A stretch of DNA of 64,000 bases from Patescibacteria group bacterium (GTDB lineage: Bacteria > Patescibacteriota > Patescibacteriia > JAXHNJ01), in contig JBDRMK010000030.1 in the NCBI GenBank assembly GCA_043812155.1, forward strand, positions 8,407-72,406. Reading direction: 5' to 3'. How positions within the stretch are numbered: the stretch's first letter is position 1; the number at the start of each line of letters is the position of its first letter. Positions 1 to 64,000 of the stretch are shown in pieces. The notes beneath the pieces are model-generated. The model ran no database searches and had not been told where the DNA came from. It saw only the letters and a program-made list of their open reading frames with translations. Made by a program: the position numbers and the translations under genes.

Positions 1-2240
1 ATACATTTGTACTCGCCTGGACAACCACGCCCTGGACTCTGCCGGGCAACGTGGCTTTGGCTTTGGGCGAAAAATTCAAGTATGTAAAAGTTAAACAGGG
101 CGATGAATTCCTTATTTTAGCTGAGGATAGATTAAGCCTATTAGAAGGTAAATACGAGGTAGTTGAAGAGTATTCCGCTAAAGAATTGGAAGGTAAAAAA
201 TACAAACCGTTATTTGATTTTCTTGATTTAGAAAAAGAATCAGGCAAGAAAGCCTATTATTTGGCTTTGGCGGATTTTGTCACAGTTGAAGACGGCACGG
301 GCGTCGTTCACACGGCTGTAATGTACGGGGAAGACGATTATAACTTAGGCGAAAAAATCGGCTTGCCCAAAGTTCACACTTTGGACGAGAACGGCATTTT
401 TAACCATCTAGTCAAACCCTGGCAAGGCCGGTTTGTTAAAGATAAGGCACTTGAAGGGGAAATCATCGATTATTTAAAGAAAAAAGATCTTCTTTATAAT
501 ACAGAAAAATACACTCACGATTATCCTTTTTGCTGGCGCTGCGACAGCCCCTTGCTTTATTACGCCAAGAATTCCTGGTTCATCAAGATGTCGGCTTTGC
601 GCGAAGCCTTAAAGAAGAACAACGAGAAAATTAATTGGGTGCCGGATTATATTAAAGAGGGCCGGTTCGGTGAATGGATAAATGAAGTGAAAGACTGGGC
701 GATCTCCCGCGAACGTTATTGGGGCACGCCTTTGCCTATCTGGCAGTGTGAAAAATGCAAACAATACAAATGTATCGGTTCAAGAAAAGAGCTAGGCGTT
801 AAAGAGATTGATCTGCACCGGCCTTATGTTGACGAAATAAAATTAAAATGTGAATGTGGCGGGGAGATGAAAAGGGTGCCGGAAGTGATAGACTGTTGGT
901 TTGATTCCGGTTCCATGCCTTTTTCTCAATGGCATTATCCTTTCGAAAATAAAGAAATAATTGATAATAAAACCGGTTATCCGGCGGATTTCATTTCCGA
1001 AGCCATGGATCAGACGCGCGGCTGGTTTTACACGCTTTTAGCCATTGCCACTTTATTGGACAAAGGCAATCCTTATAAGAATGTGATTTGCTTGGGGCTG
1101 GTTTTGGATAAGAACGGACAGAAGATGTCCAAGTCGCGCGGCAACGTGGTTAGCCCTTCCGAGGTATTTGAAAAATACGGGGCGGACGCCATCCGCTGGT
1201 ATTTTTACACGCTTAACCAGCCGGGAGAAACCAAGAATTTTGATACCCAGGCCGTGGAATCAGTGGTCAAGAAAAATTTCCTGATTATTTTCAATGTTTT
1301 GAGTTTTTATAAGATGTACGCGGGTAAGGAAATCAAACCTAAAGAAAGCAAAAATATCCTTGATGTCTGGATCTTGACTTCTCTTCATTTATTGATCAAA
1401 GAAGTGACTGAGGAGCTGGAAAATTATCAAGTGGTCAACGCGGCTAGAAAGATCGAAGTATTTATCAATGATCTATCCACCTGGTATTTAAGGCGCAGCC
1501 GCGGCCGGTTTAAAAGCGAGGATGAGGGCGAAAAAGAAGAGGCTTTAGCCACTTTGCAGGATGTTTTGCTGACTTTAAGCAAAATTCTAGCTCCTTTTAC
1601 TCCCTTTTTAGCCGAATCGCTCTACCTGGCCGCCGCCGGTCAAAGAGAATCGGTGCATTTGGCTGATTGGCCGGGTTTGGATATGGAACTGAACGAGGAT
1701 ATAATTTCTAATATGCTTATCGTCCGGCAGATCGTGGAATTAGGGCATGCTTTGCGGGCGGAGAATAGTTTTAAAGTCCGCCAGCCTTTAAGCCAGCTTC
1801 TTACCAACGCGAAAGATCTAGGCGGGGAATATCAAAAAATACTGACCGAAGAATTGAATGTCAAGGAAGTCCATTTGGGCCAGAATAAAATTCCTTTGGA
1901 AGCAAGTTTCAAAACAAAAAAAACCAGCGGCCTCTGGGTGACTCTTGATACGACCATAACTGATGAACTTAAGGAAGAGGGGATGGTCAGGGAACTGGTC
2001 CGGCAAATAAATTCCTTACGCAAGGAAGCGAAACTGACGCTTAAAGACCAAATATCATTGGGATTTTTTAGCGAAGATGAATTTTTTAAGCAGCTTTTTA
2101 TTGTTTACGGGGAAAAAATAAAAAAGGAAGTTTTGGCCAAGAATTTAAGCGGGGTCAAAAAAGAAGAATTCAAAAAACTGTCTTTTCAAAAAGAGATAAA
2201 ACTGGAAGGGAAAGACTTAATAATAGGCTTTAACCGGTAA
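1..2240 (+). CDS. ileS: Isoleucyl-tRNA synthetase, C-terminal ~730 aa (5' end outside window)
   Basis: Class I KMSKS motif (KMSKSRGN), Zn-finger CWRCDSP, editing/anticodon-binding region; ORF frame open to window start. Confidence 0.9.
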   Translation, partial: TFVLAWTTTPWTLPGNVALALGEKFKYVKVKQGDEFLILAEDRLSLLEGKYEVVEEYSAKELEGKKYKPLFDFLDLEKESGKKAYYLALADFVTVEDGTGVVHTAVMYGEDDYNLGEKIGLPKVHTLDENGIFNHLVKPWQGRFVKDKALEGEIIDYLKKKDLLYNTEKYTHDYPFCWRCDSPLLYYAKNSWFIKMSALREALKKNNEKINWVPDYIKEGRFGEWINEVKDWAISRERYWGTPLPIWQCEKCKQYKCIGSRKELGVKEIDLHRPYVDEIKLKCECGGEMKRVPEVIDCWFDSGSMPFSQWHYPFENKEIIDNKTGYPADFISEAMDQTRGWFYTLLAIATLLDKGNPYKNVICLGLVLDKNGQKMSKSRGNVVSPSEVFEKYGADAIRWYFYTLNQPGETKNFDTQAVESVVKKNFLIIFNVLSFYKMYAGKEIKPKESKNILDVWILTSLHLLIKEVTEELENYQVVNAARKIEVFINDLSTWYLRRSRGRFKSEDEGEKEEALATLQDVLLTLSKILAPFTPFLAESLYLAAAGQRESVHLADWPGLDMELNEDIISNMLIVRQIVELGHALRAENSFKVRQPLSQLLTNAKDLGGEYQKILTEELNVKEVHLGQNKIPLEASFKTKKTSGLWVTLDTTITDELKEEGMVRELVRQINSLRKEAKLTLKDQISLGFFSEDEFFKQLFIVYGEKIKKEVLAKNLSGVKKEEFKKLSFQKEIKLEGKDLIIGFNR

Positions 2241-2241
2241 T

Positions 2242-3000
2242 ATGTCGTTAGTAAAAACAGAAGCGATAATTTTAGGCCGAAAAAATTTCCGGGTGAATGA
2301 CCGGATTTTTCTTTTGTACGGGAAAAACGAAGGCAAGCTGGAGCTTTTAGGCAAAGGGACCCGGAAGAAAGAAAGCAAACTGGCCGGCTCTTTGGAAGCC
2401 TTCGCTCTGGCCGATATTATGTTTGCCCGGGGCCGGGGTTTTGACTATGTGACCGCGGTCAAGGTATTAAAAAAATATAATATTTATCAAAGCCTGCTGG
2501 TTAGCGGTTGGCTGGCGTTAATTGTGGAGATAATAAATAGTCATTTAAAGCCGAAATATAAAGAAAAGGAAATTTTTGATTTGCTGAAAAATTTGCTTGA
2601 AAACCTAGAAAAAAATATGGATGAGGAAAAAAGCCTGAATTTAATTTTGGCGGCCATTTTTTCCCTGATAAATATTTTAGGATTTTGCCCGGAGCTGTTT
2701 TTTTGCCAGGAATGCCGGGCAAAAATTTCCCCGCCGGATAATTATTTCAGTTCTGCTAAAGGCGGGTTGCTTTGCCCGTCTTGCCGGAAAACCGACCCTT
2801 CGTCAATAAAAGTATCCGCCCCGGCCATTAAGATCATTCGTTTTTTTCTGAATAACGATCTGGATCGGGTAGCGGTCTTGCAAATCAAAAGAGAAAATTA
2901 TCTAGAACTTAAAAGAGTCCTTTTCATTTATCTGCCTTATATTCTAGAGGATGAATTTAAAAGCCTTAGATTCATAGAAAAAGCGGCCACGCCTACCTAA
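2242..3000 (+). CDS. recO: DNA repair protein RecO
   Basis: N-terminal OB-fold signature (EAIILGRKNF..DRIFLLYGKNEGKL) and C-terminal CxxC..CxxC zinc motif (CQECRAK...CPSCR); immediately follows ileS. Confidence 0.8.
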   Translation: MSLVKTEAIILGRKNFRVNDRIFLLYGKNEGKLELLGKGTRKKESKLAGSLEAFALADIMFARGRGFDYVTAVKVLKKYNIYQSLLVSGWLALIVEIINSHLKPKYKEKEIFDLLKNLLENLEKNMDEEKSLNLILAAIFSLINILGFCPELFFCQECRAKISPPDNYFSSAKGGLLCPSCRKTDPSSIKVSAPAIKIIRFFLNNDLDRVAVLQIKRENYLELKRVLFIYLPYILEDEFKSLRFIEKAATPT

Positions 3001-3032
3001 ATATCACGATTTTTGCTATAATAATAAGGTAT

Positions 3033-6018
<2,986 letters not shown>

Positions 6019-6041
6019 AAAGGAGACATTTTAACTTCCCA

Positions 6042-6070
6042 TTGACAAATTCTTTATATTGTGATAGTAT
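6042..6070 (+). promoter_or_regulatory. Putative sigma70-type promoter upstream of DGR target gene
   Basis: TTGACA (6042-6047), 17-nt spacer, TAGTAT (6065-6070). Confidence 0.4.
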
Positions 6071-6244
6071 AGAGAGTTCTTTAAAATATACTGGCAAATA
6101 GTAGTCATAGCCAAAAGGCACTCATTATCAATCAGATCCAAAATCGAGTTTAGGATATAACTGTCTGTGATGCGTGCTTTCTGGCTATGACTACCAAAGC
6201 GGCAGTCCTCTAGCGGTAACTCCTAAATGAAGGAGGATGACGAC

Positions 6245-6862
6245 ATGGGTAATACCATGACCACATCCGAAATGACCGATGGCCAGATTGAAAGGGCTAT
6301 CGAAATCTTCCGCGCAAAATTGCGGAAGCACAGAAACGAACTGCCGTCTGAGGCAGTTCAGATAGCGCTCGGCCAAGCGGAACTCGGTTCCGAGTGGCTC
6401 GCAGTTCTGCGCCAGCGCGTGGAAGCGATCAACGACAGCTATGAACTGCCGGTCGACTTCGACGACTCGCAGTGGAAGACGATTGACCGTAGCCGCTACG
6501 CATTCGTCGGCGACGTCACGATGGACGACTATCCTGTCACCGAGACAGGCATAAAGAAGGTTCGTTTTCGCGAGCTGGCCTTTGACCACAATCCGACAGA
6601 TCAGGAGGTTCTTGACCGGGCGGAGCAGCTCAACTGCCGCCAACTCAACCGGGCCGAAGCCGAGACCGTCATTCGGAAGAAGTATTCTCCCGAAGAGCTC
6701 GGACGTAATCCGAGAATCGTTCTGATCGGCCCTGCTGTGCGGCGCGACGGTGGGCTCCGCCGGGCGTGTGTCATTGGCCGCGGGGTTGGCGTGAGCCTGT
6801 CCTGGCTCTGGACCGAGTATCGCTGGTATCGGGACTGCCGGTTCGTGGTCGTCTGCAAGTAA
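6245..6862 (+). CDS. DGR variable (target) protein, 205 aa, C-terminal VR
   Basis: AGGAGG RBS 7 nt before ATG 6245; last ~44 codons are the VR; C-terminus ...WLWTEYRWYRDCRFVVVCK; no signal peptide; GC-rich relative to flanks. Confidence 0.8.
   Translation: MGNTMTTSEMTDGQIERAIEIFRAKLRKHRNELPSEAVQIALGQAELGSEWLAVLRQRVEAINDSYELPVDFDDSQWKTIDRSRYAFVGDVTMDDYPVTETGIKKVRFRELAFDHNPTDQEVLDRAEQLNCRQLNRAEAETVIRKKYSPEELGRNPRIVLIGPAVRRDGGLRRACVIGRGVGVSLSWLWTEYRWYRDCRFVVVCK
6727..6859 (+). repeat. DGR variable repeat (VR)
   Basis: 133-bp near-identical match to TR at 7302-7434; 19 mismatches all where TR has adenine, plus 2 non-A mismatches in last 10 bp (IMH-like). Confidence 0.85.
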
Positions 6863-6902
6863 GTGACCTTGGTCACTTGGATCTTTGGGACTTGGTAGTC
6901 CC
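6863..6902 (+). promoter_or_regulatory. Two small hairpins directly after VR/stop codon (possible DGR homing hairpin)
   Basis: GTGACC-TT-GGTCAC (6863-6876) and GGGACT-TGGT-AGTCCC (6887-6902). Confidence 0.35.
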
Positions 6903-6933
6903 TTTGATCCTTGGCCTGCGGTCATGTTATTAA

Positions 6934-6982
6934 AACTCCGTTTCACATTCCTTCGGGAGTGAGGGACGGAGTTTTTCTTTTT
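6934..6982 (+). terminator. Rho-independent terminator after DGR target gene
   Basis: AACTCCGT ... ACGGAGTT 8-bp stem (6934-6941 / 6966-6973) followed by TTTTTCTTTTT. Confidence 0.6.
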
Positions 6983-7301
6983 GGTAAAAAATGTTAAAAT
7001 ATTGTTGGATAGTAAACGACACAGTCCTTGGTTAGCCTTCGACCTGGCTCAGGCCAGGCGGCTAGGGACGGTTGAAATCTGGAGTATCGATCAGCTAGGA
7101 TGTCTGTTCGTTACGGCGATAGACAGTGTGCTTCGATACATCCCACATGAAGATACTTGGTACAGCGTATTAGCGGAGTCAATGCTCCCGAATACAATAC
7201 AACCCAGAGAGTAATTCATCCCTTGATAAGCTCGGGGATGACCCTGAGCGAAGTCCAAGGGTCAATGGGTGGTGGAATAGATGGTACGCTGTACATTGTG
7301 G

Positions 7302-7434
7302 CGGCCCTGCTGTGCGGCGCGACGGTAAGCTCAACCGGGCGTATGTCAATGGCAACGAGGATGGCGTGAACCTGAACTGGAACTGGACCGAGAATCGCTG
7401 GAATCGGAACTGCCGGTTCGTGGTCGCCTGCCAG
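7302..7434 (+). repeat. DGR template repeat (TR)
   Basis: Adenine-rich counterpart of VR (AAC/AAT codons where VR is variable); translated in the VR frame gives N-rich RRDGKLNRAYVNGNEDGVNLNWNWTENRWNRNC. Confidence 0.85.
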
Positions 7435-7449
7435 TCTCTTCTTGTCTTG

Positions 7450-7480
7450 CCCCTCCGGTTAGGCTGGAGGGGTTTTGTTT
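7450..7480 (+). terminator. Hairpin plus T-tract just after TR (overlaps 3' end of avd on opposite strand)
   Basis: CCCCTCC-GGTTAGGCT-GGAGGGG followed by TTTTGTTT. Confidence 0.4.
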
Positions 7481-7869
7481 ACCAGCTGTTTTCTCCAGCC
7501 GCCGAGCATTCTACCTGCTTCAACTAGCGGCTCTATTAACAGAGTGTACTTCTTGGTATCAATAACTTTTAATTCCCAGGCCAAGCGCAAAAAAAACTTT
7601 AAAGCGTCCAGCTTAACCGAAGCTCGGCTGATAATCGGTTGTTTTCCGTCTCGGGAGGCGTAGCCCGCCTCAAGGATTAATTCAAGAATATCGCAGAACA
7701 GGGCGTCTATCTTCTGCCCGAGGGTATAGCGGGAGAGCCGGGGAAGTTGCGGGAGTCCGGCGTGCCAAGTTTTATAAATATCAGCAAGTTTATGAAGAAT
7801 GGGAATATCGTCAAAAACCCGTCGGGGGGGGGGGGTGACATTAAAAGAGTTAAAACGCGGTTGAGGCAT
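7459..7869 (-). CDS. avd: DGR accessory variability determinant (Avd), four-helix-bundle protein
   Basis: Colinear similarity to Bordetella phage bAvd (LGQ..., LDALKFFLRLA vs LAMLRFWLRFLA, EAGRMLGGWRKQLVNK vs EVGRILGSWIARVNRK); lies between TR and RT but on the minus strand. Confidence 0.8.
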   Translation of the reverse strand: MPQPRFNSFNVTPPPRRVFDDIPILHKLADIYKTWHAGLPQLPRLSRYTLGQKIDALFCDILELILEAGYASRDGKQPIISRASVKLDALKFFLRLAWELKVIDTKKYTLLIEPLVEAGRMLGGWRKQLVNKTPPA

Positions 7870-8850
7870 AAATTTGAAGATATTATTTCGTTAGAAAATC
7901 TTTTTGGAGCTTGGCGTGAATTTTTGCCTGGAAAACAGAGTAAGCGCGACGTCCAGAAGTTTTCCCGCCATTTCGCTGATAATATTGTATCGCTTCACGA
8001 GGATTTCGTAAACATGACCTACCGGCACGGCGGGTACGAACATTTCAAAATTTCCGACCCGAAGCCAAGGGATATCCACAAGGCCACGGTGAGAGACCGC
8101 TTGGTTCATCACGCCATATACCGGGTATTATATCCATTCTTCAGCCGCACTTTTATCGCTGACTCTTATTCTTGCCAATTGGATAAGGGGACGCATCGCG
8201 CCACCAGACGTTTTAGACAATTTTCCGATAAAGCGAGCAAAAATAACACGAAAACCGTTTGGATCCTGAAATGCGATATCAAAAAGTTCTTTGCCAGCAT
8301 TGACCAGACAATTCTTTTAAAACAGCTTAAATTGTATATTCCAGATTTGCGGATCGTTAATCTCTTAGAAGAAGTAATAAGCAGTTTTTCTTGGCAACTT
8401 AACAAAGGTTTGCCGTTGGGCAATCTCACTTCGCAACTCTTTGTCAACATCTATATGACGCCGCTTGACCAGTTTATGAAGCATAAGCTTAAAGCCAAAT
8501 ATTATCTGCGCTACGCCGATGATTTCGTGATTGAGTCTCGCGACAAGAAATGGCTTGAATCTCTGATTCCGAAAATAAAAGGTTTTTTAATGAATAATCT
8601 TAAATTACAATTACATTCAAAAAAGGTAATTATTCAAAATCTGGCTTCGGGCGTTGATTTTCTGGGGTGGGTACACTTTCCTAACCATCGGGTTTTGCGA
8701 ACGACAACGAAACGCAGAATGTCGGCCAGAATAAAAGTTCATCCTACTAATGAGACGCTTCAATCGTATCTTGGTTTGCTTTCGCACGGAAATACTCACA
8801 AAATTAAAACCCAAATATTAAACGATTATTTTCTTTCGCGAGGCGAATAG
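7792..8850 (+). CDS. DGR reverse transcriptase
   Basis: RT motif 4 variant LPLGNLTSQLFVNIYM (DGR-specific [I/L]GxxxSQ instead of QGxxxSP), motif 5 YLRYADDFVI, N-terminal LENLFGAWREF; start uncertain (ATG 7792 or TTG 7861); 5' end overlaps avd start head-to-head; G12 tract at 7824-7835. Confidence 0.85.
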   Translation: MKNGNIVKNPSGGGGDIKRVKTRLRHKFEDIISLENLFGAWREFLPGKQSKRDVQKFSRHFADNIVSLHEDFVNMTYRHGGYEHFKISDPKPRDIHKATVRDRLVHHAIYRVLYPFFSRTFIADSYSCQLDKGTHRATRRFRQFSDKASKNNTKTVWILKCDIKKFFASIDQTILLKQLKLYIPDLRIVNLLEEVISSFSWQLNKGLPLGNLTSQLFVNIYMTPLDQFMKHKLKAKYYLRYADDFVIESRDKKWLESLIPKIKGFLMNNLKLQLHSKKVIIQNLASGVDFLGWVHFPNHRVLRTTTKRRMSARIKVHPTNETLQSYLGLLSHGNTHKIKTQILNDYFLSRGE

Positions 8851-9031
8851 GTAAATTTGACAGCTTAAAAATATTTAGCTAAGATAAATTCTCTGTTCAT
8901 TGCGAATGTATTTCCCCGGATCAGGCGCTGGCAACTCAGCCTCAACTGCTGGCCAGTACCCGTGCATAAACTCGCTAGCAGACTGCGTAATTGCTTAGCG
9001 CCTGGTCCCAATTTTTACAGAGGTGATTAAA

Positions 9032-9205
9032 ATGAAAAAAGAGAAAGAGCCACTGAAAGGCCGGGATTATGTAAAATTCCAGCGCTTACTTGCGAAAGCC
9101 GAAGCCGAAGGCCGGCTGGATGGCAAACATGTCTGTCCGGTTTGCGGCATGCGTTATCTTTGGGCCAGGGAAGCCGATGACTGTTGTCGGATAACTTCCG
9201 ATTAA
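9032..9205 (+). CDS. Small Cys-containing hypothetical protein (57 aa)
   Basis: AGGTGA RBS; CPVCG...CC motif; downstream hairpin plus T-run terminator at ~9222-9250. Confidence 0.35.
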   Translation: MKKEKEPLKGRDYVKFQRLLAKAEAEGRLDGKHVCPVCGMRYLWAREADDCCRITSD

Positions 9206-9402
9206 TCAACCGCACGTTTTTGAGGGCCTCTCGCCCTCTTTTTTTATACTAAAAATATAAGCGGCATTATTTATGGCCGGATGAGCTTATACTATTGACC
9301 CAGCCTTTCGCGAAAGGCTGGGTTGACATAATTCATAAACAGGTTATCTAATTAAGTCACGGATTAAGTAGCGTAAGCGTCAGCACCTTTATAAAGAAGG
9401 GA

Positions 9403-9774
9403 GTGAGTGACATGATAATATCTACGGATTCTTCCGCGGAAGGAAACCGTGACGGGCCTAAATCAGTGGTGGATATGAGCGTAAGGGATGCTTATGATCT
9501 GATCGGCCTTAAAGTAAAGATCTACTTTATGAAGGGGGGAAGCATCGGTCAAGACCAAATCAAAAAAGGATATGAATTTGGGGTCTTAATCAGTTTGGCC
9601 CGGGACGCTGACCGGAAAAATTTCCTCTTTGAAATCGCGGTCGGACCGGCCTACGATCAAATCCATATTTTTTGCCAGGCCAATGATATCGACCTGGTTA
9701 AAGCCTTGGGAGAACTCGCCAATCAAAGAAAAGAACAAGAAAGGCTGGCTGAGAGTGAAAAGAAAAGCTCTTAA
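9403..9774 (+). CDS. Hypothetical protein (123 aa)
   Basis: AAGGAG RBS before ATG; no recognisable motif. Confidence 0.45.
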   Translation: MSDMIISTDSSAEGNRDGPKSVVDMSVRDAYDLIGLKVKIYFMKGGSIGQDQIKKGYEFGVLISLARDADRKNFLFEIAVGPAYDQIHIFCQANDIDLVKALGELANQRKEQERLAESEKKSS

Positions 9775-9900
9775 TTCGGAATGTACCTAAAAAGCCGCTC
9801 GAAAAAAATATCAATGAGCGGCTTTACTTTAATTTTATTACCTTGCCAAAAAGCAAAATTTATGATATAATATAATAGTAAATATTGTTATTTTTGTCCT

Positions 9901-10284
9901 ATGCCGGAAAAAATCTTATTCAAAACCAGCAAATTTATTTTTAAAGAATTAGTCTTGGATGTCATTTATTTTCCGGTTTGGTGGTATACCAAGGGTTTAA
10001 AGAAAGCTTGGATTTTTTTTACCGGCGAAGTTTCGGATTGGGCTAACCGCTTGTCGCTTAAAATTCTTTTTAAGAGCATGTTCAAGCCGATGTACGGCGA
10101 TTACAGCCGCAGCGGCCGGATCATCAGTTTTTTCATGAGGATCATTGTTTTCGGGTTTAAGCTGATATTAATGGTTATCTGGCTTACGGTGCTTTTGGTC
10201 ATATTTTTGCTCTGGGCGGTGATGCCTGTTTTTATCGTCTACCTCATCATATTAAATATTACCGGCCAAAGAGGCCTTTTTTAA
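9901..10284 (+). CDS. Hypothetical membrane protein
   Basis: Hydrophobic C-terminal half with two predicted TM helices. Confidence 0.45.
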   Translation: MPEKILFKTSKFIFKELVLDVIYFPVWWYTKGLKKAWIFFTGEVSDWANRLSLKILFKSMFKPMYGDYSRSGRIISFFMRIIVFGFKLILMVIWLTVLLVIFLLWAVMPVFIVYLIILNITGQRGLF

Positions 10285-10287
10285 TTT

Positions 10288-13071
10288 ATGGCGCCAGAAA
10301 ATAAAATCAAGGAGATGAGCTTTATTTACTGCCCTGACTGCAAAGGCCAGAGTTTTTTCTTTGATGAAAATAAAAAATTTAAGCCCTGCCCCAAATGCCA
10401 GTCTTTGGGCCTGGCCGCCTATTTTCGCGGCCGTTATCTGGTCTGGCGCAAAAAAATTTCCGTCTTGCGAATTTTGGAAGAGAAAACGGAAAAAACGATC
10501 CGGGCGGTGATCAACGGCTTATTAATAATGATCGGTCTTTTGGGCCTGTTTTTAGGTTTCTGGCAATTCTACCAGCATTTCAGTCAGGGCTATCGTTTTT
10601 ATGATTTTTTGCTTTTGCGGAATACTTCGCTTTTATTTTTTTGGCTTTCTCTATTGGTTGATTTATATATTTTTTACCGCCTAGAAAAAGAAAGAGATTC
10701 TTTTCCTCATCTAGTCCGGGATTTTCCGGAAAAAACAGTACCGCCGCCGGAATCTTTGCGCTCTTTTAATGAGATATTGGAGAATAAAAGAATAACGGAA
10801 GAGGTTTCAAAATATTTAACCGGTGAATCAAATGAGGCGATAGAAAGAGGCTGGGAAATTGCCAAGCGTTTTAACCATGCCACCCTGGAGCCGATTCATA
10901 TTTTGGCGTCGGTGGTCGCGACCAAAGAAATAAAGATCATGATGGCGAGGTTAGCTTTAATGCCGAATAAATTGATCAGCCGGATCGCCGGTCTGTTAAA
11001 TAAACTCCCCAAACAAGAAGGCGGCGAGCCGATCCTCTCCGAGAACTTTAATCGGATGATTTATTTCGCCTATGAAGAAGCTTATTTGGGAAAAAGATCA
11101 GCTATCGGCGTGCCGGATCTGATCATTGCCTTAGCCCGCACCGGAACGGACGCGCAGGAAATTCTTTATGATCTGGGGATTGATTTTGATAAATTAAGAA
11201 ACGTGGTGGAGTGGCTGAATATCCAGGAGAAATTGATCCATCAATGGTCTTCTTTAAGGTCAAGAGCGATCCGCAAACCAAAAGGGGGGATAAACCGGGC
11301 CATGACGGCCATTGCCACGCCGGTCCTGGATCAGTTTTCCCGGGATCTGACTCTTTTGGCCCGGTCAGGCGCCCTGCCTCTTTGTGTCGGCCGGGAAAAA
11401 GAAATAGGGGAAGTATTCCGGGTCTTGGAATCGGGCAAGGCCAATCCATTATTAGTCGGTTTCCCGGGGACGGGCAAGACCAATATTATAGATGGGATCG
11501 CCAATCTCATGGCTTCCGAAGACGTGCCTGAAATTTTACAGGACAAGAGACTGGTTAGTTTGTCGGTGTCCGCCTTGGTTTCGGGCGCGGGCGCCATCGG
11601 CGAGCTTGAAGAAAGATTGTCCGCCATTATTGACGAGGTCATCCGTTCAGGCAATATCGTTTTATATTTTGATAATCTTCAAAATTTGGTCGGCGTGTCT
11701 TCGGGCGGGGGTAAAACCATGGATCTGTCGCAAGTGCTGGCCGAGGCTTTGCAAAAGGGATATTTTCTGGCCATCGCTTCTTCTGATCCCATATCATACG
11801 CCCAGTATATAGAACGAAGCGGCGGACTGGCCGGGGTTTTCCAGAAAGTGGAAATATTGGAGCCGGAAACAAATGAAGCGATCAGGATCCTGGAAAGCCA
11901 GGCCGGAGCGGTTGAATACCGACAAAAAGTATATTTTTCCTATGAGGCGATCGAGAAAGCGGTCACTTTATCCCAGCGTTATATTCATGACCGGTATCTG
12001 CCGGAAAAAGCGATCAGTCTTATGCAGGAAGTGGCGGTTTATGTGCGGAAAGCCCGAGGCCATGGCGCGGCTGTGACCGGCGAAGACGTGGCTCTGATCG
12101 TCTCCCAGCGGGCGAACGTCAAGGTGACCAAGATCACGGAAAAAGAAAGCGAAAAATTATTAAATCTGGAAAGCTACATCCACGAAAGAATCATCGGCCA
12201 GGAAGAAGCGGTCAAGGCGGTCGCCGGGGCTTTGAGGCGGGCGCGCGTTGACTTGCGGGATATCAATCGGCCGATCGCCAACCTCTTATTTGTCGGTCCC
12301 ACCGGCGTTGGCAAAACTGAATTAGCCAAGACCGTGGCCGAAGTTTATTTCGGCTCGGAAGAAAATATGATCCGGCTGGATATGTCGGAATACCAGGACC
12401 AGTCGTCTTTGAACCGCTTGCTTGGCGCGCCGCCGGGCTATGCCGGGGCGGGCGTCGGCGGATATCTGACGGAAAGCGTCCGGAACAATCCTTTTTCCCT
12501 GGTGCTTTTAGATGAATTGGAAAAAGCCCACCCAGATGTTTTAAATGTATTTTTACAGGTGATGGATGACGGCCGTTTAACGGATTCTTTGGGCCGGACC
12601 ATTGATTTCAGCAATGTGATATTGATCGCCACTTCCAACGCGGCCACGCCGCATATCCAAAGCCGGCTGAATGAAGGGATAAAATTGGACGTTATAAAGA
12701 AGGAGCTGATGGAAGAAATCCTTTTCCAGTTTTTCCGGCCGGAGTTCATCAACCGTTTTGATAATGTCATTCTTTTCAAGCCACTAACTTTAGAGGATAT
12801 TAAAAAAGTGGTAAAACTTCTTCTAAAGAAAGTGGAGAAAAGATTGAAAGAAAAAGGGATTGTTTTACAGGTTTCCGAGGAAATGATCCACGATTTGGCT
12901 AATTCAGGCTACGACCCTATCTACGGCGCGCGGCCTTTAAGAAGATTGATCCAGGAAACCGTGGATAACGCTTTAGCCAATTATTTACTCCAGGGGAAAT
13001 TAACCCGTAGAGACGTGGCGGTTTTGGAACCAGGCGGGACGATCAGAGTGGAAAAGGCGAGGGAGCTGTAA
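10288..13071 (+). CDS. Clp/Hsp100-family AAA+ ATPase (ClpC-like) with N-terminal zinc ribbon and membrane anchor
   Basis: CPDCxG...CPKCQ zinc ribbon, TM segment (LLIMIGLLGLFLGFW), Clp N-domain, D1 GFPGTGKTN, D2 Walker A GPTGVGKTELAKTVA and sensor regions. Confidence 0.8.
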   Translation: MAPENKIKEMSFIYCPDCKGQSFFFDENKKFKPCPKCQSLGLAAYFRGRYLVWRKKISVLRILEEKTEKTIRAVINGLLIMIGLLGLFLGFWQFYQHFSQGYRFYDFLLLRNTSLLFFWLSLLVDLYIFYRLEKERDSFPHLVRDFPEKTVPPPESLRSFNEILENKRITEEVSKYLTGESNEAIERGWEIAKRFNHATLEPIHILASVVATKEIKIMMARLALMPNKLISRIAGLLNKLPKQEGGEPILSENFNRMIYFAYEEAYLGKRSAIGVPDLIIALARTGTDAQEILYDLGIDFDKLRNVVEWLNIQEKLIHQWSSLRSRAIRKPKGGINRAMTAIATPVLDQFSRDLTLLARSGALPLCVGREKEIGEVFRVLESGKANPLLVGFPGTGKTNIIDGIANLMASEDVPEILQDKRLVSLSVSALVSGAGAIGELEERLSAIIDEVIRSGNIVLYFDNLQNLVGVSSGGGKTMDLSQVLAEALQKGYFLAIASSDPISYAQYIERSGGLAGVFQKVEILEPETNEAIRILESQAGAVEYRQKVYFSYEAIEKAVTLSQRYIHDRYLPEKAISLMQEVAVYVRKARGHGAAVTGEDVALIVSQRANVKVTKITEKESEKLLNLESYIHERIIGQEEAVKAVAGALRRARVDLRDINRPIANLLFVGPTGVGKTELAKTVAEVYFGSEENMIRLDMSEYQDQSSLNRLLGAPPGYAGAGVGGYLTESVRNNPFSLVLLDELEKAHPDVLNVFLQVMDDGRLTDSLGRTIDFSNVILIATSNAATPHIQSRLNEGIKLDVIKKELMEEILFQFFRPEFINRFDNVILFKPLTLEDIKKVVKLLLKKVEKRLKEKGIVLQVSEEMIHDLANSGYDPIYGARPLRRLIQETVDNALANYLLQGKLTRRDVAVLEPGGTIRVEKAREL

Positions 13072-13135
13072 GTTTTTGAGATATTAAGCGATTGAGATAT
13101 TGAGCGATTATTATATTTATTATTGATAAAGGCAT

Positions 13136-13495
13136 ATGAATAACGAAGACAAAAAACCAGCCGGGATATCCAGGGATAATCCGCCATTAACCTGGAGTAA
13201 TAAGGCAATATTAGGTTTTTCTACGAGTATTATTGTAATTTTTTGGTACATTTTTTCCATACTAAATGGTCAACGTAGCATAGGAAATCAAGTTATTATT
13301 ATTATTTTTGCCATTTTCTCTTTAGTAGTTAGTATATTAAGTGTCAAAGAAGTACGGAGATGTAAATATAAATTAAATATAATTTTAAGTTATATGGGTA
13401 TTCTAATAAATCTTGGTATGATATTATTTTTAGTATTGCCTTTAATGGTTTATTTTTTACTTTTCATCTTGTGTCGGGGCAAATGCAATAGTTAG
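13136..13495 (+). CDS. Hypothetical small membrane protein (AT-rich)
   Basis: Three hydrophobic segments; very AT-rich region. Confidence 0.35.
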   Translation: MNNEDKKPAGISRDNPPLTWSNKAILGFSTSIIVIFWYIFSILNGQRSIGNQVIIIIFAIFSLVVSILSVKEVRRCKYKLNIILSYMGILINLGMILFLVLPLMVYFLLFILCRGKCNS

Positions 13496-13732
13496 CAGGA
13501 CTTTAGATAAAATTTTGGTGAATAAGGCGAAAAAGTTGTAGACTGTTCTATCGCTTTGCTCGTTCTAAAAGTTGAAATTATACGACTTTAACGAGTTGAA
13601 AGGCGATAGAACGATTTGAACGATTAAAGCGTTAATAATTGACAGAAAAAATATAAAGCGTTAAGGTAAGCTATCGGAATAAGGGTAGCTTTTTTTGGTT
13701 GTTCATTACAAAAAAGAAAGGTTGGTGGAAAG

Positions 13733-14890
13733 ATGTATTCTGCCTTAACGAGCAAAAGGGATTATTTAGTCATCCTTTTCAACGGTGAAAAGGTAAACGG
13801 CCGCAAATTGCTGGGAGCGGACTTGATACAAATAATCAATTATAGGTGGGCCGGACAATTCGCCGTGCCGCGCTGGATTGAGCGTGAAGAAGAAGGCGCA
13901 AGAGAGCTTCGCTACCAGCTGGTGTCTAATCTCTATTTGGTTTTCCGCCAAGCGGTGGAGAAAATGGCCCGCTACGGGTTTATTTTTCTTCCCGGGGAAA
14001 AGGAAAAAATGGCGGGAATAGTCCAGGCCGCTAAGGCCTGCAATCTGGCGATTATCAGCCAGCCGGGCGAGAATCCCGAGGCTTACTCGCGAGTTTTGCT
14101 GGAAAAAAGAGCGGAGATTCTTTTGCTGCTGGGCCGGGCGAAAAATCCGGTCAAGCTTGAGGCTTTAATCAAAGCCGGAGAATTAGGCACTATTTTTGAC
14201 AGCCAGGACCGGGTTAATTTGCCGGCAAAAAGAAGCCTTGCCTTGGCCATCGGGAACCGGGCAACAGAGAGGCAGAGGCAGATTGATTTTATCGTGGCTA
14301 AGATTGTCCCGCAATTATGGGCCGCCGGGACCGCTCTTGATTGGGCGGAAAGCAGCCTGGAGTCGGCCATGGCGGCGATAAAAGATCTCGGCTGGTATTT
14401 GCGCAACCACCCAAAACTTACCCGTCAGGAAAAAGAATGGGTGGTGACCCGGCTGGTCCAGGAGACCAAGGCTTTGGGGCAGGTTAACTTTCAGCCTTTC
14501 TACGTCAATTTCCGGCTGAGCGGGGCGGAAATTGAGCAAGCCTGCCGTTGTCTCCGCGAAGGCGACAACAAAAAAGCTCTTGATTATCTGCGCCGCGTTT
14601 ACTTTTCTCTGCGATACAAAAAAGTCCAGAGTGAAGTAGAGGATATCATTCTTCGAATGAGTCTTATGCTATTAAGCAAAAAGAAATTAAGTGGTGAGAG
14701 TTTGGCGGAAAGCATAAGCAAGATCCGGGACAAAGTGGCCAAGATCAATGAGGCGGGTTTTAGCCGAAGAGTGAAAAATAAAGTCCTGCCGGAATTTACC
14801 GCGGCCATTGAGGCTTTAGAGAAAGGAGAGATTAATATTGCTAAAGAAGCTCTTAAGGCTGCTTCCGAGGCAATGACCTGGTATTTATAA
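13733..14890 (+). CDS. Hypothetical protein (385 aa), GC-richer than flanks
   Basis: Long ORF with consistent codon usage; no recognisable motif. Confidence 0.55.
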   Translation: MYSALTSKRDYLVILFNGEKVNGRKLLGADLIQIINYRWAGQFAVPRWIEREEEGARELRYQLVSNLYLVFRQAVEKMARYGFIFLPGEKEKMAGIVQAAKACNLAIISQPGENPEAYSRVLLEKRAEILLLLGRAKNPVKLEALIKAGELGTIFDSQDRVNLPAKRSLALAIGNRATERQRQIDFIVAKIVPQLWAAGTALDWAESSLESAMAAIKDLGWYLRNHPKLTRQEKEWVVTRLVQETKALGQVNFQPFYVNFRLSGAEIEQACRCLREGDNKKALDYLRRVYFSLRYKKVQSEVEDIILRMSLMLLSKKKLSGESLAESISKIRDKVAKINEAGFSRRVKNKVLPEFTAAIEALEKGEINIAKEALKAASEAMTWYL

Positions 14891-14910
14891 TTCATCCGTA
14901 CATTTTGACA

Positions 14911-14940
14911 AGCGTTCCTCCAGCGGGAACGCTTTTTTTT
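14911..14940 (+). terminator. Rho-independent terminator
   Basis: AGCGTTCC..GGAACGCT stem followed by TTTTTTTT. Confidence 0.7.
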
Positions 14941-15307
14941 ATTACCTTTGTCAATGGGTTTGACTTTTTTCCATAATCCGCTACTTTGATTACAGGAGGC
15001 GCCTCACCAGACAAGACAACAGGTCAGTAGGGAGTGATGAATAATGGCGCGAAAATGGAAGTTGTTTCGCCAACATGAGGCCAGGAGCCAATGGGAGGCG
15101 GAGAGGACGGAGTACATTCTAAAAAGGAAGCAGCGGGAGAAAAATGCTCAAGTTGAGGAATATGATTTGGCGCCGATTAGAGCTGCCATATTCGCCGTTT
15201 TCCTTTTCCGGCAGAAACAGGGTAGGAAATGAGCCATTAAGCGGACATACGCTTGATGGCTTTTTCTTGCTTAAAAGCTAAATTTTTACTATAATTAAGT
15301 TAAATTT

Positions 15308-16645
15308 ATGGCTAATCAGAAACAATCTATTATGGATAAATTAACTTCTCTCTGCAAAAGAAGGGGTTTTATTTTTCCTTCGTCAGAGAAATACGGCGGC
15401 CTGCAGGGTTTTTGGGACTGGGGCCCTTTGGGCGTGGAATTAAAGAATAACATTAAGAAGGCTTGGTGGAAGCGTTTTGTCCAAAGCCGGAAAGACATGG
15501 TCGGTTTGGACGCGGCCATCATCACTAATCCTAAGGTTTGGGAAATAAGCGGGCATGTGGCCGGATTTGCCGATTTATTAGTTGAATGTAAAAGATGTCA
15601 TAAAAGATTTAAGGATGAAGCGCAAAAAGCCTGTCCGGAATGCAGCGGTGATTTAACAGAAGCAAGAAAATTTAACACTATGTTTAAGACTTTTGTCGGC
15701 CCGGTGGAAGATACTAATTCGACTGCCTATCTTCGCCCGGAAACCGCCCAGAATATTTTTGTGAATTTTGAGAACATTTTAACTTCTTCCCGTGTAAAAA
15801 TTCCTTTCGGCATCGCCCAGATTGGCAAATCATTCAGAAACGAAATCACACCGGGAAATTTTATTTTCCGTTCCCGCGAATTTGAACAGATGGAAATTGA
15901 GTTTTTTGTCAATCCCAAAGAAGACGAAAAATGGTACAAATACTGGATTGAGGAATCCGAAAAATGGTTTCTGGATCTGGGGATCAAAAAAGAAAATTTA
16001 AAAAGAAGGCCGCAGGCAAAAGATGAGCTGGCCCATTACGCCAAAGCGACCACGGACCTGGAATATAATTGGCCGTTCTCCGCCCATGGCGGATCCGCCT
16101 CGGGCGGAGATAAAGGCTTTAGCGAACTTATCGGCATTGCCAATCGCACGGATTATGATTTGAAAGCCCACGGATTTAAATACAAGGATGAAAAAGGCGA
16201 ATTTATTCCTTATGTGATTGAACCTTCATTCGGCGTGGAAAGGCCGGCTTTGGCTTTTCTTCTGGACGCTTATGAAGAAATCAAAGGCGGCCGGACCACC
16301 ACGACGGAAAGTACCAAAGAAGAAGAAGTGGTTTTGCGCCTGCACAAAGACTTAGCTCCGATCAAAGTGGCGGTTCTGCCTTTATCCAAGAAAGAGCCGG
16401 TAGCCAAAGTGGCGAACGATATTTATGACACTTTACGGCCGCGTTTCATGACCGCTTATGACGAAGTCGCTTCCATTGGCCGCCGCTATCGCCGTCAGGA
16501 TGAGATCGGCACGCCGTATTGCGTGACCATTGATTTTGATTCCTTGGAAGACAAGAAGGTTACGGTTAGAGACAGAGATACGATGAAACAGGAGAGGATC
16601 GCTATTAATGATTTAGTGGCTTATTTACAGGGGAAGTTTGAATAA
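15308..16645 (+). CDS. glyQS: Glycyl-tRNA synthetase (dimeric archaeal/eukaryotic-type class II)
   Basis: N-terminal RRGFIFPSSEKYGGLQGFWDWGPLGVELKNN, class II motifs, C-terminal anticodon-binding domain. Confidence 0.9.
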   Translation: MANQKQSIMDKLTSLCKRRGFIFPSSEKYGGLQGFWDWGPLGVELKNNIKKAWWKRFVQSRKDMVGLDAAIITNPKVWEISGHVAGFADLLVECKRCHKRFKDEAQKACPECSGDLTEARKFNTMFKTFVGPVEDTNSTAYLRPETAQNIFVNFENILTSSRVKIPFGIAQIGKSFRNEITPGNFIFRSREFEQMEIEFFVNPKEDEKWYKYWIEESEKWFLDLGIKKENLKRRPQAKDELAHYAKATTDLEYNWPFSAHGGSASGGDKGFSELIGIANRTDYDLKAHGFKYKDEKGEFIPYVIEPSFGVERPALAFLLDAYEEIKGGRTTTTESTKEEEVVLRLHKDLAPIKVAVLPLSKKEPVAKVANDIYDTLRPRFMTAYDEVASIGRRYRRQDEIGTPYCVTIDFDSLEDKKVTVRDRDTMKQERIAINDLVAYLQGKFE

Positions 16646-16715
16646 ATTCAAAGCACAAAGCACAAAATCCAAAACAAATTCAAAATTTAAAGCATAAAAT
16701 TCAAAACCGACCACT

Positions 16716-17993
16716 TTGTATAAACTCTTAACCCTAAAAAATCAAGCCAAGCTGATATTGGCGTCGAGGCATGAGACTAAAGCTGTCACGGTTTTGGTTC
16801 TTTTTAAGGTCGGCTCCAGAAATGAGAGCCAGAAATTAAACGGCCTTTCCCATTTTCTGGAGCATATGCTTTTTAAGGGGACGAAGAGAAGACCGAATAC
16901 ACTGGCCATATCCCGCGCTTTGGACCAAGTGGGAGCGGATTACAACGCTTTTACCACCAAAGACCACACCGGTTTTTACATCAAGGTCTATCACAAAAAG
17001 ATCGAGCTGGCGATCGACATGCTTTCGGACATTCTTTTCCATTCCAAATTTTCTCCGGAAGAAATGAAAAAAGAAAAAGGAGTGATCATTGAAGAGATAA
17101 ACATGTATGAAGACAATCCTCTTCTATACATTGAAGATCTGATGGAAAGGACGCTTTTCGGCTCCGGCTCATTGGGCCGGCTTATCATCGGGCCGAGAGA
17201 AAACATCCGCGGTTTTTCCCGGGGCAGTTTGGTCAAATACCACCAGACATTTTACCAGCCAAAAAATATGCTGCTGGCGGTCGCCGGGCAGTACGAAGAA
17301 CCCCGCGTCTTGGAATTGATCAATAAATATTTCATCGGAAATAATGCCAAGGCAAGAATTCCGAAAATCAGCAAATTTAAAATCAGACAAAGAAAACCGC
17401 AGGTGACCCTGAAGTACCAAAAAACTGAGCAGGTCCAATTGGGCCTCGGGTTTCCCGCTTTTTCCTATTTTGACAAAAATCTATACTCTTTATATTTATT
17501 ATCAGTTATCTTGGGCGGCTCCATGAGCTCCCGTCTTTTCATTGAAGTGAGGGAGAAAAGAGGCTTGTGCTATTATATAAAAACCATGCCTAATGTTTAC
17601 GAGGACACAGGTCTTTTATATATTCAGGCCGGTTTGGATAAGACCAGAATTTTTGAGGCTTTGGGCGTGCTCTGGCAGGAGCTGGTAAAAATCAGAAAAC
17701 AAGGGGTGACGCCGGCGGAATTGAAACGAGCCAAGGATTTTATAAAAGGCAAGCTCGTTTTGGAACTGGAAGAGTCAAGCGAGATCGCGGCCTTCTTGGC
17801 CAAACAACAGCTAATGACGGGCAAGATTGAAAAGCCGGAAGAGAAATTTAAAAAGATAGACACGGTCACTTTAGGGTCAATTAAAAAAGCGGCCCACCTG
17901 GTCATTCAAAAGAAATTGATCAATTTAGTGGTCATCGGGCCCTTTACCCGGAAAAACGAGTTCCGCCGCTTTATTGACCAAAATCTAAAATAA
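16716..17993 (+). CDS. M16-family zinc peptidase (pitrilysin/insulinase-like)
   Basis: Inverted zinc motif HFLEHMLFKGT (HxxEH), downstream E residues; ~425 aa two-domain architecture. Confidence 0.8.
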   Translation: MYKLLTLKNQAKLILASRHETKAVTVLVLFKVGSRNESQKLNGLSHFLEHMLFKGTKRRPNTLAISRALDQVGADYNAFTTKDHTGFYIKVYHKKIELAIDMLSDILFHSKFSPEEMKKEKGVIIEEINMYEDNPLLYIEDLMERTLFGSGSLGRLIIGPRENIRGFSRGSLVKYHQTFYQPKNMLLAVAGQYEEPRVLELINKYFIGNNAKARIPKISKFKIRQRKPQVTLKYQKTEQVQLGLGFPAFSYFDKNLYSLYLLSVILGGSMSSRLFIEVREKRGLCYYIKTMPNVYEDTGLLYIQAGLDKTRIFEALGVLWQELVKIRKQGVTPAELKRAKDFIKGKLVLELEESSEIAAFLAKQQLMTGKIEKPEEKFKKIDTVTLGSIKKAAHLVIQKKLINLVVIGPFTRKNEFRRFIDQNLK

Positions 17994-18008
17994 TTTTATA
18001 ATATAGGT

Positions 18009-19064
18009 ATGAACGAACGGACCCAAACAGTGAATTTTTCCATGACAAGCTTCTTAAAGCTTATTTTTGTGGTGATCGCCATCTTATTTCTTTATTACGT
18101 CAGAGACGTGATCGTCATGATTTTTGTTTCCGCGGTTTTCGCCTCGGCTTTGGCTCCTTGGGTAGACAAGTTCCACAAAAGGAATGTTCCCAGAATTGTC
18201 AGCATTATTGTTATTTACGTCGTTATCTTGGGACTTATCAGTTTGGCCATCGCTTTGATCATTCCGGCCATTTCCGGCCAGTTAAAGCAATTCGCTTCAA
18301 ATTTTCCCGATCTTTATCAAAAAGTGAGGGCCAGCTTACCGGGTGAATCAGGCCAAAGCAGCGAATTGATCAAGACGATCCAGGACAGTTTGCAAAGCAT
18401 TGTTTCTACTTTAGGTGATATTACTTCCAGTATTTTTGCCGGGCTGGCCGGCATCTTCGGCGGTTTATTTTCATTGGTCGGGATACTGGTTCTGACTTTT
18501 TACATCACTTTGATTGAAGACGGTTTTCGAAAGTTCGCTTCGGCCTTATCCCCGGCGAAATACCAGCCTTATATTATTCAGCTCACGACCCGCATTCAAA
18601 CCCGCCTGGGCTACTGGATCAAGGGCCAACTGATTTTGAGCGTGGTTATAGGCGTCGCCTGTTTTATCGGCTTAGTTATTTTACAAATTCCTTATCCGAT
18701 GGTTTTGGGTCTTATCGCCGGGATCACTGAATTCATCCCTATTGCCGGTCCGATCATCGGGGCGATACCGGCGGTTTTGATTGCCCTGACGGTTTCCCCC
18801 TGGAAAGCCATCTTTGTCGTCATCCTTTATCTTTTAATACAGCAGCTTGAAAATAACCTGCTGGTGCCGAAAGTGATGCAGAAGGTGACGGGGCTGAATC
18901 CGATTGTCGTGGTGATTGTCATGCTCTTGGGCGCGAAACTGATCGGCATTTTAGGGATCATCCTGGCCATTCCCGTGACCATCATCGGCGACGAGTTTCT
19001 GAAGGATTTCTTTAAGGAAAGAAGGGAGAAAGAGGACAGGATCGAAGGCGAAGAAATCAGCTGA
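18009..19064 (+). CDS. AI-2E family transporter (PerM-like)
   Basis: Polytopic membrane protein; conserved LLVPKVMQKVTGLNPIVVVIVML region typical of AI-2E/UPF0118. Confidence 0.75.
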   Translation: MNERTQTVNFSMTSFLKLIFVVIAILFLYYVRDVIVMIFVSAVFASALAPWVDKFHKRNVPRIVSIIVIYVVILGLISLAIALIIPAISGQLKQFASNFPDLYQKVRASLPGESGQSSELIKTIQDSLQSIVSTLGDITSSIFAGLAGIFGGLFSLVGILVLTFYITLIEDGFRKFASALSPAKYQPYIIQLTTRIQTRLGYWIKGQLILSVVIGVACFIGLVILQIPYPMVLGLIAGITEFIPIAGPIIGAIPAVLIALTVSPWKAIFVVILYLLIQQLENNLLVPKVMQKVTGLNPIVVVIVMLLGAKLIGILGIILAIPVTIIGDEFLKDFFKERREKEDRIEGEEIS

Positions 19065-19097
19065 TCACCGGAAAAATAGGCGCGTGTTTATTCAATA

Positions 19098-19130
19098 AAA
19101 CCCTGACTTTTCTTTTCAGGGTTTAATATT
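19098..19130 (+). terminator. Putative terminator after AI-2E gene
   Basis: AAACCCTGA-N9-TCAGGGTTT hairpin followed by weak T-rich tail. Confidence 0.5.
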
Positions 19131-19139
19131 TATCATAAA

Positions 19140-19823
19140 ATGTCCCAACTATATATCGTGGCCACCCCGATCGGCCATTTAAAAGACATGACTTTTAGGG
19201 GAATAGAAGTGCTTACGGAGGTTGATTTTATCATCTGCGAGGATAAGAGGGAAACGGTAAAACTTTTAAATCATTATGAAATAAGAAAAACCCTGGTCAG
19301 TTATCATGAACATTCAAAGATCCAGAGAGTGGATGAGATTATAGACATGCTAAAGATGGGAAAATCAGCGGCTCTTGTTTCTTGCGCTGGGACGCCAGGA
19401 ATTAGCGATCCCGGCGGCCGCCTGATCAGTGAAGTGCTGGCGGTTTTAGGCGATAAGGTGAAGATCATCCCGATCCCGGGCCCTTGCGCTTTGGCGGCCG
19501 CCGCCTCAGTCTCCGGCCTGCCGTGCGACCGATTCACTTTTTTAGGCTTCCTGCCTCATAAAAAGGGGAGAGAAACCTTGTTCAAGCAAATCTCGGAAAA
19601 CAAGGAAACGACGATTTTCTACGAATCGCCTCATCGTATCATAAAAACCCTGAACAGTTTATCGGGTGTATTAGATGAAAAAAGGAAAGTGGTCATTGGC
19701 CGAGAGCTAACCAAGATGTTTGAGGAAATAATTCGGGGAAATATTAACGATATAAAAAGTTACTTTGAAAATAATCCGGATAAGGTAAGAGGGGAATTTG
19801 TGGTCTTAGTGTCTGGAAAATAA
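19140..19823 (+). CDS. rsmI: 16S rRNA (cytidine1402-2'-O)-methyltransferase RsmI
   Basis: LYIVATPIGHLKDMTFRGIEVLTEVDFIICEDKR tetrapyrrole-methylase fold signature. Confidence 0.85.
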   Translation: MSQLYIVATPIGHLKDMTFRGIEVLTEVDFIICEDKRETVKLLNHYEIRKTLVSYHEHSKIQRVDEIIDMLKMGKSAALVSCAGTPGISDPGGRLISEVLAVLGDKVKIIPIPGPCALAAAASVSGLPCDRFTFLGFLPHKKGRETLFKQISENKETTIFYESPHRIIKTLNSLSGVLDEKRKVVIGRELTKMFEEIIRGNINDIKSYFENNPDKVRGEFVVLVSGK

Positions 19824-19881
19824 AAAAGAGGGACCTAAAGGTCAGGTCCCCCCGGCTTCGTCCAACACTCCCCTGTTGGTG

Positions 19882-20292
19882 TTAGGCGAAGAAATGTCTT
19901 GACCCCTTGCGTTTTAAGGACAACTCCTTTCTTTTTCTCGAAGTCTTACGGAGACTTTCAAGAATCAGGTGCTCGATTTCCTCCAACTCATGGCAGATCT
20001 GCGCTTGGAAAGGTATGGTCACAGTCAGGGTAAAGAGGGGTGAAAAAAAAGGGCAATGATTTGAAAGGCTGATGATTTCGCCTCTCACTAAACGGAGCAG
20101 AAACTGCTGTGATTCTTGCGGGAGATTGAGGATCACCTCCGGTCTACCCGTAAGTAAGGCGTCTAGAGCGTCACAGCAGTGACCTTGAGCTATAGGTTTT
20201 GACAGGTACTGAGGAAGCGCTTGTTTGATGTTTCCCAACAGTTGTGCCGCTAGGCTTCCCAGTATGAATTCCGGAGAATCCATATCTGGCAT
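19882..20292 (-). CDS. Hypothetical protein (136 aa), GC-rich
   Basis: AGGAGG RBS 5 nt upstream of ATG on minus strand; no recognisable motif. Confidence 0.5.
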   Translation of the reverse strand: MPDMDSPEFILGSLAAQLLGNIKQALPQYLSKPIAQGHCCDALDALLTGRPEVILNLPQESQQFLLRLVRGEIISLSNHCPFFSPLFTLTVTIPFQAQICHELEEIEHLILESLRKTSRKRKELSLKRKGSRHFFA

Positions 20293-20392
20293 ACTACCTC
20301 CTGATAATTAGAGAAGTTAAAGCTGGTAACAGAAAGTGTTATTAATAAAAGCTGAACGAATTATAATATCACATTATCATAAATTTGTCAAT

Positions 20393-21847
20393 ATGCCAAG
20401 AAAAAAAGAAAAATTTTACATCACTACACCGATCTATTATGTCAACGATAAGCCGCATTTAGGCCATGCTTACACCACTTTGGCCGCGGATATCCTGGCC
20501 CGGTATTACCGCGACAAGCTGGGAAAAGACAAAGTTTTTTTCCTGACGGGCACGGATGAGCACGGAACGAAAGTAGCCCAGGCGGCCGCTAAAGAAGGCA
20601 AAGAGCCCCAGGTTTTTTGCGACGAAGTGTCGGCGCTGTATAAAAAAGCCTGGGTGACTTTAGGCATTGAATATGATTATTTCGTCCGGACCACGGATAA
20701 ACGCCATCTGGAGTCTGTTAATAAATTTATGCAGAAACTGAAAGATAATAAGGCGGTTTACGAGGATAAATACGAGGGCTTGTATTGCGAAGGCTGCGAA
20801 AAGTTCATGACGGAAAAAGATCTGGTTGATGGGAAATGCCCTGACCATAAAACCGCGCCGATAAAATTATCGGAAAAAAATTATTTTTTCAAACTTAACA
20901 ATTACATTGATAAAGTTAAAGAACTGATTGAAAAAGATGAAATAAAAATACTTCCCGCGGAAAGAAAGAATGAAGTTTTGTCTTTAATAAATCAGGGTCT
21001 GGAAGATTTTTCCGTTTCCCGGGAAAAAGTGAAATGGGGCATCCCGCTGGTTTTTGAGAAAAAGCAGGTGGTTTACGTTTGGGTGGAAGCTTTGCAGAAT
21101 TATATTTCCGCCATCGGTTATGGCGATAATGAAAAAGAATTCAAAAAGTGGTGGCCGGCGGACCTGCATCTGATGGCTAAAGACATTCTGAAATTCCACG
21201 CTGTCTACTGGCCAGCCTTGCTTTTGGCTGTGGGCGAAGAGCCGCCAAAAGAGGAATTCATCCATGGTTTCTTCACTATAAATAACCAGAAAATGTCCAA
21301 GAGTTTGGGTAATGTATTGGATCCAAATTCATTGGTGGCTGAATACGGAATGGACGCGGCCCGCTATTTATTGATCTCTCAGTTTCCTTTCGGGGCGGAC
21401 GGGGATATCAATGAGGTCAGATTTAAGGAAAAATACAATGCGGACCTGGCCAATAATCTGGGCAATTTAACGGCCCGGGTCTTGAACATGATAGAAAAGT
21501 ATTGTGACGGAAAAATTCCTCAAAATTTAATGAACCCAAAAAGTTTCGAGAAAGTCAGCGCTTTAATTGAAAAATACAGCTTTGACCAGGCGTTGGCTGA
21601 GATATTAAACGTGGTCACCTGGGCCAACCAGACCATTGATAAAAATGAGCCTTGGAAACTGGCCAAGAGCCCGGAGAAAAAAGACAAGGAAAGACTTTTC
21701 ACGCTATTAAGCGAATTAGCCAGCCTTCTTTGCGAACTGGCAGGAGCGATTAAACCCTTTATGCCGGGAACAGCGGAAAAAATTACTAATTCCCTGGTTT
21801 GTGATAAAATAACCAAGGGGGAAGCCTTATTCCCGAGAATTAACTAA
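20393..21847 (+). CDS. metG: Methionyl-tRNA synthetase
   Basis: HLGH motif (PHLGHAYTTLAAD), Zn knuckle CEGCEKF..CPDH, KMSKSLGN. Confidence 0.9.
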   Translation: MPRKKEKFYITTPIYYVNDKPHLGHAYTTLAADILARYYRDKLGKDKVFFLTGTDEHGTKVAQAAAKEGKEPQVFCDEVSALYKKAWVTLGIEYDYFVRTTDKRHLESVNKFMQKLKDNKAVYEDKYEGLYCEGCEKFMTEKDLVDGKCPDHKTAPIKLSEKNYFFKLNNYIDKVKELIEKDEIKILPAERKNEVLSLINQGLEDFSVSREKVKWGIPLVFEKKQVVYVWVEALQNYISAIGYGDNEKEFKKWWPADLHLMAKDILKFHAVYWPALLLAVGEEPPKEEFIHGFFTINNQKMSKSLGNVLDPNSLVAEYGMDAARYLLISQFPFGADGDINEVRFKEKYNADLANNLGNLTARVLNMIEKYCDGKIPQNLMNPKSFEKVSALIEKYSFDQALAEILNVVTWANQTIDKNEPWKLAKSPEKKDKERLFTLLSELASLLCELAGAIKPFMPGTAEKITNSLVCDKITKGEALFPRIN

Positions 21848-21854
21848 AAAACAT

Positions 21855-22358
21855 ATGCAATTTTTTGACGGCGTTATTTTAGTGGCTTTCTTCGGTTTTT
21901 GCTGGTTTGGCTTTTGGCGGGGCTTGATTGAAACCGTCGGCTCGATCCTGGGGATTTTTTTGGGGGTTATTTTAGCCAGCCGCTGGTACGACGACTTGAT
22001 CGCTCTTTTCGGGTTTAGGGATAATACCGGGGTTAAGATCGCCGCTTTTATCATTCTTCTTATTTTGATTTCCAAGCTGGTGGGCGCCTTGGCCCGACTT
22101 ATCAGCAAGACTTTCGGAACGGTGGCTATCCTGCCTGGCTTGAGGTTATTGAACCGTTTAGGCGGCCTTATTTTAGGGGCGATAGAAGGCGCCTTGGTCT
22201 TGGGGATTATTTTGAATTTCATCAAGACGGTTTCCGAAGCCGCGGCTTTGTCCGGCTCTTTTGCCAATTCCGAACTGGTAAGCTTTTTTATAGTTTTTTC
22301 TTCTTGGCTGGTGCCTTTGTTTCCGGAGGCCGTGCGCCAGATAGATGAAGTGATTTAA
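21855..22358 (+). CDS. cvpA: CvpA-family membrane protein
   Basis: Four TM helices with CvpA-like N-terminus (DGVILVAFFGFCWFGFWRGLIETVGSILG). Confidence 0.65.
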   Translation: MQFFDGVILVAFFGFCWFGFWRGLIETVGSILGIFLGVILASRWYDDLIALFGFRDNTGVKIAAFIILLILISKLVGALARLISKTFGTVAILPGLRLLNRLGGLILGAIEGALVLGIILNFIKTVSEAAALSGSFANSELVSFFIVFSSWLVPLFPEAVRQIDEVI

Positions 22359-22359
22359 A

Positions 22360-22698
22360 ATGATTGATAATTATGAATTCGGCCGGATCTTAATTTGTGG
22401 CCGGGAATATCAAAAGGATGTCTGGGTGGGAATGAAGGGGGTTTCCGATTGGAAACGTTCCCAAGGTCACGCCGTCTATGTCGACGATGTGAAAGGGACA
22501 GTCAAAGAACAGCCTGAAATCGTGATCATCGGCAACGGCGCGGATTCCATTATGCAGGTTTCTCAGGAAGTCCATGAATTTTTCAAGGATAAAAAAATTT
22601 CCCTGCTCATAAAAGATTCGGCGGCGGCCTGCGAAGAATATAACCGACTTAAACAGCAGGGCAAGAGAGTAATTGCTTTAATCCATTTAACTTGTTAG
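22360..22698 (+). CDS. Mth938-like domain protein (DUF498)
   Basis: RILICGREYQKDVWVG...VIIGNGA pattern typical of Mth938/AAMDC fold. Confidence 0.45.
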   Translation: MIDNYEFGRILICGREYQKDVWVGMKGVSDWKRSQGHAVYVDDVKGTVKEQPEIVIIGNGADSIMQVSQEVHEFFKDKKISLLIKDSAAACEEYNRLKQQGKRVIALIHLTC

Positions 22699-22774
22699 CT
22701 TATTTAGTTGAAAATTCGAATATCTAAATCCTAAATCCTAAACAAATATCAATATTAAAATTACAAATCCGAAA

Positions 22775-22804
22775 CCCCGTTTAGAAATGCGATTTCTAAC
22801 GGGG
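22775..22804. promoter_or_regulatory. Palindromic operator-like element upstream of tatD, nested in larger AT-rich inverted repeat (22724-22868)
   Basis: CCCCGTTTAGAAAT-GCG-ATTTCTAACGGGG; same half-sites recur at 51826-51881. Confidence 0.45.
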
Positions 22805-22876
22805 AAACCGGTTTGAAAAATTGGTGCTTAGAATTTGTTTAGAATTTAGAAATTAGAATTTAGGATTTAAAGAAAT

Positions 22877-23659
22877 ATGCTAATAGACACTCACTGCCAT
22901 TTAAACTTTGAAGCTTTTGAAAAAGATTACCAGGCGGTGGCCAAGCGTTGTCAGGAAAAAGGCATGAAGATCGTGACCGTCGGCTCCCAAAAACAAACCA
23001 GCCAGCGGGCGGTTGATTTAGCCCATGAATTTGATTTTGTTTTCGCGGCCGTGGGCCTGCATCCCACTCATTTATCCGATGAAGAATTTTCCAGCGAAGA
23101 GTATTTAAAAATGGCCGAAGATCTCAAGGTGGTGGCCATTGGCGAAACCGGCCTGGATTATTACCAAATGTGGGCGGAAAACAAGCAGGAAGAGCAGGCC
23201 GCCAAAGACGGCCAGAAAGAGCTCTTAAAAAAACATTTGCTCTTGGCCAAAGAATCAAATTTGCCGGTAATCTTGCACTGTCGAGACGCCTATGAGGATC
23301 TGATCGGTTTTTTAAGAACGCAAGACAGGATTCCTGGCGTTGTCCATTGCTTTCTTTCTTCGCGAGCCATTGCCCGCCAATTCTTGGATTTAGGCTTGTA
23401 TTTGGGTTTTACCGGTATTATCACCTTTACCGATGACCAGGAGTTGTTCGAAGTAATTAAGGAAGTGCCTTTGGAGAAGATGTTTATTGAAACTGACTCT
23501 CCCTATTTAGCGCCCCAAGCCTTCAGAGGCAAACGCTGCGAGCCGATATACGTGGAAGAAGTAGCCAAGAAGATCGCCGAATTAAAGAATATTCCGGTGG
23601 AAAAGGTGATCGAACAGACCGGCCAGAATGCCATTGATTTTTTTAAGATACGAGTTTAG
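22877..23659 (+). CDS. tatD: TatD-family metal-dependent DNase/hydrolase
   Basis: MLIDTHCHLNF N-terminus, conserved His/Glu/Asp positions. Confidence 0.85.
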   Translation: MLIDTHCHLNFEAFEKDYQAVAKRCQEKGMKIVTVGSQKQTSQRAVDLAHEFDFVFAAVGLHPTHLSDEEFSSEEYLKMAEDLKVVAIGETGLDYYQMWAENKQEEQAAKDGQKELLKKHLLLAKESNLPVILHCRDAYEDLIGFLRTQDRIPGVVHCFLSSRAIARQFLDLGLYLGFTGIITFTDDQELFEVIKEVPLEKMFIETDSPYLAPQAFRGKRCEPIYVEEVAKKIAELKNIPVEKVIEQTGQNAIDFFKIRV

Positions 23660-23694
23660 ATATTTAGTAATTAAGATATTGAGATATTAAGATT

Positions 23695-24762
23695 ATGCAA
23701 ACGTGGTATATAATTATTGGTATAGTGATAGTGGGGATTTTCCTGGCGGTTTTTATTTACTTTATTTTATCCCGCAAATTAAAAAATTTGGGGGAAACAA
23801 AAAAAGACGACCAGTCTCTCTTAATGCTGCAAAATCAGATCAGTGAAATCAACCGGACATTGGATACTAAATTAGGCGAGTCAACCAAGATGTTCGCGAG
23901 CCAGAGAAGCGAAGACAATAAAATAATCAAAGACATAACAGAACGATTGACTAAGCTGGACGAAACCAATAAACAGGTATTAGAATTTTCTGATCAGCTG
24001 AATAAATTACAAGATACTTTAAGCAATCCAAAGCAAAGAGGGATATTCGGCGAATACCAACTGGAAATGCTTTTAAAGAATTCATTCCAGCCGAATCAGT
24101 ATAAAATGCAGTATCAGTTTAAAGACGGGGTGATTGTTGACGCCGTCTTGTTTCTGGGAGAAAAAATAATACCTATTGATTCAAAATTTTCTCTTGAAAA
24201 TTATAATAAAATTGTTGATGAGAACGACAGCACAATAAGAGGCCAGTTGGAAAAGACGTTTAAAAATGATTTAAAAAACAGAATTGACGAAACGGCAAAA
24301 TATATCAGACCGGAAGAGGGGACTATTGATTTTGCTTTTATGTTTATACCCGCGGAAGGAATATTTTACGATTTGTTGGTTAATAAAGTCGGCGCCATAA
24401 AAGTAAACACACGGGATTTGATAGATTACGCTATTAACGAGAAAAAAGTGCATATTGTTTCCCCGACTACTTTTTATGTAACCTTACAGTCGCTTTGGCA
24501 GGGTATGCGCGCTTATCAGGTTCAGGAGAAGACAAAAGATATTTTAAAAAGAGTCGGGATGCTCGATAAGCATATTAAATCTTATGATCATTATTTCAAG
24601 AAATTAGGCGGTCATTTGGCCACCACAATTAATACCTATAACTTCGCTTCTAAAGAGTATCAAAAAATAGATAAAGATGTCACGAAACTTATAGGCGGGG
24701 AGTCAACCATAGATCCACTTATTTTGGATAAACCTAAAGAAAATGAATTGGGAGAGGAATAA
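23695..24762 (+). CDS. rmuC: DNA recombination protein RmuC
   Basis: N-terminal TM, long coiled coil, RmuC nuclease-like C-terminal domain (FMFIPAEGIFYDLL). Confidence 0.75.
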   Translation: MQTWYIIIGIVIVGIFLAVFIYFILSRKLKNLGETKKDDQSLLMLQNQISEINRTLDTKLGESTKMFASQRSEDNKIIKDITERLTKLDETNKQVLEFSDQLNKLQDTLSNPKQRGIFGEYQLEMLLKNSFQPNQYKMQYQFKDGVIVDAVLFLGEKIIPIDSKFSLENYNKIVDENDSTIRGQLEKTFKNDLKNRIDETAKYIRPEEGTIDFAFMFIPAEGIFYDLLVNKVGAIKVNTRDLIDYAINEKKVHIVSPTTFYVTLQSLWQGMRAYQVQEKTKDILKRVGMLDKHIKSYDHYFKKLGGHLATTINTYNFASKEYQKIDKDVTKLIGGESTIDPLILDKPKENELGEE

Positions 24763-24947
24763 TGAAGCTCTCTGATTACCAGAAAGCCAGAGAAAAGATT
24801 TTGTATAAAGGCCCGGTTTATAATCCGATAAAAGAGGGCTTGAAGAAAGGCTTTAATTTTCTCAAGCTTTTCTGGGCGCTGATCGTCTTAGGAATAATTT
24901 TTTTGTTTTTGCGTTTTTACGGCGATAAATTAGGCATTAAGTTTTAA
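24762..24947 (+). CDS. Small hypothetical membrane protein
   Basis: Start overlaps rmuC stop; one TM helix. Confidence 0.3.
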   Translation: MKLSDYQKAREKILYKGPVYNPIKEGLKKGFNFLKLFWALIVLGIIFLFLRFYGDKLGIKF

Positions 24948-24986
24948 GATAAATCATTAAGTTCATTTCCAGGAGGGAGGCAGCTT

Positions 24987-25256
24987 ATGCGACTTGACAT
25001 TGTTGGCATTTCTTTGGGTTGCGCCCTGCTAATAAGTTTAGCGGCCAATTTTTTTCAGGCGAAAAGGAACCGCCTAGAGCGGAGAATCAGCCAGTCACTA
25101 AGGGAGGAAGTCATTGCTTTATCCCGTGAATTGAAAGAACGCGATCATTTCTGCTCACTTTGCCAAAATGCGATTGCCATTGAAGAAATATTATTTTCAA
25201 CCGAAGAAGAGGAGTGGACCGAGGAAATTGACGAAAAAAGAGCGATTGAGAATTAA
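24987..25256 (+). CDS. Hypothetical protein (89 aa) with N-terminal hydrophobic segment
   Basis: GGAGGGAGG RBS; signal/TM-like N-terminus; terminator hairpin 25265-25300. Confidence 0.4.
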   Translation: MRLDIVGISLGCALLISLAANFFQAKRNRLERRISQSLREEVIALSRELKERDHFCSLCQNAIAIEEILFSTEEEEWTEEIDEKRAIEN

Positions 25257-25473
25257 AAGGAAGCAAGCCCCTTTATCACGATAATTTAGGGGCTTTTTAT
25301 CATTGACAAATAAACGCATTTTTTGTAAGGTAAAAGACAATATTTAGGAGGAAATTGAACGTTGACAATCTAACTTTTTCCCAAAAATGGGTTTGAAAGG
25401 GGTGAACCAAAAAGCAAAAAAGCAACTAGTGGCGTTTTCAAGCGATTGTTTTTCAAGAAAGGAAGTGGAAGAA

Positions 25474-26943
25474 ATGCCTCGAATCAGTAAAATAATAGGG
25501 GAGGGCTTAACGTTTGATGACGTTTTGCTCGTTCCGGGATATTCTAAGATCCATCCCAGAAAGGTTCAGGTCGGCACCCGGCTGACGCGAAAGATCAGGC
25601 TTAATATTCCGATCGTTTCGGCGGCTATGGACACGGTGACCGAAGCTGAATTGGCCATTGCTTTGGCCAGAGAAGGCGGCCTCGGCATCATCCATAAGAA
25701 CATGAGCATTGCCGAACAGGCCCGCCACGTGGACAGAGTCAAGCGATCGCAAAGCGGTCTGATTCCTGACCCGATTACCTTGCGGCCGGATCAAACCGTG
25801 GGTGAGGCGAGAAGGCTCATGAAGAAGTACCGTTTCTCCGGCTTTCCGGTCGTCGACGGGAAAAAACTCGTCGGCATCCTTACCAGCCGCGATCTGCGTT
25901 TCGTGAAAAGGGACGATCGTCCGGTAAAGGAGGTCATGACGGCGAAAAATCTGGTTACGGCTCACGTCGGTATTTCCCTGGCCAGAGCCGAGGAGATACT
26001 GCACGAGAACCGGATTGAGAAACTGCCTATCGTCGACCGGCGCGGCCATCTGAAAGGTCTGATCACTTTCCGGGACATCCAGAAGCGTAATGACTTCCCG
26101 AATGCCTGTAAAGACGAGCAGGGTCGCTTGCGTGTCGGGGCGGCGGTCGGCGTTTCGGCGGACACCATGGAAAGAGTGGCCGCTTTGGTTGGAAAGCATG
26201 TTGACGTTATCGTGGTGGATACCGCCCATGCGCATTCAAAGGGGGCGCTTGAGACGATCAAGAAGATTCGGAAAGTCTATCCTGGCTTGCAGCTTATCGG
26301 CGGCAATATCGCCACCGCAGCCGCGGCCAGAAGTCTTATCCGTCTGGGTGTTGACGCCATCAAGATAGGCATGGGTCCGAGCGCTATCTGCACCACGCGC
26401 ATCATCGCCGGCGTAGGCGTGCCCCAGCTGACGGCCATCATGGATTGTGCCAAGGTTGCGGCCGAGGCGGGAATTCCTCTGATTGCCGACGGCGGCATCA
26501 AATTCTCCGGCGACATTGCGAAAGCCATCGCGGCCGGTGCGGATTCCGTGATGATAGGCAGTCTCTTTGCCGGCACAGACGAAAGCCCGGGCGAAATCGT
26601 CTACTTCGAAGGCAAGAACTATAAGACTTACCGCGGCATGGGGTCGCTGGAGGCGATGAAGAAAGGCAGCGCTGATCGCTACGGCCAGGATGCCAGTACG
26701 GATGAATCAAAGCTCGTGCCAGAAGGAATTGAAGGCCGTGTTTCGCACATAGGCAGTCTGGCCAGCAACATTTACCAGCTTATGGGAGGATTGCGAGCCG
26801 GCATGGGTTACTGCGGCGCGGCCACGATTGAAGAACTGAAGGCTAAAGGCCGTTTCATCCGCATTACCAACGCGGGCTTACGCGAGAGTCATCCGCACGA
26901 CATAAACATTACCAAAGAAGCGCCGAACTACCGGACGAGCTAA
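25474..26943 (+). CDS. guaB: IMP dehydrogenase
   Basis: TIM barrel with tandem CBS insert; catalytic loop [47 protein letters not shown]; start set at [11 protein letters not shown] (the ORF track's longer upstream start at 25387 not used). Confidence 0.9.
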
Positions 26944-26956
26944 GGAGGTGGACACC

Positions 26957-28468
26957 ATGCAGTACAAACAGTTAGAAGTAGAGGAGTATTTGAGGAGACT
27001 TTGGGACAAGTATAATGGCCGTGCGTTCACCATACTTTGCGGCGACCAGTGGGGAGACGGCGGAAAACGAGCGGTGGAGTCGGCGATTATTGAATACCAT
27101 GACGTTTGTGTGCGGCTGCAAGGCGGAGCGAATACCGGCGGAACGGCATATGTCATCGGGTCAGATGGCCTGCTTCACAAGTTTGTCTTCCATCTTATTC
27201 CGATCGGCTGGGTATTCGGCAAGCCGGCCATCATCGGTGACCGGGTGCTCATTGATCTCACTCGTCTCATTACGGAGACCCGGGATTTATTTGCCGTCTG
27301 CGGGAAACCATCCGCTCCTCTCTACATCAGCAAGAAAGCGCCGGTGTACTTGAGGATTCACAGCCTGTGTGAGCAGTGGGTGGAGTATATCAAAGGAGGT
27401 CACAGGATCGGGACTACCGGTCGCGGTATCGGTCCGATGATGGCCTTCACCGATCTTAGGCTTAATCTTCTGGTCGGGCACCTTTATTACCCGGATTTGG
27501 TCAGACGGTATGTCAGAGAAGCCTATCAGTTCTTAGCTCCGATCATAAAAGAGATGGATCAGCTCGGTCTGATCAGAAGTAATGATTACGATCCGGAGGA
27601 AGAAATCGCCGAGCTTCTCGCGCAAGCCGAGCCGATCCGGGAGTATGTTACGGATACAGGACCGATTCTTCACGACCTGGCCGCCAGGAACGTGCCCACG
27701 CTTTTCGGCCTGACTCAAGGCTTTGGTTTGCACTTCAGCGGAACTTATCCCTGGAATTCGGCTACGGAGTCGATTGCGTCAGGTGCCGCTTACTGCTGCG
27801 GTCTGCCTGGCAAGTATTTCGGGCCGGTGATCATGGTCTCCAAACTGCTTCCGACCCGGGTAGGAGCCGGGCCGTTTCCCACTGGCTGGTGGAAACGTCA
27901 GGAAGCCGAACAGTTTCCCAAAGATCATCCGGAACTGTTTTCCGATCTGCCGGAGTATGATCCGGAAGAGCGAGAGCAGTTCCTAGCGGAGAACCGGGAG
28001 AAAATCAACCGGGGAACAGCGAACGATATCGAGAAGGCCCAGTATTTCATGGTTTTGGGTGTTGAAAAGGGCGCTTCAACTGGGCGCGGAAGGGAAGTCG
28101 GTTTTCCCGATCTTCACGTAACTGACTGCGCCTGCGCTGTTAATGGCGTGGACAGTCTCGTTCTGACCCGCGTTGACATGCTTTCCGGTTTGGAGTTTCA
28201 ATTGCCGGTCTGCGTCGGTTACCACCTTGATGGTCAGCCGGTACCTCGATTTGTTCTTCCCACGCCGGCTGAGTCTCTGGAAAGAGTGGAACTTGATTGC
28301 GAGCCGCTTGACATCCATCTCTGTGGCGTGAATCTCACCAACTGCAGCCGCGAAGAAGCCCTGCCGCCGGATATCACCAGGCTGGTTGAATTTTATGAGC
28401 AACGGCTTGGCGTTCCGGTCAGCCTTTCAACTTCGCCTGAAAAAGGAGGGAAGATTTTCAGGCTTTAG
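26957..28468 (+). CDS. Adenylosuccinate synthetase-family protein (divergent, ~503 aa)
   Basis: P-loop GDQWGDGGK and RLQGGANTGGTAYV resemble PurA GDEGKGK / QGGHNAGH; AGGAGG RBS before ATG 26957. Confidence 0.65.
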   Translation: MQYKQLEVEEYLRRLWDKYNGRAFTILCGDQWGDGGKRAVESAIIEYHDVCVRLQGGANTGGTAYVIGSDGLLHKFVFHLIPIGWVFGKPAIIGDRVLIDLTRLITETRDLFAVCGKPSAPLYISKKAPVYLRIHSLCEQWVEYIKGGHRIGTTGRGIGPMMAFTDLRLNLLVGHLYYPDLVRRYVREAYQFLAPIIKEMDQLGLIRSNDYDPEEEIAELLAQAEPIREYVTDTGPILHDLAARNVPTLFGLTQGFGLHFSGTYPWNSATESIASGAAYCCGLPGKYFGPVIMVSKLLPTRVGAGPFPTGWWKRQEAEQFPKDHPELFSDLPEYDPEEREQFLAENREKINRGTANDIEKAQYFMVLGVEKGASTGRGREVGFPDLHVTDCACAVNGVDSLVLTRVDMLSGLEFQLPVCVGYHLDGQPVPRFVLPTPAESLERVELDCEPLDIHLCGVNLTNCSREEALPPDITRLVEFYEQRLGVPVSLSTSPEKGGKIFRL

Positions 28469-28491
28469 GCACTTTTTCGATGTTTGAATAA

Positions 28492-28529
28492 GGGGTTTCG
28501 TCTCTCGCAGACGGGACCCCATTTTTTTA
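28492..28529 (+). terminator. Rho-independent terminator after purA-like gene
   Basis: GGGGTTTCGTC-TCTCGCA-GACGGGACCCC + TTTTTTT. Confidence 0.8.
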
Positions 28530-28556
28530 TTATAAGATAATAAAAAAGCTTTAGTC

Positions 28557-28585
28557 TTGACAGCGGGGAAATATTATGCTATCAT
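28557..28585 (+). promoter_or_regulatory. Putative sigma70 promoter
   Basis: TTGACA, 17-nt spacer, TATCAT. Confidence 0.45.
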
Positions 28586-28633
28586 AGTTTTAATTATTTT
28601 ATTTGATCTTTCATTTAGCACGGAGGTATCTTC

Positions 28634-28900
28634 ATGATTACCGGCAGGAAAAGACTGATGGTGAGAATACTCTATACCATCATCATGTTCGCGATCCTCT
28701 TCGGCCCTCTGTATCTTTACGGCCGCAGAAATGTGGAAGCCCTGGATAAGATGATTCAGTCAAGAATCTATGATCAGGATTTTTTCTGGGGCGTCGTAAC
28801 CATTATGTTTATACTTCTCGGCTTCTTCGGTCTTGGTATGTATCTGGTTTGGTTCCGCTTCTGGGAATACCCGGTCTACGCGGTGAGAAAGAAGGGTTAA
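28634..28900 (+). CDS. Small hypothetical membrane protein (88 aa)
   Basis: GGAGG RBS; two TM helices. Confidence 0.4.
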   Translation: MITGRKRLMVRILYTIIMFAILFGPLYLYGRRNVEALDKMIQSRIYDQDFFWGVVTIMFILLGFFGLGMYLVWFRFWEYPVYAVRKKG

Positions 28901-28929
28901 GCCTTTCTGCTCTCACGAATGACAATAAG

Positions 28930-29014
28930 CCCGCGGCCGCCTTTGGTTCGCGGGTTTTTCTTTGACAAAAAACTTTTTTTAAAAATAAAAAAGGGCGGCT
29001 CCGAGGAGTCGCCC
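28930..29014. terminator. Convergent terminator pair (plus-strand CCCGCG..CGCGGG+T5; minus-strand GGGCGACTCCTCGGAGCCGCCC+T-run)
   Basis: Two GC hairpins each followed by T-run on its own strand, between convergent genes. Confidence 0.55.
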
Positions 29015-29037
29015 ATGTGCGAACATGCGAGATGTGC

Positions 29038-29721
29038 TTAGCTTGCCAAGCGAGCCTTGGCTTTCTCGACGATTTTCTGATAGAACGATTCTTCGGAAAG
29101 ACGCGCAACCTGGGCAAAGTAGCCGAGTAATTCTCGAGCTATCTGCTCTTGAACGTCGAAGGTATTCCCCTTCAACTGATACCGACTCTTGCCTTGCTGG
29201 TCAATCTCCGGATATCGTTTCCGGTTGTTTGCCATCCTTTCGGCCAGGTCGGGAAAATCACTGCCTGCGGTCAAGTCATCCGCCAGGTGGATAATCTGAC
29301 ACAGATCGGAAAGGTGTTCCCATTCCAGGAATGCCTGGAGGCTGGTGTGACCGACAGACTGGCTGGCGGCAATAAAATCATTGGGCCAGCCCATATTATG
29401 CAAGAAATCCTCCTGCGCTTTAGCCTGCCGATCGTACTCAGCGGCGACGTCACCGTTTTGAACCTTGACCGCTTTGACCGCTTCTATCTCGCGGCGCTTC
29501 CCTGCGTCATGGATGAGGGCGGCACAGACTACTCTGTAGGGCTTTTCGAGTCCAGTAAGATTGGCGATGGCCATTCCGATGGCGGCCACGGCGCTCATGT
29601 GAGCGCAGACGTTTTCCCAAGCCGGGTCAAGCAGGCCGCCTTCTTCCCAGGTGGCTTGGATACGTTCGAGCGCTCCTGTATTCAGCAGATCGTCAAAAAT
29701 AGACAGGTACTTCGATAACAT
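29038..29721 (-). CDS. HD-domain metal-dependent phosphohydrolase
   Basis: H..HDAGK motif, additional His/Asp ligands; GC-rich. Confidence 0.65.
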   Translation of the reverse strand: MLSKYLSIFDDLLNTGALERIQATWEEGGLLDPAWENVCAHMSAVAAIGMAIANLTGLEKPYRVVCAALIHDAGKRREIEAVKAVKVQNGDVAAEYDRQAKAQEDFLHNMGWPNDFIAASQSVGHTSLQAFLEWEHLSDLCQIIHLADDLTAGSDFPDLAERMANNRKRYPEIDQQGKSRYQLKGNTFDVQEQIARELLGYFAQVARLSEESFYQKIVEKAKARLAS

Positions 29722-29878
29722 CAATACTCTCCCTTCTGTTTCGGTTCCCTTTTCAAGACCACGATTAAATGAGCGGAAAACTAGCGATAAATCTTAGCAC
29801 TTTGGATGTTATTTGTCAAGGGTTTATTTTACCAAAAAACAGCCCCAATCGACTTAAGGCTGTTTGTTTAGTATTTTT

Positions 29879-30502
29879 TTAAGCTTCCTGCGTGATGATG
29901 TCTTTTACTTTCATCAAAGCGGTGATCGTGCTTCTCTCCTGTTCGTTGAGTTTGGCGGTGATATATTTGATTGTTTCATCCATGTTGGGAATAAAAACAT
30001 ATTCCAGGGCGTTGACTCTTCGCCGGGTCTTTTCAATCTCTGAGGCCATCAGTTTGGCCGAGTGCTCGATCTGGGCGAGCCTAACCATATCTTCCAGAAC
30101 TTCAGAAAAAGTCTCTAAAGAAGTATCCAGCTCCGCCGAAGTGGAAGCGAGCGAATAACTGACAAAATCACCTTCGCTTTTGTAATCAAAAAGCGGCGTA
30201 TAGACGCTCATCACGTTTTTAGTAGAGACGGAAAGGGAGGTTTTTTTGGAAGGATAAGCCAGGGCCTCGGCCATCACTTCCGGCCGCATGTCCGCCGAAG
30301 CGAAAATAAAGGATTTAAAAGCCAGGCTCAGCTTTTTTTCCGTTTTTTCCCGGAGTTCCCGGGCCTGCTTGATCACGCCTAAGAATTCCTTCATCAGGCC
30401 GTCGCGCTTTTCTTTCAGCAGTTTGTGGCCGCGGCGGGCGGTGATGACTTTTTTCTTGAGCTTGATAAGCTCCATTCGGGTCGGATTGATAGTGAGGCGC
30501 AC
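29879..30502 (-). CDS. ntpD: V-type ATP synthase subunit D
   Basis: MRLxxNPTRMELxKLKKKxxxAxRGHKLLKEKRD signature. Confidence 0.85.
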   Translation of the reverse strand: MRLTINPTRMELIKLKKKVITARRGHKLLKEKRDGLMKEFLGVIKQARELREKTEKKLSLAFKSFIFASADMRPEVMAEALAYPSKKTSLSVSTKNVMSVYTPLFDYKSEGDFVSYSLASTSAELDTSLETFSEVLEDMVRLAQIEHSAKLMASEIEKTRRRVNALEYVFIPNMDETIKYITAKLNEQERSTITALMKVKDIITQEA

Positions 30503-30509
30503 GTTGGTT

Positions 30510-30603
30510 GATTGGTTAGTTAGTTTGTATTAGACAGTAGACAATAGACATTTGACACGAAACTTTAAGAATTGTCTTATTGTCGATTGTCTTCATGTCT
30601 TAA
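30510..30603. repeat. AGACAAT-type palindromic repeat element (intergenic ntpD/ntpB)
   Basis: TAGACAGTAGACAATAGACATTTGACAC ... inverted GAATTGTCTTATTGTCGATTGTCTTCATGTCT; related copies at 33784-33862 and in-frame in pheS at 55033-55061. Confidence 0.5.
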
Positions 30604-31983
30604 TTAAACTTTGGGCAGATATTTTTCAATATATACTTCTTTAACACGCTTGAGCTCTGAACGCGGCAGGATAGATAAAAGTTTCCAGCCCAGGTCCAGA
30701 GTTTGGATTATCGTCCGGTCTTCATTCAGCCCCTGCCGGACGAATTTATCCTCAAATTCATCCGCGAATTTAGAGAATTTTTTATCGTCTTCTGAGAGGG
30801 CCGCTTCGCCCAAAATAACGGCCAGCTCTTTGGCTTCTTTGCCCCGGGCGTAGGCGGCGAACAATTGGTTTAAGACGCCGGCATGGTCTTCGCGGGTTTT
30901 TCCTTCACCAATGCCTTTGTCTTTCAAGCGGGAAAGTGAGGGCAGGACATCCACGGGGGGATAAATGCCTTTGCGGTGGAGTTCCCGGGAAAGCAGGATC
31001 TGTCCTTCAGTAATATAGCCGGTTAAATCAGGAATGGGATGGGTTTTGTCGTCTTCCGGCATGGTTAAGATGGGAATCTGAGTAATGGAGCCTTTTTTGC
31101 CTTTGATCCGGCCGGCTCGTTCTTAAATCGTGGAAAGATCGGTGTAGAGATAGCCGGGATAGCCGCGGCGACCGGGGATTTCTTTGCGGGCGGCGGAGAT
31201 CTCGCGCAGGGCTTCGCAGTAGTTGGTCATGTCGGTCATAATAACAAGGACATGCAGGTTTTTTTCAAAAGCCAGATATTCGGCCGTGGTCAGGGCGATG
31301 CGGGGCAGGGTTATGCGTTCTACCACCGGATCATCGGCTAAATTGACGAAAAGCACGGCCCGGGCAATGGCGCCGGTCGCTTTGAATTCATTGATGAAAT
31401 ATTCGGATTCTTCAAAAGTGATGCCCATGGCGCAAAAAACCACGGCGAATTCCGATTTTTCCCCTTGGCCGATCACCTTTGCTTGCCGGGCGATCTGACT
31501 GGCCAGGGCAGAATGGGGTAGACCGGAGCCGGAAAAAATGGGAAGCTTCTGGCCGCGCACCAGGGTGTTAAGCCCGTCAATCGTGGAAATGCCCGTTTGA
31601 ATAAAATCATTGGGATAATCGCGGGCAAAAGGGTTGATCGGCGAGCCATTAATGTCTAGTTTCTTTTCCGGGATGATTTTCGGGCCGCCGTCTCTGGGGT
31701 TGCCTGACCCGGAAAAAACCCGGCCGAGCATGTCGGAAGATACGCCGATCTCCATGGTTTTTCCCAAAAATTTCGCTTTGGTGTTTTCTACCTGCAGTCC
31801 CCGAGTTTCTTCAAACATTTGGACTATTGCGGATTTTTCTGAAATTTCCAAGACCCGGCCCCGTCTTTTTTCTCCGGACGGCAATTCCACTTCCACCATT
31901 TCCTGGTATTTCACGCCTTCAACTCCTTCAACAATCAAGAGGGGGCCGGCGATCTCTTTTATGGTTTTATATTCTTTTAACAT
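30604..31983 (-). pseudogene. ntpB: V-type ATP synthase subunit B interrupted by one in-frame TAA (plus-strand TTA at 31123-31125)
   Basis: Two same-frame ORFs (286 aa + 152 aa) together span full B subunit; stop replaces the conserved Tyr in ...DLSTI[Y][29 protein letters not shown]. Confidence 0.75.
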
Positions 31984-31990
31984 AAGTTTA

Positions 31991-33751
31991 TTAAGTTAGT
32001 TGATTTAAAGATTGTTCAATTTCTCGGGCAATTTTTTCAAATTCGGATAATTTATTTTCCGGGATCTGGGGAGACTTGGTGATTTTTTCCTTGACCGAAA
32101 GTGAGATGATTGCTTCCAGCTCTTTGCCCTTATCCAAGGCTTCATTGGCTTTTTCATGGAAATACAGAATATTCTTCAGCATGAGGTATTGTTTTTTCAT
32201 GGAAGTATAGGTGTCAACGGCGTCAAAGGCGTTTTGATGGAGAAAATCCTCGCGGATGGCTTTGGCCGTGTTCAAAACCAGCTGTTCTTTGGCGGAAAGA
32301 GCGTCAAGTCCGACCAGGCGGACGATCTCTTCTAAAGCCGCTTCTTCCTGAAGCAGGCCCATGGCTTTGACGCGCAAAGCCGGCCATTCTTCCGCCACGT
32401 TCTTTTTTAAATATTCTTCAATATCTTCAAGGTATAAAGAGTAGGAGGTCAGCCAGCTGATGGCCGGGAAGTGTCGCTTAAAAGCGAGCTTGTCATCCAG
32501 GCCCCAGAATACCTTGACCACGCGCAGGGTGTTTTGAGTGACCGGTTCGGACAAATCGCCGCCCGGAGGGGAAACGGCGCCGACCACGGTCAGGGAGCCT
32601 TTCCTTCCTTCGCGGCCCAAGCATTTGACCAGCCCCGCTCTTTCGTAAAAACTGGCGGTCCGGGAGCCTAAGTAGGCGGGATAGCCTTCTTCTCCTGGCA
32701 TTTCTTCCAAGCGGCCGGACATTTCGCGCAAGGCTTCGGCCCAGCGGGAAGTGGAGTCAGCCATTAAAGCGACTTTATAGCCCATGTCCCGGAAATATTC
32801 GGCAATAGTAATGCCGGTATAAACAGAGGCTTCGCGGGCGGCCACCGGCATATTGGAAGTGTTGGCGATCAGAACGGTTCTTTCCATCAGCGGTTTTCCG
32901 GATTTTGGGTCTTTTAATTCGGGAAATTCCTGCAAGACGTCCGTCATTTCATTGCCGCGTTCGCCGCAGCCGATGAAAATAATGATATCGGCGTCCGCCC
33001 ATTTGGCCAGCTGGTGCTGGACCACGGTTTTGCCTGAGCCGAAAGGGCCGGGGACGCAGGCGGTACCGCCTTTGGTCACGGGAAAGAAAGCGTCAATGAC
33101 CCGCTGGCCGGTAATCAAGGGTTCAGTCGGGACCATTTTTTCTTTGGTCGGCCTTGCTTGCCGGATCGGCCAGGTTTGCTTCATGGTAAGCGGATGGATT
33201 TTTCCTTTTTCGTCTTCAATTTCCGCCACGGTTTCTTTATTAGTAAATGAACCGTCTGAGATTTTTTTAACGGTTCCTTTTAAAAGGGTCGGGGTAACCA
33301 TGATCTTATGTTCAATCAAAGAAGTTTCTTTGACCGTGCCGAGCACGTCTCCGGCCTCCACAGCCTCGCCGGTTTTGACCGAAGGCTTGAAATTCCATTT
33401 TTTATCTTCATTCAAGGCCGGCACTTCTATACCGCGGGTGATGTAGTCGCCGGCTTTGGCGGCGATGCTGCTCAAGGGCCTTTGGATGCCGTCATAAATT
33501 GAGGTAAGCAAACCCGGGCCCAAATCCACGGACATCGGTTTTTCCGTTCTAAAAACCGGTTCGTCCGGCCCCAGGCCTGAAGTTTCTTCATAAACTTGGA
33601 TATAAGCCTGGTCGCCTTTTAATTGGATGATTTCGCCGATCAGTTTTTCTTTTGAGACTTTGACCACTTCATACATTTTGGCGCCCTCCATGCCCGAAGC
33701 GACGACCAGGGGACCGGAGACTTTGATGATTTTGCCTTGTTTCTCTGTCAT
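31991..33751 (-). CDS. ntpA: V-type ATP synthase catalytic subunit A
   Basis: Walker A GPFGSGKT, catalytic A-subunit architecture with non-homologous insert. Confidence 0.9.
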
Positions 33752-33783
33752 AATATTTTAGTTATGTTGTTAATTTATTTATT

Positions 33784-33862
33784 TAGACAATTGACAGTAG
33801 ACAATAGGATATAAGTCTAACATTCCTGTCTAATGTCAAATGTCTATTTTCTAATGTCCTAT
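33784..33862. repeat. AGACAAT-type palindromic repeat element (intergenic ntpA/ntpF)
   Basis: TTAGACAATTGACAGTAGACAATAGGA ... TCCTGTCTAATGTCAAATGTCTA inverted arms. Confidence 0.5.
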
Positions 33863-34194
33863 TTATTAAAAAGAATGTCCGAGCCGACGGCCTGCTCCAC
33901 GATCTTTCTTAGATTCTTTAGGCCCGCGCCGGTGGTGCCGTGCTGGCTGGGAATGGAAATAACCGCGGGCAATGTAAGTTTTTGCAGTTTTTCTATTTCT
34001 TTGCCCGCTTTTTCGTACCAGTTTTCCGTGATAAAAACGATGGCAAAATTTTCTTTTTCTATTTTTTGGATAGCGTTCTTTACTTCTTCAATATTAAAAA
34101 CCCCGAAAGTTTCCACGCCTAAGGCGGAGAAACCCAAGATTGAATTTGGGGAACCGATCAGGGCGATTTTATATTTTTTGTTATTTTCTACCAT
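33859..34194 (-). CDS. V-type ATP synthase subunit F
   Basis: KIALIGSPNSILGFSALGVE signature; operon position. Confidence 0.7.
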   Translation of the reverse strand: MVENNKKYKIALIGSPNSILGFSALGVETFGVFNIEEVKNAIQKIEKENFAIVFITENWYEKAGKEIEKLQKLTLPAVISIPSQHGTTGAGLKNLRKIVEQAVGSDILFNK

Positions 34195-35174
34195 AATTCT
34201 CTCAGCCTTTCTTTAATTTCAGCCGGCGGAACGCCGTTCAATTTGCCGGTCATGATCAGCCTGACCTGGCGCAGGGCGTTTTTATTGGCGTAATAATAGG
34301 CGACTGCCACTTCCGGGCCGTAAGGAAATCTTTTTGTTTCTTTAAGAAAATCCAGCTCATAATTTTCAAAAGCCTGTTCCAGCCGCCACAAATTCTGGTT
34401 TTCCAGGTAGGCTTCAATAATCGGCCGGAATTTATTTTCAAAATAGAAGCAGCAGGCGTCCAGGGCTTCTTTTGGCTCTTTGTCGTATGAGGCCAGCAGG
34501 TCTTTTTTGGGGATTCGGCCGCCGGGAATGATCTCTTCGGCCAGCCATTTGGCGTCTTTTTTGAGTCTTTTCGCTCTTAAGAATATTTTAATATTGGCTA
34601 GAGTGATCTGGAGCTTGAGAAAATCAGAAATATAATTATTATTTATGGCGGCCGCCGTCTTATCAAGATAAGAAAACATTTCTTTATCAAAGAAAGAGTC
34701 AATACGATGAGGGGAGTTGTCCTGGGAAAATAAATCTTTCGTTTTTTCAATGATTTTAGATAGATGAGGCGGCAGGTCAACTTTTGCTCCGCTTAAGATA
34801 TGATTTCTTAAACTTTCGGAAGGGATGGTGCCGACCGGGCTTTCTTCCTCTTTCAGATCCTGGTGGCTGTACTTTGACTTGAAAATAACTTTTAGGTTGT
34901 GGAAATCAAAGCGGCTGAAAAGAAAGGCCAGCAGCCGGGAATCATTAAGCAGGTTTTCAAACATCAGTTTGGTTTGTTTAAGATCCTCGTTCAGGGCTTT
35001 TTGGAAATCCCGGGGAGCCACTTCCAAAAGATTATCCGCGTATGCCGTGTCGTTAAAGACGCGAAAAGCGGCCTCCAAGGAAGGCGCGTCAATCATTCTT
35101 TCCATGTCGTTCTGATTGAGCAGCTTGCTTTCGAGGCTTTTTAAGAGTCCGAAGATGTAGGGGTAATCAGCCAT
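34188..35174 (-). CDS. V-type ATP synthase subunit C (d)
   Basis: Size and operon position; helical protein. Confidence 0.7.
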   Translation of the reverse strand: MADYPYIFGLLKSLESKLLNQNDMERMIDAPSLEAAFRVFNDTAYADNLLEVAPRDFQKALNEDLKQTKLMFENLLNDSRLLAFLFSRFDFHNLKVIFKSKYSHQDLKEEESPVGTIPSESLRNHILSGAKVDLPPHLSKIIEKTKDLFSQDNSPHRIDSFFDKEMFSYLDKTAAAINNNYISDFLKLQITLANIKIFLRAKRLKKDAKWLAEEIIPGGRIPKKDLLASYDKEPKEALDACCFYFENKFRPIIEAYLENQNLWRLEQAFENYELDFLKETKRFPYGPEVAVAYYYANKNALRQVRLIMTGKLNGVPPAEIKERLRELW

Positions 35175-35224
35175 CGGCTAGATATTGAGATATTAAGCGA
35201 TTAAGATATTAAGATTTTAGGGCA

Positions 35225-35785
35225 TTAATTGAAAAGAATCTGAGCGACTTCGGTTTCCAGCTCGTCCCGGCTTTGGTCGATCAGGGTTTCGTAGCGATTG
35301 TCAATTTCCAGTTTCGGTGAAGAAAAAATAAAACCTGCCTGGCCCGGGATATTTTCTGAAGCCAAGGGAAAATGACCGTGAGCCAGGATTTTTTTAAGCC
35401 AAGCGTGGCTTGCTTTGGTGGCGATTATTTTTCCTTCTTTTTCCCGGGGCAGTCTGTCTATCAGTTGCTGGAGAAGCTTGGTTTGACTGTTTTCCGGCCG
35501 ATCGGCCAATTGGGTGGCGCTTTCGGAGAAAATCGCGGCCAGGATTTTTTGTTTTTCCGCCAGGATCCTTGATTTCTTTTCGTTTTCCGCCTGAAATTTT
35601 GCCTGTTCTATTTTTTTGGCCGCCTCTTTTTTTTCTTCTACCAGGATATTTTCCTGATAGATCTTTTCCCGGCGGCGGTAGTCTTCTTTTAAAGCGGCGA
35701 CTTTCTTTTTTCCCTCTTCTTGGATCTTTTTTATCTCTTCCTCGGCTTCTAAGACGAGGCTTTTTAGCAGTTGTTCTAAAGCCAT
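35225..35785 (-). CDS. V-type ATP synthase subunit E
   Basis: Charged coiled-coil N-terminus, globular C-terminus; operon position. Confidence 0.7.
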   Translation of the reverse strand: MALEQLLKSLVLEAEEEIKKIQEEGKKKVAALKEDYRRREKIYQENILVEEKKEAAKKIEQAKFQAENEKKSRILAEKQKILAAIFSESATQLADRPENSQTKLLQQLIDRLPREKEGKIIATKASHAWLKKILAHGHFPLASENIPGQAGFIFSSPKLEIDNRYETLIDQSRDELETEVAQILFN

Positions 35786-35790
35786 AAAAT

Positions 35791-36282
<492 letters not shown>

Positions 36283-38250
36283 TTATTCTTTATTAATAAT
36301 TCTTAAATATTTTGAGGTTTTTTTAAAAAAACGGAAACGGCTGCCGCCGCCTTCCATGAATTTGGGGAAAAATTCCACGAACTGAAGCCGGCCGGAATGG
36401 ATGAAAGCGCCTAAGGAATTGATGGCGATATTAAAAATGTGGCCGCCGATCAGGATCAGAACAGCGAACAGATAGCCGACAAAGGGGATCATATCAATGG
36501 CCAGCCCGGCAATAAGATTGATGACCATGGCGATGATGCCAGTGGCCAGGCCCAAGGCGAGCAGCCGGGAGTAGGAAAGAGTGTCGGAAAGATAATTAAC
36601 CGCGCCGTATAAACTGTAAAGGCCGAGCAGGGGTTTTAAGAAAATATTTTTGGTCTGGCGGCCATTGGCGACAATGAGAGCGAGGACCGCGGCCAGCAGG
36701 AGATAAAGAAGAAAAGGATTTAAAGAGGCCGGAAGGACATTTACTTTTGCCAAAACCCAAAGGATCAAAATAAGCAAGCCTGAAAACCAAAGCCCCGGGC
36801 CTAACAAGCCTTCCGTTGCTTTTTTATGTTTTATTTTCCAGAAGCAGCTGATAAGCAGACCGGTCAGGATCTGGATAAGGCCGAAGCAAAAAGCGATGAG
36901 CAGGACCAGCAGGGGATTTTTGATCGGGTCTATAACTTTAAAAAATTCCACGAATTGCCGGAACCAATTATGAGACATGGTCGAGATGTCAATGCCGAAC
37001 CAGCTGCCGAACAGGGCGCCGACGATCAGAGTGGAAAGGCCGCCGTAGAAAAGCAGCCGGATAAGTTTCATTTCTGAAGCGGGTTTTTTGCTGATTTTCA
37101 GCATGGCGAACATCAGCGAACTGATGACCAGGCCGTAGCCGGCGTCGGAAACGCAGAAGCCAAAAAATATAAAAAAGAAGGGCGCCAGGTACGGAGTCGG
37201 GTCTGGCTCAGAAGGAAGGGGCATGCCGTAGATGCCGGTAACTGATTCAAAAGGCTCGATCAGATTATTATTTCTGATGACCACGGGCGGGTTTTCTCCT
37301 TCTTCCAGCGCCATTTTTTCCAGAGCGAAATTAGGGGTAATGGCCGCCATTTTATCCGATAAAACCTCGGCAAAACATTCTTCCATGAAAAAAAGCAAAG
37401 CAAAAGTTTTTTGCGTGCCGGTGGCTTTGTCCAAGGCTTCTTTCTGCTCTTTTTTCCAGGCCAGGTAATCGGAGACCAGCCGCAAATTGGGCAGATGAAG
37501 AGTGAGTTTCTTGATCTTATTTGCCAGTTCCTCCTTGTCTTTTTCCGCTTTGATTATTTCCCGCTGGCAGATCTCGGTTTCCCCCCGCGCCTGGCACTGG
37601 ACGGCCGGGATCTGAGCGGACTTGAAATCGAATTTAACCAATAAATCCTTGATATTTTTTTCCAGCTCTTTTTTATAGATCAAGGCGAAATGGACTTCGC
37701 GGTTCCCGATGTAAGATTTTTCAAAAGCGATATTTTTAAGTTTTTCCGTCGCTCTTAAAAACTCATCGTAATTATTTTCATTGACCGAGCCCAGAATGAT
37801 CTTGGTCTTTTCCGTTTCGATTTCGTTCTTCGGGATAAAATCCAGGTTGATCCAGGCGGCCATGATATTTTTCAGGCTTTTTTGCTTTTCAATAGTGCTT
37901 TCCAGCGCGTTAAGATTCGCTTCCGCTTCTTCGCAATCCGCCACCACTTTTTCGTAATCAAAATCCTTTACGAATTTGTTAAAATCTTTTTCTGTGAAAG
38001 CGGTTTTTTCCGGCAGCAGCTTTTTTTTCAATGGGATTTTTGCCGTGTCGTAAGGCGCTAAAAAATTCAGGGCGAAAACGACCTGGGCCAGAAGATATTC
38101 GGGATTGCTGTTTTGCTTGGCCTTCAGTTTTTCTTTCTTCTCCCAGTTTTCTATTTGGCAGGCGCCGAAATTATGGAGCAATTCAATGACCGCTTCCTGG
38201 TGGGCAAGAAGGGAGGTAAGGGCATATTTTGCGACGGGACTTTGCGCCAT
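36283..38250 (-). CDS. ntpI: V-type ATP synthase subunit I (a)
   Basis: N-terminal cytoplasmic coiled-coil domain plus C-terminal polytopic membrane domain, 655 aa. Confidence 0.85.
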   Translation of the reverse strand: MAQSPVAKYALTSLLAHQEAVIELLHNFGACQIENWEKKEKLKAKQNSNPEYLLAQVVFALNFLAPYDTAKIPLKKKLLPEKTAFTEKDFNKFVKDFDYEKVVADCEEAEANLNALESTIEKQKSLKNIMAAWINLDFIPKNEIETEKTKIILGSVNENNYDEFLRATEKLKNIAFEKSYIGNREVHFALIYKKELEKNIKDLLVKFDFKSAQIPAVQCQARGETEICQREIIKAEKDKEELANKIKKLTLHLPNLRLVSDYLAWKKEQKEALDKATGTQKTFALLFFMEECFAEVLSDKMAAITPNFALEKMALEEGENPPVVIRNNNLIEPFESVTGIYGMPLPSEPDPTPYLAPFFFIFFGFCVSDAGYGLVISSLMFAMLKISKKPASEMKLIRLLFYGGLSTLIVGALFGSWFGIDISTMSHNWFRQFVEFFKVIDPIKNPLLVLLIAFCFGLIQILTGLLISCFWKIKHKKATEGLLGPGLWFSGLLILILWVLAKVNVLPASLNPFLLYLLLAAVLALIVANGRQTKNIFLKPLLGLYSLYGAVNYLSDTLSYSRLLALGLATGIIAMVINLIAGLAIDMIPFVGYLFAVLILIGGHIFNIAINSLGAFIHSGRLQFVEFFPKFMEGGGSRFRFFKKTSKYLRIINKE

Positions 38251-38271
38251 TTCTTTATCTTTATTATGCTT

Positions 38272-38586
38272 CTAATTGATTATTTTTCGGACAATCTGAT
38301 CAACCGCTTTTTGTTTTTTTTCCGGCGGTATCCGGCGGATTTTTTCCAATTCTTTCTCGGCCTCTTCTTTGATATTTTTCCTGATTCTTTCGATTGACCG
38401 GTCTGTTTCCGCCATGATCGCCTTAATTTCCTTGTCCAGGGATTTTTTTGCCATGGAAATTTTTTCTTCTCCTGCCGCTTTTTCCTTCGCCATCTCATCG
38501 TTGATCATATTTTCGACTTTTTGCTTCAGCTTTTCCGCCTTTTTTTCTTCTTCCTGGATCCGATCCAAGGTATTTTTTTGGGTCAT
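38272..38586 (-). CDS. V-type ATP synthase small coiled-coil subunit (G/H-like)
   Basis: 104-aa highly charged helical protein at head of operon. Confidence 0.5.
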   Translation of the reverse strand: MTQKNTLDRIQEEEKKAEKLKQKVENMINDEMAKEKAAGEEKISMAKKSLDKEIKAIMAETDRSIERIRKNIKEEAEKELEKIRRIPPEKKQKAVDQIVRKIIN

Positions 38587-38762
38587 AAATTGGGCTAAAT
38601 ATTAAAAAATCAAGTTTCTATTATACTGTTTTTTATATAAAAAATCAAGGGGAATCATGTGGATAAGTGATTCATTGGTAAATTTAGCTTATTTTAGGGA
38701 AAAAGTCTACCCCCTTTAAAAATTTATTGGCTTATTATAGCAAAAAAATATATAATATAGGT

Positions 38763-39461
38763 ATGAATTTACGAAAAATATACCGTCAATTATCGCAAAA
38801 ATACGGTCCTCAGGACTGGTGGCCTCTGTTAGATATCAAGATGTTGAGATATCGAGATATTTCCGCCCGAGGCGGACCGGCCTTGGGCCGGAAGATATCA
38901 AGAAAGAAAATTAAGGTATTTTCTGAGAAAAACATGTTTGAGGTCTGCCTGGGCGCGATCTTGACCCAGAATACGAATTGGAAAAATGTGGAGAAAGCCA
39001 TTTTAAATTTAAAAAGAAAAAAAATATTATCCCCAAGAAAAATATTAAATACGCCGCCAGGTAAATTAAGGGGGCTAATTCGTTCTTCCGGCTATTACAA
39101 TGAAAAAACCAAAAAGCTTATGACATATAGCTTATGGCTTATGGATAATTATAAGGGAAGTTTAAAGAAATTTTTTAAGCAATCATTAAAAAAGTGCCGC
39201 GAAGAATTGCTGGCGGTCCATGGCATCGGGCCGGAAACTGCCGACTCAATTTTATTATATGCCGGCCGCAAACCTTCTTTTGTCATTGACGCCTATACCA
39301 GGAGACTTTGTAAAAAATACGGAGTGGAATTCAAGACGTATGACGAGTACAAAGAATATTTTGAAAAGCGTTTGCCAAAGTCGTATAAATTGTATAATGA
39401 ATTCCACGCGCTGATTGTGCAATGGGGTAAGAATAATTCTTCAATCAGGAAGGTAGACTGA
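38763..39461 (+). CDS. HhH-GPD DNA glycosylase (endonuclease III-like) with in-frame repeat-element insertion
   Basis: GAILTQNTNWKNVEKAI, LxxLxGIGPETADSILLYA HhH-GPD motif; residues ~25-60 (LLDIKMLRYRDISARGGPALGRKISRKK) encoded by a dispersed repeat. Confidence 0.75.
   Translation: MNLRKIYRQLSQKYGPQDWWPLLDIKMLRYRDISARGGPALGRKISRKKIKVFSEKNMFEVCLGAILTQNTNWKNVEKAILNLKRKKILSPRKILNTPPGKLRGLIRSSGYYNEKTKKLMTYSLWLMDNYKGSLKKFFKQSLKKCREELLAVHGIGPETADSILLYAGRKPSFVIDAYTRRLCKKYGVEFKTYDEYKEYFEKRLPKSYKLYNEFHALIVQWGKNNSSIRKVD
38829..38915. repeat. Dispersed repeat: GATATCAAGAT-type AT repeat plus tandem GC triloop hairpins, inside glycosylase ORF
   Basis: TAGATATCAAGATGTTGAGATATCGAGATATT + CCGCC-CGA-GGCGG ACC GGCC-TTG-GGCCGG; related copies at 59741-59850 and 50355-50470 (reverse). 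Confidence 0.6.
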
Positions 39462-39490
39462 TCAGTCTACCTTCCGTTTTTTTGAAGTTG
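39455..39490 (+). terminator. Rho-independent terminator after glycosylase gene
   Basis: GGTAGACTGA-TC-AGTCTACC + TTCCGTTTTTTT. Confidence 0.75.
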
Positions 39491-39605
39491 TCTTTCGTAT
39501 CTTTTATAGTGCCGGCTTTCTAGCCTGCGCTGGTCTTCAAAATAAAAAGCGCCCGCGTTGTAAGATCGCTGGCGCAAATAGAAATATATATTCTGATCGG
39601 TTAAT

Positions 39606-39764
39606 TCAACTTTTCACGAATATATGTTTGAAAAGAGGACCAAGAGGAATCCAAACTCCGTATAGTATACGGATAGAGATAACCAGTGTTCCTAAGAAGT
39701 ATATACCTAATAGACAGTAAATAACGGCTAAATTCGCTAAAGCCTTTATTATTTCTAGCCACAT
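39606..39764 (-). CDS. Putative 52-aa small hydrophobic protein (not in ORF track)
   Basis: Hand-translated MWLEIIKALANLAVIYCLLGIYFLGTLVISIRILYGVWIPLGPLFKHIFVKS; AGGGAGG RBS; minus-strand terminator 39544-39580. Confidence 0.3.
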   Translation of the reverse strand: MWLEIIKALANLAVIYCLLGIYFLGTLVISIRILYGVWIPLGPLFKHIFVKS

Positions 39765-39862
39765 AGTAATTCCTCCCTTTTTAAAGAACCGAATTTATTT
39801 TATCGGTAATCAGGGGATATGTCAAATAAAGCCCGTTAGAATTCGAATTTTTAACAGGATAA

Positions 39863-39892
39863 AAAAGCGCCCTTAATCGATCTAAGGGCGCG
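39863..39892 (-). terminator. Terminator for Cys-rich gene cluster
   Basis: GCGCCCTTA..TAAGGGCGC hairpin with T-run on minus strand. Confidence 0.6.
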
Positions 39893-39916
39893 CGTGTTCC
39901 AATATTTTTCCTGATA

Positions 39917-40312
39917 TCATGAGTCGTCATGATCTCTTTGCGGTGAGCGAGTGAAGCCCAGGCCTTCTTCAACCCGGGCGATTTCCCGAGCGTGCCGGCC
40001 GGAACCGCCATCTTCCAGTCTCAAGCGGACTAGGCGCAGATAGTATTTGAGATAGCTCAGCACTTGACTGACACTTTCCTGGCGATAAAGATTTTCCGCC
40101 AATTTCGGCAGGTTAGGGTCGTCTTTCAGGGGGAAGGGAACCGGCATTCCTACCGAGCAAGGGCCGGATACAAAATGTTCACAAGGGGTTCTCTGGCGGA
40201 GGACTTTCTTTTTCACGGCACAGTCGGGATTATAGATCGTTTCTCTCATATCGGCCCAGGCCGTGGAAAAGTACTTGGCGCAGGTGGGTTGACGTGGACA
40301 GCAATTAGCCAT
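39917..40312 (-). CDS. Cys-rich hypothetical protein P3 (131 aa)
   Basis: Starts MANCCPRQPTCAKYF; ATG overlaps stop of P2 (TAATG); Cys knuckles CPRxxxC..YF and PCxxxxxxPC; GC-rich. Confidence 0.5.
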   Translation of the reverse strand: MANCCPRQPTCAKYFSTAWADMRETIYNPDCAVKKKVLRQRTPCEHFVSGPCSVGMPVPFPLKDDPNLPKLAENLYRQESVSQVLSYLKYYLRLVRLRLEDGGSGRHAREIARVEEGLGFTRSPQRDHDDS

Positions 40313-40518
40313 TATTTCTCCCTTCTTGCCCCCTTTTTTGCCAAAGGATAATTCTTTTTCATTTCGGCTAGGGCCCGTGCGTTTCGGCAGGCGCCGTTTT
40401 TCCAGAACAGGCAAGGGTGATGTTCCCGGCTTTTCTTGTCACCCTCCAGGACACTGGGATGAAAGTAGTGTCGGCATTTTTTCCGGCGCGGACATTTTGG
40501 TTCGTACGGCATAATCAT
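40312..40518 (-). CDS. Cys-rich hypothetical protein P2 (68 aa)
   Basis: KCPRRKKCRHYFHP...HHPCLFWKNGAC paralogous knuckle pattern to P3. Confidence 0.5.
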   Translation of the reverse strand: MIMPYEPKCPRRKKCRHYFHPSVLEGDKKSREHHPCLFWKNGACRNARALAEMKKNYPLAKKGARREK

Positions 40519-40533
40519 ACCTCTCAGTCGTAT

Positions 40534-40707
40534 CTACGCACTGATCACAGTTTTTTCGTGGTGCCTTGAATCGCTGTTACCGCAGATGCCATCCGGGCAA
40601 TACTGACAGGTTTCGTTATTTCGGCACCAGCCGTCTGCAAAAACGATAGCAGTCGGTTTTTTATAGCCCTGGCAGTGAATCTGATGGATGCAAAGATTTT
40701 TAACCAT
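40534..40707 (-). CDS. Cys-rich hypothetical protein P1 (57 aa from ATG; ORF track shows longer TTG start)
   Basis: MVKNLCIHQIHCQGY...GWCRNNETCQYCPDGIC; GGGGG/AAGG RBS. Confidence 0.45.
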   Translation of the reverse strand: MVKNLCIHQIHCQGYKKPTAIVFADGWCRNNETCQYCPDGICGNSDSRHHEKTVISA

Positions 40708-40816
40708 ACCTTTTACCCCCGGTTTATTGAAATGAGCGTTGATCAAAATGGATTATAAAATCTTAGCACAATAGCTCTATTAGTCAAATTCAAAAATTAG
40801 CCTTAAATTATTAATA

Positions 40817-40847
40817 AAAGAAAAACCCTCTTCATGAGAGAAGAGGG
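40817..40847 (-). terminator. Rho-independent terminator after membrane-protein gene pair
   Basis: CCCTCTTC-ATGAGA-GAAGAGGG with T-run on minus strand. Confidence 0.65.
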
Positions 40848-40879
40848 TTCGCGCTTATAGCGCTCGAGAACGTGCAGTG

Positions 40880-41785
40880 TTAGTCGACGAACTTTACGAC
40901 CGGGCAGATGTCGTTAAGAAACGCTTTGATCCAAAGGAGAGCAGGATTGCTTTCCTTGACTTTATTGACCGCGCGTTGGGACGGCCACTGTCCGAGACCC
41001 GTCCGGGTTTCCTCCCGTTTTTCCTCGCGGCGATCATGCCAGTCTTCGACGGCATCTTTTCCCGCGCTGACGCCGATAAACACGCCGATAAAAACGACGA
41101 TCACGCCGACGATAAACGGAATAATTGCGACAACCAGATGCTTCAGCCAGCCGTCGAAGATGACGATCGGGCTGACGTACAGAACGACTATCGCCACGAT
41201 GATCAGCGCGAAGACGTAGTTGCGGGAAGCGAGAATCCTTCCCTGTCCGCCGATCTCCGCCAGCTTTTTCATCAATTGCCCGATTGAACGGAAGAACGCG
41301 CCGAGCGTAGACACTGCGAGCCAAGCTCCCAGCAGGCTCAAGATGAAAACAGAGCCTACCCCGACGTACCAGTACCTTATCGCCGGAATACAGAGGGGGG
41401 AAAGGCCGACGATGAGGATGAGCAGGCCGCCGAAGGTCAGAAATCGGTTGACTCGGCAGGTGCACATCCGGCTGAATCCCGGGAAGAGGTACTTCCGGAA
41501 GGGCCAGGCAATTTTCTCCACGGGCCAGATGATCCCATACTCGAAGAGGAACCGGATGGCCTTGGCGAAGTACTTCATCGCCAAGAGAGCCGGGTAGAGT
41601 ATCGGGCAGAACACGAAGGTGGCGAAGACCGCCGGCCAGAACCAGAGGCAAATGTGCGATTCGTCCGGCACGTAGGTGTACCAGCAGCGGTTCTGGCGCA
41701 TGACTTTCCAGCCCCTATAGAGAAGGGATTTTTTCCGGATTTCCGGGGGATGGATGACGTGCGCGATGGTTGATCTGATGGTCAT
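40880..41785 (-). CDS. Polytopic membrane protein (301 aa), unknown function
   Basis: At least 6 TM helices; Cys-containing loops (MCTC); stop/start overlap with upstream gene (ATGA). Confidence 0.6.
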   Translation of the reverse strand: MTIRSTIAHVIHPPEIRKKSLLYRGWKVMRQNRCWYTYVPDESHICLWFWPAVFATFVFCPILYPALLAMKYFAKAIRFLFEYGIIWPVEKIAWPFRKYLFPGFSRMCTCRVNRFLTFGGLLILIVGLSPLCIPAIRYWYVGVGSVFILSLLGAWLAVSTLGAFFRSIGQLMKKLAEIGGQGRILASRNYVFALIIVAIVVLYVSPIVIFDGWLKHLVVAIIPFIVGVIVVFIGVFIGVSAGKDAVEDWHDRREEKREETRTGLGQWPSQRAVNKVKESNPALLWIKAFLNDICPVVKFVD

Positions 41786-42384
41786 GACCGATCACCTCCT
41801 TTGATCTTTACATCTTTCACGTATTTCAGATCGATTGGCTGTCCGGCCGCCATGATTTTGCCGGCGATCATCGACAGCGTGGAGTCGGTAGGACAGGCAA
41901 GGTACTGCCGGACGTCGCTTGCGACGTTGAGCGAGTTGAGGTTGGTGAGAAAGTATTCCCTGAGTCCATGATAGGGAAGATAGACCCTTTCATAGTACCT
42001 TTGGGTTTTTTCCAGACCATACCCTCGGATGCCTGTTGAGTCCAGCAAGGCGCATTTGAAGGTGAGCCTTGCCTTCTCGGTTACCCCGTAGGAATTGTAC
42101 AATTCGTAGCTAAACTCACGGGATTCATTTGCATCCAGCAAGAATCCCCGCGCCGGCAGCCCGAAATGAGCCAGACCGATGTGGGTGACCCGGCCGTTTT
42201 CGACCTGCGCCGAATTCCGGTCAATGTACGCCACATAGTTGAAGGTGAAGACAAAGGCGAATAGCCAGCAGAACAGCAGTTTCGCCACCCTCTTCTTTTC
42301 CTTCATCGGGGCGTAGTTGTCTTCGATCAGCGGGAAAACGCTGAACAGGAGAAGAACGATCAGAGTGGTCTCTAATCCGAACAT
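41782..42384 (-). CDS. Single-pass membrane-anchored protein (200 aa), unknown function
   Basis: AGGAGG RBS; N-terminal TM then soluble domain; translationally coupled to downstream membrane protein. Confidence 0.6.
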   Translation of the reverse strand: MFGLETTLIVLLLFSVFPLIEDNYAPMKEKKRVAKLLFCWLFAFVFTFNYVAYIDRNSAQVENGRVTHIGLAHFGLPARGFLLDANESREFSYELYNSYGVTEKARLTFKCALLDSTGIRGYGLEKTQRYYERVYLPYHGLREYFLTNLNSLNVASDVRQYLACPTDSTLSMIAGKIMAAGQPIDLKYVKDVKIKGGDRS

Positions 42385-42546
42385 AACTTCCTCCTTTTCT
42401 GGAAGTTAGGGGTTTTGGGTTTTCTTGCCACAGACTAGACTAGTTATCAAAGGCCGATCCGGATCCGAAAGTTTGCAGACTAACTGAATATACTATCACG
42501 TTTTTCCTTTTTTGTCAAGACTTCGGTTAAGGGCTATAATTTAAGC

Positions 42547-45500
42547 ATGAAAATCAACCCAGTGCAACATAAAGCCATTGAACACGGCCAAGGACCGTTG
42601 CTTATCGTCGCCGGGGCCGGGACGGGAAAAACTACGGTCATAGCGGAGCGTTTAGCCTATTTGATTAAAGAAAAGAAGGCTTTACCACAAGAAATTTTGG
42701 CTTTGACTTTCACGGATAAAGCGGCCGGGGAAATGGAGGAAAGGGCGGATATATTGCTGCCTTATGGTTACGTGGATCTGTGGATCTCTACTTTTCATTC
42801 TTTCGGGGAGAGAATATTGAAGGAACACGCCTTGGATATCGGCCTGGACCCGGGTTTTAAATTATTGAACTCGGTTGAGCAGTGGCGCATAATCCGGCAG
42901 AATTTCAGCCGGTTTGAGCTGGAATATTACAAGCCCTTGGGCAATCCCACCCGGTTTATTTACGCTTTGCTCAAAGTTTTTTCCCGAGCCAAGGACGAGA
43001 ATGTCAGCCCGGCCAATTTTCTGGCTTACGCGGAAAAGAAAATGAAAGCGGATAATGGCGAAGAGGCCCAAAGAATTTTAGAAGTGGCGAAAGCTTATCA
43101 GACTTACCAAACCCTTTTAACAGAAAAAGGCGAATTGGATTTCGGTGACCTAATTATCCGGGCTTTGGACCTTTTAAAACAAAGAAAAAATATCCTGGAA
43201 AAATATCGTCAGCAATTTAAATATATTCTCGTTGATGAATTCCAAGACACGAATTTCGCCCAGTATGAGATGCTGAAATCATTAGCCGCTCCAAAAAATA
43301 ATATTACCGTGGTGGGGGATGACGACCAGTGTTTGCCGGGTGAAACTTTGATAAAAACTAAGTTTGGAGAAAAGAAAATAAAAGATATAAAAGCCGGGGA
43401 TACAGTCTTGGCGGCCGTGGGCAAGGGCCATACCAGCTACTCGCCAGTAAAAAAGGTTTTTAGAAATAATAAAGAGGCCAGATTTTTACAAATTAAAACT
43501 AAATCCGGCCGAAAAATAGAAGTGACGGATAATCATAAAATGTTTTGTTTGGTACCGAAAGTTTCTGATAAGAAATATTATTATGTATATTTAATGCAGC
43601 GCCAGGGTTTTGGCTGGCGGCTAGGTATTACCAATGATTTGGCGACTCGATTGAGGTTAGAGCGTTCAGCGGATAAAATTATAGGCTTAAGGGCTTTTAA
43701 TAAAGAGATAGAAGCCAGATTCTATGAAAGTCTTTGGGCGGCAAAGTATGGCTTGCCGACGGTTTGTTTCTGCCCGCGCGACAATATGATAAGAGGTGAA
43801 TGGCTTGACCGGCTTTATCGATCAATTGGCACGGAAGAAAACGCCCGAAAGCTGGCATGTGATTTGCGCGTTGATTTAACCGCCCACCATTTTTGTCTTG
43901 ACAGTGTTTTTCGGGGGAATAAATTAAGAAACAAGATCAATCTTGAATTGTGTTACCGCCGTTATATCAGCAAGACCGGCCGCAAGTTTTTAGTTTCGCC
44001 AAAAGTGTCTCATCTTGTCAGTTTAGAGACCTCAAATTTGCAGGTGGTCGCCAGTTTAAGAAAAGGAGGGTATCAGGCCCATAGGGCGAAAAAGGGCTAT
44101 CGTTTTCGGGTAGAGAGTCCTGATATTGGAAAAGTCGGTAAGATCGCTTTGGCCTGGCAGAAAATATCCGCAGGAATACTTGAACAGAAATTTTCCGTGG
44201 GAAAAATAAAAATTCAGCACCGTAAAGCCTTGGTTATGCCGGCGGGCAACCTTTTGCCCGGTCATTATCTGCCGATCATAAAAGGCAAGGAAATAATTTA
44301 CGACCAGATTATTGAGATAAAAGAAGAAGTTAAAGCGCGAACTGTTTTTGATTTGGAAATAGAAAAAACGCACAATTTTATTGCTAATGGGGTGGTGGTG
44401 CATAATTCTGTTTATAAATTCCGCGGCGCGGCTATTTCCAATATCCTGGAATTCAAAAAAGATTTTCCAAATTGCGAGGAAATTGTCCTGACGGAGAATT
44501 ACCGCAACCGCCAGAACATCCTTGACTTGTCATACAAATTTATTCAGTTAAACAATCCGGACCGTTTGGAAGCGCGATTAGCCAAGAAGCAGATTGACGA
44601 CAAAGGTGAATTGCTGACCAAGAAAGTGACCAAAAAGTTGATCGCGCAAAATAAAGGTTTGGGGAAAATAGAACATTTGCATTTTATCACTCAAGAGGAA
44701 GAAGCCTTGGGGGTGGTGGAGAAAATATTGGCCATTAGAAAGAAAGACCGCAAATTGACCTGGAACGACTTTGCCATTCTGGTGCGAGCCAATGACCAGG
44801 CGAATATTTTTATTAATCTAATGAACAATCAGGAAATTCCTTATCAATACGTGGCTAATCGAGGTTTATACCAGAAACCCGAGATCATGGATCTGATCGC
44901 TTATTTAAAATTACTGGATAATTACCATGAAAGTACGGCTCTTTTCCGGGTGATTAACATGCCGATTTTTCATTTTGCGCCGGAAGACACGCATACTCTA
45001 TTAAATCACACTTATCGTAAAAATGTTTCTTTGTATGAAGCGATGCAAAGCGCGGAAGCGAGAGAAAAATTAAAACCTCAAACGCAGAAGGATCTGGATA
45101 AATTATTGGAAATGATCAATAAACACACGGCTTTGGCGTGCGAAAAAGGCGCGAGCCGGGTTTTGTTCCAGTTTGTGGAAGATTCCGGTTATTTCAAATA
45201 TCTTTCCAAAAAAGAGACGATTCAGAGCGCGGAAAGTATTTTGAACATCAACCAGTTTTTCAAGCAGACAGAGGAGTTTGAAAGATTGAACGCGGATAAA
45301 TCCGTGAAAAATTTTATCGCGGAGCTGGATCTGGCGATTGAAGCCGGAGAAGAAGGAGCCTTGGGCCATCAATCCATGGAAGAGGGGCCGGAAAGCGTCA
45401 AAGTGATGACCATTCATCAAGCTAAAGGCTTGGAGTTCACTCATGTTTTTATGGTTAATTTAGTGGATAAGAGATTTCCGTCTATTGAAAGAAAAGACCC

Positions 45501-46518
45501 AATTGAACTGCCGGATGAATTAATTCAGGAAATTATTCCCGAAGGAGATGTGCATTTACAAGAGGAAAGACGGTTATTTTACGTGGCCATGACGCGGGCC
45601 AAGCAGGGTCTTTATTTTACGACGGCTGAAGATTACGGCGGAATGCGGAAAAAACGTTTATCCAGATTTTTATATGAAATTGAATTGGAAAAATTCGGGC
45701 GAAGGGCCGGAGCAAAAATGAAACAGCAAAGACTGATCTTTGAAAAAATGGCCGGGCATAAAAATATCCTCACTTTAAAAAGAAATCTGGACTGGCTACC
45801 GCAGAAGTTTTCCTTCACCCAATTGAAAGCTTTTGAAGTCTGCCCCTATCAATACCGCTTCGCCCATATCTTACATGTGCCGGTCAAAGGCAAAGGCGCT
45901 TTTTCTTTCGGCAAAACCATTCATAACACCATGCACGAGTTTTATGTCGCCATCCAAAAAGGGGAAAAGCCGACTTTGGAAGACTTATTGGCGATGTATG
46001 AAAGAAATTGGATTGACGAGTGGTATGATGACAAGGCGCATGAAGAAAGAAGAAAAGCCAAAGGGAAACAGGTTTTGCAAGAGTTCTACAAAATTAATGA
46101 AAAAACCTTTAAGGCGCCGAAATTCCTGGAGCAGGGCTTTAACATAAAGATCGGCCTCCACACGATAAAAGGCTTTATTGACCGGGTGGACGAAATGCCG
46201 GATGGCCGGGTGGAAATTATTGATTATAAAACCGGCAATCTGCCCAAGGTAAAATCCAGTATTGATACCGAGCAATTGCTAATTTACGCCTTAGCCTGTC
46301 AGGACGTTTTTAAATTAAATCCGGCCAAATTGACCTTCTATTATATTGAAGATAATAAAACCTTTACTTACCAGTCTAGGCAGGAGGAGATAGAGGAGGT
46401 CAAAAAAAGAGTGGTGGGCACGATTGAGAAAATCCTGAAAAGCGATTTCAAGGCGACGCCGTCGCAATACAAATGTAAATACTGTGATTTTAAAGAAATT
46501 TGTGAATATAGAGTTTAA
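42547..46518 (+). CDS. UvrD/PcrA-family helicase fused to C-terminal Cas4/AddB-type PD-(D/E)xK nuclease, intein-containing (1323 aa precursor)
   Basis: Walker A GAGTGKTT, motif II VDEFQDT, motif III split as VGDDDQ | intein | SVYKFRGA; C-terminal nuclease IIDYKTG with CPYQYRF...CKYCDFKEIC cysteine cluster. Confidence 0.85.
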   Translation: MKINPVQHKAIEHGQGPLLIVAGAGTGKTTVIAERLAYLIKEKKALPQEILALTFTDKAAGEMEERADILLPYGYVDLWISTFHSFGERILKEHALDIGLDPGFKLLNSVEQWRIIRQNFSRFELEYYKPLGNPTRFIYALLKVFSRAKDENVSPANFLAYAEKKMKADNGEEAQRILEVAKAYQTYQTLLTEKGELDFGDLIIRALDLLKQRKNILEKYRQQFKYILVDEFQDTNFAQYEMLKSLAAPKNNITVVGDDDQCLPGETLIKTKFGEKKIKDIKAGDTVLAAVGKGHTSYSPVKKVFRNNKEARFLQIKTKSGRKIEVTDNHKMFCLVPKVSDKKYYYVYLMQRQGFGWRLGITNDLATRLRLERSADKIIGLRAFNKEIEARFYESLWAAKYGLPTVCFCPRDNMIRGEWLDRLYRSIGTEENARKLACDLRVDLTAHHFCLDSVFRGNKLRNKINLELCYRRYISKTGRKFLVSPKVSHLVSLETSNLQVVASLRKGGYQAHRAKKGYRFRVESPDIGKVGKIALAWQKISAGILEQKFSVGKIKIQHRKALVMPAGNLLPGHYLPIIKGKEIIYDQIIEIKEEVKARTVFDLEIEKTHNFIANGVVVHNSVYKFRGAAISNILEFKKDFPNCEEIVLTENYRNRQNILDLSYKFIQLNNPDRLEARLAKKQIDDKGELLTKKVTKKLIAQNKGLGKIEHLHFITQEEEALGVVEKILAIRKKDRKLTWNDFAILVRANDQANIFINLMNNQEIPYQYVANRGLYQKPEIMDLIAYLKLLDNYHESTALFRVINMPIFHFAPEDTHTLLNHTYRKNVSLYEAMQSAEAREKLKPQTQKDLDKLLEMINKHTALACEKGASRVLFQFVEDSGYFKYLSKKETIQSAESILNINQFFKQTEEFERLNADKSVKNFIAELDLAIEAGEEGALGHQSMEEGPESVKVMTIHQAKGLEFTHVFMVNLVDKRFPSIERKDPIELPDELIQEIIPEGDVHLQEERRLFYVAMTRAKQGLYFTTAEDYGGMRKKRLSRFLYEIELEKFGRRAGAKMKQQRLIFEKMAGHKNILTLKRNLDWLPQKFSFTQLKAFEVCPYQYRFAHILHVPVKGKGAFSFGKTIHNTMHEFYVAIQKGEKPTLEDLLAMYERNWIDEWYDDKAHEERRKAKGKQVLQEFYKINEKTFKAPKFLEQGFNIKIGLHTIKGFIDRVDEMPDGRVEIIDYKTGNLPKVKSSIDTEQLLIYALACQDVFKLNPAKLTFYYIEDNKTFTYQSRQEEIEEVKKRVVGTIEKILKSDFKATPSQYKCKYCDFKEICEYRV
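43330..44406 (+). mobile_element. Intein (359 aa) in helicase motif III
   Basis: Begins with Cys after DDDQ (block A CLPGETLI), block B TxxH (VTDNHKM), ends ...ANGVVVHN followed by Ser +1; extein junction restores VGDDDQSVYKFRGA. Confidence 0.8.
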
Positions 46519-46536
46519 TAAATTAATTAAAAAATT

Positions 46537-46941
46537 ATGCAAAATAAAATCGCCATTATAGTTTTCAGTTTCGTTTTGGCCATAATTACAATCTTTGTAA
46601 CTAATAACATAAAATCGGCCAGCTGGGTTGAAAATCCAGGCTGTGCCTATTATTCGGTCGGTTGGCCCATTAAAGTTGATACCCTTCAGGACAATTCTAA
46701 ACCCGTACCTCTTATGTGCGGTAGTTATCATGATTCTGGTAGTATTTTTAGAAATACTATCGGTAACATATTATTTTATTTTTCCTCCTTTTTCTTAGTT
46801 GGTTCCTTGATTTTTCATCGCAAGATAAAAAACTTCAAGCGTTTTCTACTTATTGCTTTAATTATTGCGGTGGTTTATTTAATACTTGATTTTTCTATTT
46901 TTCACATATATTTTCAGATTACAAGGAATATATACATATAA
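46537..46941 (+). CDS. Hypothetical membrane protein (paralog of 47417..47929)
   Basis: N-terminal TM, C-terminal TM pair; similar C-terminal region HRKIKNFKRF vs RHKIKNYRRF. Confidence 0.4.
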   Translation: MQNKIAIIVFSFVLAIITIFVTNNIKSASWVENPGCAYYSVGWPIKVDTLQDNSKPVPLMCGSYHDSGSIFRNTIGNILFYFSSFFLVGSLIFHRKIKNFKRFLLIALIIAVVYLILDFSIFHIYFQITRNIYI

Positions 46942-47010
46942 AAGAAAAAGTAGCTGATTGATTCAAGGAGATTTGCGAGTTTAGAGCGGTTTAGTTGTTG
47001 AGTTACTATT

Positions 47011-47052
47011 GTCACCCTGAGGAGCGAATGGCATGAGCCTCGAAGGGTGACG
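47011..47052. repeat. GC-rich palindromic element GTCACCCTGAGG...CCTCGAAGGGTGAC upstream of GIY-YIG gene
   Basis: 8-bp outer stem GTCACCCT/AGGGTGAC with nested GAGG/CCTC; inverted relative at 47339-47386; related copies 55605-55756. Confidence 0.5.
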
Positions 47053-47063
47053 TGTGAATAAAT

Positions 47064-47384
47064 ATGAGAACCTATTATGTTTATATATTAAAGTGTTCCG
47101 ACGGCTCTTACTATGCTGGTATTACTAATTATTTGGAAAGAAGAATTTACGAACACCAACAGGGCTTAATTAAAGGCTGTTATACCCATAGTCGTCGGCC
47201 CTTGAAATGCGTTTTTGCCCAGGATTTTAATGATGTGGGCTTGGCGATTCAGACGGAAAAGCAGATAAAAGGCTGGTCAAGGAAGAAGAAGGAATCATTG
47301 ATAAAAGGTGATTTTAACACGATAAAGTTATTTGCCAAACGTCCCGCTTCGAGGCTCCGCTTTCAGCGTCGCACCTCAGCGTGA
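47064..47384 (+). CDS. GIY-YIG nuclease-family protein
   Basis: YYVYILKCSDGSYYAGITNYLERRIYEH (GIY...YIG with Arg/Glu); C-terminal 14 aa encoded by the flanking palindromic repeat. Confidence 0.7.
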   Translation: MRTYYVYILKCSDGSYYAGITNYLERRIYEHQQGLIKGCYTHSRRPLKCVFAQDFNDVGLAIQTEKQIKGWSRKKKESLIKGDFNTIKLFAKRPASRLRFQRRTSA

Positions 47385-47416
47385 CAGTATTTATATAATA
47401 AGATAATTTCATAAAT

Positions 47417-47929
47417 ATGACCCCATTATTCAAAAAAAACGATCCGTCTTTGCCCTGGGACGAGAAAGTTGCCGAAGGGCCCCCAAAATCTGCGGAAGAA
47501 AAACCAAAAACAGAGATTCAAAAACCCAAAAGAATTAAAATTACTATCGTAATTGCCAGCGTGATATTAGCGATTGGACTTACTTATATAAGTTCATTTA
47601 TCAAAACTCAGAGCGCCTGGGATAAATGCTATAATAAGCAAAATGGGGGGCTTCCTTTTCAATATTCTCATCAACTTGAACAAATTATTCCTCCAAATAA
47701 GGCCTGTTATACTATTATGGGGGAAGAGGTGGCTTTTTTTCTTTTTCCGGAAATTATTTATGATTTTTCGATATATTTTTTGATTACTTCCATAATTATT
47801 TCTTACTTTTTTCGTCATAAAATAAAAAATTATAGACGTTTTGTCATCAAGCTAATAATATTCGCAGTTATAATCAGTATGATATCATGGCTTTTTTATT
47901 TATATTTATGGTCAAATTCGGATATTTGA
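47417..47929 (+). CDS. Hypothetical membrane protein (paralog of 46537..46941)
   Basis: Pro/Lys-rich N-terminus, TM helices; shared downstream ATTTGCGAGTTTAG repeat. Confidence 0.4.
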   Translation: MTPLFKKNDPSLPWDEKVAEGPPKSAEEKPKTEIQKPKRIKITIVIASVILAIGLTYISSFIKTQSAWDKCYNKQNGGLPFQYSHQLEQIIPPNKACYTIMGEEVAFFLFPEIIYDFSIYFLITSIIISYFFRHKIKNYRRFVIKLIIFAVIISMISWLFYLYLWSNSDI

Positions 47930-48017
47930 TAAAATATTAACAAGGCGATTTTTGGAAATTTGCGAGTTTAGGGTTGTTTGAGATGTCCAGATGTCTAGAT
48001 ATCAAGATATCGAGACA

Positions 48018-48380
48018 TCAAGATTTTTTGGCTAAACCGCTGATCATGCAATTTAGGCCAATGGCCAGGCCATTGTAGCTTTCGTCGATGACTTTGAAGT
48101 TTTCCTCTGGCAGGTATTTCTGATCCAAGGCGATCCTCAAATGGCTTTCAATTTCAAAAATTTCCGCCCGTGCAATATAAAGCACGCGGATTTTATCTTT
48201 GGGATGGTATCGGCCGTGGCTTTCCGCGATATTAGCTGCCACCGATACCGCCGATCTTCTTAACTGCATAGTTAAGCCGAAAATCTCGTTTTTCGGGAAA
48301 GCCTTGGTGATTTGGTAAATTTGGCTGGCAAGCGCCTGGGCTTTTTGCCAGACTTTTAAATCAAAAAAAGCGCGAGTCAT
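48018..48380 (-). CDS. Four-helix-bundle protein (Avd/23S-rRNA-IVS protein family, TIGR02436-like)
   Basis: DLKVWQKAQALASQIYQITKAFPKNEIFGLTMQLRRSAVSVAANIAES; flanked by inverted GATATCGAGA/CATCAAGAT repeats (47978-48016, 48447-48485). Confidence 0.8.
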   Translation of the reverse strand: MTRAFFDLKVWQKAQALASQIYQITKAFPKNEIFGLTMQLRRSAVSVAANIAESHGRYHPKDKIRVLYIARAEIFEIESHLRIALDQKYLPEENFKVIDESYNGLAIGLNCMISGLAKKS

Positions 48381-48496
48381 ATATATCCTTTCGCGCCACC
48401 ATTTTGTCTGTAATTATTTTATATTCGTTTATTAATTTTGTCAACGTCACCTCTCGATATCTTGACATCTTGACCTCTCGATATCTAAAACCATCC

Positions 48497-48525
48497 TTGA
48501 CAAACCCGGTTTTTTCTAATATACT
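48497..48525 (+). promoter_or_regulatory. Putative sigma70 promoter of typA
   Basis: TTGACA, 17-nt spacer, TATACT. Confidence 0.5.
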
Positions 48526-48566
48526 ATATTTTAATTCATTAAAAAGTCTGGAGACTAAACAAGTAC

Positions 48567-50351
48567 ATGGAAATCAGAAACATCGCCATTATTGCTCACG
48601 TGGACCACGGCAAAACCATGCTGACTGACGCTTTAATGCGCCAGACGAATTCGGCCGCCGATGCCAGCGTGACCATGGATACTAACGCCCTGGAGCAGGA
48701 GCGGGGGATCACGATTTATTCCAAGAATACGTCGATTTTTTATAAGGGGACGAAGATCAATATCGTGGACACGCCCGGGCACGCGGATTTCGGCTCGGAA
48801 GTGGAGCGGGTTCTGCGCTCTATTGACTCGGTTTTATTGCTCGTGGACGCCCAGGAAGGCCCGATGCCGCAGACCAAATTCGTGCTGAAAAAATCTTTGG
48901 AGCTCGGGATCAAGCCGATCGTGGTCATCAATAAAATAGATAAAAAAGCGGCCCGGCCGGAATGGACGCACGAGAAAGTCCTGGAATTATTCATGGACTT
49001 GAACGCCGATCAGGACCAGCTTTATTTCACCACGGTCTACGCCATTGCCAAAGACGGGGTGGCCAAAATCAATTTGGAAGATGAATCAAAGGATCTGACC
49101 CCGCTTTTGGAAACCATTTTAGCCCAGGTTAAACCTGCCGCCGGAGAAATTGACAAGCCTTTTTTATTTCAGCCCTTTAACCTGGCTTATGACAATTACT
49201 TGGGCCGTTTGGGTATCGGCCGGGTTTATCAGGGAGTAGTCAAAGTCGGGGACCAGGTTTTTGTGAAAAAAGATGACGGCAAGATCTTACCGGGAATAAT
49301 TACCCGGCTTTTTACTTTTGAAGGCTTGACCCGCAAAGAAGTGCCGGAAGTATTTGCCGGCGATATCGTGATGCTGGCCGGACTGCCGGAAATTTATATC
49401 GGCGACACAGTTGCCGCGAATAAAGAAGAAGACTTATTGCCGGCCATCAAAGTGGACGAGCCGACCATCGGTTTGAATTTTTTGGTAAATAATTCTCCGT
49501 TTTGCGGCCACGAAGGCAAGTTTGTCACCAGCCGGCAGATCAAAGAAAGATTAAAAAAAGAATTGGAAGTTAATGTTGGCTTGAGAATTGATTTTTCCTC
49601 CAATGATTATTATAAAGTTTACGGCCGAGGCGAACTTCACATCGCTATCTTGCTGGAAAACATGCGCCGAGAAGGCTATGAGCTCCAGGTTTCCCAGCCG
49701 CGCGTCATCTTGAAAGAAGTTGACGGGAAGACCCTAGAGCCTTTTGAAGAAGTGACCCTGGATATCAAGGAAAAATACAGCGGCGTGGTCATTAAAAAAA
49801 TGTCCAAGCGCAAAGGCCGTCTTTTAGAAATGAGGCCCGAGCAGGCGCACACCCGCCTGGTCTATGAAATGCCGACCCGCGGTTTATTAGGTTATCGGAA
49901 TGAATTCATCGTGGATACGCGGGGTGAGGGGATCCTTTGCAGCCAATTCATCGGCTTCAAACCCCATGCCGGAGAAATTGAAAAGCGGCAGACCGGCTCT
50001 ATGATCTCCGGCGAGACCGGCAAGACCTTGTCTTACGCTTTGGCCAATCTTCAGACCCGCGGGGTGCTTTACGTCGGCCCCAACACGGAAGTTTATAAGG
50101 GCCAGGTCATCGGCAACACGGCCAAAGGCGACCAGATGACAGTCAATCCGATCAAAGGCAAGCGCATGAGCAATATGCGTTCTTCCAGCGCGGACATCGG
50201 CATCCAGATCACGCCGCCGATGCTTTTGTCGCTTGAGCGGGGCTTGGAAGTTATGGCTGATGACGAGTTTTTGGAAATCACGCCAAAAAGCGTCCGTCTG
50301 CGCAAGCAGTTCTTAACCGAGAATGATCGGATAAGAGCAAGTAGGACTTAG
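48567..50351 (+). CDS. typA: Translational GTPase TypA/BipA
   Basis: IRNIAIIAHVDHGKTML G1, DTPGHADF G3, NKIDK G4; 594 aa EF-G-like architecture. Confidence 0.9.
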   Translation: MEIRNIAIIAHVDHGKTMLTDALMRQTNSAADASVTMDTNALEQERGITIYSKNTSIFYKGTKINIVDTPGHADFGSEVERVLRSIDSVLLLVDAQEGPMPQTKFVLKKSLELGIKPIVVINKIDKKAARPEWTHEKVLELFMDLNADQDQLYFTTVYAIAKDGVAKINLEDESKDLTPLLETILAQVKPAAGEIDKPFLFQPFNLAYDNYLGRLGIGRVYQGVVKVGDQVFVKKDDGKILPGIITRLFTFEGLTRKEVPEVFAGDIVMLAGLPEIYIGDTVAANKEEDLLPAIKVDEPTIGLNFLVNNSPFCGHEGKFVTSRQIKERLKKELEVNVGLRIDFSSNDYYKVYGRGELHIAILLENMRREGYELQVSQPRVILKEVDGKTLEPFEEVTLDIKEKYSGVVIKKMSKRKGRLLEMRPEQAHTRLVYEMPTRGLLGYRNEFIVDTRGEGILCSQFIGFKPHAGEIEKRQTGSMISGETGKTLSYALANLQTRGVLYVGPNTEVYKGQVIGNTAKGDQMTVNPIKGKRMSNMRSSSADIGIQITPPMLLSLERGLEVMADDEFLEITPKSVRLRKQFLTENDRIRASRT

Positions 50352-50354
50352 TTG

Positions 50355-50470
50355 TTTCGGCCCAAGGCCGACCCGCCTCGGGCGGGAAGTTGTTTAATTA
50401 TTGAGAAATTGAGAGGATTTAGGAATTAATAATTTGTTTAGGATTTAGAATATAGAGTTTAGGATTTGCG
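50355..50470. repeat. Dispersed repeat copy (reverse orientation): tandem GC triloop hairpins plus TTTAGGATTTAGAAT-type AT repeats
   Basis: CGGCC-CAA-GGCCG ACC CGCC-TCG-GGCGGG is reverse complement of the 38866-38900 copy with compensatory changes. Confidence 0.55.
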
Positions 50471-50529
50471 TAAAGGGGCGGCTTTAAAGGCCGTTTTTTT
50501 TGTTTCGCTTTTGATAATACTCTGTTTTT

Positions 50530-50558
50530 CTTGACAAAGATATCTTTTATTGTTAATA
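50530..50558 (+). promoter_or_regulatory. Putative sigma70 promoter
   Basis: TTGACA, 17-nt spacer, TAATAT, then AAAGGAGG RBS. Confidence 0.45.
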
Positions 50559-50608
50559 TCCTAAAAAGCAACTTTCCCGCTGTTTGAAAATCAAAAAGGA
50601 GGATAGAC

Positions 50609-51703
50609 ATGAAAAGGTCTTTTTGTTTCACGGTAGGTATTTTTCTGATCTTGTCCTTAGCTAACTTCCAGGTCTCGGCCCAAAAGTCATCGGCCGAAAA
50701 TCAGGCCGGGGGCGATTTTAAACGGTTGATCCAAAAATTGTGGGACAATCCGAAAACCCGGCCCCACTTGCTTGCCTTTCAGCGTCTGAGCGCCAGCCAA
50801 GATTGGTACGAAGACCTGGCCAATCCGGTCGTCACCAGCCAGGAGGAACTGGACCAAAAAATCAGCGAATGCCGGAAAGTCTATTATCTTTTTAACGGAT
50901 TGGCCGACTACCTGAGAAAACAGGAAGGTTTCCTGACGGAACAGGGTGATTCCCTCCTGGAAATGACCGAGTTCATTACGCAGTTCTTCAGCAATGATTC
51001 GACCTTTTCGCCGGTAAGCCAGGTTCGATACGTTGATTTTTCCACTTCCCAGGCGCCGGCGGTCAAAGCCCTGCGCGAAGAAGTAAGCCTGCCTCCGCCC
51101 GCCGGTCCCGCTTTCATCCGCTATTTCAGAAGCCGGGAGGAAATGCCGCCGATCATCAGGCAATGTTTCGAGGAAAAAACCCGGGGGGTGACCGTTTACT
51201 GCCGCTACATCGCCGTCTTGGCCGAGGCGCCGACTTTCGACAAGCCGGGGGTGAACAAAGCCCTGCTGAATAAGACCGTCAATCATGAGTATGTTCACGC
51301 CTATCTTAACTCTACCTTAGGGATGAGAAACAAGACCAAACTGCCTCTCTGGTTCCATGAAGGCTGCGCTATCTATTTCAGCAAATCTGGCGGTACTCAT
51401 GTGGACGTGACCTCCAACGCGGACGGTTATCTCTATCGGACTTACGAGGATACCGAAGATTATCGACGCTACCGGCTGGTCTTCAAGTATCTGGCGAAAG
51501 AGCACGACCGGGATAAATTCTGCGCCCTGATCAAGGAATCGATCCTTACCCAGTCGGCCGCGCCGCTTCTGCAAGGGACCGGATTCTCCTCTTACGAGGC
51601 CTTGGCCGATAAAGTCAGCCGGACCTTCTGGCAAAGGCACAAAAGAGCGATCATTATTTCCCTTATCGTAATGTTCATTATTTTTGCTGTCTGGTTGAGA
51701 TAG
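50609..51703 (+). CDS. Secreted/anchored protein with HExxH motif (putative zinc metallopeptidase)
   Basis: Signal peptide MKRSFCFTVGIFLILSLANFQVSA, NHEYVHAYLN (HExxH), downstream HEGCAIYF, C-terminal TM; GC-rich. Confidence 0.45.
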   Translation: MKRSFCFTVGIFLILSLANFQVSAQKSSAENQAGGDFKRLIQKLWDNPKTRPHLLAFQRLSASQDWYEDLANPVVTSQEELDQKISECRKVYYLFNGLADYLRKQEGFLTEQGDSLLEMTEFITQFFSNDSTFSPVSQVRYVDFSTSQAPAVKALREEVSLPPPAGPAFIRYFRSREEMPPIIRQCFEEKTRGVTVYCRYIAVLAEAPTFDKPGVNKALLNKTVNHEYVHAYLNSTLGMRNKTKLPLWFHEGCAIYFSKSGGTHVDVTSNADGYLYRTYEDTEDYRRYRLVFKYLAKEHDRDKFCALIKESILTQSAAPLLQGTGFSSYEALADKVSRTFWQRHKRAIIISLIVMFIIFAVWLR

Positions 51704-51825
51704 GAATCTGCCAGGCCGAAAAAATAATGGTTTCTTTCTTTCGCATAGCGCCGGGTATTTACTCGGCGTTTTTTTAATTCCAAAATTCCAAACCCGGGCG
51801 GCGACCGCGGTTTTTTTGTCTTGAT

Positions 51826-51881
51826 CCCGTTAGAAATGACTATATTTAAAGAGGCATTTTCTCATCTTAATTTCTAACGGG
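51826..51881. promoter_or_regulatory. Second copy of CCCGTTAGAAAT / ATTTCTAACGGGG palindromic half-sites
   Basis: Same 12-13-nt arms as 22775-22804, here separated by 31 nt, followed by TTGACA. Confidence 0.4.
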
Positions 51882-51969
51882 GTTGACAAAAATTAAAAAA
51901 AGGAATAAGGTTGGGTTTATAATATCGGCTCTTTTGAGGATAAATCGGGTCTTAAACAAAGGAGGGAAG

Positions 51970-52368
51970 ATGTCTACAAAATCCCGTTTCGAGATGCCCC
52001 AACTGAAAGCTCTGGAGGATCTGTTGCTCCTTTCCACGGATTTGGAGCCTTTTGGCCGGCAATTCGCCGTCTGGCTGCTCGGCCAGTCTGAAGGCCTGAC
52101 CCGAAATGTTCGCGTGGTCATTCCGCCGGATTTTCCGGAGCCGGAGAAGGACAAAGTTGCTTTCGGTCTTCACAATATCAACAGCTTTAACGGGACTACC
52201 CATATCGGTGTGGTATTGAAGGCGATGGGTACTGACATGCGTTTTTCGGTCGCCCAGCATGATGATGGGGTTAAGGCCTGGTTATCCACAAAGATGCACG
52301 ATTTGGACGCGCTTGAGATACCTTTCGACCCGGAGGCGATCAAGGCCCTGCCGAGCACGAGAAAGTAA
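51970..52368 (+). CDS. Hypothetical protein (133 aa)
   Basis: AAGGAGGGAAG RBS before ATG 51970 (track ORF starts earlier at 51883); no recognisable motif. Confidence 0.5.
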   Translation: MSTKSRFEMPQLKALEDLLLLSTDLEPFGRQFAVWLLGQSEGLTRNVRVVIPPDFPEPEKDKVAFGLHNINSFNGTTHIGVVLKAMGTDMRFSVAQHDDGVKAWLSTKMHDLDALEIPFDPEAIKALPSTRK

Positions 52369-52402
52369 GCAGAGGACTTCAAAAACGAAAATAGAAGACG
52401 CG

Positions 52403-52431
52403 AGGAGCTGGTTCAAAGCTCCTCTTTTTTA
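52403..52431 (+). terminator. Rho-independent terminator
   Basis: GAGGAGCT-GGTTCAA-AGCTCCTC + TTTTTT. Confidence 0.8.
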
Positions 52432-52445
52432 TTATTCCGTCAAAA

Positions 52446-52925
52446 GTGTATAATTATAATATGAAGAGAAAAAGCCTGATTATAATTTTTATTATCGCAT
52501 TTCTCCTGCTAACTGGCGGAATTTTAGGGTATAAATTTTATTTAACTCCAAAAACATCCGGTTATCTGGAAATAGAAGATATTTTATCTAATAAGGAATT
52601 TTACATAAATAAAGAGATTGAAACAACCGGGACAATCGTTAGAACTCGTGGATTTAATTTGTATTATGATTTAGTGACGTATACTATGATAAAAAATAAA
52701 ATTAATCCAGGAAATGGGTTAAGTCTTGAATATATGGGAAATTTGGAACCTTTTGTCGAATATGAATGTGATATAAAAATGAACAGTGTTAATTATAAAA
52801 TAATGGAAAATGCCCCTTCCGTGGTTTATATTAAGGGCATTTTTAAAGATCATGGCGAGGTAACGGATATCTCCCGGTATTATTTGGAAGTTGTAGAAAT
52901 AGAAGAATTAAAAGTAGTTAATTAA
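52446..52925 (+). CDS. Hypothetical exported protein (159 aa)
   Basis: N-terminal signal anchor LIIIFIIAFLLLTGGILG; AT-rich. Confidence 0.45.
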   Translation: MYNYNMKRKSLIIIFIIAFLLLTGGILGYKFYLTPKTSGYLEIEDILSNKEFYINKEIETTGTIVRTRGFNLYYDLVTYTMIKNKINPGNGLSLEYMGNLEPFVEYECDIKMNSVNYKIMENAPSVVYIKGIFKDHGEVTDISRYYLEVVEIEELKVVN

Positions 52926-53144
52926 TTTAAGTTTAAAGTAATATAATGTCTGATCACAATTTAGAAATATTACCCATTTGTTTTTCTGTCTTAGTCTTTG
53001 GGTTTGGGTATGGCGGCGGGTAAGGGCTTAGTTTTAGGTATGGTGTTATTGATTTTTTACCAAAGACAAAACCCACGACCTTACTAGCGGCTATAACTAA
53101 AACTATAACTAAACCTCGTTAAAAAACAGCCAGAGTTAAAAAAT

Positions 53145-53630
53145 ATGAATAATGATAATTTTGAGATATTATCAATATTAAGACCAGCGATAGAAACTTA
53201 CCGTTATGCGATAACCGCTATTCGCGGCTGGCCAAGGGTAAGCGAAGAAGAGAGGCAAAGAATCAGGCAGGAATTGGGGCGGTCGGAAGAAGGCCAGATT
53301 GATACCGTGAAGATGCTTTCGTCTCTGACTCAGAACCTGGTCGGCAATTGCTGGGAGATCCTGGTGAAAAATCATTACGTCAACTGGGATTACCGTCACC
53401 CGGTCATCCAGTTTTTCCGGCATATTAGGAACGGCTGTTATCACGGCAACTTCTTTCATTTCCGGGGCGACGAGCCGATATTTGAGGCGTCCTGGCGGGG
53501 GAGAAGAATTGAGCGGCATTTGCAGGGCAAAAAAATATTTCCCGAAAGCCAAGGAGACCAGAATTTTTTCCTAAATTGGGAAGACGCTATTTTACTCTTA
53601 AGCGAGGCGAGCAGAATACTGAAAAAATAG
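53145..53630 (+). CDS. Hypothetical protein with HEPN-like R-N-x3-H motif
   Basis: FRHIRNGCYHGNF (Rx4-6H HEPN-type signature); 161 aa; terminator hairpin GACGAGTAATCGTC+T8 at ~53660-53683. Confidence 0.4.
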   Translation: MNNDNFEILSILRPAIETYRYAITAIRGWPRVSEEERQRIRQELGRSEEGQIDTVKMLSSLTQNLVGNCWEILVKNHYVNWDYRHPVIQFFRHIRNGCYHGNFFHFRGDEPIFEASWRGRRIERHLQGKKIFPESQGDQNFFLNWEDAILLLSEASRILKK

Positions 53631-54179
53631 TATTAAACATATTTAATAGGACGAGTAATCGTCTTTTTTTATAATTCTAACCACATTTCTAGTGGCCTGG
53701 TTAGTTTGTTTGTCTAGACCGTATTATTTGTTCTTTTGTGGCCAAAAGAACCAAAAGTCCTAGGGGCTTCTGTTTTTGATACCACTAACATACTTTGTTA
53801 ATTTTGAAACAAAAAAGGGAAGCCCCCAGACCCCGGCATTCTAAAATCTATATTTGCTGCTAATTTTTTTCGGTAGAGTTTTTGCCAACAGAAATAGCGA
53901 AAACCAGGCGGACGAGGGGGCTCCGGGGGCAAAACTGAAAGCCAAACGGTCACGCGCTACAATCTTGCCCTGCTCCCGCGGTTTTTTGCCCCCGGAACTT
54001 TTGCTACTTTTGGTTACAAAAGTAGAAATAGAACGGGTCTGACAAGAATTATTGTCAGGCAAAAATTTAGCCTAAAATTAGCCAAAAAATAAGGGGGTCT
54101 TTTTCTTGCCAAAAGGGCTTTTTTCTGTTAAAATACAGGTAGGTTTCTAAACCATTATTTTAATAAATGAGCGGAAAAA

Positions 54180-54563
54180 ATGCTTTTAAAAAAGTACCTT
54201 ATTTTAATGATTATTGCCACCTTTGTTGCTTGGATTTCGCTCGGCGCGGTCATTTTTACCATGAGCCCGGAAGCCGGCCTGCTTTCCCTGATGCTTTTTT
54301 ACGGCACCCTGTTCCTTTCCCTGCTGGGCAGTTTTTTCCTGCTGGGTTTTCTTTTTAGATATATTTTTCAAAGAAATATCCCTCTTTTCCGGCACTTGGG
54401 GATTTCTTTCCGGCAGGGTCTGCTTTTTACCATTTTAGTCGTTGGTTCTCTGGTTTTGCAGGCGGCATCCTATTTACGATGGTGGAATTTAATCTTATTT
54501 TTTATTTTTTTGGTAATTTTGGAATTTTTCTTTTCTTTGCAGAAAAAAAATTATGGAAGATAA
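54180..54563 (+). CDS. Hypothetical membrane protein (127 aa)
   Basis: Four hydrophobic helices; overlaps pheS start. Confidence 0.4.
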   Translation: MLLKKYLILMIIATFVAWISLGAVIFTMSPEAGLLSLMLFYGTLFLSLLGSFFLLGFLFRYIFQRNIPLFRHLGISFRQGLLFTILVVGSLVLQAASYLRWWNLILFFIFLVILEFFFSLQKKNYGR

Positions 54564-55593
54564 GTTAAAAAATATTTTAAATCAGGCCAAGACCGAGATT
54601 TCAACGGCGAAGTGTTCGGCGGATTTGGCTTTTCTTCAAAATAAGTTTTTAGGCCGGAAAGGGGAGCTTTCCCTGATCTTGCGCGGGATTAAGGACTTGT
54701 CCAAAGAAGAAAAGCCGAAGATCGGGCGCTTGGGCAATGAGATCAGGAAAGAAATAGAAAATTTATTCTCGCAGACGCAAAACCGGTTTTCCGGTCCGGA
54801 AGAAAAATCAGAAAATATTGATCTGACCTTGCCGGGCGTGAAAATTCGTGAGGGCAGTCTGCACCCGCTGACCTTGTTTTTAAGAAAAACCATCGATATA
54901 TTCGTCCGCATGGGTTTTGAGGTCGTGCCGGGGCCGGAACTGGAGGAAGCGAAATACAATTTTGACCTATTGAATATTCCTAAAGATCATCCGGCGCGCG
55001 ACGTTTGGGATACGTTTTATGTGACGGGACAGAAGACATTAGACAGTAGACATAAGACAAGTGATTTGTTGTTAAGAACTCATACCTCGCCCATGCAGAT
55101 TCGGGCCATGGAAAAAAGAAAACCGCCGGTGCGTTTAATCGTGCCCGGCCGGGTCTTCCGACATGAAGCCACGGACGCGGGGCATGAAACGACTTTTTAC
55201 CAGGTGGAAGGCCTGGTTATTGATAAAGATATAAAAATTACTGATTTAATAGGGACGATAAAAATTTTCCTACAAAGTCTTTTCGGCAAACAGGTGAAGA
55301 CTCGAGTGAGGCCGCATTTTTACGCTTTTACCGAGCCGTCTATGGATTTTGATATGAGTTGTTTACTTTGCGGAGGCAAGGGTTGCTCGGTTTGCGGCCA
55401 GTCAGGCTGGCTGGAGATGATGGGCTCGGGCATGGTCCATCCGAAAGTTCTGAAAAATATGAAAGTGGATCCTCAGAAGTTCACCGGCTTTGCCTTTGGC
55501 ATGGGAATAGACCGCTTTATGATGCTTTATTACGGAATTGATGACATAAGACTTTCTTACCAGAACGATTTACGCTTTTTAAAACAATTTTAG
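54553..55593 (+). CDS. pheS: Phenylalanyl-tRNA synthetase alpha subunit
   Basis: Class II motif 2 FRHEATDAGHETTFYQVEG, motif 3 GFAFGMGIDRFMMLYYGIDDIR; apparent ~10-aa in-frame repeat-derived insert (QKTLDSRHKTSD) at 55033-55061. Confidence 0.9.
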   Translation: MEDKLKNILNQAKTEISTAKCSADLAFLQNKFLGRKGELSLILRGIKDLSKEEKPKIGRLGNEIRKEIENLFSQTQNRFSGPEEKSENIDLTLPGVKIREGSLHPLTLFLRKTIDIFVRMGFEVVPGPELEEAKYNFDLLNIPKDHPARDVWDTFYVTGQKTLDSRHKTSDLLLRTHTSPMQIRAMEKRKPPVRLIVPGRVFRHEATDAGHETTFYQVEGLVIDKDIKITDLIGTIKIFLQSLFGKQVKTRVRPHFYAFTEPSMDFDMSCLLCGGKGCSVCGQSGWLEMMGSGMVHPKVLKNMKVDPQKFTGFAFGMGIDRFMMLYYGIDDIRLSYQNDLRFLKQF

Positions 55594-55756
55594 GGCTATA
55601 GCCCACATTGTCATGCTGAGGAGCCCTGAGTAGTGCCGAAGGGCGTCTCGAAGCATAGACAATGTGACTGTTTACAGGCGTCACCCTTCCCTTCGCTGCG
55701 ACTCAGGGCAGGCTACGGCTTCGCGCATCCTGAGCCGGGACGAAGGACAGGGTGAC
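55593..55756. repeat. GC-rich structured intergenic element between pheS and pheT (two palindromic units)
   Basis: GGGCTATAGCCC; CACATTGTC...GACAATGTG 9-bp stem enclosing CTGAGGAGC...CGAAGGG; second unit GTCACCCT...AGGGTGAC (55680-55756) related to the GIY-YIG flanking palindromes. Confidence 0.5.
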
Positions 55757-55799
55757 AGCGAAAAATAAGGTTTTTAATATAGTTTTAAACTTAAAAACT

Positions 55800-56030
55800 A
55801 TGGGAGTAGAAAATTCAGACTTTCCGCCGCCGCTGTTTGAACGATTAAAAAGACCTTTCTTATTGAACATACTGGTGATCATCAGCTTTATCGCCGTGAT
55901 CATCCTCAGCGTGATGACCTATTTTTTCTTGCCCAAATACGTATACATTGTTAATATTGGTTTTCCCGTTTATTTATTCCTTATTTTTCTTATTTATGTG
56001 TGCTGGCATCAAAAACATCCGTCCAAGTAA
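55800..56030 (+). CDS. Small hypothetical membrane protein
   Basis: Track ORF 55752..56030; 5' part overlaps GC-rich repeat, start probably MGVENSDF; two TM helices. Confidence 0.35.
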   Translation: MGVENSDFPPPLFERLKRPFLLNILVIISFIAVIILSVMTYFFLPKYVYIVNIGFPVYLFLIFLIYVCWHQKHPSK

Positions 56031-56044
56031 TTTAAAAGATAAAC

Positions 56045-58306
56045 ATGAAAATATCCTTTAACTGGCTCAAAGATTTCGTAAAGATTGATAAAACGCCGGA
56101 AAAACTGGCGGAAGTTTTAACGCTGTCAGGGACCGAAGTTGAAGGGGTTCGGCCTCTAGATTGTTTATTTGATAAGGTAGTGGTCGGCGAAATTATTACG
56201 ATTATTAAACATACCAACGCCGATAAATTAAAAGTCTGCAAAGTAAGGGTGAAAAAAGGCGTGGTCTTGAATATCGTCTGCGGGGCTTCCAATATTTCCG
56301 TCGGCCAGAAAGTGCCGACCGCCTTAGTTGGCGCCAAATTGCCCGGCGGAATATTGGAAAAAACCAAGATCCGCGGGATTGAATCCGAAGGCATGCTGCT
56401 GGCGGAAGATGAAATGGGCTTGGGTCATGATCATGCCGGCATTTATCTTTTAGATAAAAATGAGCCGATCGGCAAGAGCGTAAAAGCGGTTTTAGGTTTG
56501 AACGATACCATCTTGGATTTAGCCTTAACGCCCAATCGCGCCGATTGTTTTTCTTTGCTGGGAATCGCGCGGGAGGCGGCCGCGGTTACTAAACGCAAAT
56601 TGAATTTTATGCCTGACCGATTTCTGATTAAGGAAAAGACGAACGAGATCGGAAAAAAACTCTCCGTGAAAGTATTAGATTCAAAATTATGCCCGAAATA
56701 CACGGCGAGGGTGATCGAGAATTTACAAGTGAAAGATTTGCCAGAATGGCTAAAAGCTAGATTGCGAGCGTCAGGCGTCCGGCCGATAAATAATATCGTG
56801 GATGTGACCAATTACGTCATGCTGGAATTGGGCCAGCCCTTGCACGCCTTTGATTATGATAAATTAACGGGTTCCAAGAAAAACATTGTGGTTAGGCAGG
56901 CGAATAAAGGAGAAAAACTTGTTACTCTGGACGGGAAAGAAAGAGAATTGGACCAGAACATGCTTTTGATCACCGAAGGCAAGAAGAATCTGGGGATCGC
57001 CGGCGTGATGGGCGGAAAGAGTTCAGAGATATCTTCTAAAACCAAGACCGTGATCTTGGAATCGGCGGTTTTTAATCCCGGTAATATCCGCAAGACCGCC
57101 CAGAAGTTGAATCTGCGCTCGGAAAGCGAAATGAGATTTGAAAAAGGTCTGGATCCAGAAATGACGGAATTGGCGGCGGACCGAGCGGCGAGTTTAATGT
57201 TAAAATTGGCCGGGGGAAGAATTGTTCCCGGAATTATCAATATTTCCTCTAAGGAAAAGACCAAGCCAGCGATGGTTAACCTGCCTTTGGCTTTAATAAA
57301 GAAGTATTTGAATGTGAATTTAGCCGAAAGCCGGGTGAAGCTGATCTTAAAATCTTTAGGCTTTAAAATCATTTCTTCCCAAGAAAAAGTCCTTAAAGTA
57401 AGCGTGCCTTCTTGGCGCCAGGACGTTCGGTTGCCAGAAGATTTAATTGAGGAAGTCGGCCGGATTTACGATTACAATAAATTGAAGCCCACTTATTTAA
57501 AAGGGACCTTAAAACCCGTTGATCTGCCCAAGAGTCTGATCTGGGAGAATAAGATCAAGGATATGCTGGTGGCGGCGGGACTTTCGGAAGTTTATAATTA
57601 TTCTTTTTACGGTGAAGATTTAGCCAGGAAGTTTAATTTAAATCCGGAAAACCATTTTAAGTTAGCCAATCCAATGAATCCCGAGCAGGTTTTAATGAGG
57701 CAGTCTCTTGTCCCTCTTTTAATAAAAAATTTGGAATTGAATAAGGGAGGAAGCCTGTTTGAAATCGGCCACACGTTTGCCGCCAAAGAAGAAACGAAAT
57801 TAGCCCTGGCGGTGTTCGGGCAAGACGCTTTTTTCCGATTAAAAGGGCTGGCCGATCTTATCGGGTATAAACTTAACTTGGACAAAGATATTTTCGCCAA
57901 ATTGTTTAAATTGGCGCCTTTAAGTCCGGCCCTGACATCTACTTTTAAATTTATAAAACCGGTCGCTTATCTGGAAGTGAATTTGAACGAATTAATAAGA
58001 AACGCCAAAGATAAACCGGCTTTTGTCAAACCGAATAAGTATCCTGCCATGATCCGCGACATTTCATTTTTTAAACCCAAAGAAATCACATATCAAACTG
58101 TTGAAAATGAAATCAAAGGGGTTAGCGGTTTGATCACCGGCCTGGAAGTTTTTGACCGGTTTGAAAAAGAAGGCCAGATTTCTTTAGCGATCAGAATTAC
58201 TTTCCAAAGCCTTGATCGGACTTTGAAAAGCGAAGAAGTGGACGAAGTAATGGAAAAAATTTATCAATTGATGGAGGGCAAGTTTAAAATTAAAGTGAGG
58301 AAATAA
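56045..58306 (+). CDS. pheT: Phenylalanyl-tRNA synthetase beta subunit
   Basis: MKISFNWLKDFV N-terminus, tRNA-binding OB domain, B3/4 and B5 domains, C-terminal FDX-like domain. Confidence 0.9.
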   Translation: MKISFNWLKDFVKIDKTPEKLAEVLTLSGTEVEGVRPLDCLFDKVVVGEIITIIKHTNADKLKVCKVRVKKGVVLNIVCGASNISVGQKVPTALVGAKLPGGILEKTKIRGIESEGMLLAEDEMGLGHDHAGIYLLDKNEPIGKSVKAVLGLNDTILDLALTPNRADCFSLLGIAREAAAVTKRKLNFMPDRFLIKEKTNEIGKKLSVKVLDSKLCPKYTARVIENLQVKDLPEWLKARLRASGVRPINNIVDVTNYVMLELGQPLHAFDYDKLTGSKKNIVVRQANKGEKLVTLDGKERELDQNMLLITEGKKNLGIAGVMGGKSSEISSKTKTVILESAVFNPGNIRKTAQKLNLRSESEMRFEKGLDPEMTELAADRAASLMLKLAGGRIVPGIINISSKEKTKPAMVNLPLALIKKYLNVNLAESRVKLILKSLGFKIISSQEKVLKVSVPSWRQDVRLPEDLIEEVGRIYDYNKLKPTYLKGTLKPVDLPKSLIWENKIKDMLVAAGLSEVYNYSFYGEDLARKFNLNPENHFKLANPMNPEQVLMRQSLVPLLIKNLELNKGGSLFEIGHTFAAKEETKLALAVFGQDAFFRLKGLADLIGYKLNLDKDIFAKLFKLAPLSPALTSTFKFIKPVAYLEVNLNELIRNAKDKPAFVKPNKYPAMIRDISFFKPKEITYQTVENEIKGVSGLITGLEVFDRFEKEGQISLAIRITFQSLDRTLKSEEVDEVMEKIYQLMEGKFKIKVRK

Positions 58307-58307
58307 T

Positions 58308-59486
58308 ATGAGGCACGGTGAAGACCCATTAGAAAATTTGATCCGGAAGGAACAGTTTGAACGAGCGGCCGAAGGCCACGTGGCGGTTTATGATAAAGAT
58401 CCGGAGATGATGGAGCGGAAAATAGAATTTGACAATACGGTGGTCAAGGGCTGGCAGGCGGAAAAACCTGGTATGAATGATTTTATGATTGAGATCGGCA
58501 AGGATATGGACAAGAAGGAAAGGGCGGCGGCGGAAAAAAACAACGCAAAGGTTAGCGAGGACTGGCGACGATTTGAGGCCAGGAAAGAGACCTTCGAAAA
58601 AAAGACCAAGGCCGGCCGGATTTTAGAGGACATAACTAAGGAGATGTTCCAGTATCATTTGAAAGCGAAAGGTTTTAAATTTGAAGCGGCGCCGGACAGC
58701 GATCCGGACGATGGTTTTAACGGCGGTGATGTGACAATTCGGATTGAAGCAGAAAATGAATCAGAGCCGAATAAGCCCACATTTTTATATTTTTCCCTGG
58801 ATGTGACCACCAGCGGTGATGCGTTTGATTTGGAAAAAAAGAAGATTTTCCCCACCGCCCTGGATTTAGAAAAAGGCAAGATGCCTCATATCGATTATTA
58901 TCTTTTAAAGAGCGATGAAAACGAGCCTAAAGGCCGCCGGGAAATGCCTCATCTAGTCATCGGTTTATCGTCGGACAAGGTTTTTTCTAAAGACGCCCGC
59001 CCGGAGGAATTATACCAGCAGTACTTGGCGTATCTGGGGGATAAAAAAGGCCAGGCAGAAACCCTGGAGAAATCGCCCATCTGGCGGGAATTTTTCAGCC
59101 AGATGAAAAGCCAGCTGGTTTTTCACTTAGAGCCTTGTTTGCGCGCTTATATTCATGCCCACCGTGAAGATAAAGATAATTTGATCGATGATCTAAGTGG
59201 GCACTTAAAAAGTTTGCAGTCCTTGTCTATAGATGACGAAATTGATTCAAGCCAGTTAAAGAATTTCCGGCAGTTTATGGTCGAAAGTCGGCCCGAGATT
59301 TCAGCTAAGGATCCCTATTTAGCCGATAACCTTTACAAGCACCTTGATTTGCTAGACGTGGTGGAAAAATTGGATCAAGAAAAAAGCTCCCAGGGAATCG
59401 GATTCCCGAGAGCTTCGGTAACGGAGAATGTACTGGAAATGAACGGCCTTGAGGTCAAGCCTAATTACTTAAAGCAAGCGGCTTAA
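58308..59486 (+). CDS. Hypothetical protein (392 aa), translationally coupled to pheT
   Basis: ATGA overlap with pheT stop; acidic/helical; no recognisable motif. Confidence 0.55.
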   Translation: MRHGEDPLENLIRKEQFERAAEGHVAVYDKDPEMMERKIEFDNTVVKGWQAEKPGMNDFMIEIGKDMDKKERAAAEKNNAKVSEDWRRFEARKETFEKKTKAGRILEDITKEMFQYHLKAKGFKFEAAPDSDPDDGFNGGDVTIRIEAENESEPNKPTFLYFSLDVTTSGDAFDLEKKKIFPTALDLEKGKMPHIDYYLLKSDENEPKGRREMPHLVIGLSSDKVFSKDARPEELYQQYLAYLGDKKGQAETLEKSPIWREFFSQMKSQLVFHLEPCLRAYIHAHREDKDNLIDDLSGHLKSLQSLSIDDEIDSSQLKNFRQFMVESRPEISAKDPYLADNLYKHLDLLDVVEKLDQEKSSQGIGFPRASVTENVLEMNGLEVKPNYLKQAA

Positions 59487-59640
59487 TCCTCCTTGCCCTG
59501 CTGTTCTTTCCACTCGGCGTATCTCGCTTTAGCATCGCCTGCGAGAGGCCGTATAACCACATTGGCTTTCTTGGCCCGCCGTTTCTTTCTCTTTTTCAGA
59601 GAGATCACCGGCGCCGGTCTATTCTTTTTCTCTTTCACGG
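59485..59640 (-). CDS. Putative 51-aa basic small protein (not in ORF track)
   Basis: Hand-translated VKEKKNRPAPVISLKKRKKRRAKKANVVIRPLAGDAKARYAEWKEQQGKED with GGAGGGA RBS before GTG; convergent with upstream gene. Confidence 0.25.
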
Positions 59641-59740
59641 ATCTCCCTCCAGAAAGTCAGGATGGATAATATAAATGATTTAGAAAATGGACATTGGCAA
59701 TCAAGATTATCAGAAGTTATAAAATTTGTCAAGCCCATAT

Positions 59741-59850
59741 TTAGATATCAAGATATTTGCGCCCGAGGCGCACCCGCCTTGGGCGGGGAGCGATTAAGAT
59801 ATTAAGATATTGTCCGCCAAAGGCGGATCAGCCTCTGGCTGAAGATATTT
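59741..59850. repeat. Dispersed repeat copy: GATATCAAGATATT + GC triloop hairpins + GATTAAGATATTAAGATATT + further hairpins
   Basis: GCGCC-CGA-GGCGC ACC CGCC-TTG-GGCGGG; TCCGCC-AAA-GGCGGA; TCAGCC-TCT-GGCTGA. Confidence 0.55.
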
Positions 59851-59898
59851 AGAGGCTAAGAAAAAATTATATATTATACATTATTAATTATAAATTAA

Positions 59899-61947
<2,049 letters not shown>

Positions 61948-61954
61948 TTTATTC

Positions 61955-62407
61955 ATGCCGCCAAAATTTGAATTGATTAATAAATCCCGAAAAGTGATCG
62001 ATTTATGGATTTTGCGTCTGCCGCTGCCGAATATAAACCCCAGTTTGATCTCGTTTTTGGCCCTGCCCTTCAGTCTGGCCTTCATCCTTTTGTGGGATAA
62101 AAATAAATTAATATCGCTTATCTTACTGATGATAATTTTGATCCTTGACTGGCTGGACGGATTAGTGGCCAAAAAATACGGGCGTTCAAGCGAAAGAGGC
62201 TGGCTGACGGATGTGTCTACGGACCGGTTTTCTGAAGGAATTATTTTTCTGATATTTATAACTCCCTGGTTTTATTTATTTTTGTTGAATATCTTTCTTA
62301 CCTATTTCAGTTATAAATTAAAGAAATTTTCCCTGATCTTACCCTTGAGGCAATTATTTTTTATTTACCTTGTCGCTTATCATACTTTCTATTATTTTAT
62401 TCGTTAG
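61955..62407 (+). CDS. CDP-alcohol phosphatidyltransferase-family membrane protein
   Basis: DWLDGLVAKKYGRSSERGWLTDVSTD fits D-G-x2-A-R-x8-G-x3-D-x3-D. Confidence 0.6.
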   Translation: MPPKFELINKSRKVIDLWILRLPLPNINPSLISFLALPFSLAFILLWDKNKLISLILLMIILILDWLDGLVAKKYGRSSERGWLTDVSTDRFSEGIIFLIFITPWFYLFLLNIFLTYFSYKLKKFSLILPLRQLFFIYLVAYHTFYYFIR

Positions 62408-62410
62408 CCT

Positions 62411-62965
62411 ATGGAATCCGTCATCTTGTTTGTTTTGAAAACGGCCTGGTATTTTTTGCCGATCGGCGTGGCTAATATGATGCCGGTTATTTTTTCCCGC
62501 TGGTTTAATTTTTTGGCTTTTCCTTTGGATGGCGGCAAAATATGGCGGGGAGAAAGGATAATCGGCGACCATAAAACTTTTAGAGGGATCTTGCTGGCTG
62601 TTTTAGGCGGGACGCTGATCTTTGTCATCCAGAAGTATGCTTATATAAATTCAGATTTTTTTTACAGTATTTCTTTGATTAATTACGGAAAAGAAAGCCT
62701 GGCTTTGGGATTTTTTATGGGCTTGGGGGCGATAACCGGAGATCTGGTCAAAAGCTTTTTCAAGCGAAGGATGAAAAAAGACCCCGGCCGCTCTTGGTTT
62801 CCTTATGACCAGATTGATTACACTCTCGGGGGTATGATCTTTGGCTTATTATTTTTTGTTCCGCCTTGGCCGATAATGATATTCGCCATAGTTTTAGGGG
62901 TATTATTGCACTTGGCGACTAACCTGATCGGCCAGGCCATTGGCCTGCGAAAAGCGGCCTGGTAA
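62411..62965 (+). CDS. CDP-archaeol synthase-like (CarS/DUF46) cytidylyltransferase-family membrane protein
   Basis: HKTFRG...GAITGDLVKSFFKRR...PYDQIDYTLGG pattern typical of CarS family. Confidence 0.5.
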   Translation: MESVILFVLKTAWYFLPIGVANMMPVIFSRWFNFLAFPLDGGKIWRGERIIGDHKTFRGILLAVLGGTLIFVIQKYAYINSDFFYSISLINYGKESLALGFFMGLGAITGDLVKSFFKRRMKKDPGRSWFPYDQIDYTLGGMIFGLLFFVPPWPIMIFAIVLGVLLHLATNLIGQAIGLRKAAW

Positions 62966-63054
62966 AAATAACCCTTGCCAAAAATTATGAGGCTTGTTAT
63001 AATATCCACAGATGAATGAAGGCCCCGGCAACGGGGTTTTAAAGACCAAAAAAT

Positions 63055-63240
63055 ATGGCCAATAAGATCACTTCTTATTTAAAAGAGTCAAAAGAAGAGC
63101 TAAAAAAAGTCAGCTGGCCGACGCGGGCCCAGACGACAAAGAATACACTGATTGTCATCGGCGTAAGCGTGGGGGTGGCGATTTTTTTGGGTTTCGTTGA
63201 CTATCTATTAAGTATTGGTTTAAAGCAAATAATCCGATAA
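63055..63240 (+). CDS. secE: Preprotein translocase subunit SecE
   Basis: 61 aa, KVSWPTR motif then single TM; directly upstream of nusG. Confidence 0.75.
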   Translation: MANKITSYLKESKEELKKVSWPTRAQTTKNTLIVIGVSVGVAIFLGFVDYLLSIGLKQIIR

Positions 63241-63244
63241 TTAT

Positions 63245-63790
63245 ATGGCGAAACAAATCCTGCAGCAGGGAAGAAGATGGTACGTTCTCCACACTTATTC
63301 CGGTTACGAGGAAAATGTGTCGCGTAATTTAAAACAAAGGATCGAGTCCATGGATATGGAGGATAAGATTTTTAATGTTTTGATTCCGACGGAGAAAAAG
63401 ATAAAGATCAGGAACGGCAAGCGCCGGACGGTGGTGGAAAAGATATTTCCCGGCTATGTGCTGGTGGAAATGATCGTGACGGATGATTCCTGGTATGTCG
63501 TGCGGAACACCCCGAACGTCACCGGTTTCGTCGGTTCCGGCACCACCCCGACTCCCATTTCGGACAAAGAGGTCAAAGAACTGCAGCGCCGCATGGGCGT
63601 GGAAGAGCCGAAGTACAAGATCGATGTTTCCGTCGGTACGCCGGTCAAGATCATTGACGGACCCTTTAAAGAGTTTGAAGGCAAAGTGGCGGAAATTGAC
63701 GAGGCGCGCGGCAAGATCAAAGTTCTTGTTTCCATGTTCGGCCGGGAAACGCCGGTGGAGCTCGACTTTTTACAGGTAAAGAAGATATAG
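63245..63790 (+). CDS. nusG: Transcription termination/antitermination factor NusG
   Basis: NGN domain RWYVLHTYSGYE, KOW motif GTPVKIIDGPFKEFEGKV. Confidence 0.9.
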   Translation: MAKQILQQGRRWYVLHTYSGYEENVSRNLKQRIESMDMEDKIFNVLIPTEKKIKIRNGKRRTVVEKIFPGYVLVEMIVTDDSWYVVRNTPNVTGFVGSGTTPTPISDKEVKELQRRMGVEEPKYKIDVSVGTPVKIIDGPFKEFEGKVAEIDEARGKIKVLVSMFGRETPVELDFLQVKKI

Positions 63791-63888
63791 TTGCTTAGTT
63801 AATTTGTTGAATAGTTGATTAGTTAATTAGTTTAATAAATAATTTTCGGTAAATATAGACAATTTGGTGGCTATAAAGGAAAAAATTT

Positions 63889-64000
63889 ATGGCTACCGGT
63901 ATAGAGAATTTAAGAATTTGGAAATCCGCTCATTCGCTGGAAATACAAATATATAAAATAACCGCCGGCTTTCCTAAAGAAGCATATTACTTAAGGAGAG
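63889..64000 (+). CDS. Four-helix-bundle protein (Avd-like family), 5' portion; runs off window
   Basis: NLRIWKSAHSLEIQIYKITAGFPKEAYY parallels N-terminus of 48018..48380 protein. Confidence 0.55.
   Translation, partial: MATGIENLRIWKSAHSLEIQIYKITAGFPKEAYYLRR

Follow-up and report, generated by a model that had tools for sequence, protein, structure and literature searches.

In a 64-kb stretch of DNA (hereafter the window, meaning the whole stretch that was analysed), we find a target gene ending in a VR, a spacer, a TR, an avd gene on the minus strand and a reverse transcriptase (RT) gene. The features are listed below with their positions in the window and their strand.

6042..6070, plus: probable target promoter (TTGACA, 17 nt, TAGTAT, with TG ahead of the -10)
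6076..6244, plus: structured 5' leader of the target mRNA, with a long hairpin at ~6101-6194 and then the Shine-Dalgarno sequence AAGGAGG
6245..6862, plus: target gene, 205 aa, with three helices in its N-terminal region and a C-type-lectin-like domain at the C-terminus
6727..6860, plus: VR, encoding the last 44 target residues, with 20 mismatches to TR, 18 of them at TR adenines
6834..6860, plus: IMH-like 3' end of VR, free of A-type changes, with non-A differences at 6852 and 6857
6861..6924, plus: post-VR hairpins, YTTGG repeats with an 8-nt period (DNA fold z -4.7)
6932..6983, plus: probable intrinsic target-gene terminator as read from the sequence, with stem AAAACTCCGT/ACGGAGTTTT and then a T-run
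6992..7000, plus: extended -10 box TGTTAAAAT of the DGR RNA, which would place the transcription start at ~7007
7006..7297, plus: structured RNA domain (helices P1-P6) of ~290 nt, directly 5' of TR in the VR-TR spacer, taken as the Sp-equivalent
7145..7153, plus: strand a, ACAUGAAGA, directly 5' of a near-invariant UACUUGG; putative primer strand
7160..7171, plus: 5' strand of P4, a 12-bp long-range helix with 7283-7294; putative cDNA-stop duplex
7283..7294, plus: 3' strand of P4, ending 7 nt before TR
7302..7435, plus: TR, the non-coding template, with 27 adenines
7437..7445, plus: strand a', UCUUCUUGU, beginning 2 nt after TR and pairing with strand a
7449..7480, plus: GC-rich hairpin and U-run, the DGR RNA terminator and a candidate Avd-binding stem-loop
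7459..7869, minus: avd, 136 aa, start ATG 7869
7824..7835: run of twelve G on the plus strand (twelve C in the avd sense), within codons for TPPP near the Avd N-terminus
7861..8850, plus: DGR reverse transcriptase, probable start TTG 7861 (329 aa), alternative start ATG 7792

Upon recounting, VR and TR form a gapless repeat at an offset of 575, with 20 mismatches over 133 nt, 18 of which fall where TR has an adenine. Adenines occupy 27 of the 133 TR positions (~20%), and the mismatches are enriched at them (hypergeometric p = 9.6e-14), which is the outcome of the tabulation by TR base that an earlier note on this DNA had proposed. All 18 lie at codon position 1 or 2 of the target frame and none at codon position 3. 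The earlier note had described the repeats as 6727-6859 and 7302-7434 with 21 mismatches, 19 at A; the pattern holds and the counts are corrected here. Its two non-A mismatches in the last 10 bp are found again, at 6852 (T vs C) and 6857 (A vs C), and its translation of TR in the target frame, RRDGKLNRAYVNGNEDGVNLNWNWTENRWNRNC, agrees with ours. The mutagenised part of the repeat has no non-A mismatch, TR is free of decay, and the VR 3' end appears IMH-like when compared with the IMH/IMH* of the Bordetella phage DGR (PMC3240598). The theoretical repertoire of TR amounts to 4^27 DNA variants, or ~8e15 protein variants, and a search of the 64-kb window for TR-derived sequence, with A treated as N, returned no second VR. 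An ordinary partial gene duplication or pseudogene fragment beside a retroelement, with the A bias due to chance or composition, has virtually no probability left, since the recount refutes it: the existence of a repeat is all that speaks for it, and the concentration of mismatches on one fifth of the TR positions, their absence from codon position 3 and the same mismatch pattern in 36 independent loci speak against it.

The target gene most likely starts at 6245, because the Shine-Dalgarno sequence lies 7 nt upstream and homologues begin at that Met, and its product matches a protein from a Patescibacteria MAG at 100% identity. No signal peptide or transmembrane segment was detected, in agreement with what the earlier note had predicted for the 205-aa product, and the structure model gives the C-terminus a C-type-lectin (CLec) fold with VR inside it, at the C-terminus, bearing out the suggested CLec-like scaffold. 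By consensus match alone, the probable target promoter is the top sigma-70-like match in 5900-9100 (10/12 positions). Downstream of it, the 5' leader folds with an MFE of -56.2 kcal/mol (z -5.5), its stem is kept with compensatory changes in two related loci (L108, L102), and the leader is present in two more (L093, L082). A terminator scan lists the inner stem of the probable target terminator (6949-6966). After VR, TTGG occurs 2.44 times per 80 nt across 36 loci vs 0.52 in the background, with a dominant spacing of 8 nt, and by analogy with the BPP-1 cruciform the post-VR hairpins and TTGG array are a candidate target-recognition element. The target family is small, with a modular N-terminus and no export signal, and it bears on what these cells diversify intracellularly.

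The RT matches RVT_1 (E 4e-19) and shows full-length homology to bRT of the Bordetella phage (8ub7_A; E 3e-41, residues 3-317 on 7-317). The LGNLTSQ and YADD motifs pointed out previously both lie in this ORF, with LPLGNLTSQ aligned on IPIGSLTSQ and RYADD on RYMDD of bRT. The reading of 7792-8850 as a DGR-type RT therefore stands in its type, and its start is revised: TTG 7861 is the most likely start because it is colinear with homologues and bRT, with the frame open from 7747 and ATG 7792 a possible start. An Avd homolog, likewise proposed earlier, is recovered by Pfam bAvd (PF22296; 49 bits, cutoff 40, E 9.5e-13) and by NCBIfam DivGenRetAVD (NF033474; 76 bits, just under the cutoff of 80, E 2.4e-21), and its likeness to bAvd is detectable by profile models only; a sequence search of the PDB gave no bAvd match, only a spurious PPR match. 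A retron-like or group-II-intron-like element in place of a DGR is scarcely credible. The succession of a 5' strand, structured RNA, template and 3' complementary strand does resemble the retron a2-msr-msd-a1 arrangement (PMC8867640), but retron RTs match this RT at E 1e-11 to 1e-12 and group II intron RTs at ~E 1e-14 to 1e-15, both far more weakly than bRT, the RT stays below the family thresholds of TIGR04416 for group II introns (128 bits, cutoff 300) and of the retron St85 model (58 bits, cutoff 235), Rfam gives no retron or intron RNA family match, and the element has Avd, VR/TR and the adenine bias, which mark out DGRs. The locus is thus almost certainly a diversity-generating retroelement (DGR), and because RT, Avd, VR/TR and a CLec target are all present, it belongs to the known Patescibacteria-restricted kind; as a DGR, it is an ordinary new member. 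DGRs of Patescibacteria/CPR are said to have been first reported by Paul et al. 2017.

The pattern used to gather related loci derives from the DGR RNA itself, and the share of the Patescibacterial DGR clade that carries the RNA domain is therefore not derivable from them. A narrower target alignment used for the same end yielded 3 genome loci only, and a broad alignment of 53 target sequences contained no conserved stretch. As controls, 33 pattern matches in viral contigs, all due to chance (no nhmmer or covariance-model match), were kept as negatives, and another RNA pattern gave 0 matches in viral contigs. The order target/VR, RNA domain, TR, avd on the minus strand and RT on the plus strand is kept in dozens of loci with differing targets, and in 36 distinct loci VR and TR differ at 11-31 A and 0-3 non-A positions. 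Furthermore, sister-locus contigs with identical TR and flanks differ in VR almost only at TR-A positions: one pair (L055 vs L100) shows 19 VR differences, 16 at TR-A and 0 in the flanks, and in another (L060 vs L079) 4/4 VR differences are at TR-A. These sister loci lend indirect support to the earlier note's description of the system as active-looking.

Upon examining avd, we find that the run at 7824-7835 is the sole G or C run of at least 8 nt in the 64 kb, and that 28 distinct related loci, or 29 counting the window, have a run of 7 to 12 G in the corresponding position. Among the 28 loci scored for the avd frame at the run, the window included, 9 are in frame, 18 out of frame and 1 ambiguous; from ATG 7869, the window copy of avd reads in frame, and duplicate contigs of related loci have identical run lengths. 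A start of avd downstream of the C-run was considered and rejected, there being no in-frame start codon, and the short peptide upstream (MTFNxT and similar), conserved in the ATG frame, also argues against it. The run is a candidate contingency (phase-variation) or slippage tract, with transcriptional slippage an equally viable reading. Homopolymeric contingency loci include the poly-G/C tracts found early in the coding sequence of genes from Campylobacter, Neisseria and Bordetella. The avd run resembles them in its 7-12 nt of G/C within the first 15 codons and in a random-looking frame state among related loci, with about one third in frame, but such loci switch by reversible length change within a population, and for the avd run no polymorphic length was seen inside a population. 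To our knowledge, a homopolymeric contingency tract has never been linked to a DGR accessory gene. If true, a frameshift-prone avd tract would give a DGR a built-in on/off switch, the first to be proposed, and it would bear on how hosts limit the cost of hypermutation.

The same frame counts speak in favour of regarding the element as a relic that diversified in the past and is now silent or sporadic, its VR/TR pattern being historical. With avd out of frame at the C-run in ~2/3 of related loci, the OFF state is common in the clade. Nevertheless, we consider a relic quite improbable: in the window, avd reads in frame, the RT ORF is unbroken and keeps its catalytic YADD, TR is undecayed and matched by VR at every non-adenine of the mutagenised part, and the sister loci show recent VR turnover between samples.

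Next, we consider the spacer between VR and TR. A covariance model of the RNA domain has a single match in the window (161.9 bits, E 1e-44), and 55 matches in related loci vs 0/33 in the chance-pattern control loci. Approximately 95.5-96% of cells are paired, vs 31-43% in slid controls, about 36-37 of the 49-50 predicted pairs show compensatory changes, and 0/500 shuffles attain the observed pairing and covariation values; P1 and P2 are invariant and therefore lack covariation evidence. At gathering thresholds, Rfam returned nothing in the whole window, and at E<=5 in 5900-9100 only two chance-level matches (mir-2329, sR36), so the domain is none of the curated RT-associated motifs; a tRNA/tmRNA scan also found none. 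Two small ORFs in the spacer (6981-7214 and 7157-7369) were rejected as coding, given that conservation shows no codon periodicity, indels sit in helix tips and covariation accounts for the pattern. Overall, it is very probable that the 5' domain is a genuine structured RNA and that it is part of the DGR.

Sequence signals at both ends suggest that the DGR RNA is transcribed as a separate unit of ~7007-7480. At the 5' end, a TAnAAT box precedes the invariant GGAUAGUAAACGA by ~7 nt, at a fixed distance, in 44 loci. At the 3' end, the terminator scan finds 11 pairs and the tail TTTGTTT at 7449-7480, and in most loci examined a terminator-like hairpin with a U-run lies no further than ~40-60 nt after TR. 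The canonical layout has a structured Sp of ~100-140 nt, with the primer, the stop-duplex strand and the RT-binding stem-loop, lying 3' of TR, on the same strand and before RT. It differs from what we find: TR is followed by no more than ~45 nt (linker, hairpin, U-run) ahead of antisense avd, and the conserved structure is on the 5' side. Some of the DGR RNA could instead extend past the terminator into avd antisense, where conservation is inseparable from coding constraint. Strands a and a' are complementary at 8/9 positions, forming a short helix with one U-U mismatch in the window, and they covary across loci (AAUGAAGA/UCUUCAUU, AAUAAAAA/UUUUUAUU, CUAGAAGA/UCUUCUAG, ACGAAG/CUUCGU). Support for a/a' comes from the comparison of cognate and non-cognate duplexes (-6.2 vs -4.4 kcal/mol; 0/2000 permutations as good, in a test that ignores shared ancestry), a' being out of register in the MAFFT composite alignment. 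Compensatory changes affect 10/12 pairs of P4, whose distance to TR is near-constant across loci (0-20 nt).

Using the Bordetella RNA layout (bioRxiv 10.1101/2023.10.23.563531) as a map, we can propose how these elements would act together. As in the established DGR mechanism, RT-Avd would reverse-transcribe the TR RNA with misincorporation at adenines, and the cDNA would replace VR, potentially rewriting 17 codons. The a/a' pairing would constitute the template:primer duplex just 3' of TR, and the conserved 3'-terminal A of strand a could be the priming nucleotide; P4, whose end lies 7 nt before TR, would act as the cDNA-stop duplex, and the 3' hairpin may be the counterpart of the Avd-binding stem-loop. 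Primer strand, stop duplex, stem-loop and A-rich tract would then all lie upstream of TR, and from this mapping of helices the RNA would be a circular permutation of the TR-Sp RNA, with a retron msr-msd-like topology. Whether the permuted priming and stop mapping is correct stands, in our judgement, at an even chance.

The 5' domain could instead be a regulatory leader, responsive to a ligand or protein or acting on stability or processing, which controls the TR RNA without being the Sp-equivalent, with priming and stop located elsewhere, for example in avd-antisense read-through. Most known Avd-DGRs have a predicted Avd-binding stem-loop and stop-duplex strand 3' of TR (bioRxiv 10.1101/2023.10.23.563531), a hairpin is present after TR here as well, and P1/P2, an invariant core in which unpaired nucleotides are conserved too, looks like the kind of core that binds a ligand or protein. 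Against these points, the RNA would in most loci end at the terminator-like hairpin soon after TR, TR is enclosed by the a/a' pairing, P4 adjoins TR, the order of a, P4, stem-loop and A-rich tract is colinear with Bordetella Sp47-81, and Rfam has no riboswitch or leader family match. We therefore regard a regulatory leader as unlikely, and the best explanation of the whole, at a probability of roughly 0.8, is a functional-looking cellular, Patescibacteria-restricted DGR with a 5' RNA domain that would map onto the Bordetella RNA. The joint proposal of a circularly permuted DGR RNA and of mutagenesis gated by a hypermutable or slippage-prone avd poly-C tract is more tentative, falling a little short of an even chance.

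DGRs being common in Patescibacteria, the element itself adds little, and it is the RNA that could matter. A second RNA architecture, of other sequence, backed by covariation and with the same helices in another chain order, would be an independent natural test of which of the primer:template duplex, stop duplex and adenosine stem-loop are essential, and it would also supply a compact, self-terminated RNA of ~470 nt for reconstitution and engineering. Neither the 5' RNA domain nor the avd C-run was found described in Rfam or in the DGR literature (open-access full text). The earlier note had overlooked the structured RNA of the VR-TR spacer, the avd homopolymer and the repeats that follow VR.

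Among known systems, the cellular DGRs of Patescibacteria/CPR ('DGR clade 2', Roux et al. 2021, PMC8144416) share with the window the host group, the chromosomal context, a C-terminal VR and targets without a recognisable transmembrane segment or other conserved domain; membership in this clade is judged from host and target properties, and the 'DGR clade 2' literature (open-access full text) does not mention the 5' RNA domain, the avd C-run or the TTGG repeats. Retron ncRNAs (a2-msr-msd-a1) are alike in the pairing of a 5' strand with a strand just 3' of the template and in a conserved nucleotide set beside the template 3' end, but retron RTs belong to another clade, no msr/msd family matches the window RNA, and the window template is a coding-like repeat for retrohoming rather than for msDNA, with branch priming putative. 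The BPP-1 DGR (mtd-VR, avd, TR, Sp, brt; RNP PDB 8UB7-8UBE) is alike in full-length RT homology, in [I/L]GxLTSQ and Y[A/M]DD, in a homologous Avd and adenine-specific TR/VR differences, and in a VR that sits at a CLec-fold C-terminus, ends 3' in an IMH-like stretch and is followed by a hairpin. The window differs from it in that avd lies on the opposite strand, between TR and RT and divergent from RT, and the large structured RNA (Sp), which is 3' of TR in BPP-1, is 5' here, and the stretch after TR is only ~45 nt long, closing with a terminator; the window RNA shows no sequence or Rfam similarity to the BPP-1 Sp motif (RT-10). Additionally, the BPP-1 target is a phage tail fibre, whereas here it is a small protein without an export signal, the single GC hairpin after VR is replaced by a TTGG array with an 8-nt period, and the window avd carries the C-run.

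All the defining features of a diversity-generating retroelement (DGR) that we tested are found in the locus, whose elements are listed here by window position. Its identity as a DGR is solid; at that level it adds one more case to a known group, and it fits the cellular, Patescibacteria-restricted DGRs, which have targets without recognisable domains (PMC8144416).

6245-6862, plus strand: target gene (205 aa), with the variable region (VR) at its 3' end
6861-6924: nested hairpins of YTTGG repeats with an 8-nt period, directly after the target stop codon (DNA fold z -4.7)
6932-6983: terminator-like hairpin of the target gene, preceding the extended -10
6992-7000: extended -10 TGTTAAAAT, the form that the TAnAAT box takes in the window
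7449-7473: hairpin after the template region (TR), followed directly by a U-run and then by the antisense of the avd 3' end
7459-7869, minus strand: avd (Pfam bAvd above cutoff; NCBIfam DivGenRetAVD 76 bits against a cutoff of 80)

Reading the region directly and recounting the repeat, we find a gapless alignment of VR (6727-6860) with TR (7302-7435), offset by 575. The 133 nt considered in the earlier note contain 20 mismatches, 18 of them at the 27 TR adenines (hypergeometric p 9.6e-14); that note had counted 21 and 19, each one too high, while the rest of its description is present. The two non-A mismatches are C-to-T/A changes at 6852 and 6857, within the last 10 nt. Each of the 18 A-type differences affects the first or second position of a codon in the target frame, and AAC or AAT account for 9 of the 17 A-containing TR codons. 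If all 27 adenines were mutable, the computed repertoire would be 4^27 DNA variants and ~8e15 protein variants. No second VR was found when the whole 64-kb window was searched. In 36 distinct loci, VR/TR pairs have 11-31 A-type and 0-3 other mismatches. Two pairs of related loci come from different samples and have identical TR and flanks, with VR differing at 19 positions, 16 at TR adenines, in one (L055 and L100), and at 4 positions, all at TR adenines, in the other (L060 and L079). At the level of sequence comparison these differences are direct evidence of natural diversification by this DGR lineage, and we infer activity for the window's own DGR.

The last 27 nt of VR hold no A-type changes and both non-A differences, a pattern expected for the IMH/IMH* pair, the VR/TR 3'-end sequences that give direction (PMC3240598). 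After VR, TTGG occurs 2.44 times per 80 nt across the 36 loci compared to a background of 0.52 (~4.7-fold), most commonly with a spacing of 8 nt. TR is without such a flank, so the TTGG repeats could mark VR as the recipient and may be a candidate target-recognition element of the DGR. The target mRNA leader (6076-6244) contains a long hairpin (z -5.5), the stem of which is kept with compensatory changes in the related loci L108 (121-399) and L102 (129-318); the leader sequence has further matches in L093 and L082, with a variable apical part and a conserved SD region (GGAGGATGACG).

Next to these elements, the reverse transcriptase (RT) ORF matches RVT_1 and aligns over its whole length to the cryo-EM structure of the Bordetella phage DGR RT (8ub7_A; E 3e-41), whereas group II intron and retron RTs reach E 1e-11 to 1e-15. 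In the alignment LPLGNLTSQ stands opposite IPIGSLTSQ, and RYADD opposite RYMDD. None of the NCBIfam RT models reaches its own cutoff on this protein. Homologue comparison suggests that RT starts at TTG 7861 (MRHKFEDI...), ATG 7792 being a possible alternative. This TTG and the start codon of the divergent avd (ATG 7869, on the minus strand) overlap head to head by 9 nt, and therefore each promoter would lie inside the other gene, or read-through of the TR RNA would account for RT expression. Many relatives have a palindromic CATATG here, in which one start codon directly adjoins the other. Just downstream of RT, a 60-aa small ORF (9023-9205) has a CxxC...CC zinc-ribbon-like motif and no Pfam match.

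The target shares 100% identity with a hypothetical protein from a Patescibacteria MAG and belongs to a family of ~50 proteins, each ~200 aa, with no Pfam domain; no hydrophobic segment was found in it. Its N-terminal helical region is ~70% identical to proteins with a different C-terminal half, and this common N-terminus with unrelated C-terminal halves suggests domain shuffling among DGR targets, in agreement with the modularity noted by Roux et al. (PMC8144416). In the homologous proteins P0035-P0053, the N-terminal three-helix region (MTDGQIERAIEIFRAQLRKH...) is joined to a C-terminal half that is unrelated at the sequence level but has a VR-like W/G-rich tail at its end. Target homologues without adjacent TR, avd or RT, all close relatives, are found in L007/L008 (3501-4118), L009 (2757-4109, two tandem paralogues), L010 and L011, and these may be trans targets or orphans. 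The L007 target adjoins the same pair of a 124-aa gene and a ClpB-like gene as in the window (9901-13071).

Within avd, we observe a G12 run (7824-7835), the only G or C run of at least 8 in the window. At this position, 28 distinct related loci (29 when the window is counted; for example L004 5378, L104 2173 and L109 1116) have a run of G7-G12, which is poly-C on the sense strand of avd and encodes T/x-P-P-P within the first ~15 avd codons, ~8-10 codons before the first Avd helix. When the frame was scored in 28 loci (27 relatives and the window), avd was out of frame in 18, with the conserved ATG and N-terminal peptide (e.g. MTFNxT) at +1 or -1 relative to an intact Avd body and an in-frame stop upstream; it was in frame in 9, including the window, and one was ambiguous. 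A single C separates two sister loci, L109 with C9 and avd in frame, and L104 with C10 and avd out of frame. Avd bodies contain no stop for 45 codons or more and are conserved, with tblastn identities of 27-63%. Because about a third of the loci are in frame, shifts occur in both directions and the Avd bodies stay open and conserved, the pattern favours reversible slippage, in DNA or in transcripts, over avd decay. Random sequencing error is argued against by duplicate contigs, which agree in run length; run-length polymorphism within a population was not observed. The run may plausibly be a candidate phase-variation or transcriptional-slippage switch for DGR activity, a link between DGRs and homopolymer switching that we did not find in the open-access full-text literature.

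The order target/VR (+), spacer, TR (+), avd (-), RT (+) recurs in Kerfeldbacteria MAGs and in dozens of metagenome contigs. Aligning the window with two Kerfeldbacteria loci, we observe that the VR-TR spacer is more conserved in nucleotides than the coding regions and varies in length in discrete blocks. A pattern made from two invariant blocks gathered 66 metagenome stretches, nearly all similar over their full length, and wherever the flank is long enough, the RNA element nearly always lies between a VR-bearing gene and TR, which begins 0-20 nt later. The targets beside it are often unrelated to that of the window, and therefore the element travels with TR, Avd and RT and not with the target. 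For 44 distinct sequences RNAalifold predicted 50 pairs, 36 of them with compensatory changes; 95.5% of cells were paired, compared to 31-43% with partners slid by 1-3 columns, and the covariation score was 0.547 against at most 0.136 in controls (0 of 500 shuffles reached the observed values). A covariance model built on 33 sequences matches the window once (7006-7297; 161.9 bits, E 1e-44) and finds 55 instances in related loci, with no hit to 33 viral contigs in which the search pattern occurs by chance; in its alignment 96.4% is paired, with double changes in 37 of 49 pairs. The RNA domain is solid as a structure. It has no match in Rfam 15, which includes the RT-associated motifs of Weinberg et al. 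2017, among them the BPP-1 spacer motif RT-10 (PMC5737381). Shortened domains of 120-190 nt, lacking P3 or other parts, occur in L073 (1226-1388), L059 (2877-2996) and L083/L077, and in L082, L071 and L098 the domain is present with no RT detected nearby; such copies could be used as naturally occurring deletions to dissect the RNA. One contig binned as 'uncultured Gammaproteobacteria' (L005, CAZNKO010000057.1) has a member of this target family and the beginning of the RNA domain, and is probably wrongly assigned or a case of transfer.

Upstream of the domain, each of the 44 loci has a TAnAAT box at a fixed distance, ~7 nt ahead of GGAUAGUAAACGA, the invariant 5' sequence. In most loci examined, TR is followed by a short linker of pyrimidines and then by a GC-rich hairpin and a U-run. 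Given the -10 box, the terminator hairpins and the start of the avd antisense, the DGR RNA would most simply be a ~470-nt unit of 5' domain, TR, linker and terminator hairpin, with these putative boundaries.

The linker just 3' of TR contains strand a' (7437-7445, UCUUCUUGU), complementary to strand a (7145-7153, ACAUGAAGA), which is A-rich and immediately 5' of a near-invariant UACUUGG. The two strands change together across loci (AAUGAAGA/UCUUCAUU, AAUAAAAA/UUUUUAUU, CUAGAAGA/UCUUCUAG, ACGAAG/CUUCGU, GUGAAGGAA/UUUCCUCAC), with cognate duplexes at -6.2 and non-cognate at -4.4 kcal/mol (0 of 2000 permutations as good). In the Bordetella phage RNP, the primer strand of the spacer RNA (Sp47-56) pairs with TR117-129; two nt on, Sp59-70 pairs just upstream of TR as the 'cPRT Stop' duplex of 11-12 bp, followed by a short stem-loop and adenosines in A-minor contacts, and an Avd-binding stem-loop lies just downstream of TR (bioRxiv 10.1101/2023.10.23.563531). 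The window has the same order of elements, but 5' of TR: strand a with a conserved terminal A, UACUUG (6 nt), the 5' strand of the 12-bp P4, the P5 stem-loop and a conserved A-rich tract (consensus AAAUAAAAUACAG), with the 3' partner of P4 (7283-7294) ending 7 nt before TR. By analogy, the hairpin after a' would take the place of the Avd-binding stem-loop, priming would use either the 3'-OH of a nick or a branching 2'-OH at the 3' end of strand a, and cDNA synthesis would copy C7436, then U7435, and proceed through TR until P4. The helices are established and the functions assigned to them are those that we infer; the simplest reading would be a circular permutation of one architecture common to both RNAs, with a plausible permuted mechanism.

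Canonical DGR RNA has a structured spacer 3' of TR, which is absent from the window, where a covariation-supported domain lies 5' of TR instead. The published comparative analysis covered 40 nt before TR and 100 nt after it, a span that would have missed this domain. The Bordetella chain is closed between the template and primer strands and open after the stop strand, whereas in the window RNA the closure joins the two stop strands (P5-P6) and the opening separates domain I (P1-P3) from the 3' hairpin, a topology that a retron ncRNA also has.

Follow-up and report, generated by a model that had tools for sequence, protein, structure and literature searches.

The cassette and its divergent avd gene

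The DNA analysed here, called the window throughout, is a stretch of 64,000 nucleotides (64 kb) from a Patescibacteria MAG deposited at NCBI. Between positions 6227 and 8850 it contains a complete chromosomal DGR with the B3 layout typical of CPR bacteria, in which a target gene with its VR is followed by the TR, by avd on the opposite strand and by the reverse transcriptase (RT) gene. The features of the cassette are:

6227-6862, plus strand: DGR target gene, an ORF of 211 aa that contains the VR
6727-6860, plus strand: VR, 134 nt at the 3' end of the target gene, 85% identical to the TR
6861-6975, plus strand: three hairpins directly after the VR (DNA fold of -27.8 kcal/mol, z = -6.1)
6861-6878, plus strand: first VR hairpin, with a 7-bp stem and a 4-nt loop
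6879-6910, plus strand: second VR hairpin
6932-6975, plus strand: third VR hairpin, terminator-like and followed by a T-run
7302-7435, plus strand: TR, the repeat partner of the VR
7449-7482, plus strand: intrinsic-terminator-like hairpin of 11 pairs followed by TTTGTTT, 14 nt past the TR
7459-7869, minus strand: avd, 136 aa from ATG 7869, divergent from the RT gene
7792 and 7799, plus strand: two ATGs on the RT strand upstream of the G tract, in different frames
7824-7835, not assigned to a strand: G12 (C12 in the sense of avd), a perfect simple-sequence repeat that occupies avd codons 12-16, shortly before helix 1
7839-7841, minus strand: second ATG on the avd strand, in another frame and directly upstream of the C-run
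7861-8850, plus strand: DGR reverse transcriptase, 329 aa if translation begins at TTG 7861, with an RVT_1 match of 69.5 bits and the motif LGNLTSQ

The cassette combines the features by which a DGR is recognised, namely the RT type, an adenine-biased TR/VR pair and an Avd gene. Its RT carries the [ILV]GxxxSQ motif that marks DGR RTs, and its closest homologues are the DGR RTs of CPR bacteria. Within the 64 kb window the TR is the sole partner of the VR, and the two differ at 20 of 134 nt; 18 of these 20 mismatches fall on TR adenines, so that 18 of the 27 adenines of the TR are substituted in the VR. The two remaining, non-adenine mismatches lie close to the 3' end, at the end of a GC-rich identical stretch, as expected for IMH/IMH*. 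The final ~25 nt of the VR are GC-rich and IMH-like, and hairpins follow the VR, with a different hairpin also present after the TR. The end of the VR coincides with the stop codon of the target ORF. The target gene itself has a GC content of 0.53-0.64, above that of its flanks, and found no family match in a Pfam/NCBIfam search. Neighbouring genes for RecO, a DUF11 protein, Tgt and a ClpB-like ATPase place the element in a chromosomal setting.

The terminator-like hairpin after the TR extends into the 3' end of avd, which lies on the other strand. Of 134 related loci, 102 (76%) have a comparable hairpin and T-run behind the TR, versus 21 of 367 control windows; the stem sequence varies from locus to locus. 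We therefore assume that the TR RNA is probably a short, discrete transcript, and that the RT gene probably has its own promoter within the 5' region of avd. A sigma-70 promoter scan gave no signal above shuffled expectation, so that the promoters of avd and RT were not placed by it, and a Rfam search over the whole window matched no family.

In the preliminary description of this DNA, avd had been placed at 7869 to 7459, the G12 run at 7824-7835 and the RT start at either TTG 7861 or a codon giving a 78-nt overlap with avd, and all these coordinates proved correct. The reading of the minus-strand ORF as Avd is likewise borne out: it scores 49 bits against Pfam bAvd (PF22296; cut-off 40), although its 76 bits against NCBIfam DivGenRetAVD stay slightly below the cut-off of 80. 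The Avd profile spans residues 23-128; a search with the protein gave 286 homologues, and it matches the NCBI entry 'four helix bundle protein' (P0001) exactly. As had been noted before, the 12-G run encodes Pro-Pro-Pro in the N-terminus of Avd (P13-P15), together with part of T12 and part of R16. It is internal to the avd coding frame and at the same time lies within the region of head-to-head overlap with RT. No other G/C run of at least 8 nt exists in the 64 kb window, the next longest being a G7.

On the other strand, the RT frame is open from 7747 to 8850 and offers two possible starts: TTG 7861, with a 9-nt head-to-head overlap with avd, or ATG 7792, with a product of 352 aa, a 78-nt overlap and an in-frame passage through G12. 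Homologous RTs have 325-340 aa, a range that includes the 329 aa of the product from TTG 7861, and begin with MKxQLxH, which aligns with VKTRLRH in the window. The canonical ATG of the family is replaced by GTT in the window (7849) and in its closest relative (L001), and by ATT in L003. Among 142 loci, 101 have the RT ATG at the canonical place 3' of the repeat, 20 have only GTG or TTG near the RT start, like the window, and 18 have no RT start between the repeat and the conserved N-terminus. The RT call of NCBI (P0121, 308 aa) lacks the N-terminal 21 residues that translation from TTG 7861 would give and is probably too short, because the missing residues include columns that are invariant in an alignment of 12 RT sequences.

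The two ATGs upstream of the tract would both yield N-terminally extended RTs. ATG 7792 is in the RT frame at G12 and ATG 7799 at G10 or G13, the latter position being used by the gene calls P0122 and P0123. Both codons are antisense by-products of the sequence that encodes the conserved DIPILHK of Avd, and for this reason we gave them no weight.

A recurrent repeat near the start of avd in related loci

For comparison, we collected 80 related loci from GTDB species representatives, using an RT alignment as query, and 80 from metagenomes, using the RT of the window, and placed Avd and RT in the fetched loci by HMMs. The census of architectures was limited to loci with avd and at least 450 nt of upstream sequence. 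In this set avd is divergent from and adjacent to RT in 71 of 72 genome loci and in all 61 metagenome loci. The comparison with CPR relatives that the preliminary description had proposed thus returns the divergent arrangement in 132 of 133 cases, and an antisense avd between TR and RT, which had appeared unusual at first sight, turns out to be the norm for CPR DGRs. The same order and orientation (target with VR, TR, reverse avd, RT) is described as architecture B3, TR-(avd)-RT with avd on the reverse strand, by Wu et al. (2018; NAR 46:11; PMC5758913), according to whom B3 makes up 90% of the CPR DGR set and is nearly absent elsewhere.

The usual avd/RT junction is a head-to-head overlap of 21 nt (for example 4001-4021 in L002), in which the M-K-x-Q-L-x-H of RT is antisense to the M-x-Q-L-x-F-H of Avd. 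The avd ATG is the reverse complement of CAT, the codon of the conserved His of RT.

Close to this junction we took the Avd body as anchor and searched an interval of 80 nt at the 5' end of avd for repeats in 142 related loci. A simple-sequence repeat is present in 133 of them (about 94%). In 126 loci it is a poly-G of 7-14 nt with a mode of 10; the other seven comprise five dinucleotide repeats, namely (GT)7-12 in L043, L101, L128 and L134 and (GA)9 in L153, one tetranucleotide repeat, (CTGG)9 in L109, and one poly-C, the opposite-strand C8 in L105. The target interval (11.4 kb over 142 loci) contains 127 G/C runs of at least 7 nt and is about 2000-fold enriched in them over the flanks, where 708 kb contain 4. 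The run is uninterrupted, whereas its flanks are weakly conserved (at most 0.7 bits per position), and it is plain to see in most loci once the 100 nt upstream of the RT start are lined up. Judged from these sequences, the repeat is a feature of the whole clade and not a peculiarity of the window locus.

This distribution bears directly on the suspicion that the G-run is an assembly artefact hiding the true RT start, or a chance homopolymer coding for a Pro-Pro-Pro that the protein requires. Two-colour sequencing chemistry can indeed produce poly-G, and PPP is present in most Avd homologues, where the motif 'TPPP' is encoded entirely by CCC. However, the same kind of run was recovered in 126 of the 142 independent assemblies by different assemblers, including the closed genome CP066687.1, and it lies inside long contigs. 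CCC accounts for just 22% of Pro codons in the related RT genes and the long ORFs of the window, so that pure CCC runs are not expected from selection on the protein; the alternative repeats encode HTHTHT, LSLSLS or (ASQP)n at the same site, and two-thirds of the loci are out of frame. We consider artefact or chance extremely unlikely, and selection for the PPP peptide was rejected on the grounds of these other repeats and the CCC share. Selection for a G-specific motif is excluded by the repeats without poly-G at the same spot.

The variety of the repeats provides the strongest argument for what is selected. As they differ in the peptides they encode and in their nucleic-acid properties and have proneness to slippage in common, selection would appear to act on the slippery repeat itself rather than on a peptide. 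The repeat is also not a by-product of the head-to-head layout, since among IMG/VR loci with a related Avd only 1 of 13 divergent ones carries it, as (GA)19 in L178. None of the 58 co-directional IMG/VR loci has a repeat.

The position of the tract between two divergent genes raises the possibility that it serves as cis-regulatory DNA of overlapping avd and RT promoters, as a spacer or as supercoiling-sensitive non-B DNA, which would tune transcription of RT and/or avd and make the effect on the avd frame secondary. Poly-G, (GT)n and (GA)n are all able to form non-B DNA, the median distance from the tract to the RT start behind it is 17 nt, the sequence after the tract shows a weak, A/T-rich consensus resembling TTAAAAG, and the frequent terminator-like hairpin behind the TR, with the need for a separate RT promoter that it implies, would fit as well. 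Against this stands the geometry of the tract: its spacing to the RT start varies widely (SD 11.8 nt, range -6 to 97 nt) compared with that to the Avd body (SD 4.7 nt), and in L010, L025 and L135, where 110-130 nt are inserted before RT, it remains beside the Avd body. There is no -35-like conservation upstream, the sigma-70 scan performed no better than shuffled sequence, and the frame effects on avd are real in any case. A role as promoter element is thus improbable. The spacing to the RT start, ranging from -6 to 97 nt, also led us to reject the G-run as a Shine-Dalgarno sequence for RT.

Reading frame and length of the tract

In avd the repeat separates a short leader ORF from the sequence encoding the body of the protein, and the frame relation between the two is close to random. 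Of the 129 distinct loci with a repeat, 44 (34%) have a start codon (ATG, GTG or TTG) before the repeat that shares the frame of the Avd body, a proportion not different from the one-third expected by chance (p = 0.85). In contrast, eight of the nine repeat-free loci are in frame from the canonical ATG (Fisher p = 0.0014). The leader is not degenerate: in 105 of 111 loci no stop codon interrupts it between the canonical ATG and the repeat, versus 19 and 14 loci for the other frames, and for the part outside the RT overlap the count is 86 of 91 versus 69 and 20. Even so, 71 of these 105 leaders do not share the frame of the Avd body. A leader that stays open despite the mismatch with the body is the signature expected of a phase-variable or slippage-dependent gene, and not of a pseudogene or a mis-annotated start. 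An Avd start downstream of the repeat was considered and rejected, as a downstream ATG exists in just 1 of 89 out-of-frame loci, and in-frame loci have GTG or TTG codons there at least as often as out-of-frame ones. On the out-of-frame loci, gene callers return a truncated Avd or no gene.

Some in-frame Avd could also be made at any tract length by RNA polymerase slippage or by +1/-1 ribosomal slippage of tRNA-Pro on CCC-C. Instead of an ON/OFF state, the tract would in that case fix Avd at a constitutively low dose, with neutral drift of the tract length. This would account for the random frame over the tract and for leaders that remain open in out-of-frame loci. Among ATG-led leaders, 63 need a +1 shift, 31 need a -1 shift and 25 are in frame, and the +1 excess fits the known tendency of tRNA-Pro to shift by +1 on CCC-C; relatedness between the loci may explain this excess as well. 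The stability of out-of-frame consensus sequences over several assemblies of the same populations, described below, points in the same direction. On the other hand, the (GT)n, (GA)n and (CTGG)9 repeats and the opposite-strand run, seven loci in all, are classic substrates of DNA slippage and poor ones for RNA polymerase or the ribosome. Moreover, all three frame relations occur, which does not agree with a fixed programmed shift, and tract length differs between close relatives at the level of DNA. Taking both sides together, we regard decoding by slippage as rather unlikely, and as the foremost of the alternatives to a switch in DNA.

The length differences are evident over short evolutionary distances. 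The window (G12) and its closest relative (L001, G10) differ in the tract while their flanks are 94% identical; L133 (G9) and L139 (G8) do so at an identity of 98.9-99.2%, depending on the flank length compared. At 85-95% identity 9 of 11 pairs have tracts of unequal length, and at 75-85% identity 17 of 25 pairs do. In one sub-clade L094 has G8 and is in frame, whereas L015, L102 and L103 with G9 and L113 with G10 are out of frame. Closely related loci hence differ in repeat number in a way that alters the frame and gives both ON and OFF alleles, as is characteristic of contingency loci, and, relative to substitutions, the tract is quick to change.

At the closest range, consensus tract states are stable on the scales sampled. 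All five pairs with 100% identical flanks have the same tract length; in a comparison of identical RTs, six assemblies of one Giovannonibacteria strain, the closed genome CP066687.1 among them, all have G10, and two Jorgensenbacteria contigs that share one RT protein both have G9 and are out of frame. Such assembly comparisons report consensus lengths only and are silent on minority variants. For the window itself, an exact-protein look-up of Avd and the neighbouring small proteins found no same-strain contigs from other samples on record.

For the window locus the consequences of a length change can be predicted from the sequence. At G12, avd is predicted to be ON via ATG 7869, and the second ATG of the avd strand (7841) opens a dead-end ORF of 44 aa (7707-7841, minus strand). 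At G10 or G13, ATG 7841 would start an Avd beginning with MSPPPRRVF, and avd would be ON through this codon; L001 has precisely this configuration, with an in-frame ATG 6 nt from the tract. As the second ATG would rescue G10 and G13, G11 and G14 alone would be OFF.

A candidate contingency locus in a DGR

Taken together, we favour as the probable explanation that G12 is a hypermutable contingency tract gating Avd and, through Avd, mutagenic retrohoming. The repeat would sit as a joint between the short leader ORF, whose ATG is usually antisense to the conserved His codon of RT, and the four-helix-bundle body of Avd. Slipped-strand mispairing at replication would alter the length of the tract and thereby shift the leader into or out of frame with the body. 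In the DGR of the Bordetella phage, Avd is reportedly required together with RT for cDNA synthesis, which is known from that system and not for this clade. If Avd supports cDNA synthesis by the RT here too, the tract would gate retrohoming in a stochastic, heritable and reversible ON/OFF manner. The suggestion of slipped-strand phase variation of Avd made in the preliminary description thus gains comparative support from the conserved repeat, its length differences and their frame consequences. Conservation, purity and enrichment of the repeat are direct observations, as are the length differences and what they do to the frame; from them we infer switching at useful rates in cells and control of DGR activity.

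What speaks against a switch is that two-thirds of the loci, species representatives included, are out of frame in their consensus, so that Avd could instead be produced through slippage at the level of RNA or the ribosome. With a switch, the same observation would indicate that most populations are OFF or low and that rare ON cells diversify the target. Whether an entire clade of DGRs in CPR/Patescibacteria carries a selected avd contingency locus that decides in this way whether the hypermutator runs is, in our judgement, evenly balanced.

The avd tract has much in common with the poly-G/poly-C contingency loci of Campylobacter jejuni, Neisseria and Helicobacter and the tetranucleotide loci of Haemophilus, where simple-sequence repeats mediate translational phase variation. 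As in those loci, an uninterrupted repeat (about at least 7 G/C; here 7-14) lies in the 5' part of the coding region, is over-represented against the genome background and is conserved as a repeat; lengths vary among relatives, ON and OFF frames occur, and different repeat types are interchangeable at the site. Most of the known contingency genes, however, belong to host-associated pathogens and specify surface structures or restriction-modification enzymes, whereas the gene gated here would encode a cofactor of the machinery for targeted hypermutation in CPR bacteria from the environment. Unlike them, the avd tract also lies in a head-to-head overlap with RT. This recalls a second group of repeats, those located in promoters, such as the poly-C of Bordetella fim, the tracts of Neisseria porA and opc and the (TA)n between the divergent genes hifA and hifB of H. 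influenzae. Like these, the avd tract lies between or within divergent genes, and a change in length could affect both; in contrast to them, it is inside a coding frame, tracks the Avd body and is accompanied by no conserved -35/-10 arrangement.

With the prototype DGR, that of Bordetella phage BPP-1 (mtd-avd-TR-brt), the cassette in the window shares an RT with the xGxxxSQ motif, a four-helix-bundle Avd, an adenine-specific TR/VR pair and a GC-rich VR 3' end followed by a hairpin with a 4-nt loop. The two differ in the place of avd, which in BPP-1 precedes the TR in the same direction and here lies antisense between TR and RT, and in what follows the TR, a long spacer into the RT gene in BPP-1 and a terminator-like hairpin in the window. 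We know of no repeat in the avd gene of BPP-1.

As to what is new, the architecture was known before. A term search of Wu et al. (2018; PMC5758913) returned no 'homopolymer' and no relevant 'overlap', and the study appears to be without an avd repeat, a head-to-head overlap of the starts or a disruption of the frame. None of the titles and abstracts searched links a repeat tract to a DGR, a coverage that does not extend to Paul et al. (2017), the main paper on CPR DGRs; in these titles and abstracts, the avd repeat, its frame consequences and the hypothesis of a switch are absent.

Judged by its sequence, the avd tract would represent a DGR combined with phase variation by a simple-sequence repeat. 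If true, this amounts to two tiers of evolvability, with a repeat switch set over a targeted hypermutator, to the first known cis-encoded switch of DGR activity and to a rare documented case of phase variation in free-living or episymbiotic uncultured bacteria. At a practical level, the repeat accounts for the frequent absence or truncation of avd in annotated CPR genomes, and a frameshifted avd in such genomes should be a warning against calling pseudogenes. Tract length would offer a simple read-out from which DGR activity in metagenomes could be predicted, and the arrangement suggests a natural way to toggle DGR-based mutagenesis in engineering. Little is known of how DGRs are regulated, and hypermutation that runs unchecked in a functional protein comes at a cost. 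Here the avd tract would offer a concrete regulatory mechanism, a form of bet-hedging between a diversifying and a locked state, and this mechanism would apply to that part of the tree of life which is richest in DGRs.

Overlap of the avd and RT start regions

The start regions of avd and RT overlap head-to-head by 21 nt, both in the window (7849-7869) and in the related DGR locus L002 (4001-4021), as well as in most of the other related loci. At this junction, which in the window carries GTT in place of the RT ATG, a conserved His codon of RT is the reverse complement of the avd ATG in the window, in L002 and in most related loci, and the palindromic CAATTG within the overlap encodes Q-L on both strands. 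The public annotation of RT (NCBI protein P0121; window 7924-8850, 308 aa) starts at TTG 7924, a start that was apparently chosen to avoid the overlap with avd. P0121 thereby lacks the first 21 residues of the product starting at TTG 7861, and the missing part includes invariant columns of the RT alignment.

In four related loci (L010, L025, L043 and L135), avd and RT are held apart by an A/T-rich insert of 110-130 nt, which is bounded by the inverted repeat CCCGTTAGAAA ... TTTCTAACGGG and has the repeat tract on its avd side. This insert may represent a MITE-like element or else a structured RNA.

Repeat tracts in viral-contig DGRs and a second G/C run of the window

Outside the CPR chromosomal clade, we found repeats at the avd 5' end in two viral-contig DGRs: a (GA)19 tract in L178 (IMG/VR contig 3300042876_001093), which has a divergent avd, and a C8 run in L174. 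Among the viral loci checked for such a repeat, none was present in the other 12 divergent and in all 58 co-directional loci. Besides the tract in avd, the second-longest G/C run of the window is a G7 at 60694-60700, located within a 680-aa ORF (59905-61947).

Regions 3' of RT and of the target gene

The region 3' of RT (window 8857-9240) is without a family match and holds the following features:

8857-8885: sigma-70-like site, a good match (TTGACA-17-TAAGAT)
about 8919-9000: apparent long-range inverted repeat, seen by eye alone
9023-9205: Cys-rich ORF of 60 aa
9222-9238: terminator-like hairpin

The target protein has no match in Pfam or NCBIfam. The GC content of the target gene together with TR is 0.53-0.64, markedly above the 0.34-0.47 of the surrounding genes (window 6200-6900 versus flanks). 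The VR of the target gene is directly followed by a structured stretch:

6861-6975: three stable hairpins immediately 3' of the VR stop codon (DNA fold z = -6.1)

The loops of the first two are 4 nt long, and the third hairpin resembles a terminator; these hairpins are probably the counterpart of the target-site hairpin of the Bordetella phage DGR.

A hairpin directly after TR

A further structure lies at the other repeat:

7449-7482, + (TR strand): terminator-like hairpin with T-run, directly 3' of TR and overlapping the avd stop region

Such a hairpin with a T-run at the avd 3' end is found in 102 of 134 related loci (L001-L163), compared to 21 of 367 control windows. Its stems vary in sequence among the loci (CTCCC...GGGAG and similar) and its tail is TTTTGTTT. 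This suggests that TR is transcribed into a short, discrete RNA, or else that the hairpin belongs to the functional DGR RNA.

Follow-up and report, generated by a model that had tools for sequence, protein, structure and literature searches.

A 30-nucleotide double hairpin read in frame in a Patescibacteria DNA glycosylase gene is probably a copy of a miniature, structure-defined mobile element

Analysis of a 64-kb stretch of Patescibacteria DNA (hereafter the window) indicates, with a probability of about 75%, that positions 38862–38891, within the gene of an endonuclease III-like HhH-GPD DNA glycosylase, are a copy of a miniature, non-autonomous mobile DNA element defined by its structure, to which we refer as E. 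In the best reading of the data, E is protein-compatible by construction and works like the RPEs of Rickettsia and the mitochondrial double-hairpin elements while belonging to neither. All data on E come from metagenome assemblies.

From sequence comparison, E is exactly 30 nt long and consists of two adjoining perfect 15-nt hairpins, N-CCGCC-NNN-GGCGG-N', each with a GC-rich stem of 6 bp and a loop of 3 nt (consensus TCCGCC-NNN-GGCGGA, twice). A preliminary description of this DNA had proposed a recurrent GC-rich double triloop hairpin and compensatory changes in its stems, and both proposals were borne out. A 28-nt double-hairpin pattern gave three matches in the window at up to 3 mismatches versus none in 100 shuffles, and a covariance model run with filters off located five copies (E-values 1e-8). 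The differences between the stems of the copies are indeed compensatory: in the stem alignment 99.2% of the cells are paired, double changes occur at 6 pairs, and none of 500 shuffles attained the values observed. Among the copies listed in the database scans described below, the inner S-S positions are complementary in 128 of 130 and 129 of 130 cases (25% expected), and no fewer than 267 of 270 copies have TA or CG as their outer stem pairs. Folded as single-stranded DNA, E reaches -11 to -14 kcal/mol (z -3.3 to -4.7). For the RNA in its context a single long hairpin, in which hairpin 1 pairs with hairpin 2, is predicted; this fold was rejected because its covariation does not rise above that of shuffles. 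A search of the whole window against Rfam returned no family at gathering score, with sub-threshold noise only at 59700–59900, and no tRNA or tmRNA genes were found in the window.

The copy in the glycosylase gene (38862–38891, + strand, 52.1 bits with the covariance model) has the form TCCGCC-CGA-GGCGGA followed by CCGGCC-TTG-GGCCGG, is read in frame as SARGGPALGR (residues 34–43) and folds as single-stranded DNA into two hairpins at -13.4 kcal/mol. A further copy within a gene, that of glycyl-tRNA synthetase (GlyRS), lies at 16079–16108 (- strand, 52.4 bits), the + strand reading SAHGGSASGG; it had been overlooked in the preliminary description, which counted three copies, all at loci where E is present, instead of the five now found. 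The intergenic copies are situated at 50357–50386 (- strand, 52.8 bits), 5 nt past the stop codon of BipA/TypA (ORF 48567–50351) and bracketed by AGTTGTT direct repeats; at 59758–59787 (+ strand, 52.2 bits), upstream of gyrB within an AGATATTR array; and at 59813–59842 (- strand, 42.4 bits), where a diverged copy is inverted relative to the preceding one. This diverged copy, in which C:G has given way to A:T in the stem by compensatory change, represents a subfamily with AGA/TTT loops that recurs at positions 4380–4409 of L001, a close relative. The stretch between these last two copies (59788–59812, + strand) is an 8-mer array, AGCGATTA AGATATTA AGATATT. The repeat previously placed at 59741–59850 is thus present but comprises two elements in opposite orientation, and of the reverse copy placed at 50355–50470 only 50357–50386 is homologous, because the AT-rich part (50390–50470) is another array, of TTTAGRA units.

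The glycosylase gene (38763–39461, + strand) encodes, from its ATG, 232 residues. Pfam assigns the protein to HhH-GPD (PF00730, E 7e-15; also PF00633), it matches the 3-methyladenine glycosylase 1pu6 in the PDB (E 2e-23), and it is 100% identical to a Patescibacteria MAG protein at NCBI. Both the domain and the helix-hairpin-helix are present, and AlphaFold models the core as intact (pLDDT >90; 91.8 overall). That E sits in frame within this ORF was confirmed, and it does so as a clean 30-nt insertion: in DNA alignments the two syntenic orthologs, L001 and L002, lack exactly the 30 nt at 38862–38891. The empty site reads ..GATT|AAGATAT.., with a TT|AA junction and no target duplication. Moreover, 27 aligned glycosylase homologs lack the ten residues SARGGPALGR, and in a set of 120 homologs the E motif occurs in the window protein only (0 of the 119 others).

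Both E-free orthologs carry in their coding sequence the same AGATATYR array that surrounds E in the window, where it extends to the left over 38831–38861 (+ strand, TRF period 8) and continues to the right over 38892–38906 (+ strand, AAGATATCAAGAAAG, aligned to the ortholog empty site ..ATT|AAGATAT..). The inserted segment is consequently shorter than the ~30 residues originally proposed. It amounts to 30 nt or 10 residues, the ~20 residues on its flanks (LLDIKMLRYRDI and KISRKKIKVF) being encoded by the older AGATATTR array and kept in orthologs that have no hairpins. The preliminary description had named the sharing of the segment with such orthologs as evidence against an insertion, and for the flanking ~20 residues this sharing is what is found. 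Likewise, the 'GATATCAAGATATT' AT motifs, taken there as a component of the repeat, belong to the separate AGATATTR tandem array, which is older at this site; a composite repeat made of AT motif and hairpins was rejected because the AT array stays in orthologs without hairpins. AGATATTR-type arrays occur at no fewer than seven places in the window. Judging from these alignments, the 8-mer array in the glycosylase coding sequence is an older, pre-existing target and no part of E, and E entered the gene recently and seamlessly inside this in-frame array. In the AlphaFold model the insert is located at the tip of a beta-hairpin (residues 22–27 and 43–48) with a local pLDDT of ~56, and the ten inserted residues are predicted to lengthen this surface tip, outside the catalytic core.

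The glycine--tRNA ligase gene (15308–16645, + strand; Pfam tRNA-synt_2b and HGTP_anticodon, PDB GlyRS at E 5e-141) also holds a clean 30-nt in-frame insertion. The insert SAHGGSASGG is absent from GlyRS in the PDB, nor do its closest homologs, P0122 and P0121 (the latter 87% identical), have it; the filled site TTC|GAT of the window corresponds to the empty CCT TTT|GAT AAA of the 87%-identical ortholog in L124. On the GlyRS tree, the presence and absence of E at this one site require at least 23 changes. Six deeply diverged GlyRS orthologs have stem codons TCC GCC / GGC GGA that are invariant at synonymous sites, with variable loops and saturated flanks. Between V-ATPase genes, L001 carries E where the window has the array alone, so that close relatives differ in the presence of E at two loci, this one and that of the glycosylase. 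Copies of E at orthologous sites are identical or differ by compensatory changes while their flanks have diverged (L008/L037, L091/L115, L096/L102), and decayed copies were also found (SSKGG..., SGGAG...). Genes for DnaK carry copies as well, without arrays or flank homology.

A pattern scan of genomes recovered at least 120 loci of E, nearly all labelled Patescibacteria and distributed over at least 12 candidate classes; a metagenome scan was rich in E too, almost all of the matches listed being from Patescibacteria. The family therefore appears, on the evidence of these scans, to be phylum-wide and mostly intragenic: ~74% of the 266 copies among the matches listed are located within ORFs of 150 or more residues, compared with 81% of random positions. 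A viral collection of 2.9 million contigs yielded a single match, and phages were rejected as the vector of E on this basis. Among the matches listed, ~82% of the copies in long ORFs use one phase, reading TCC GCC NNN GGC GGA or Ser-Ala-X-Gly-Gly twice per element in either orientation, which makes a short and flexible loop. This SAxGG phase was found in 82 of ~93 listed ORF copies of the genome set (67 of SAQGG-SASGG type and 15 of SARGG-SALGG type) and in 76 of 93 listed ORF copies of the metagenome set. Loop codons for Q, S and K are preferred over those for R and L in the listed ORF copies, and more than 95% of the copies listed have no stop codon in any of the six frames. With a length of 30 nt and, almost without exception, no stop codon in six frames, E never truncates or frameshifts genes. 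The same DNA is found in noncoding regions in both orientations.

The insertion sites prefer TT(N)|(N)AA, with T at -2 in 104 of 125 and 104 of 123 copies and A at +2 in 86 of 125 and 103 of 123 copies (two sets, among the matches listed), within AT-rich, symmetric flanks (TTT|E|AAA). Target-site duplications of 1–25 nt were not above control for the 266 elements listed, and the few 7–9-nt duplications seen in the flanks are from copies inside pre-existing arrays of 7–8 nt. The noncoding copies have no replication-strand bias by GC skew (16:17); single-strand DNA insertion of the IS200/IS605 kind would be expected to show one. Some copies are situated in tRNA-like T-loops or anticodon loops of partial duplicates that adjoin intact tRNA genes.

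In the mobile-element reading, a putative trans-acting enzyme conserved in Patescibacteria would copy E in the form of a cruciform or of a single strand folded into hairpins. This enzyme would recognize the stems and not the loops, and would cut and join DNA at short AT-rich palindromes, TTN|NAA. Selection would then purge those insertions that fall in another phase or at a site that does not permit them. Our best guess for the enzyme is an HUH-type or other structure-specific nuclease/ligase; the 64-kb window holds no candidate for a transposase or other mobilizing enzyme. The reverse transcriptase at 7747–8850 was discarded, as it belongs to a DGR, and the small GIY-YIG protein at 47064–47384, another of which adjoins GlyRS in L125, showed no link to E.

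The constancy of the stems at synonymous sites is not predicted by a purely selfish, decaying element and could mean that selection acts on the hairpin, that is, on a function. Stems nearly identical throughout a phylum are also unusual for selfish repeats, and copies in ORFs are barely depleted (74% versus 81%), which is more than simple random insertion with purging predicts. We nevertheless consider it rather unlikely that E is a nucleic-acid signal kept up actively across the phylum, with stems recognized by one machine conserved in Patescibacteria that also drives the seamless TTN|NAA insertion. Such a machine could be a DNA-uptake/recombination apparatus or a structure-specific nuclease/ligase, and a 30-nt codon-phased element would then be remodeling Patescibacteria proteomes by a mobility or drive mechanism new to bacteria. 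It is quite improbable that E is more than selfish DNA and serves Patescibacteria as a cis-acting signal, for example in DNA uptake or recombination or as binding site or hairpin substrate for a protein present throughout the phylum, kept by selection or by biased uptake or conversion; the copies in genes would be tolerated by-products, by analogy with USS/DUS in Pasteurellaceae and Neisseria. The fixed synonymous stem sites in the six GlyRS orthologs, with free loops and saturated flanks, would fit such a signal, as would the identical or compensatory copies at orthologous sites, a stem sequence kept phylum-wide, the symmetric AT-rich flanks and a depletion of ORF copies below expectation. 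Like E, USS/DUS are short and conserved, have AT-rich flanks and are found in genes in frames giving tolerable peptides, but they have cores of 9–12 nt, originate by point mutation and reach ~1 per kb, whereas E is about ten times sparser in the window (5 per 64 kb) and its new sites are clean 30-nt insertions. The repeated gain or loss on the GlyRS tree and the decayed copies also argue against a maintained signal, and we know of no receptor or binding protein for E.

Returning to E as a mobile element, we regard it as rather doubtful that this copy reached the glycosylase gene not by transposition but from one AGATATTR array to another, through gene conversion, template switching or ectopic homologous recombination. 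The insertion site does lie inside an array shared by the orthologs, the same unit recurs throughout the window, arrays carry E at 59741–59850 and, in L001, between the V-ATPase genes, and the copies at 38862 and 59758 have a common flank, TTAGATATCAAGAT...ATT. However, the stem variants of the glycosylase copy occur in no other copy of the window, so that no donor is seen, and the copies inside and outside arrays have so far followed the same junction rules. A homology-independent mechanism must exist anyway, because GlyRS, DnaK and most of the ~190 ORF copies listed have neither arrays nor flank homology. Removal of E at the RNA level, as a mini-intron or intervening sequence that would leave the protein unaffected, is hardly credible. 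Intervening sequences are known from the rRNA of Patescibacteria, and the copies in tRNA-like loops might point the same way, but these lie in partial duplicates and not in functional genes, and no Rfam family matches. Moreover, the phase bias together with the loop-codon preference, among the matches listed, indicates selection on the translated peptide. Practically no weight can be given to chance GC-rich palindromes or a convergent Gly/Ser linker. It is true that short sequences of low complexity are involved and that Ser/Ala/Gly linkers are common, but this explanation is already refuted by the shuffles and covariance-model E-values, the identical DNA in noncoding regions in both orientations, the fixed synonymous codons and the clean indels.

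Among known systems, RPEs are dispersed palindromic repeats inserted in frame in unrelated housekeeping genes, where they add a surface-tolerated peptide, and have no known transposase (PMC10969869). The in-frame spread of a palindromic element that adds a peptide to ORFs, suggested earlier by analogy with RPEs, holds for E with its two in-frame copies and compensatory stems, and the analogy is stronger than first thought because of the GlyRS copy and the phylum-wide, mostly intragenic family. Nevertheless, RPEs are ~100–150 bp long (30–50 residues) and occur in Rickettsia alone, in about ten families, whereas E, in a Patescibacteria MAG host, is unrelated in sequence, has 30 nt (10 residues) in two 15-nt perfect hairpins, is codon-phased and spans a phylum. 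Similar in architecture and behavior, and in these only, are the DHEs of Allomyces, the GC42 elements of yeast and the RHEs of sponges, which are short and GC-rich, form one or two hairpins, are sporadic among relatives and occur between and also inside genes, those of Allomyces without flanking duplications (PMC2800124, PMC4478555). E shares with them the two adjoining GC-rich hairpins, the sporadic presence and the lack of duplication. On the other hand, the mitochondrial elements are organellar (fungi, sponges, algae), presumably of other sequence and mostly intergenic, and yeast GC clusters duplicate an AG/ACT target; E, bacterial, mostly intragenic, fixed at 30 nt and phase-selected, resides on a chromosome alongside gyrB and the genes of V-ATPase and aminoacyl-tRNA synthetase.

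REPs and REPINs, associated with RAYTs (Y1 transposases like those of IS200/IS605), are likewise short, multicopy GC-rich hairpins, which probably move as hairpins of single-stranded DNA and leave the target unduplicated. They are, however, extragenic imperfect palindromes with a GTAG/CGTC tag and, together with their RAYT gene, species-specific, whereas the hairpins of E are perfect to their very ends, conserved phylum-wide and ~74% intragenic among the matches listed. GTAG/CGTC was found within 8 nt of only 13 of 270 listed copies, and no RAYT gene is present in the 64-kb window. Classical bacterial MITEs (Correia, ERIC, BOX and Nezha, among others) are also small non-autonomous repeats with occasional in-frame fusions, but they have IS-derived terminal inverted repeats, target-site duplications and typically 100–400 bp; E has no IS-like ends, no duplication above control (266 elements listed) and two seamless empty sites. 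Nor does E resemble an intrinsic (rho-independent) terminator: a downstream run of at least four T follows 36 of 270 copies listed, on either strand T prevails in the consensus upstream of E and A downstream of it, and most copies are in ORFs.

A literature search found no account of the core DNA strings of E or of the peptides SAQGGSASGG and SARGGSALGG, of palindromic or MITE elements in Patescibacteria/CPR, or of double-hairpin elements outside organelles. The family has thus apparently not been described before, in line with the preliminary description, which knew of none for such genomes. If confirmed, E would be the smallest known bacterial repeat routinely colonizing protein-coding genes and the first such family for the Candidate Phyla Radiation. 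This radiation makes up a large share of bacterial diversity, and its tiny streamlined genomes are expected to hold little selfish DNA. With five codons per hairpin, the design shows a way for a nucleic-acid parasite or signal to be compatible with protein, and it raises a tractable mechanistic question, namely that of the enzyme behind the seamless insertion and removal of a pair of hairpins. E may also serve as a sequence marker of recent divergence and for the binning of Patescibacteria contigs. It provides a concrete origin for loop insertions in essential Patescibacteria proteins (GlyRS, DnaK, helicases, glycosylases), in which annotators and structure predictors should expect inserts of ten residues.

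The region 38829–38915 of the window reads TTAGATATCAAGATGTTGAGATATCGAGATATT-TCCGCCCGAGGCGGACCGGCCTTGGGCCGG-AAGATATCAAGAAAG..., and its GC-rich core consists of two hairpins side by side. A repeat search of the window assigns five related cores to one family (D7), the 30-nt element hereafter called E, with the consensus TCCGCC-NNN-GGCGGA twice. When the window was scanned, filters off, with a covariance model trained on 21 distinct copies, exactly five full-length copies and no other match emerged: positions 16079–16108 inside the glycyl-tRNA synthetase (GlyRS) gene, 38862–38891 inside the HhH-GPD glycosylase gene, 50357–50386, 59758–59787, and 59813–59842, the last being inverted and slightly diverged, with AGA/TTT loops and one C:G pair changed to A:T. 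The resemblance between the window copies noted in the preliminary description is beyond chance, as a 28-nt core pattern finds three window matches at ≤3 mismatches and none in 100 dinucleotide shuffles; chance resemblance was therefore rejected. The expected folding was also found, each copy forming as single-stranded DNA two hairpins with a 6-bp stem and a 3-nt loop (−11 to −14 kcal/mol, z −3.3 to −4.7).

One-genome-per-species GTDB contigs were scanned with a degenerate pattern in which loops were fixed and the S positions of the stems free to pair or not; metagenome contigs were scanned with fixed stems and free loops, the matches listed from both scans being samples and not totals. Every sequence used is a metagenome assembly. 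In the first scan, bases at the S-S positions left free by the pattern are complementary in 128/130 and 129/130 of the copies listed, against 25% expected, and among all matches listed the outer pair is T:A or C:G in 267/270 and 269/270 copies for the two hairpins, respectively. Pairing holds in 99.2% of cells over 21 distinct sequences, and 6/12 pairs display double changes, which bears out the compensatory stem changes originally proposed; these values were reached by 0/500 shuffles, and slid controls collapse. Loops, on the other hand, are highly varied among the matches listed in the free-loop scan (AAA/TCC, AGA/TTC, AAA/TCG, AAA/TCT, and others). It is the structure that is conserved in E, its stems being constrained by pairing. 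A single long hairpin across E, favored by RNAfold in context, has no covariation support.

The endonuclease III-like HhH-GPD glycosylase gene (ATG at 38763 to 39461) encodes a protein of 232 aa, and an NCBI Patescibacteria MAG contains a protein with 100% identity to it. In a 28-sequence alignment its closest orthologs (65–84% identity) possess the segments LLDIK... and KISRKKIKVF but miss exactly ten residues, SARGGPALGR. Two orthologs with known neighborhoods are both syntenic, beside the same V-type ATPase operon, and comparison of the DNA reveals that 30 nt, TCCGCCCGAGGCGGACCGGCCTTGGGCCGG, have been cleanly inserted between ...GAGATATT and AAGATATC..., where the empty site reads ...GATT|AAGATAT... 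and no target is duplicated. The repeat is thus an in-frame insertion, as first suspected, but one of 10 aa and not of approximately 30 residues, since the orthologs lack only these 30 nt and retain the flanking segments. The remaining "extra" residues are encoded by an AGATATYR 8-mer tandem array that lies in frame in the coding sequence and is kept in frame in the orthologs; they are older than the insert and common to the orthologs. The E motif is absent from the other 119 glycosylase homologs, all of which were searched for it. In the AlphaFold model (pLDDT 91.8), residues 22–27 and 43–48 are predicted to form a β-hairpin outside the HhH-GPD core, and the insert would occupy its tip, with low confidence there (pLDDT ~56).

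The GlyRS gene (15308–16645) carries an in-frame copy that was missing from the initial list of window copies. It is translated SAHGGSASGG, a segment that neither the solved GlyRS structures nor the nearest homologs, P0121 (87% identity) and P0122 (80%), possess. The window sequence TGG CCG TTC|E|GAT AAA compares with TGG CCT TTT|GAT AAA in L124, a locus whose GlyRS ortholog has an empty site, and the insertion is exactly 30 nt and seamless. This PF|DKG site is filled in 32/121 homologs, filled and empty states forming a patchwork across Patescibacteria lineages, and its variants are full, decayed (SSKGG..., SGGAG...), half (SAKGG, SSQGG), or nested. A simple neighbor-joining tree of GlyRS requires no fewer than 23 changes of state, which means that E has been precisely gained and/or lost there repeatedly, the site being a hot spot. 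In a set of six GlyRS orthologs with flanks saturated for synonymous change, the stem codons show essentially no variation and the loop codons differ (CAT, CAA, AAA, CAC; TCG, TCT, ATG, GAA). In the homologs P0141 and P0239, a further 9–11 aa are inserted within the E-derived decapeptide.

Residence in genes is common: 74% of 266 listed copies lie in long ORFs vs. 81% of positions drawn at random from the same loci, indicating that E does not avoid genes. Of the 130 matches listed in the first scan, about 93 are in stop-to-stop ORFs of at least 150 aa, 67 of them read as SAQGG-SASGG, 15 as SARGG-SALGG, and only about 11 in the other four frames; in the metagenome sample 93/123 listed copies are in ORFs, 76/93 in the same phase (SAKGGSASGG, SAQGGSASGG, SAEGGSASGG, and similar). 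The SAxGG phase follows from the codon layout built into E, TCC GCC NNN GGC GGA, in which the loop makes up a single codon and the stem, being palindromic, gives Ser-Ala...Gly-Gly in both orientations. No stop codon occurs in any of six frames in more than 95% of the copies among the matches listed. Survival in genes is filtered by phase, and this bias, together with the preference for Q, S, and K over R and L loop codons, constitutes evidence of selection on the translated peptide; it also argues against removal of E at the RNA level, the phase bias ruling out an RNA-level intron. Other hosts include a UvrD-like helicase and DnaK, whose C-terminal tail carries copies at slightly differing positions in four lineages; the DnaK of one of them (L054) contains two separate copies, in a loop of the nucleotide-binding domain and in the C-terminal tail.

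The flanks are symmetric among the matches listed (consensus TTT|E|AAA), with T at −2 in 104/125 and 104/123 and A at +2 in 86/125 and 103/123 listed copies of the genome and metagenome sets, respectively. The empty sites ATT|AAG (glycosylase) and TTT|GAT (GlyRS) indicate that these bases belong to the target, for which E has a TTN|NAA preference. No target-site duplication was found in the 266 copies listed, and noncoding copies display no orientation bias relative to GC skew. The T-loop-like TTC|GA of partial tRNA duplicates, adjoined by intact tRNA genes, is also a target. Partial tRNA duplicates containing E occur in L040 (5712–5802, adjoining tRNA-Arg at 5816–5888), L082, L103, L109, L071, L059, and L118; E is situated either at TTC|GA of the T-loop or within the anticodon loop, and is sometimes tandemly duplicated along with the fragment. 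A minority of intergenic copies lie at unit junctions of lineage-specific 7–8-nt arrays, and similar arrays flank intergenic copies in other Patescibacteria.

The first scan yielded at least 120 loci in GTDB contigs. By record title, the hosts among the matches listed are Magasanik-, Falkow-, Uhr-, Buchanan-, Kaiser-, Nomura-, Moran-, Doudna-, Nealson-, Staskawicz-, and Tagabacteria, as well as Paceibacterota, Saccharibacteria, and "Patescibacteria group". Matches in Actinomadura and a betaproteobacterium, the two with non-complementary stems, were discarded as chance. Some TPA MAGs labelled Gammaproteobacteria or otherwise are probably mislabelled; in L122, DnaK shares 74% identity with its counterpart in a Patescibacteria MAG. 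A viral collection gave one match only. Presence is patchy among relatives: L001, a close relative, contains an AGA/TTT-subfamily E in the spacer separating the V-ATPase AC39 and E-subunit genes, at the very place where the window (35180–35219) has only the 8-mer array, so that with the glycosylase site the two differ at two loci in opposite directions.

We infer that E is non-autonomous and depends for its movement on a putative trans-acting enzyme conserved among Patescibacteria, whose substrate would be the hairpin or cruciform form. The most plausible candidates are nucleases/ligases of the HUH type or of another structure-specific class, since these act on hairpins without leaving a duplication; E, however, has no REP GTAG/CGTC tag, no subterminal guide sequences, and no strand bias. 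No candidate mobilizing gene was found within the 64-kb window. The invariance of the stems at synonymous sites and the phylum-wide conservation of E would also suit a maintained cis-signal (an uptake, recombination, or binding site), but we consider this unlikely in view of its low density, origin by insertion, patchy occurrence, and decayed copies. The glycosylase copy alone could possibly have been transferred by recombination between AGATATTR arrays; however, no donor copy was seen and array-free copies would be left unexplained.

Compared with known systems, E recalls the RPEs of Rickettsia by its in-frame colonization of housekeeping genes (PMC10969869), but differs in size, homology, and host. 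Mitochondrial double-hairpin elements and GC clusters have the same build, some also without flanking duplications (PMC2800124, PMC4478555). E differs from REP/RAYT systems in lacking the tag and in not being confined to extragenic DNA, from MITEs in lacking TIR and TSD, and from terminators in lacking the T-run. No published description was found in the literature searched and no Rfam family matched, neither absence being proof of novelty.

Many short intergenic spacers of the window are filled by AT-rich tandem arrays of 7–8-nt period and few unit families (13076–13109, 23658–23693, 35180–35219, 47981–48024, 48459–48486, 59789–59811, and, within the glycosylase coding sequence, 38831–38860; TTTAGRA, 22724–22869 and 50437–50467; TAGACAR, 30529–30602, 33784–33858, and 55028–55059; TAGTTGAT, 63788–63832). 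A 23S-rRNA-intervening-sequence-protein gene (48018–48380, minus strand; four-helix-bundle/bAvd-like) is flanked by 46-nt inverted repeats (47970–48015/48452–48497, 83% complementary) composed of GATATC-type 8-mers, and 47970–48497 resembles a cassette that lies outside rRNA genes. The region 6227–8850 is a diversity-generating retroelement, with VR (6727–6860) at the 3′ end of ORF 6227–6862, its repeat partner TR (7302–7435), a bAvd-like ORF (7459–7869), and a reverse transcriptase (7747–8850); 18 of the 20 differences between VR and TR fall at TR adenines. A UvrD-like helicase/PD-(D/E)XK nuclease of the window (42547–46518) contains an intein (Intein_splicing/Hint, residues ~259–620) and has 1323 aa vs. 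967 aa in its syntenic ortholog in L002. The V/A-type ATPase operon (29879–38586; subunits I, C/K, E, AC39, F, A, B, D) keeps its synteny in the relatives L001 and L002. The IMP dehydrogenase and adenylosuccinate synthetase genes are located in a segment (25387–28468) whose G+C is markedly raised, 0.56 vs. ~0.43 for the window, which may reflect horizontal acquisition, and CDP-alcohol phosphatidyltransferase-like (61955–62407) and CDP-archaeol synthase-like (CarS-like; 62411–62965) genes are also present.

What the first reader, a model, noticed from the sequence alone, without database searches (positions are those of the whole stretch)
43330..44406. Intein splitting helicase motif III of a UvrD-like helicase/Cas4-type nuclease fusion
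The 1323-aa ORF has UvrD motifs I-II, then VGDDDQ directly followed by Cys and CLPGETLI (intein block A), a TxxH block B, and ...GVVVHN + Ser before SVYKFRGA resumes motif III. Removing 359 aa restores the canonical VGDDDQSVYKFRGA. The middle of the intein has no obvious LAGLIDADG, so it may carry a degenerate or different homing endonuclease. The host protein itself pairs a UvrD motor with a C-terminal RecB/Cas4-like nuclease bearing a 4-Cys Fe-S signature (AddB/AdnB-like in one chain).
Basis: partly seen in the sequence, partly recalled or inferred. Interest (0 to 1): 0.6.

Follow-up and report, generated by a model that had tools for sequence, protein, structure and literature searches.

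The report
Intein carrying a GIY-YIG-like endonuclease

Summary
ORF 42547-46518 (+, 1323 aa) carries a 359-aa class-1 intein at 43330-44406: Cys1, TxxH block B, His-Asn end, Ser+1. It lies between VGDDDQ and SVYKFRGA of helicase motif III. Two orthologous genes (92% and 88% protein identity) lack exactly these 1077 nt, and only 4 of the 120 best orthologs carry an intein. The host is a UvrD/PcrA-like helicase fused to a PD-(D/E)XK nuclease whose four Cys are kept in 120 of 120 orthologs.

The new point is the intein's middle. It is not LAGLIDADG or HNH. Residues about 82-150 form a predicted beta-beta-alpha-beta-alpha unit with family-invariant Tyr, Arg-x-Gly, Arg and Glu. Four tests link it to the GIY-YIG superfamily:
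- Sub-threshold Pfam hits in 17 of 65 relatives.
- Profile-profile probability 83%, about 8 SD above shuffled controls.
- Foldseek hits to phage GIY-YIG endonucleases.
- A best PDB sequence match to a GIY-YIG protein.

It is followed by an unclassified, probably DNA-binding part. The module defines a large intein family: 617 cluster representatives, at least four helicase sites and a phage methylase. No Pfam model covers it, and I found no paper describing it. Nuclease activity and splicing are inferred, not shown.

The parts
42547..46518 (+). Host gene: UvrD/PcrA-like SF1 helicase fused to a C-terminal PD-(D/E)XK nuclease. The precursor is 1323 aa and the mature protein 964 aa.
   Evidence: ORF. 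Pfam UvrD-helicase, UvrD_C and PDDEXK_1. Identical to the NCBI MAG Patescibacteria protein P0296.
42547..43329 (+). N-extein (aa 1-261). It holds motif I (AGAGTGKT), motif II (DEFQD) and the first half of motif III (VGDDDQ).
   Evidence: Aligns to L003 5987-6784.
43330..44406 (+). Class-1 intein, 359 aa: Cys1 ... His-Asn, followed by Ser+1.
   Evidence: Exactly the 1077-nt gap in the intein-less alleles L003 and L004. Foldseek gives TM-scores (normalised to the target) up to 0.85 against solved mini-inteins.
43330..43566 (+). N-terminal part of the Hint splicing domain (blocks A and B; T66-x-x-H69 at nt 43525-43536).
   Evidence: NCBIfam intein_Nterm on protein residues 262-333. Invariant T66, N68, H69. 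pLDDT 86-93.
43573..43779 (+). GIY-YIG-like nuclease unit (intein aa 82-150). Key residues are Y87, R97-x-G99, R107, E111 and E133.
   Evidence: Predicted b-b-a-b-a topology. Residues invariant across 65-139 relatives. Pfam GIY-YIG-clan hits in relatives. hhalign probability 83%, P 8.9e-6, against shuffled controls. Foldseek hits to phage GIY-YIG endonucleases. Best PDB sequence match is 1zg2.
43780..44127 (+). Second part of the inserted module (intein aa 151-266): two helices, then a b-b-a-b-b unit. It is unclassified; DNA binding and target recognition are inferred.
   Evidence: Structure elements. No consistent Pfam or PDB sequence match. Absent, together with the GIY-like unit, from mini-intein P0009.
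44128..44406 (+). C-terminal part of the Hint splicing domain (linker helix, blocks F and G, ending ...GVVVHN).
   Evidence: NCBIfam intein_Cterm on residues 600-621. Retained in mini-intein P0009.
44407..46518 (+). C-extein. It starts with Ser+1 of SVYKFRGA (second half of motif III) and holds helicase domains 2A/2B and the nuclease.
   Evidence: Aligns to L003 6784-8889.
45808..46506 (+). PD-(D/E)XK (RecB/Cas4/AddB-like) nuclease domain with four conserved Cys (C1099, C1310, C1313, C1319), GFIDRVD, EIIDYK and QLLIY.
   Evidence: Pfam PDDEXK_1 2.6e-37 on residues 1088-1320. Motifs present in 116-120 of 120 orthologs.

Best explanation
The segment 43330-44406 encodes a class-1 intein inserted in frame between Gln261 and Ser621 of helicase motif III.

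**Splicing (inferred from the residues).** After translation the Hint domain should excise itself. Cys1 makes the thioester, and block B Thr-x-x-His assists. Ser+1 attacks to form the branched intermediate. The terminal Asn cyclises with help from the penultimate His. This restores VGDDDQSVYKFRGA and an active helicase-nuclease.

**The inserted module (homology supported; function inferred).** A roughly 185-aa module sits between blocks B and F, the usual place for an intein's endonuclease.
- Its first 70 residues are a divergent member of the GIY-YIG (URI) nuclease superfamily. It keeps the 'GIY' Tyr, the Gly of 'YIG', the catalytic Arg and the metal-binding Glu. The second Tyr is replaced by an invariant Arg, and the helix-1 His by Glu.
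- The rest is a helical plus beta-sheet part of unknown family.
- The layout resembles the two-part catalytic-plus-DNA-binding build of I-TevI-type enzymes.

**Homing (inferred).** The most likely function is homing. The module would recognise the uninterrupted motif III coding sequence of an intein-less allele and cut near it. Recombinational repair would then copy the intein in.

**Shown here:** the insertion, its exact borders, the empty alleles, the splicing residues, the homology signals, the family's size and its spread over several insertion sites.

**Not shown:** splicing, DNA cleavage and target specificity.

**How the confidence breaks down:** intein about 0.98, GIY-YIG homology about 0.8, active homing endonuclease about 0.55.
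For: **Intein and borders**
- ORF and junction residues.
- Pfam Intein_splicing 4.8e-19 and Hint 4.4e-11; NCBIfam intein N- and C-terminal models above their cut-offs.
- the whole-intein AlphaFold model (pLDDT 78.8) matches solved inteins, with E down to 2e-8 and target-normalised TM-score up to 0.85.
- the precise 1077-nt gap at 43330..44406 in two orthologous genes.
- the nearest orthologs (92% and 88% identity) are intein-less; only 4 of 120 carry an intein.
- P0009 has a 176-aa mini-intein at the same site that lacks the module.

**GIY-YIG link**
- predicted strands 84-91 and 95-101, helix 104-110, strand 116-123, helix 126-140.
- Tyr, Arg-x-Gly, Arg, Glu and Pro are invariant in 65-139 diverse relatives.
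- of 65 relatives scanned against all of Pfam, 17 hit GIY-YIG (best E 0.0022), 3 hit T5orf172 and 1 hit MUG113. I recall these three as one Pfam clan; one search's paper states only that T5orf172 is a GIY-YIG-superfamily member. No other family had more than 3 hits.
- the same scan on the second part of the module gave only scattered single hits, which serves as an internal control.
- the best PDB sequence match of the profile is the GIY-YIG protein 1zg2 (E 0.23), aligned on the motif.
- hhalign against 120 GIY-YIG proteins gives probability 83%, P 8.9e-6 and score 31.8. All of Tyr, Gly, Thr, Arg and Glu are in register. 150 column-shuffled controls gave 11.3 +/- 2.5, maximum 20.9.
- Foldseek against viral models returns GIY-YIG and group I intron endonucleases (probability up to 0.99; rmsd 2.7 A over 66 columns for one).
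- the best PHROGs families are 'endonuclease' and 'homing endonuclease'.

**Mobility and family**
- 617 cluster representatives at E<=1e-3.
- same site, median length 361 aa, C1 / HN / +1 S, C or T.
- the same module occurs in inteins at motif II and other helicase sites.
- it also occurs in an intein of a Streptococcus suis prophage DNA methylase.
- in several relatives the intein is more similar to the window's than the exteins are.
- intein GC3 is 0.42, against 0.49-0.51 in the exteins.

**Plausibility of activity**
- (PMC8263062): the paper argues that a T5orf172-type GIY-YIG variant lacking the usual His/Tyr but keeping the catalytic Arg and Glu should cleave DNA, and reports robust double-strand cleavage by it.
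Against: - The window's own module gives no Pfam or NCBIfam hit even at E<=10.
- All Pfam GIY-YIG hits in relatives are weak (best E 0.0022), so probably below the gathering score.
- The hhalign probability of 83% is good but not decisive.
- Foldseek against the PDB with the module-only model gave nothing significant. Its top weak hits were LAGLIDADG enzymes and MotA, not GIY-YIG.
- The models rest on shallow alignments of 11-12 sequences, and the module-only model has pLDDT 70.9.
- The second catalytic Tyr of canonical GIY-YIG enzymes is an Arg here and the helix-1 His is a Glu. No counterpart of the conserved Asn was identified.
- The nearest intein anywhere is only 55-61% identical, so there is no trace of a very recent transfer.
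- No experiment bears on splicing or cleavage.
Confidence: 0.65

Rival explanations
1. The module descends from a GIY-YIG nuclease but no longer cuts DNA. It is a relic or structural spacer, and the intein now persists only by vertical descent and because its loss must be exact.
For: - The second Tyr is replaced by Arg and the helix-1 His by Glu, and no conserved Asn was found.
- The closest intein elsewhere is only 55-61% identical.
- Mini-intein P0009 shows the module can be lost while the Hint domain is kept.
Against: - A relic should decay. Instead Tyr, Arg-x-Gly, Arg and Glu are invariant in 65-139 relatives from several phyla.
- This unit is the best-conserved part of the intein outside the splicing blocks: 39% mean column identity, against 23% for the second part.
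- The distribution is sporadic, with 4 of 120 orthologs carrying an intein and the 92%-identical ortholog empty.
- The module sits in inteins at several sites and in different genes.
- An atypical GIY-YIG variant that keeps Arg and Glu is reported to cleave DNA.
Confidence: 0.2
2. The module is a very degenerate LAGLIDADG endonuclease, as in most inteins. The GIY-YIG signals are then convergent or chance.
For: - Weak Foldseek PDB hits of the module-only model to I-SmaMI, I-LtrI, I-CpaMI, I-OnuI and I-CreI (E 0.12-5, probability <=0.21).
- Residues 168-280 are predicted as a-b-b-a-b-b-a, the LAGLIDADG core order.
- Endonuclease-bearing inteins score better than mini-inteins against the whole model.
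Against: - No LAGLIDADG motif is present.
- No LAGLIDADG_3, Hom_end or other LAGLIDADG model hit the window protein at E<=1 or its module at E<=10.
- None appeared among the families shown for 65 + 44 relatives. In one search only 25 of 35 families were listed.
- Other inteins in the same proteins are recognised as LAGLIDADG_3 at 1e-14 to 1e-17.
- The first unit has no leading helix and is b-b-a-b-a.
- This rival could still hold for the second part alone, as a half-LAGLIDADG-like DNA-binding saddle.
Confidence: 0.06
3. The module binds nucleic acid or senses a signal that controls splicing of the helicase (conditional protein splicing), rather than driving homing.
For: - The intein sits in a catalytic motif of a DNA-repair enzyme, so the precursor is inactive until spliced.
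- The second part of the module has no assigned function.
Against: - Nothing in the sequence points to a sensor.
- The same module travels with inteins in different sites and in a phage methylase.
- Close relatives do without it, which fits a selfish element better than a host regulator.
Confidence: 0.08
4. The 359 residues are a lineage-specific host domain inserted in the helicase, not an intein.
For: None beyond the fact that splicing has not been observed.
Against: - Curated intein models match at both ends.
- The fold matches solved inteins.
- All splicing residues are present.
- Orthologs at 88-92% identity lack it exactly.
Confidence: 0.01

Closest known systems
Class-1 inteins with an in-frame homing endonuclease (PI-SceI, PI-PfuI, PI-TkoII, TliVMA/PhoVMA)
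   Same: - Hint splicing domain split by an inserted module between blocks B and F.
- Cys1, TxxH, His-Asn and a +1 nucleophile.
- Insertion in a conserved catalytic motif of a DNA-metabolism enzyme.
- These are the best structural matches.
   Different: Their inserted domain is LAGLIDADG. Here no LAGLIDADG signal exists, and the first unit aligns with GIY-YIG nucleases.
GIY-YIG homing endonucleases of group I introns and free-standing phage genes (I-TevI, I-BmoI, Seg proteins)
   Same: - Small b-b-a-b-a catalytic unit with Tyr, Gly, Arg and Glu in the same order and spacing.
- It is followed by a separate, presumably DNA-binding part.
- Foldseek hits to such phage enzymes.
   Different: - Those are independent proteins; this one is embedded in frame in an intein.
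- The 'YIG' Tyr is Arg, the helix-1 His is Glu, and no Asn was identified.
- The second part gave no consistent Pfam or PDB match, so no NUMOD or helix-turn-helix DNA-binding motif of the I-TevI kind was seen.
- Pfam GIY-YIG does not match the window sequence.
Fractured genes with split inteins and a free-standing GIY-YIG or Vsr-like endonuclease gene between the halves (Dassa et al. 2009, PMC2677866)
   Same: An association of intein splicing elements with a GIY-YIG-type nuclease in DNA-metabolism genes.
   Different: - There the nuclease is a separate ORF between two gene halves.
[quoted passage not shown]
- Here the intein is contiguous and the nuclease-like unit is in frame.
T5orf172 / MUG113 branch of the GIY-YIG superfamily (e.g. 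ICP1 phage Odn/Gp88)
   Same: - An atypical motif set that keeps the catalytic Arg and Glu.
- 3 of 65 relatives hit T5orf172 and 1 hit MUG113.
- A T5orf172 protein appears among the fold hits.
- The paper reports DNA cleavage by Gp88/Odn.
   Different: - The sequence similarity is weak.
- Those are stand-alone proteins or fusions to other DNA-binding domains, not intein modules.
Known UvrD/Rep/PcrA helicase inteins
   Same: Inteins in SF1 UvrD/Rep/PcrA helicases are listed in reviews (PMC5874633).
   Different: - That review places helicase inteins at the P-loop. This one, and the 119 relatives analysed, sit in motif III.
- I found no description of their endonuclease type.
AddAB / AdnAB helicase-nucleases and Cas4 (for the host protein)
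   Same: - A UvrD-like motor joined to a RecB-family nuclease.
- A four-Cys pattern C-x(n)-C-x2-C-x5-C as in AddB and Cas4.
- Partial NCBIfam matches to addA, addB and cas4.
   Different: - It is a single chain about 964 aa long.
- All equivalog scores are below their cut-offs: cas4 48.1 against 65, addA 178.8 against 707.65, pcrA 467 against 911.
- No partner subunit was examined.

Membership tests
Intein (class 1) | Hint-fold splicing domain with blocks A, B, F and G | tested here: met
   - Pfam Intein_splicing 4.8e-19 and Hint 4.4e-11.
- NCBIfam intein_Nterm and intein_Cterm above their cut-offs.
- Foldseek target-normalised TM-score up to 0.85 against solved inteins.
Intein (class 1) | Cys/Ser at position 1, block B Thr-x-x-His, penultimate His, terminal Asn, and Ser/Cys/Thr at +1 | tested here: met
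   C1, T66-D-N-H69, H358-N359 and S+1. The same pattern holds in 119 relatives.
Intein (class 1) | In-frame insertion in a conserved host motif, with intein-less alleles of the same gene | tested here: met
   Exact 1077-nt gap in L003 and L004. Orthologs at 92% and 88% identity have no Hint domain.
Intein (class 1) | Protein splicing actually occurs | not testable with these tools
   This needs expression of the precursor and detection of the ligated exteins and the free intein.
GIY-YIG nuclease superfamily | Core fold: three-stranded sheet with flanking helices (b-b-a-b-a) | tested here: met
   - The predicted elements at intein residues 84-140 have this order.
- Foldseek hits to GIY-YIG endonucleases in BFVD have probability 0.90-0.99 but E 0.05-0.5.
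- This rests on a model, not a structure.
GIY-YIG nuclease superfamily | Significant sequence or profile match to the family | tested here: inconclusive
   - The window sequence gives no Pfam hit.
- 17 of 65 relatives hit PF01541, but weakly (best E 0.0022).
- hhalign gives probability 83%, P 8.9e-6, z about 8 against shuffles.
- The best PDB sequence match is GIY-YIG protein 1zg2 at E 0.23.
GIY-YIG nuclease superfamily | First-motif Tyr ('GIY'), catalytic Arg and metal-binding Glu | tested here: met
   Y87, R107 and E133 are invariant in relatives. They align with Y7, R27 and E65 of the GIY-YIG profile.
GIY-YIG nuclease superfamily | Second-motif Tyr ('YIG'), and His/Tyr in helix 1 | tested here: not met
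   - The Tyr position is an invariant Arg (R97) and the His position is Glu (E111).
- G99 of the motif is kept.
- One known branch (T5orf172) also departs from the canonical set by lacking the helix-1 His/Tyr.
GIY-YIG nuclease superfamily | Conserved Asn after the Glu | tested here: inconclusive
   No invariant Asn lies downstream of E133. Conserved instead are Y140, P143 and F147 (the Y-G-I-P-T..F stretch).
GIY-YIG nuclease superfamily | Metal-dependent DNA cleavage | not testable with these tools
   This needs a cleavage assay on the intein-less site.
LAGLIDADG homing endonuclease | One or two LAGLIDADG helices and a match to LAGLIDADG profiles | tested here: not met
   - There is no motif.
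- No LAGLIDADG or Hom_end Pfam hit for the window protein or its module.
- None among the families shown for its relatives (one search listed 25 of 35 families).
- Second inteins in related proteins are detected as LAGLIDADG_3.
HNH homing endonuclease | HNH/beta-beta-alpha-metal motif and profile match | tested here: not met
   No HNH family appears in any Pfam scan of the intein or its relatives.
UvrD/PcrA/Rep helicases (NCBIfam equivalogs) | Score above the equivalog cut-off | tested here: not met
   pcrA 467 against 911, rep 388 against 951 and uvrD 362 against 1144. The Pfam UvrD-helicase and UvrD_C domain models are met, so it is a UvrD-family SF1 helicase but not an equivalog of these three.
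Cas4 / AddB-type iron-sulfur nucleases | PD-(D/E)XK motifs plus four Cys (one N-terminal, C-x2-C-x5-C C-terminal) | tested here: met
   C1099, C1310-x2-C1313-x5-C1319, GFIDRVD, EIIDYK and QLLIY. The four Cys and QxxxY are kept in 120 of 120 orthologs and the (D/E)xxDYK motif in 116 of 120.
Cas4 / AddB-type iron-sulfur nucleases | Equivalog score; bound Fe-S cluster | tested here: not met
   TIGR00372 cas4 scores 48.1 against 65, and addB_alphas 50.7 against 486.5. Cluster binding cannot be tested here.

The most novel reading that the evidence does not exclude
This intein belongs to a large family that has gone unrecognised: over 600 sequence clusters across Patescibacteria, Omnitrophota, Bacillota and phages. 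Its homing endonuclease would be an in-frame GIY-YIG-superfamily nuclease (the Tyr-to-Arg variant) joined to a new DNA-recognition part. That would add a further endonuclease class to those known inside contiguous inteins, and would be a second, independent capture of a free-standing endonuclease by a Hint domain.
Probability: 0.5. Interest if true: 0.7.

Novelty: new variant of a known kind. Interest (0 to 1): 0.55.

Why it matters
Inteins themselves are well known, and standard domain models already flag this one. The endonuclease class is the point of interest.

- **Endonuclease class.** In the papers I could read, contiguous inteins are said to carry LAGLIDADG or HNH domains. Vsr-like and endonuclease VII-like enzymes are encoded as separate or out-of-frame ORFs. 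One paper says outright that GIY-YIG is not known in inteins.
- **Evolution.** An in-frame GIY-YIG-type module in hundreds of inteins would show that Hint domains have captured homing endonucleases more often, and from more families, than assumed.
- **Annotation.** It would give a name to a conserved domain that no Pfam model covers.
- **Tools.** It would offer a compact monomeric nuclease with a new DNA-recognition part, aimed at a very conserved helicase coding sequence.
- **Host biology.** In this reduced Patescibacteria genome, this helicase-nuclease depends on protein splicing to become active.

Tried and rejected
- **Foldseek of the module-only model against the PDB.** Nothing was significant, only weak LAGLIDADG and MotA hits. 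I do not take this as support for LAGLIDADG.
- **Profile of the whole intein against PDB sequences.** It found only Hint and intein N-terminal matches, nothing for the middle.
- **Second part of the module (aa 151-266).** Per-member Pfam scans and a PDB profile search gave only scattered chance hits such as EDS1 and E3_binding. Its family is unresolved.
- **Other-frame or antisense endonuclease ORFs inside the intein,** as in some actinophage inteins. There are only a 115-aa low-complexity antisense ORF and three ORFs of 49-71 aa. The 115-aa ORF has no Pfam hit; the three short ones were not scanned. Rejected.
- **Structured RNA in the window.** Rfam found none.
- **Literature.** Searches for 'UvrD intein', 'PcrA intein', 'GIY-YIG intein', intein + T5orf172 and inteins + Patescibacteria found no description of this module. 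The library lacks most subscription journals, so this is not proof of absence.
- **Partial homologues of about 606 aa.** I suspected something biological, but P0001 simply runs off its contig end. Rejected as an assembly artefact.
- **dN/dS.** I did not attempt it, because the closest intein-bearing genes are about 55% identical and synonymous sites would be saturated.
Full report
**1. The observation**

The window holds one long ORF at 42547..46518 on the + strand, 1323 aa. VGDDDQ ends at residue 261. Residue 262 is the Cys of CLPGETLI, residues 619-620 are His-Asn, and residue 621 is the Ser of SVYKFRGA. The 359 residues in between are encoded by 43330..44406, exactly the coordinates given.

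Domain models agree. Pfam finds UvrD-helicase on residues 4-262, Intein_splicing (E 4.8e-19) on 276-620, Hint (4.4e-11), UvrD_C on 646-1028 and PDDEXK_1 on 1088-1320. NCBIfam's intein N-terminal and C-terminal models both score above their curated cut-offs. Block B is T66-D-N-H69 of the intein and is invariant in relatives. An AlphaFold model of the intein (mean pLDDT 78.8) matches solved inteins. E-values reach 2e-8, and target-normalised TM-scores reach 0.85 for mini-inteins.

**2. Insertion, not host domain**

The spliced 964-aa sequence was searched against the protein collection.
- The window protein itself is on record as a Patescibacteria MAG protein (P0296).
- The two closest orthologs, P0297 (92% identity) and P0298 (88%), are 965 aa and have no Hint or intein domain.
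- Only 4 of the best 120 orthologs carry an intein.

I fetched the DNA of both empty alleles and aligned the three genes. There is a single gap, 43330..44406 in window coordinates, between ...GATGACGACCAG and TCTGTTTATAAA... The flanks are 79% and 83% identical. A relative, P0009, has a 176-aa mini-intein at the same site.

The intein's GC3 is 0.42, against 0.49-0.51 in the exteins. That is a modest compositional difference.

**3. The middle of the intein**

No Pfam or NCBIfam model matches intein residues 80-290, even at E<=10. The closest relatives found by word search are 11 UvrD-like proteins of Patescibacteria and Omnitrophota MAGs. In these, the best-conserved stretch outside the splicing blocks is Y-V-Y-L-M..G-W-R-x-G-x-T..L..R-L-x-L-E-R-S-A-D...E....E.

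A profile of this module was run against 1.84 billion cluster representatives. It found 617 proteins at E<=1e-3 and 262 at E<=1e-10.
- Ten sampled hits are UvrD-family helicases or intein fragments (one gave no Pfam hit at all), with an intein around the module in most.
- In 119 hits where the borders could be read, the site is the same (xGDxxQ | C...HN | S/C/T-IYxWRGA). The median intein length is 361 aa.

Across 139 of these relatives, Tyr (of V-Y-L-M), Gly (of R-x-G), Glu and Pro are invariant, and the Arg of R-x-G is present in 99%. The downstream Arg (R107) is invariant in the 65-sequence alignment but present in only 81% of the 139.

**4. Is the first unit a GIY-YIG nuclease?**

The predicted secondary structure of intein residues 84-140 is strand, strand, helix, strand, helix. 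That is the order of the GIY-YIG core. Four tests followed.

- **(a) Pfam, member by member.** Sixty-five diverse copies of the unit were each scanned against all of Pfam. Seventeen hit GIY-YIG (best E 0.0022), three hit T5orf172 and one hit MUG113. I recall these three as belonging to one Pfam clan; among the papers read, only T5orf172's membership of the GIY-YIG superfamily is stated. No unrelated family had more than three hits. The same procedure on 44 copies of the second part of the module gave only scattered single hits, so the method does not produce such a pile-up by itself.
- **(b) PDB sequences.** The profile's best match is 1zg2, a UPF0213 GIY-YIG protein. The E-value of 0.23 is weak, but the alignment falls on the motif.
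- **(c) Profile against profile.** The window itself encodes a free-standing GIY-YIG protein at 47064..47384 (Pfam 3.3e-17). I collected 120 of its homologues and ran hhalign between the two profiles. The result is probability 83%, P 8.9e-6 and score 31.8, over 53 columns with no gap in the first 31. Y87, G99, T101, R107 and E133 fall on the Tyr of GIY, the Gly and Thr of YIG-x-T, the catalytic Arg and the catalytic Glu. One hundred and fifty column-shuffled versions of the target gave 11.3 +/- 2.5, maximum 20.9, and the reversed profile gave 10.8.
- **(d) Fold search in viral models.** Foldseek with the module-only model first returns three large phage proteins that evidently carry the same module: a helicase, a methyltransferase and one unnamed protein (E 1.8e-8 to 6.7e-5). 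It then returns a run of GIY-YIG enzymes: the 'G-I-Y-Y-I-G endonuclease' of Mycobacterium phage Chuckly (probability 0.99), several group I intron endonucleases, an iridovirus GIY-YIG protein (rmsd 2.7 A over 66 columns) and a T5orf172 protein.

PHROGs gives 'endonuclease' and 'homing endonuclease' families as the most frequent matches.

Some results point the other way.
- The Tyr of 'YIG' is an invariant Arg and the helix-1 His is Glu.
- No conserved Asn was found.

A T5orf172-type enzyme that also lacks the usual His/Tyr but keeps Arg and Glu is reported to cut DNA (PMC8263062). Such departures therefore do not rule out activity.

I conclude that homology to the GIY-YIG superfamily is likely (about 0.8), and that nuclease activity is plausible but untested.

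**5. The second part of the module**

Intein residues 151-266 are predicted as two helices followed by strand-strand-helix-strand-strand. This part is much less conserved (23% mean column identity) and matches no family.

Its position after the catalytic unit recalls the DNA-binding half of I-TevI-type enzymes. Its a-b-b-a-b-b-a order, counted with the following linker helix, and the weak LAGLIDADG and MotA fold hits leave open that it is a saddle-like DNA-binding fold. This is inference.

**6. Signs of mobility**

- The module travels with Hint domains in other places. Multi-intein helicases carry it at motif II (DEAQDLNK|C...SHN|C) and at further sites, as well as at motif III.
- The ParB-N6 DNA methylase of Streptococcus suis prophages carries it in an intein (QHEP|C...THN|C) that GenBank annotates only as methyltransferase.
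- Klebsiella phage KP2025's helicase has a similar intein after its UvrD N-terminal domain.
- In several relatives the intein is more similar to the window's than the exteins are, for example P0002 (56% against 36%) and P0030 (45% against 28-33%).
- Family members come from Patescibacteria, Omnitrophota and Bacillota.
- However, the nearest intein is only 55-61% identical, so no recent donor is sampled.

**7. The host protein**

Motifs I, II and III are those of SF1 UvrD-type helicases. The NCBIfam pcrA, rep and uvrD equivalog scores are well below their cut-offs. The C-terminal domain has the RecB-family motifs and four Cys (C1099, C1310, C1313, C1319), and the four Cys are kept in 120 of 120 orthologs. 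The partial cas4 and addB matches are also below their cut-offs.

**8. Comparison with the literature**

- Inteins in UvrD/Rep/PcrA helicases are listed in a review (PMC5874633).
- Dassa et al. 2009 found free-standing GIY-YIG genes between split-intein halves. [quoted passage not shown] - I found no paper describing an in-frame GIY-YIG-type intein module or this helicase motif III family. The library is incomplete, so this is not proof.

**9. Verdict**

The intein and its borders are certain and, as such, ordinary. The GIY-YIG-like endonuclease module is the interesting part. It is a new variant of a known kind: well supported as remote homology, with activity and homing still to be shown.

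Noticed in passing
window 46519-48015: Compared with the intein-less ortholog locus L003, two extra cassettes lie just after the helicase gene. Each ends in a degenerate copy of the gene's last ~30 nt (GATTCAAGGAGATTTGCGAGTTTAGAG at 46960-46992 and 47947-47979), as if elements had inserted into the 3' end and brought a replacement end. Cassette 2 carries a free-standing GIY-YIG gene (47064-47384). ORFs 46537-46941 and 47417-47929 have similar membrane-like C-termini.
   Followed up: partly
window 47970-48497: The 23S_rRNA_IVP / bAvd-like gene (48018-48380, minus strand) is inverted relative to L003. It is flanked by 46-nt inverted repeats (47970-48015 and 48452-48497, 83% complementary), which suggests an invertible segment.
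   Followed up: partly
window 39432-42532: A GC-rich island (0.52-0.59, against about 0.40 nearby) replaces the pyrophosphatase/methyltransferase segment of L003. The two ORFs scanned, 40880-41785(-) and 41782-42384(-), have no Pfam match. A third ORF, 39917-40414(-), was not scanned. The island is probably acquired DNA.
   Followed up: partly
P0081, P0088, P0107, P0120, P0143 (proteins): Giant UvrD-like helicases (1086-2536 aa) carry two or three inteins with the same GIY-YIG-like module at different sites: after motif II (DEAQDLNK|C), at motif III and elsewhere. P0081 also carries a LAGLIDADG intein.
   Followed up: partly
L001 1382-3493 (Streptococcus phage Javan558, MK448983.1): The ParB-N6 adenine methyltransferase of S. 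suis prophages contains an unannotated intein (QHEP|C...THN|C) with the same module (C-T-Y-L-M..R-W-R-V-G-I-T). It lacks much of the second part.
   Followed up: partly
L002 1493-4372 (Klebsiella phage KP2025, PP919962.1): The 'putative DNA helicase' is a UvrD-like protein with an intein (Pfam Hint/Intein_splicing on residues ~255-600) directly after its UvrD N-terminal domain. The intein carries a distant copy of the module (26% identity over 94% of it).
   Followed up: no
P0001, P0003, P0004, P0005; L005: Several of the closest relatives are partial proteins of 571-610 aa that stop inside the last ~40 residues of the intein. For P0001 the gene simply runs off the contig end, so assemblies tend to break within this intein.
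   Followed up: partly
window 36283-38250 (-) and 38727-39461 (+): Neighbouring genes include a V-type ATPase subunit I-like protein and an HhH-GPD base-excision glycosylase. The latter is syntenic with L003.
   Followed up: no
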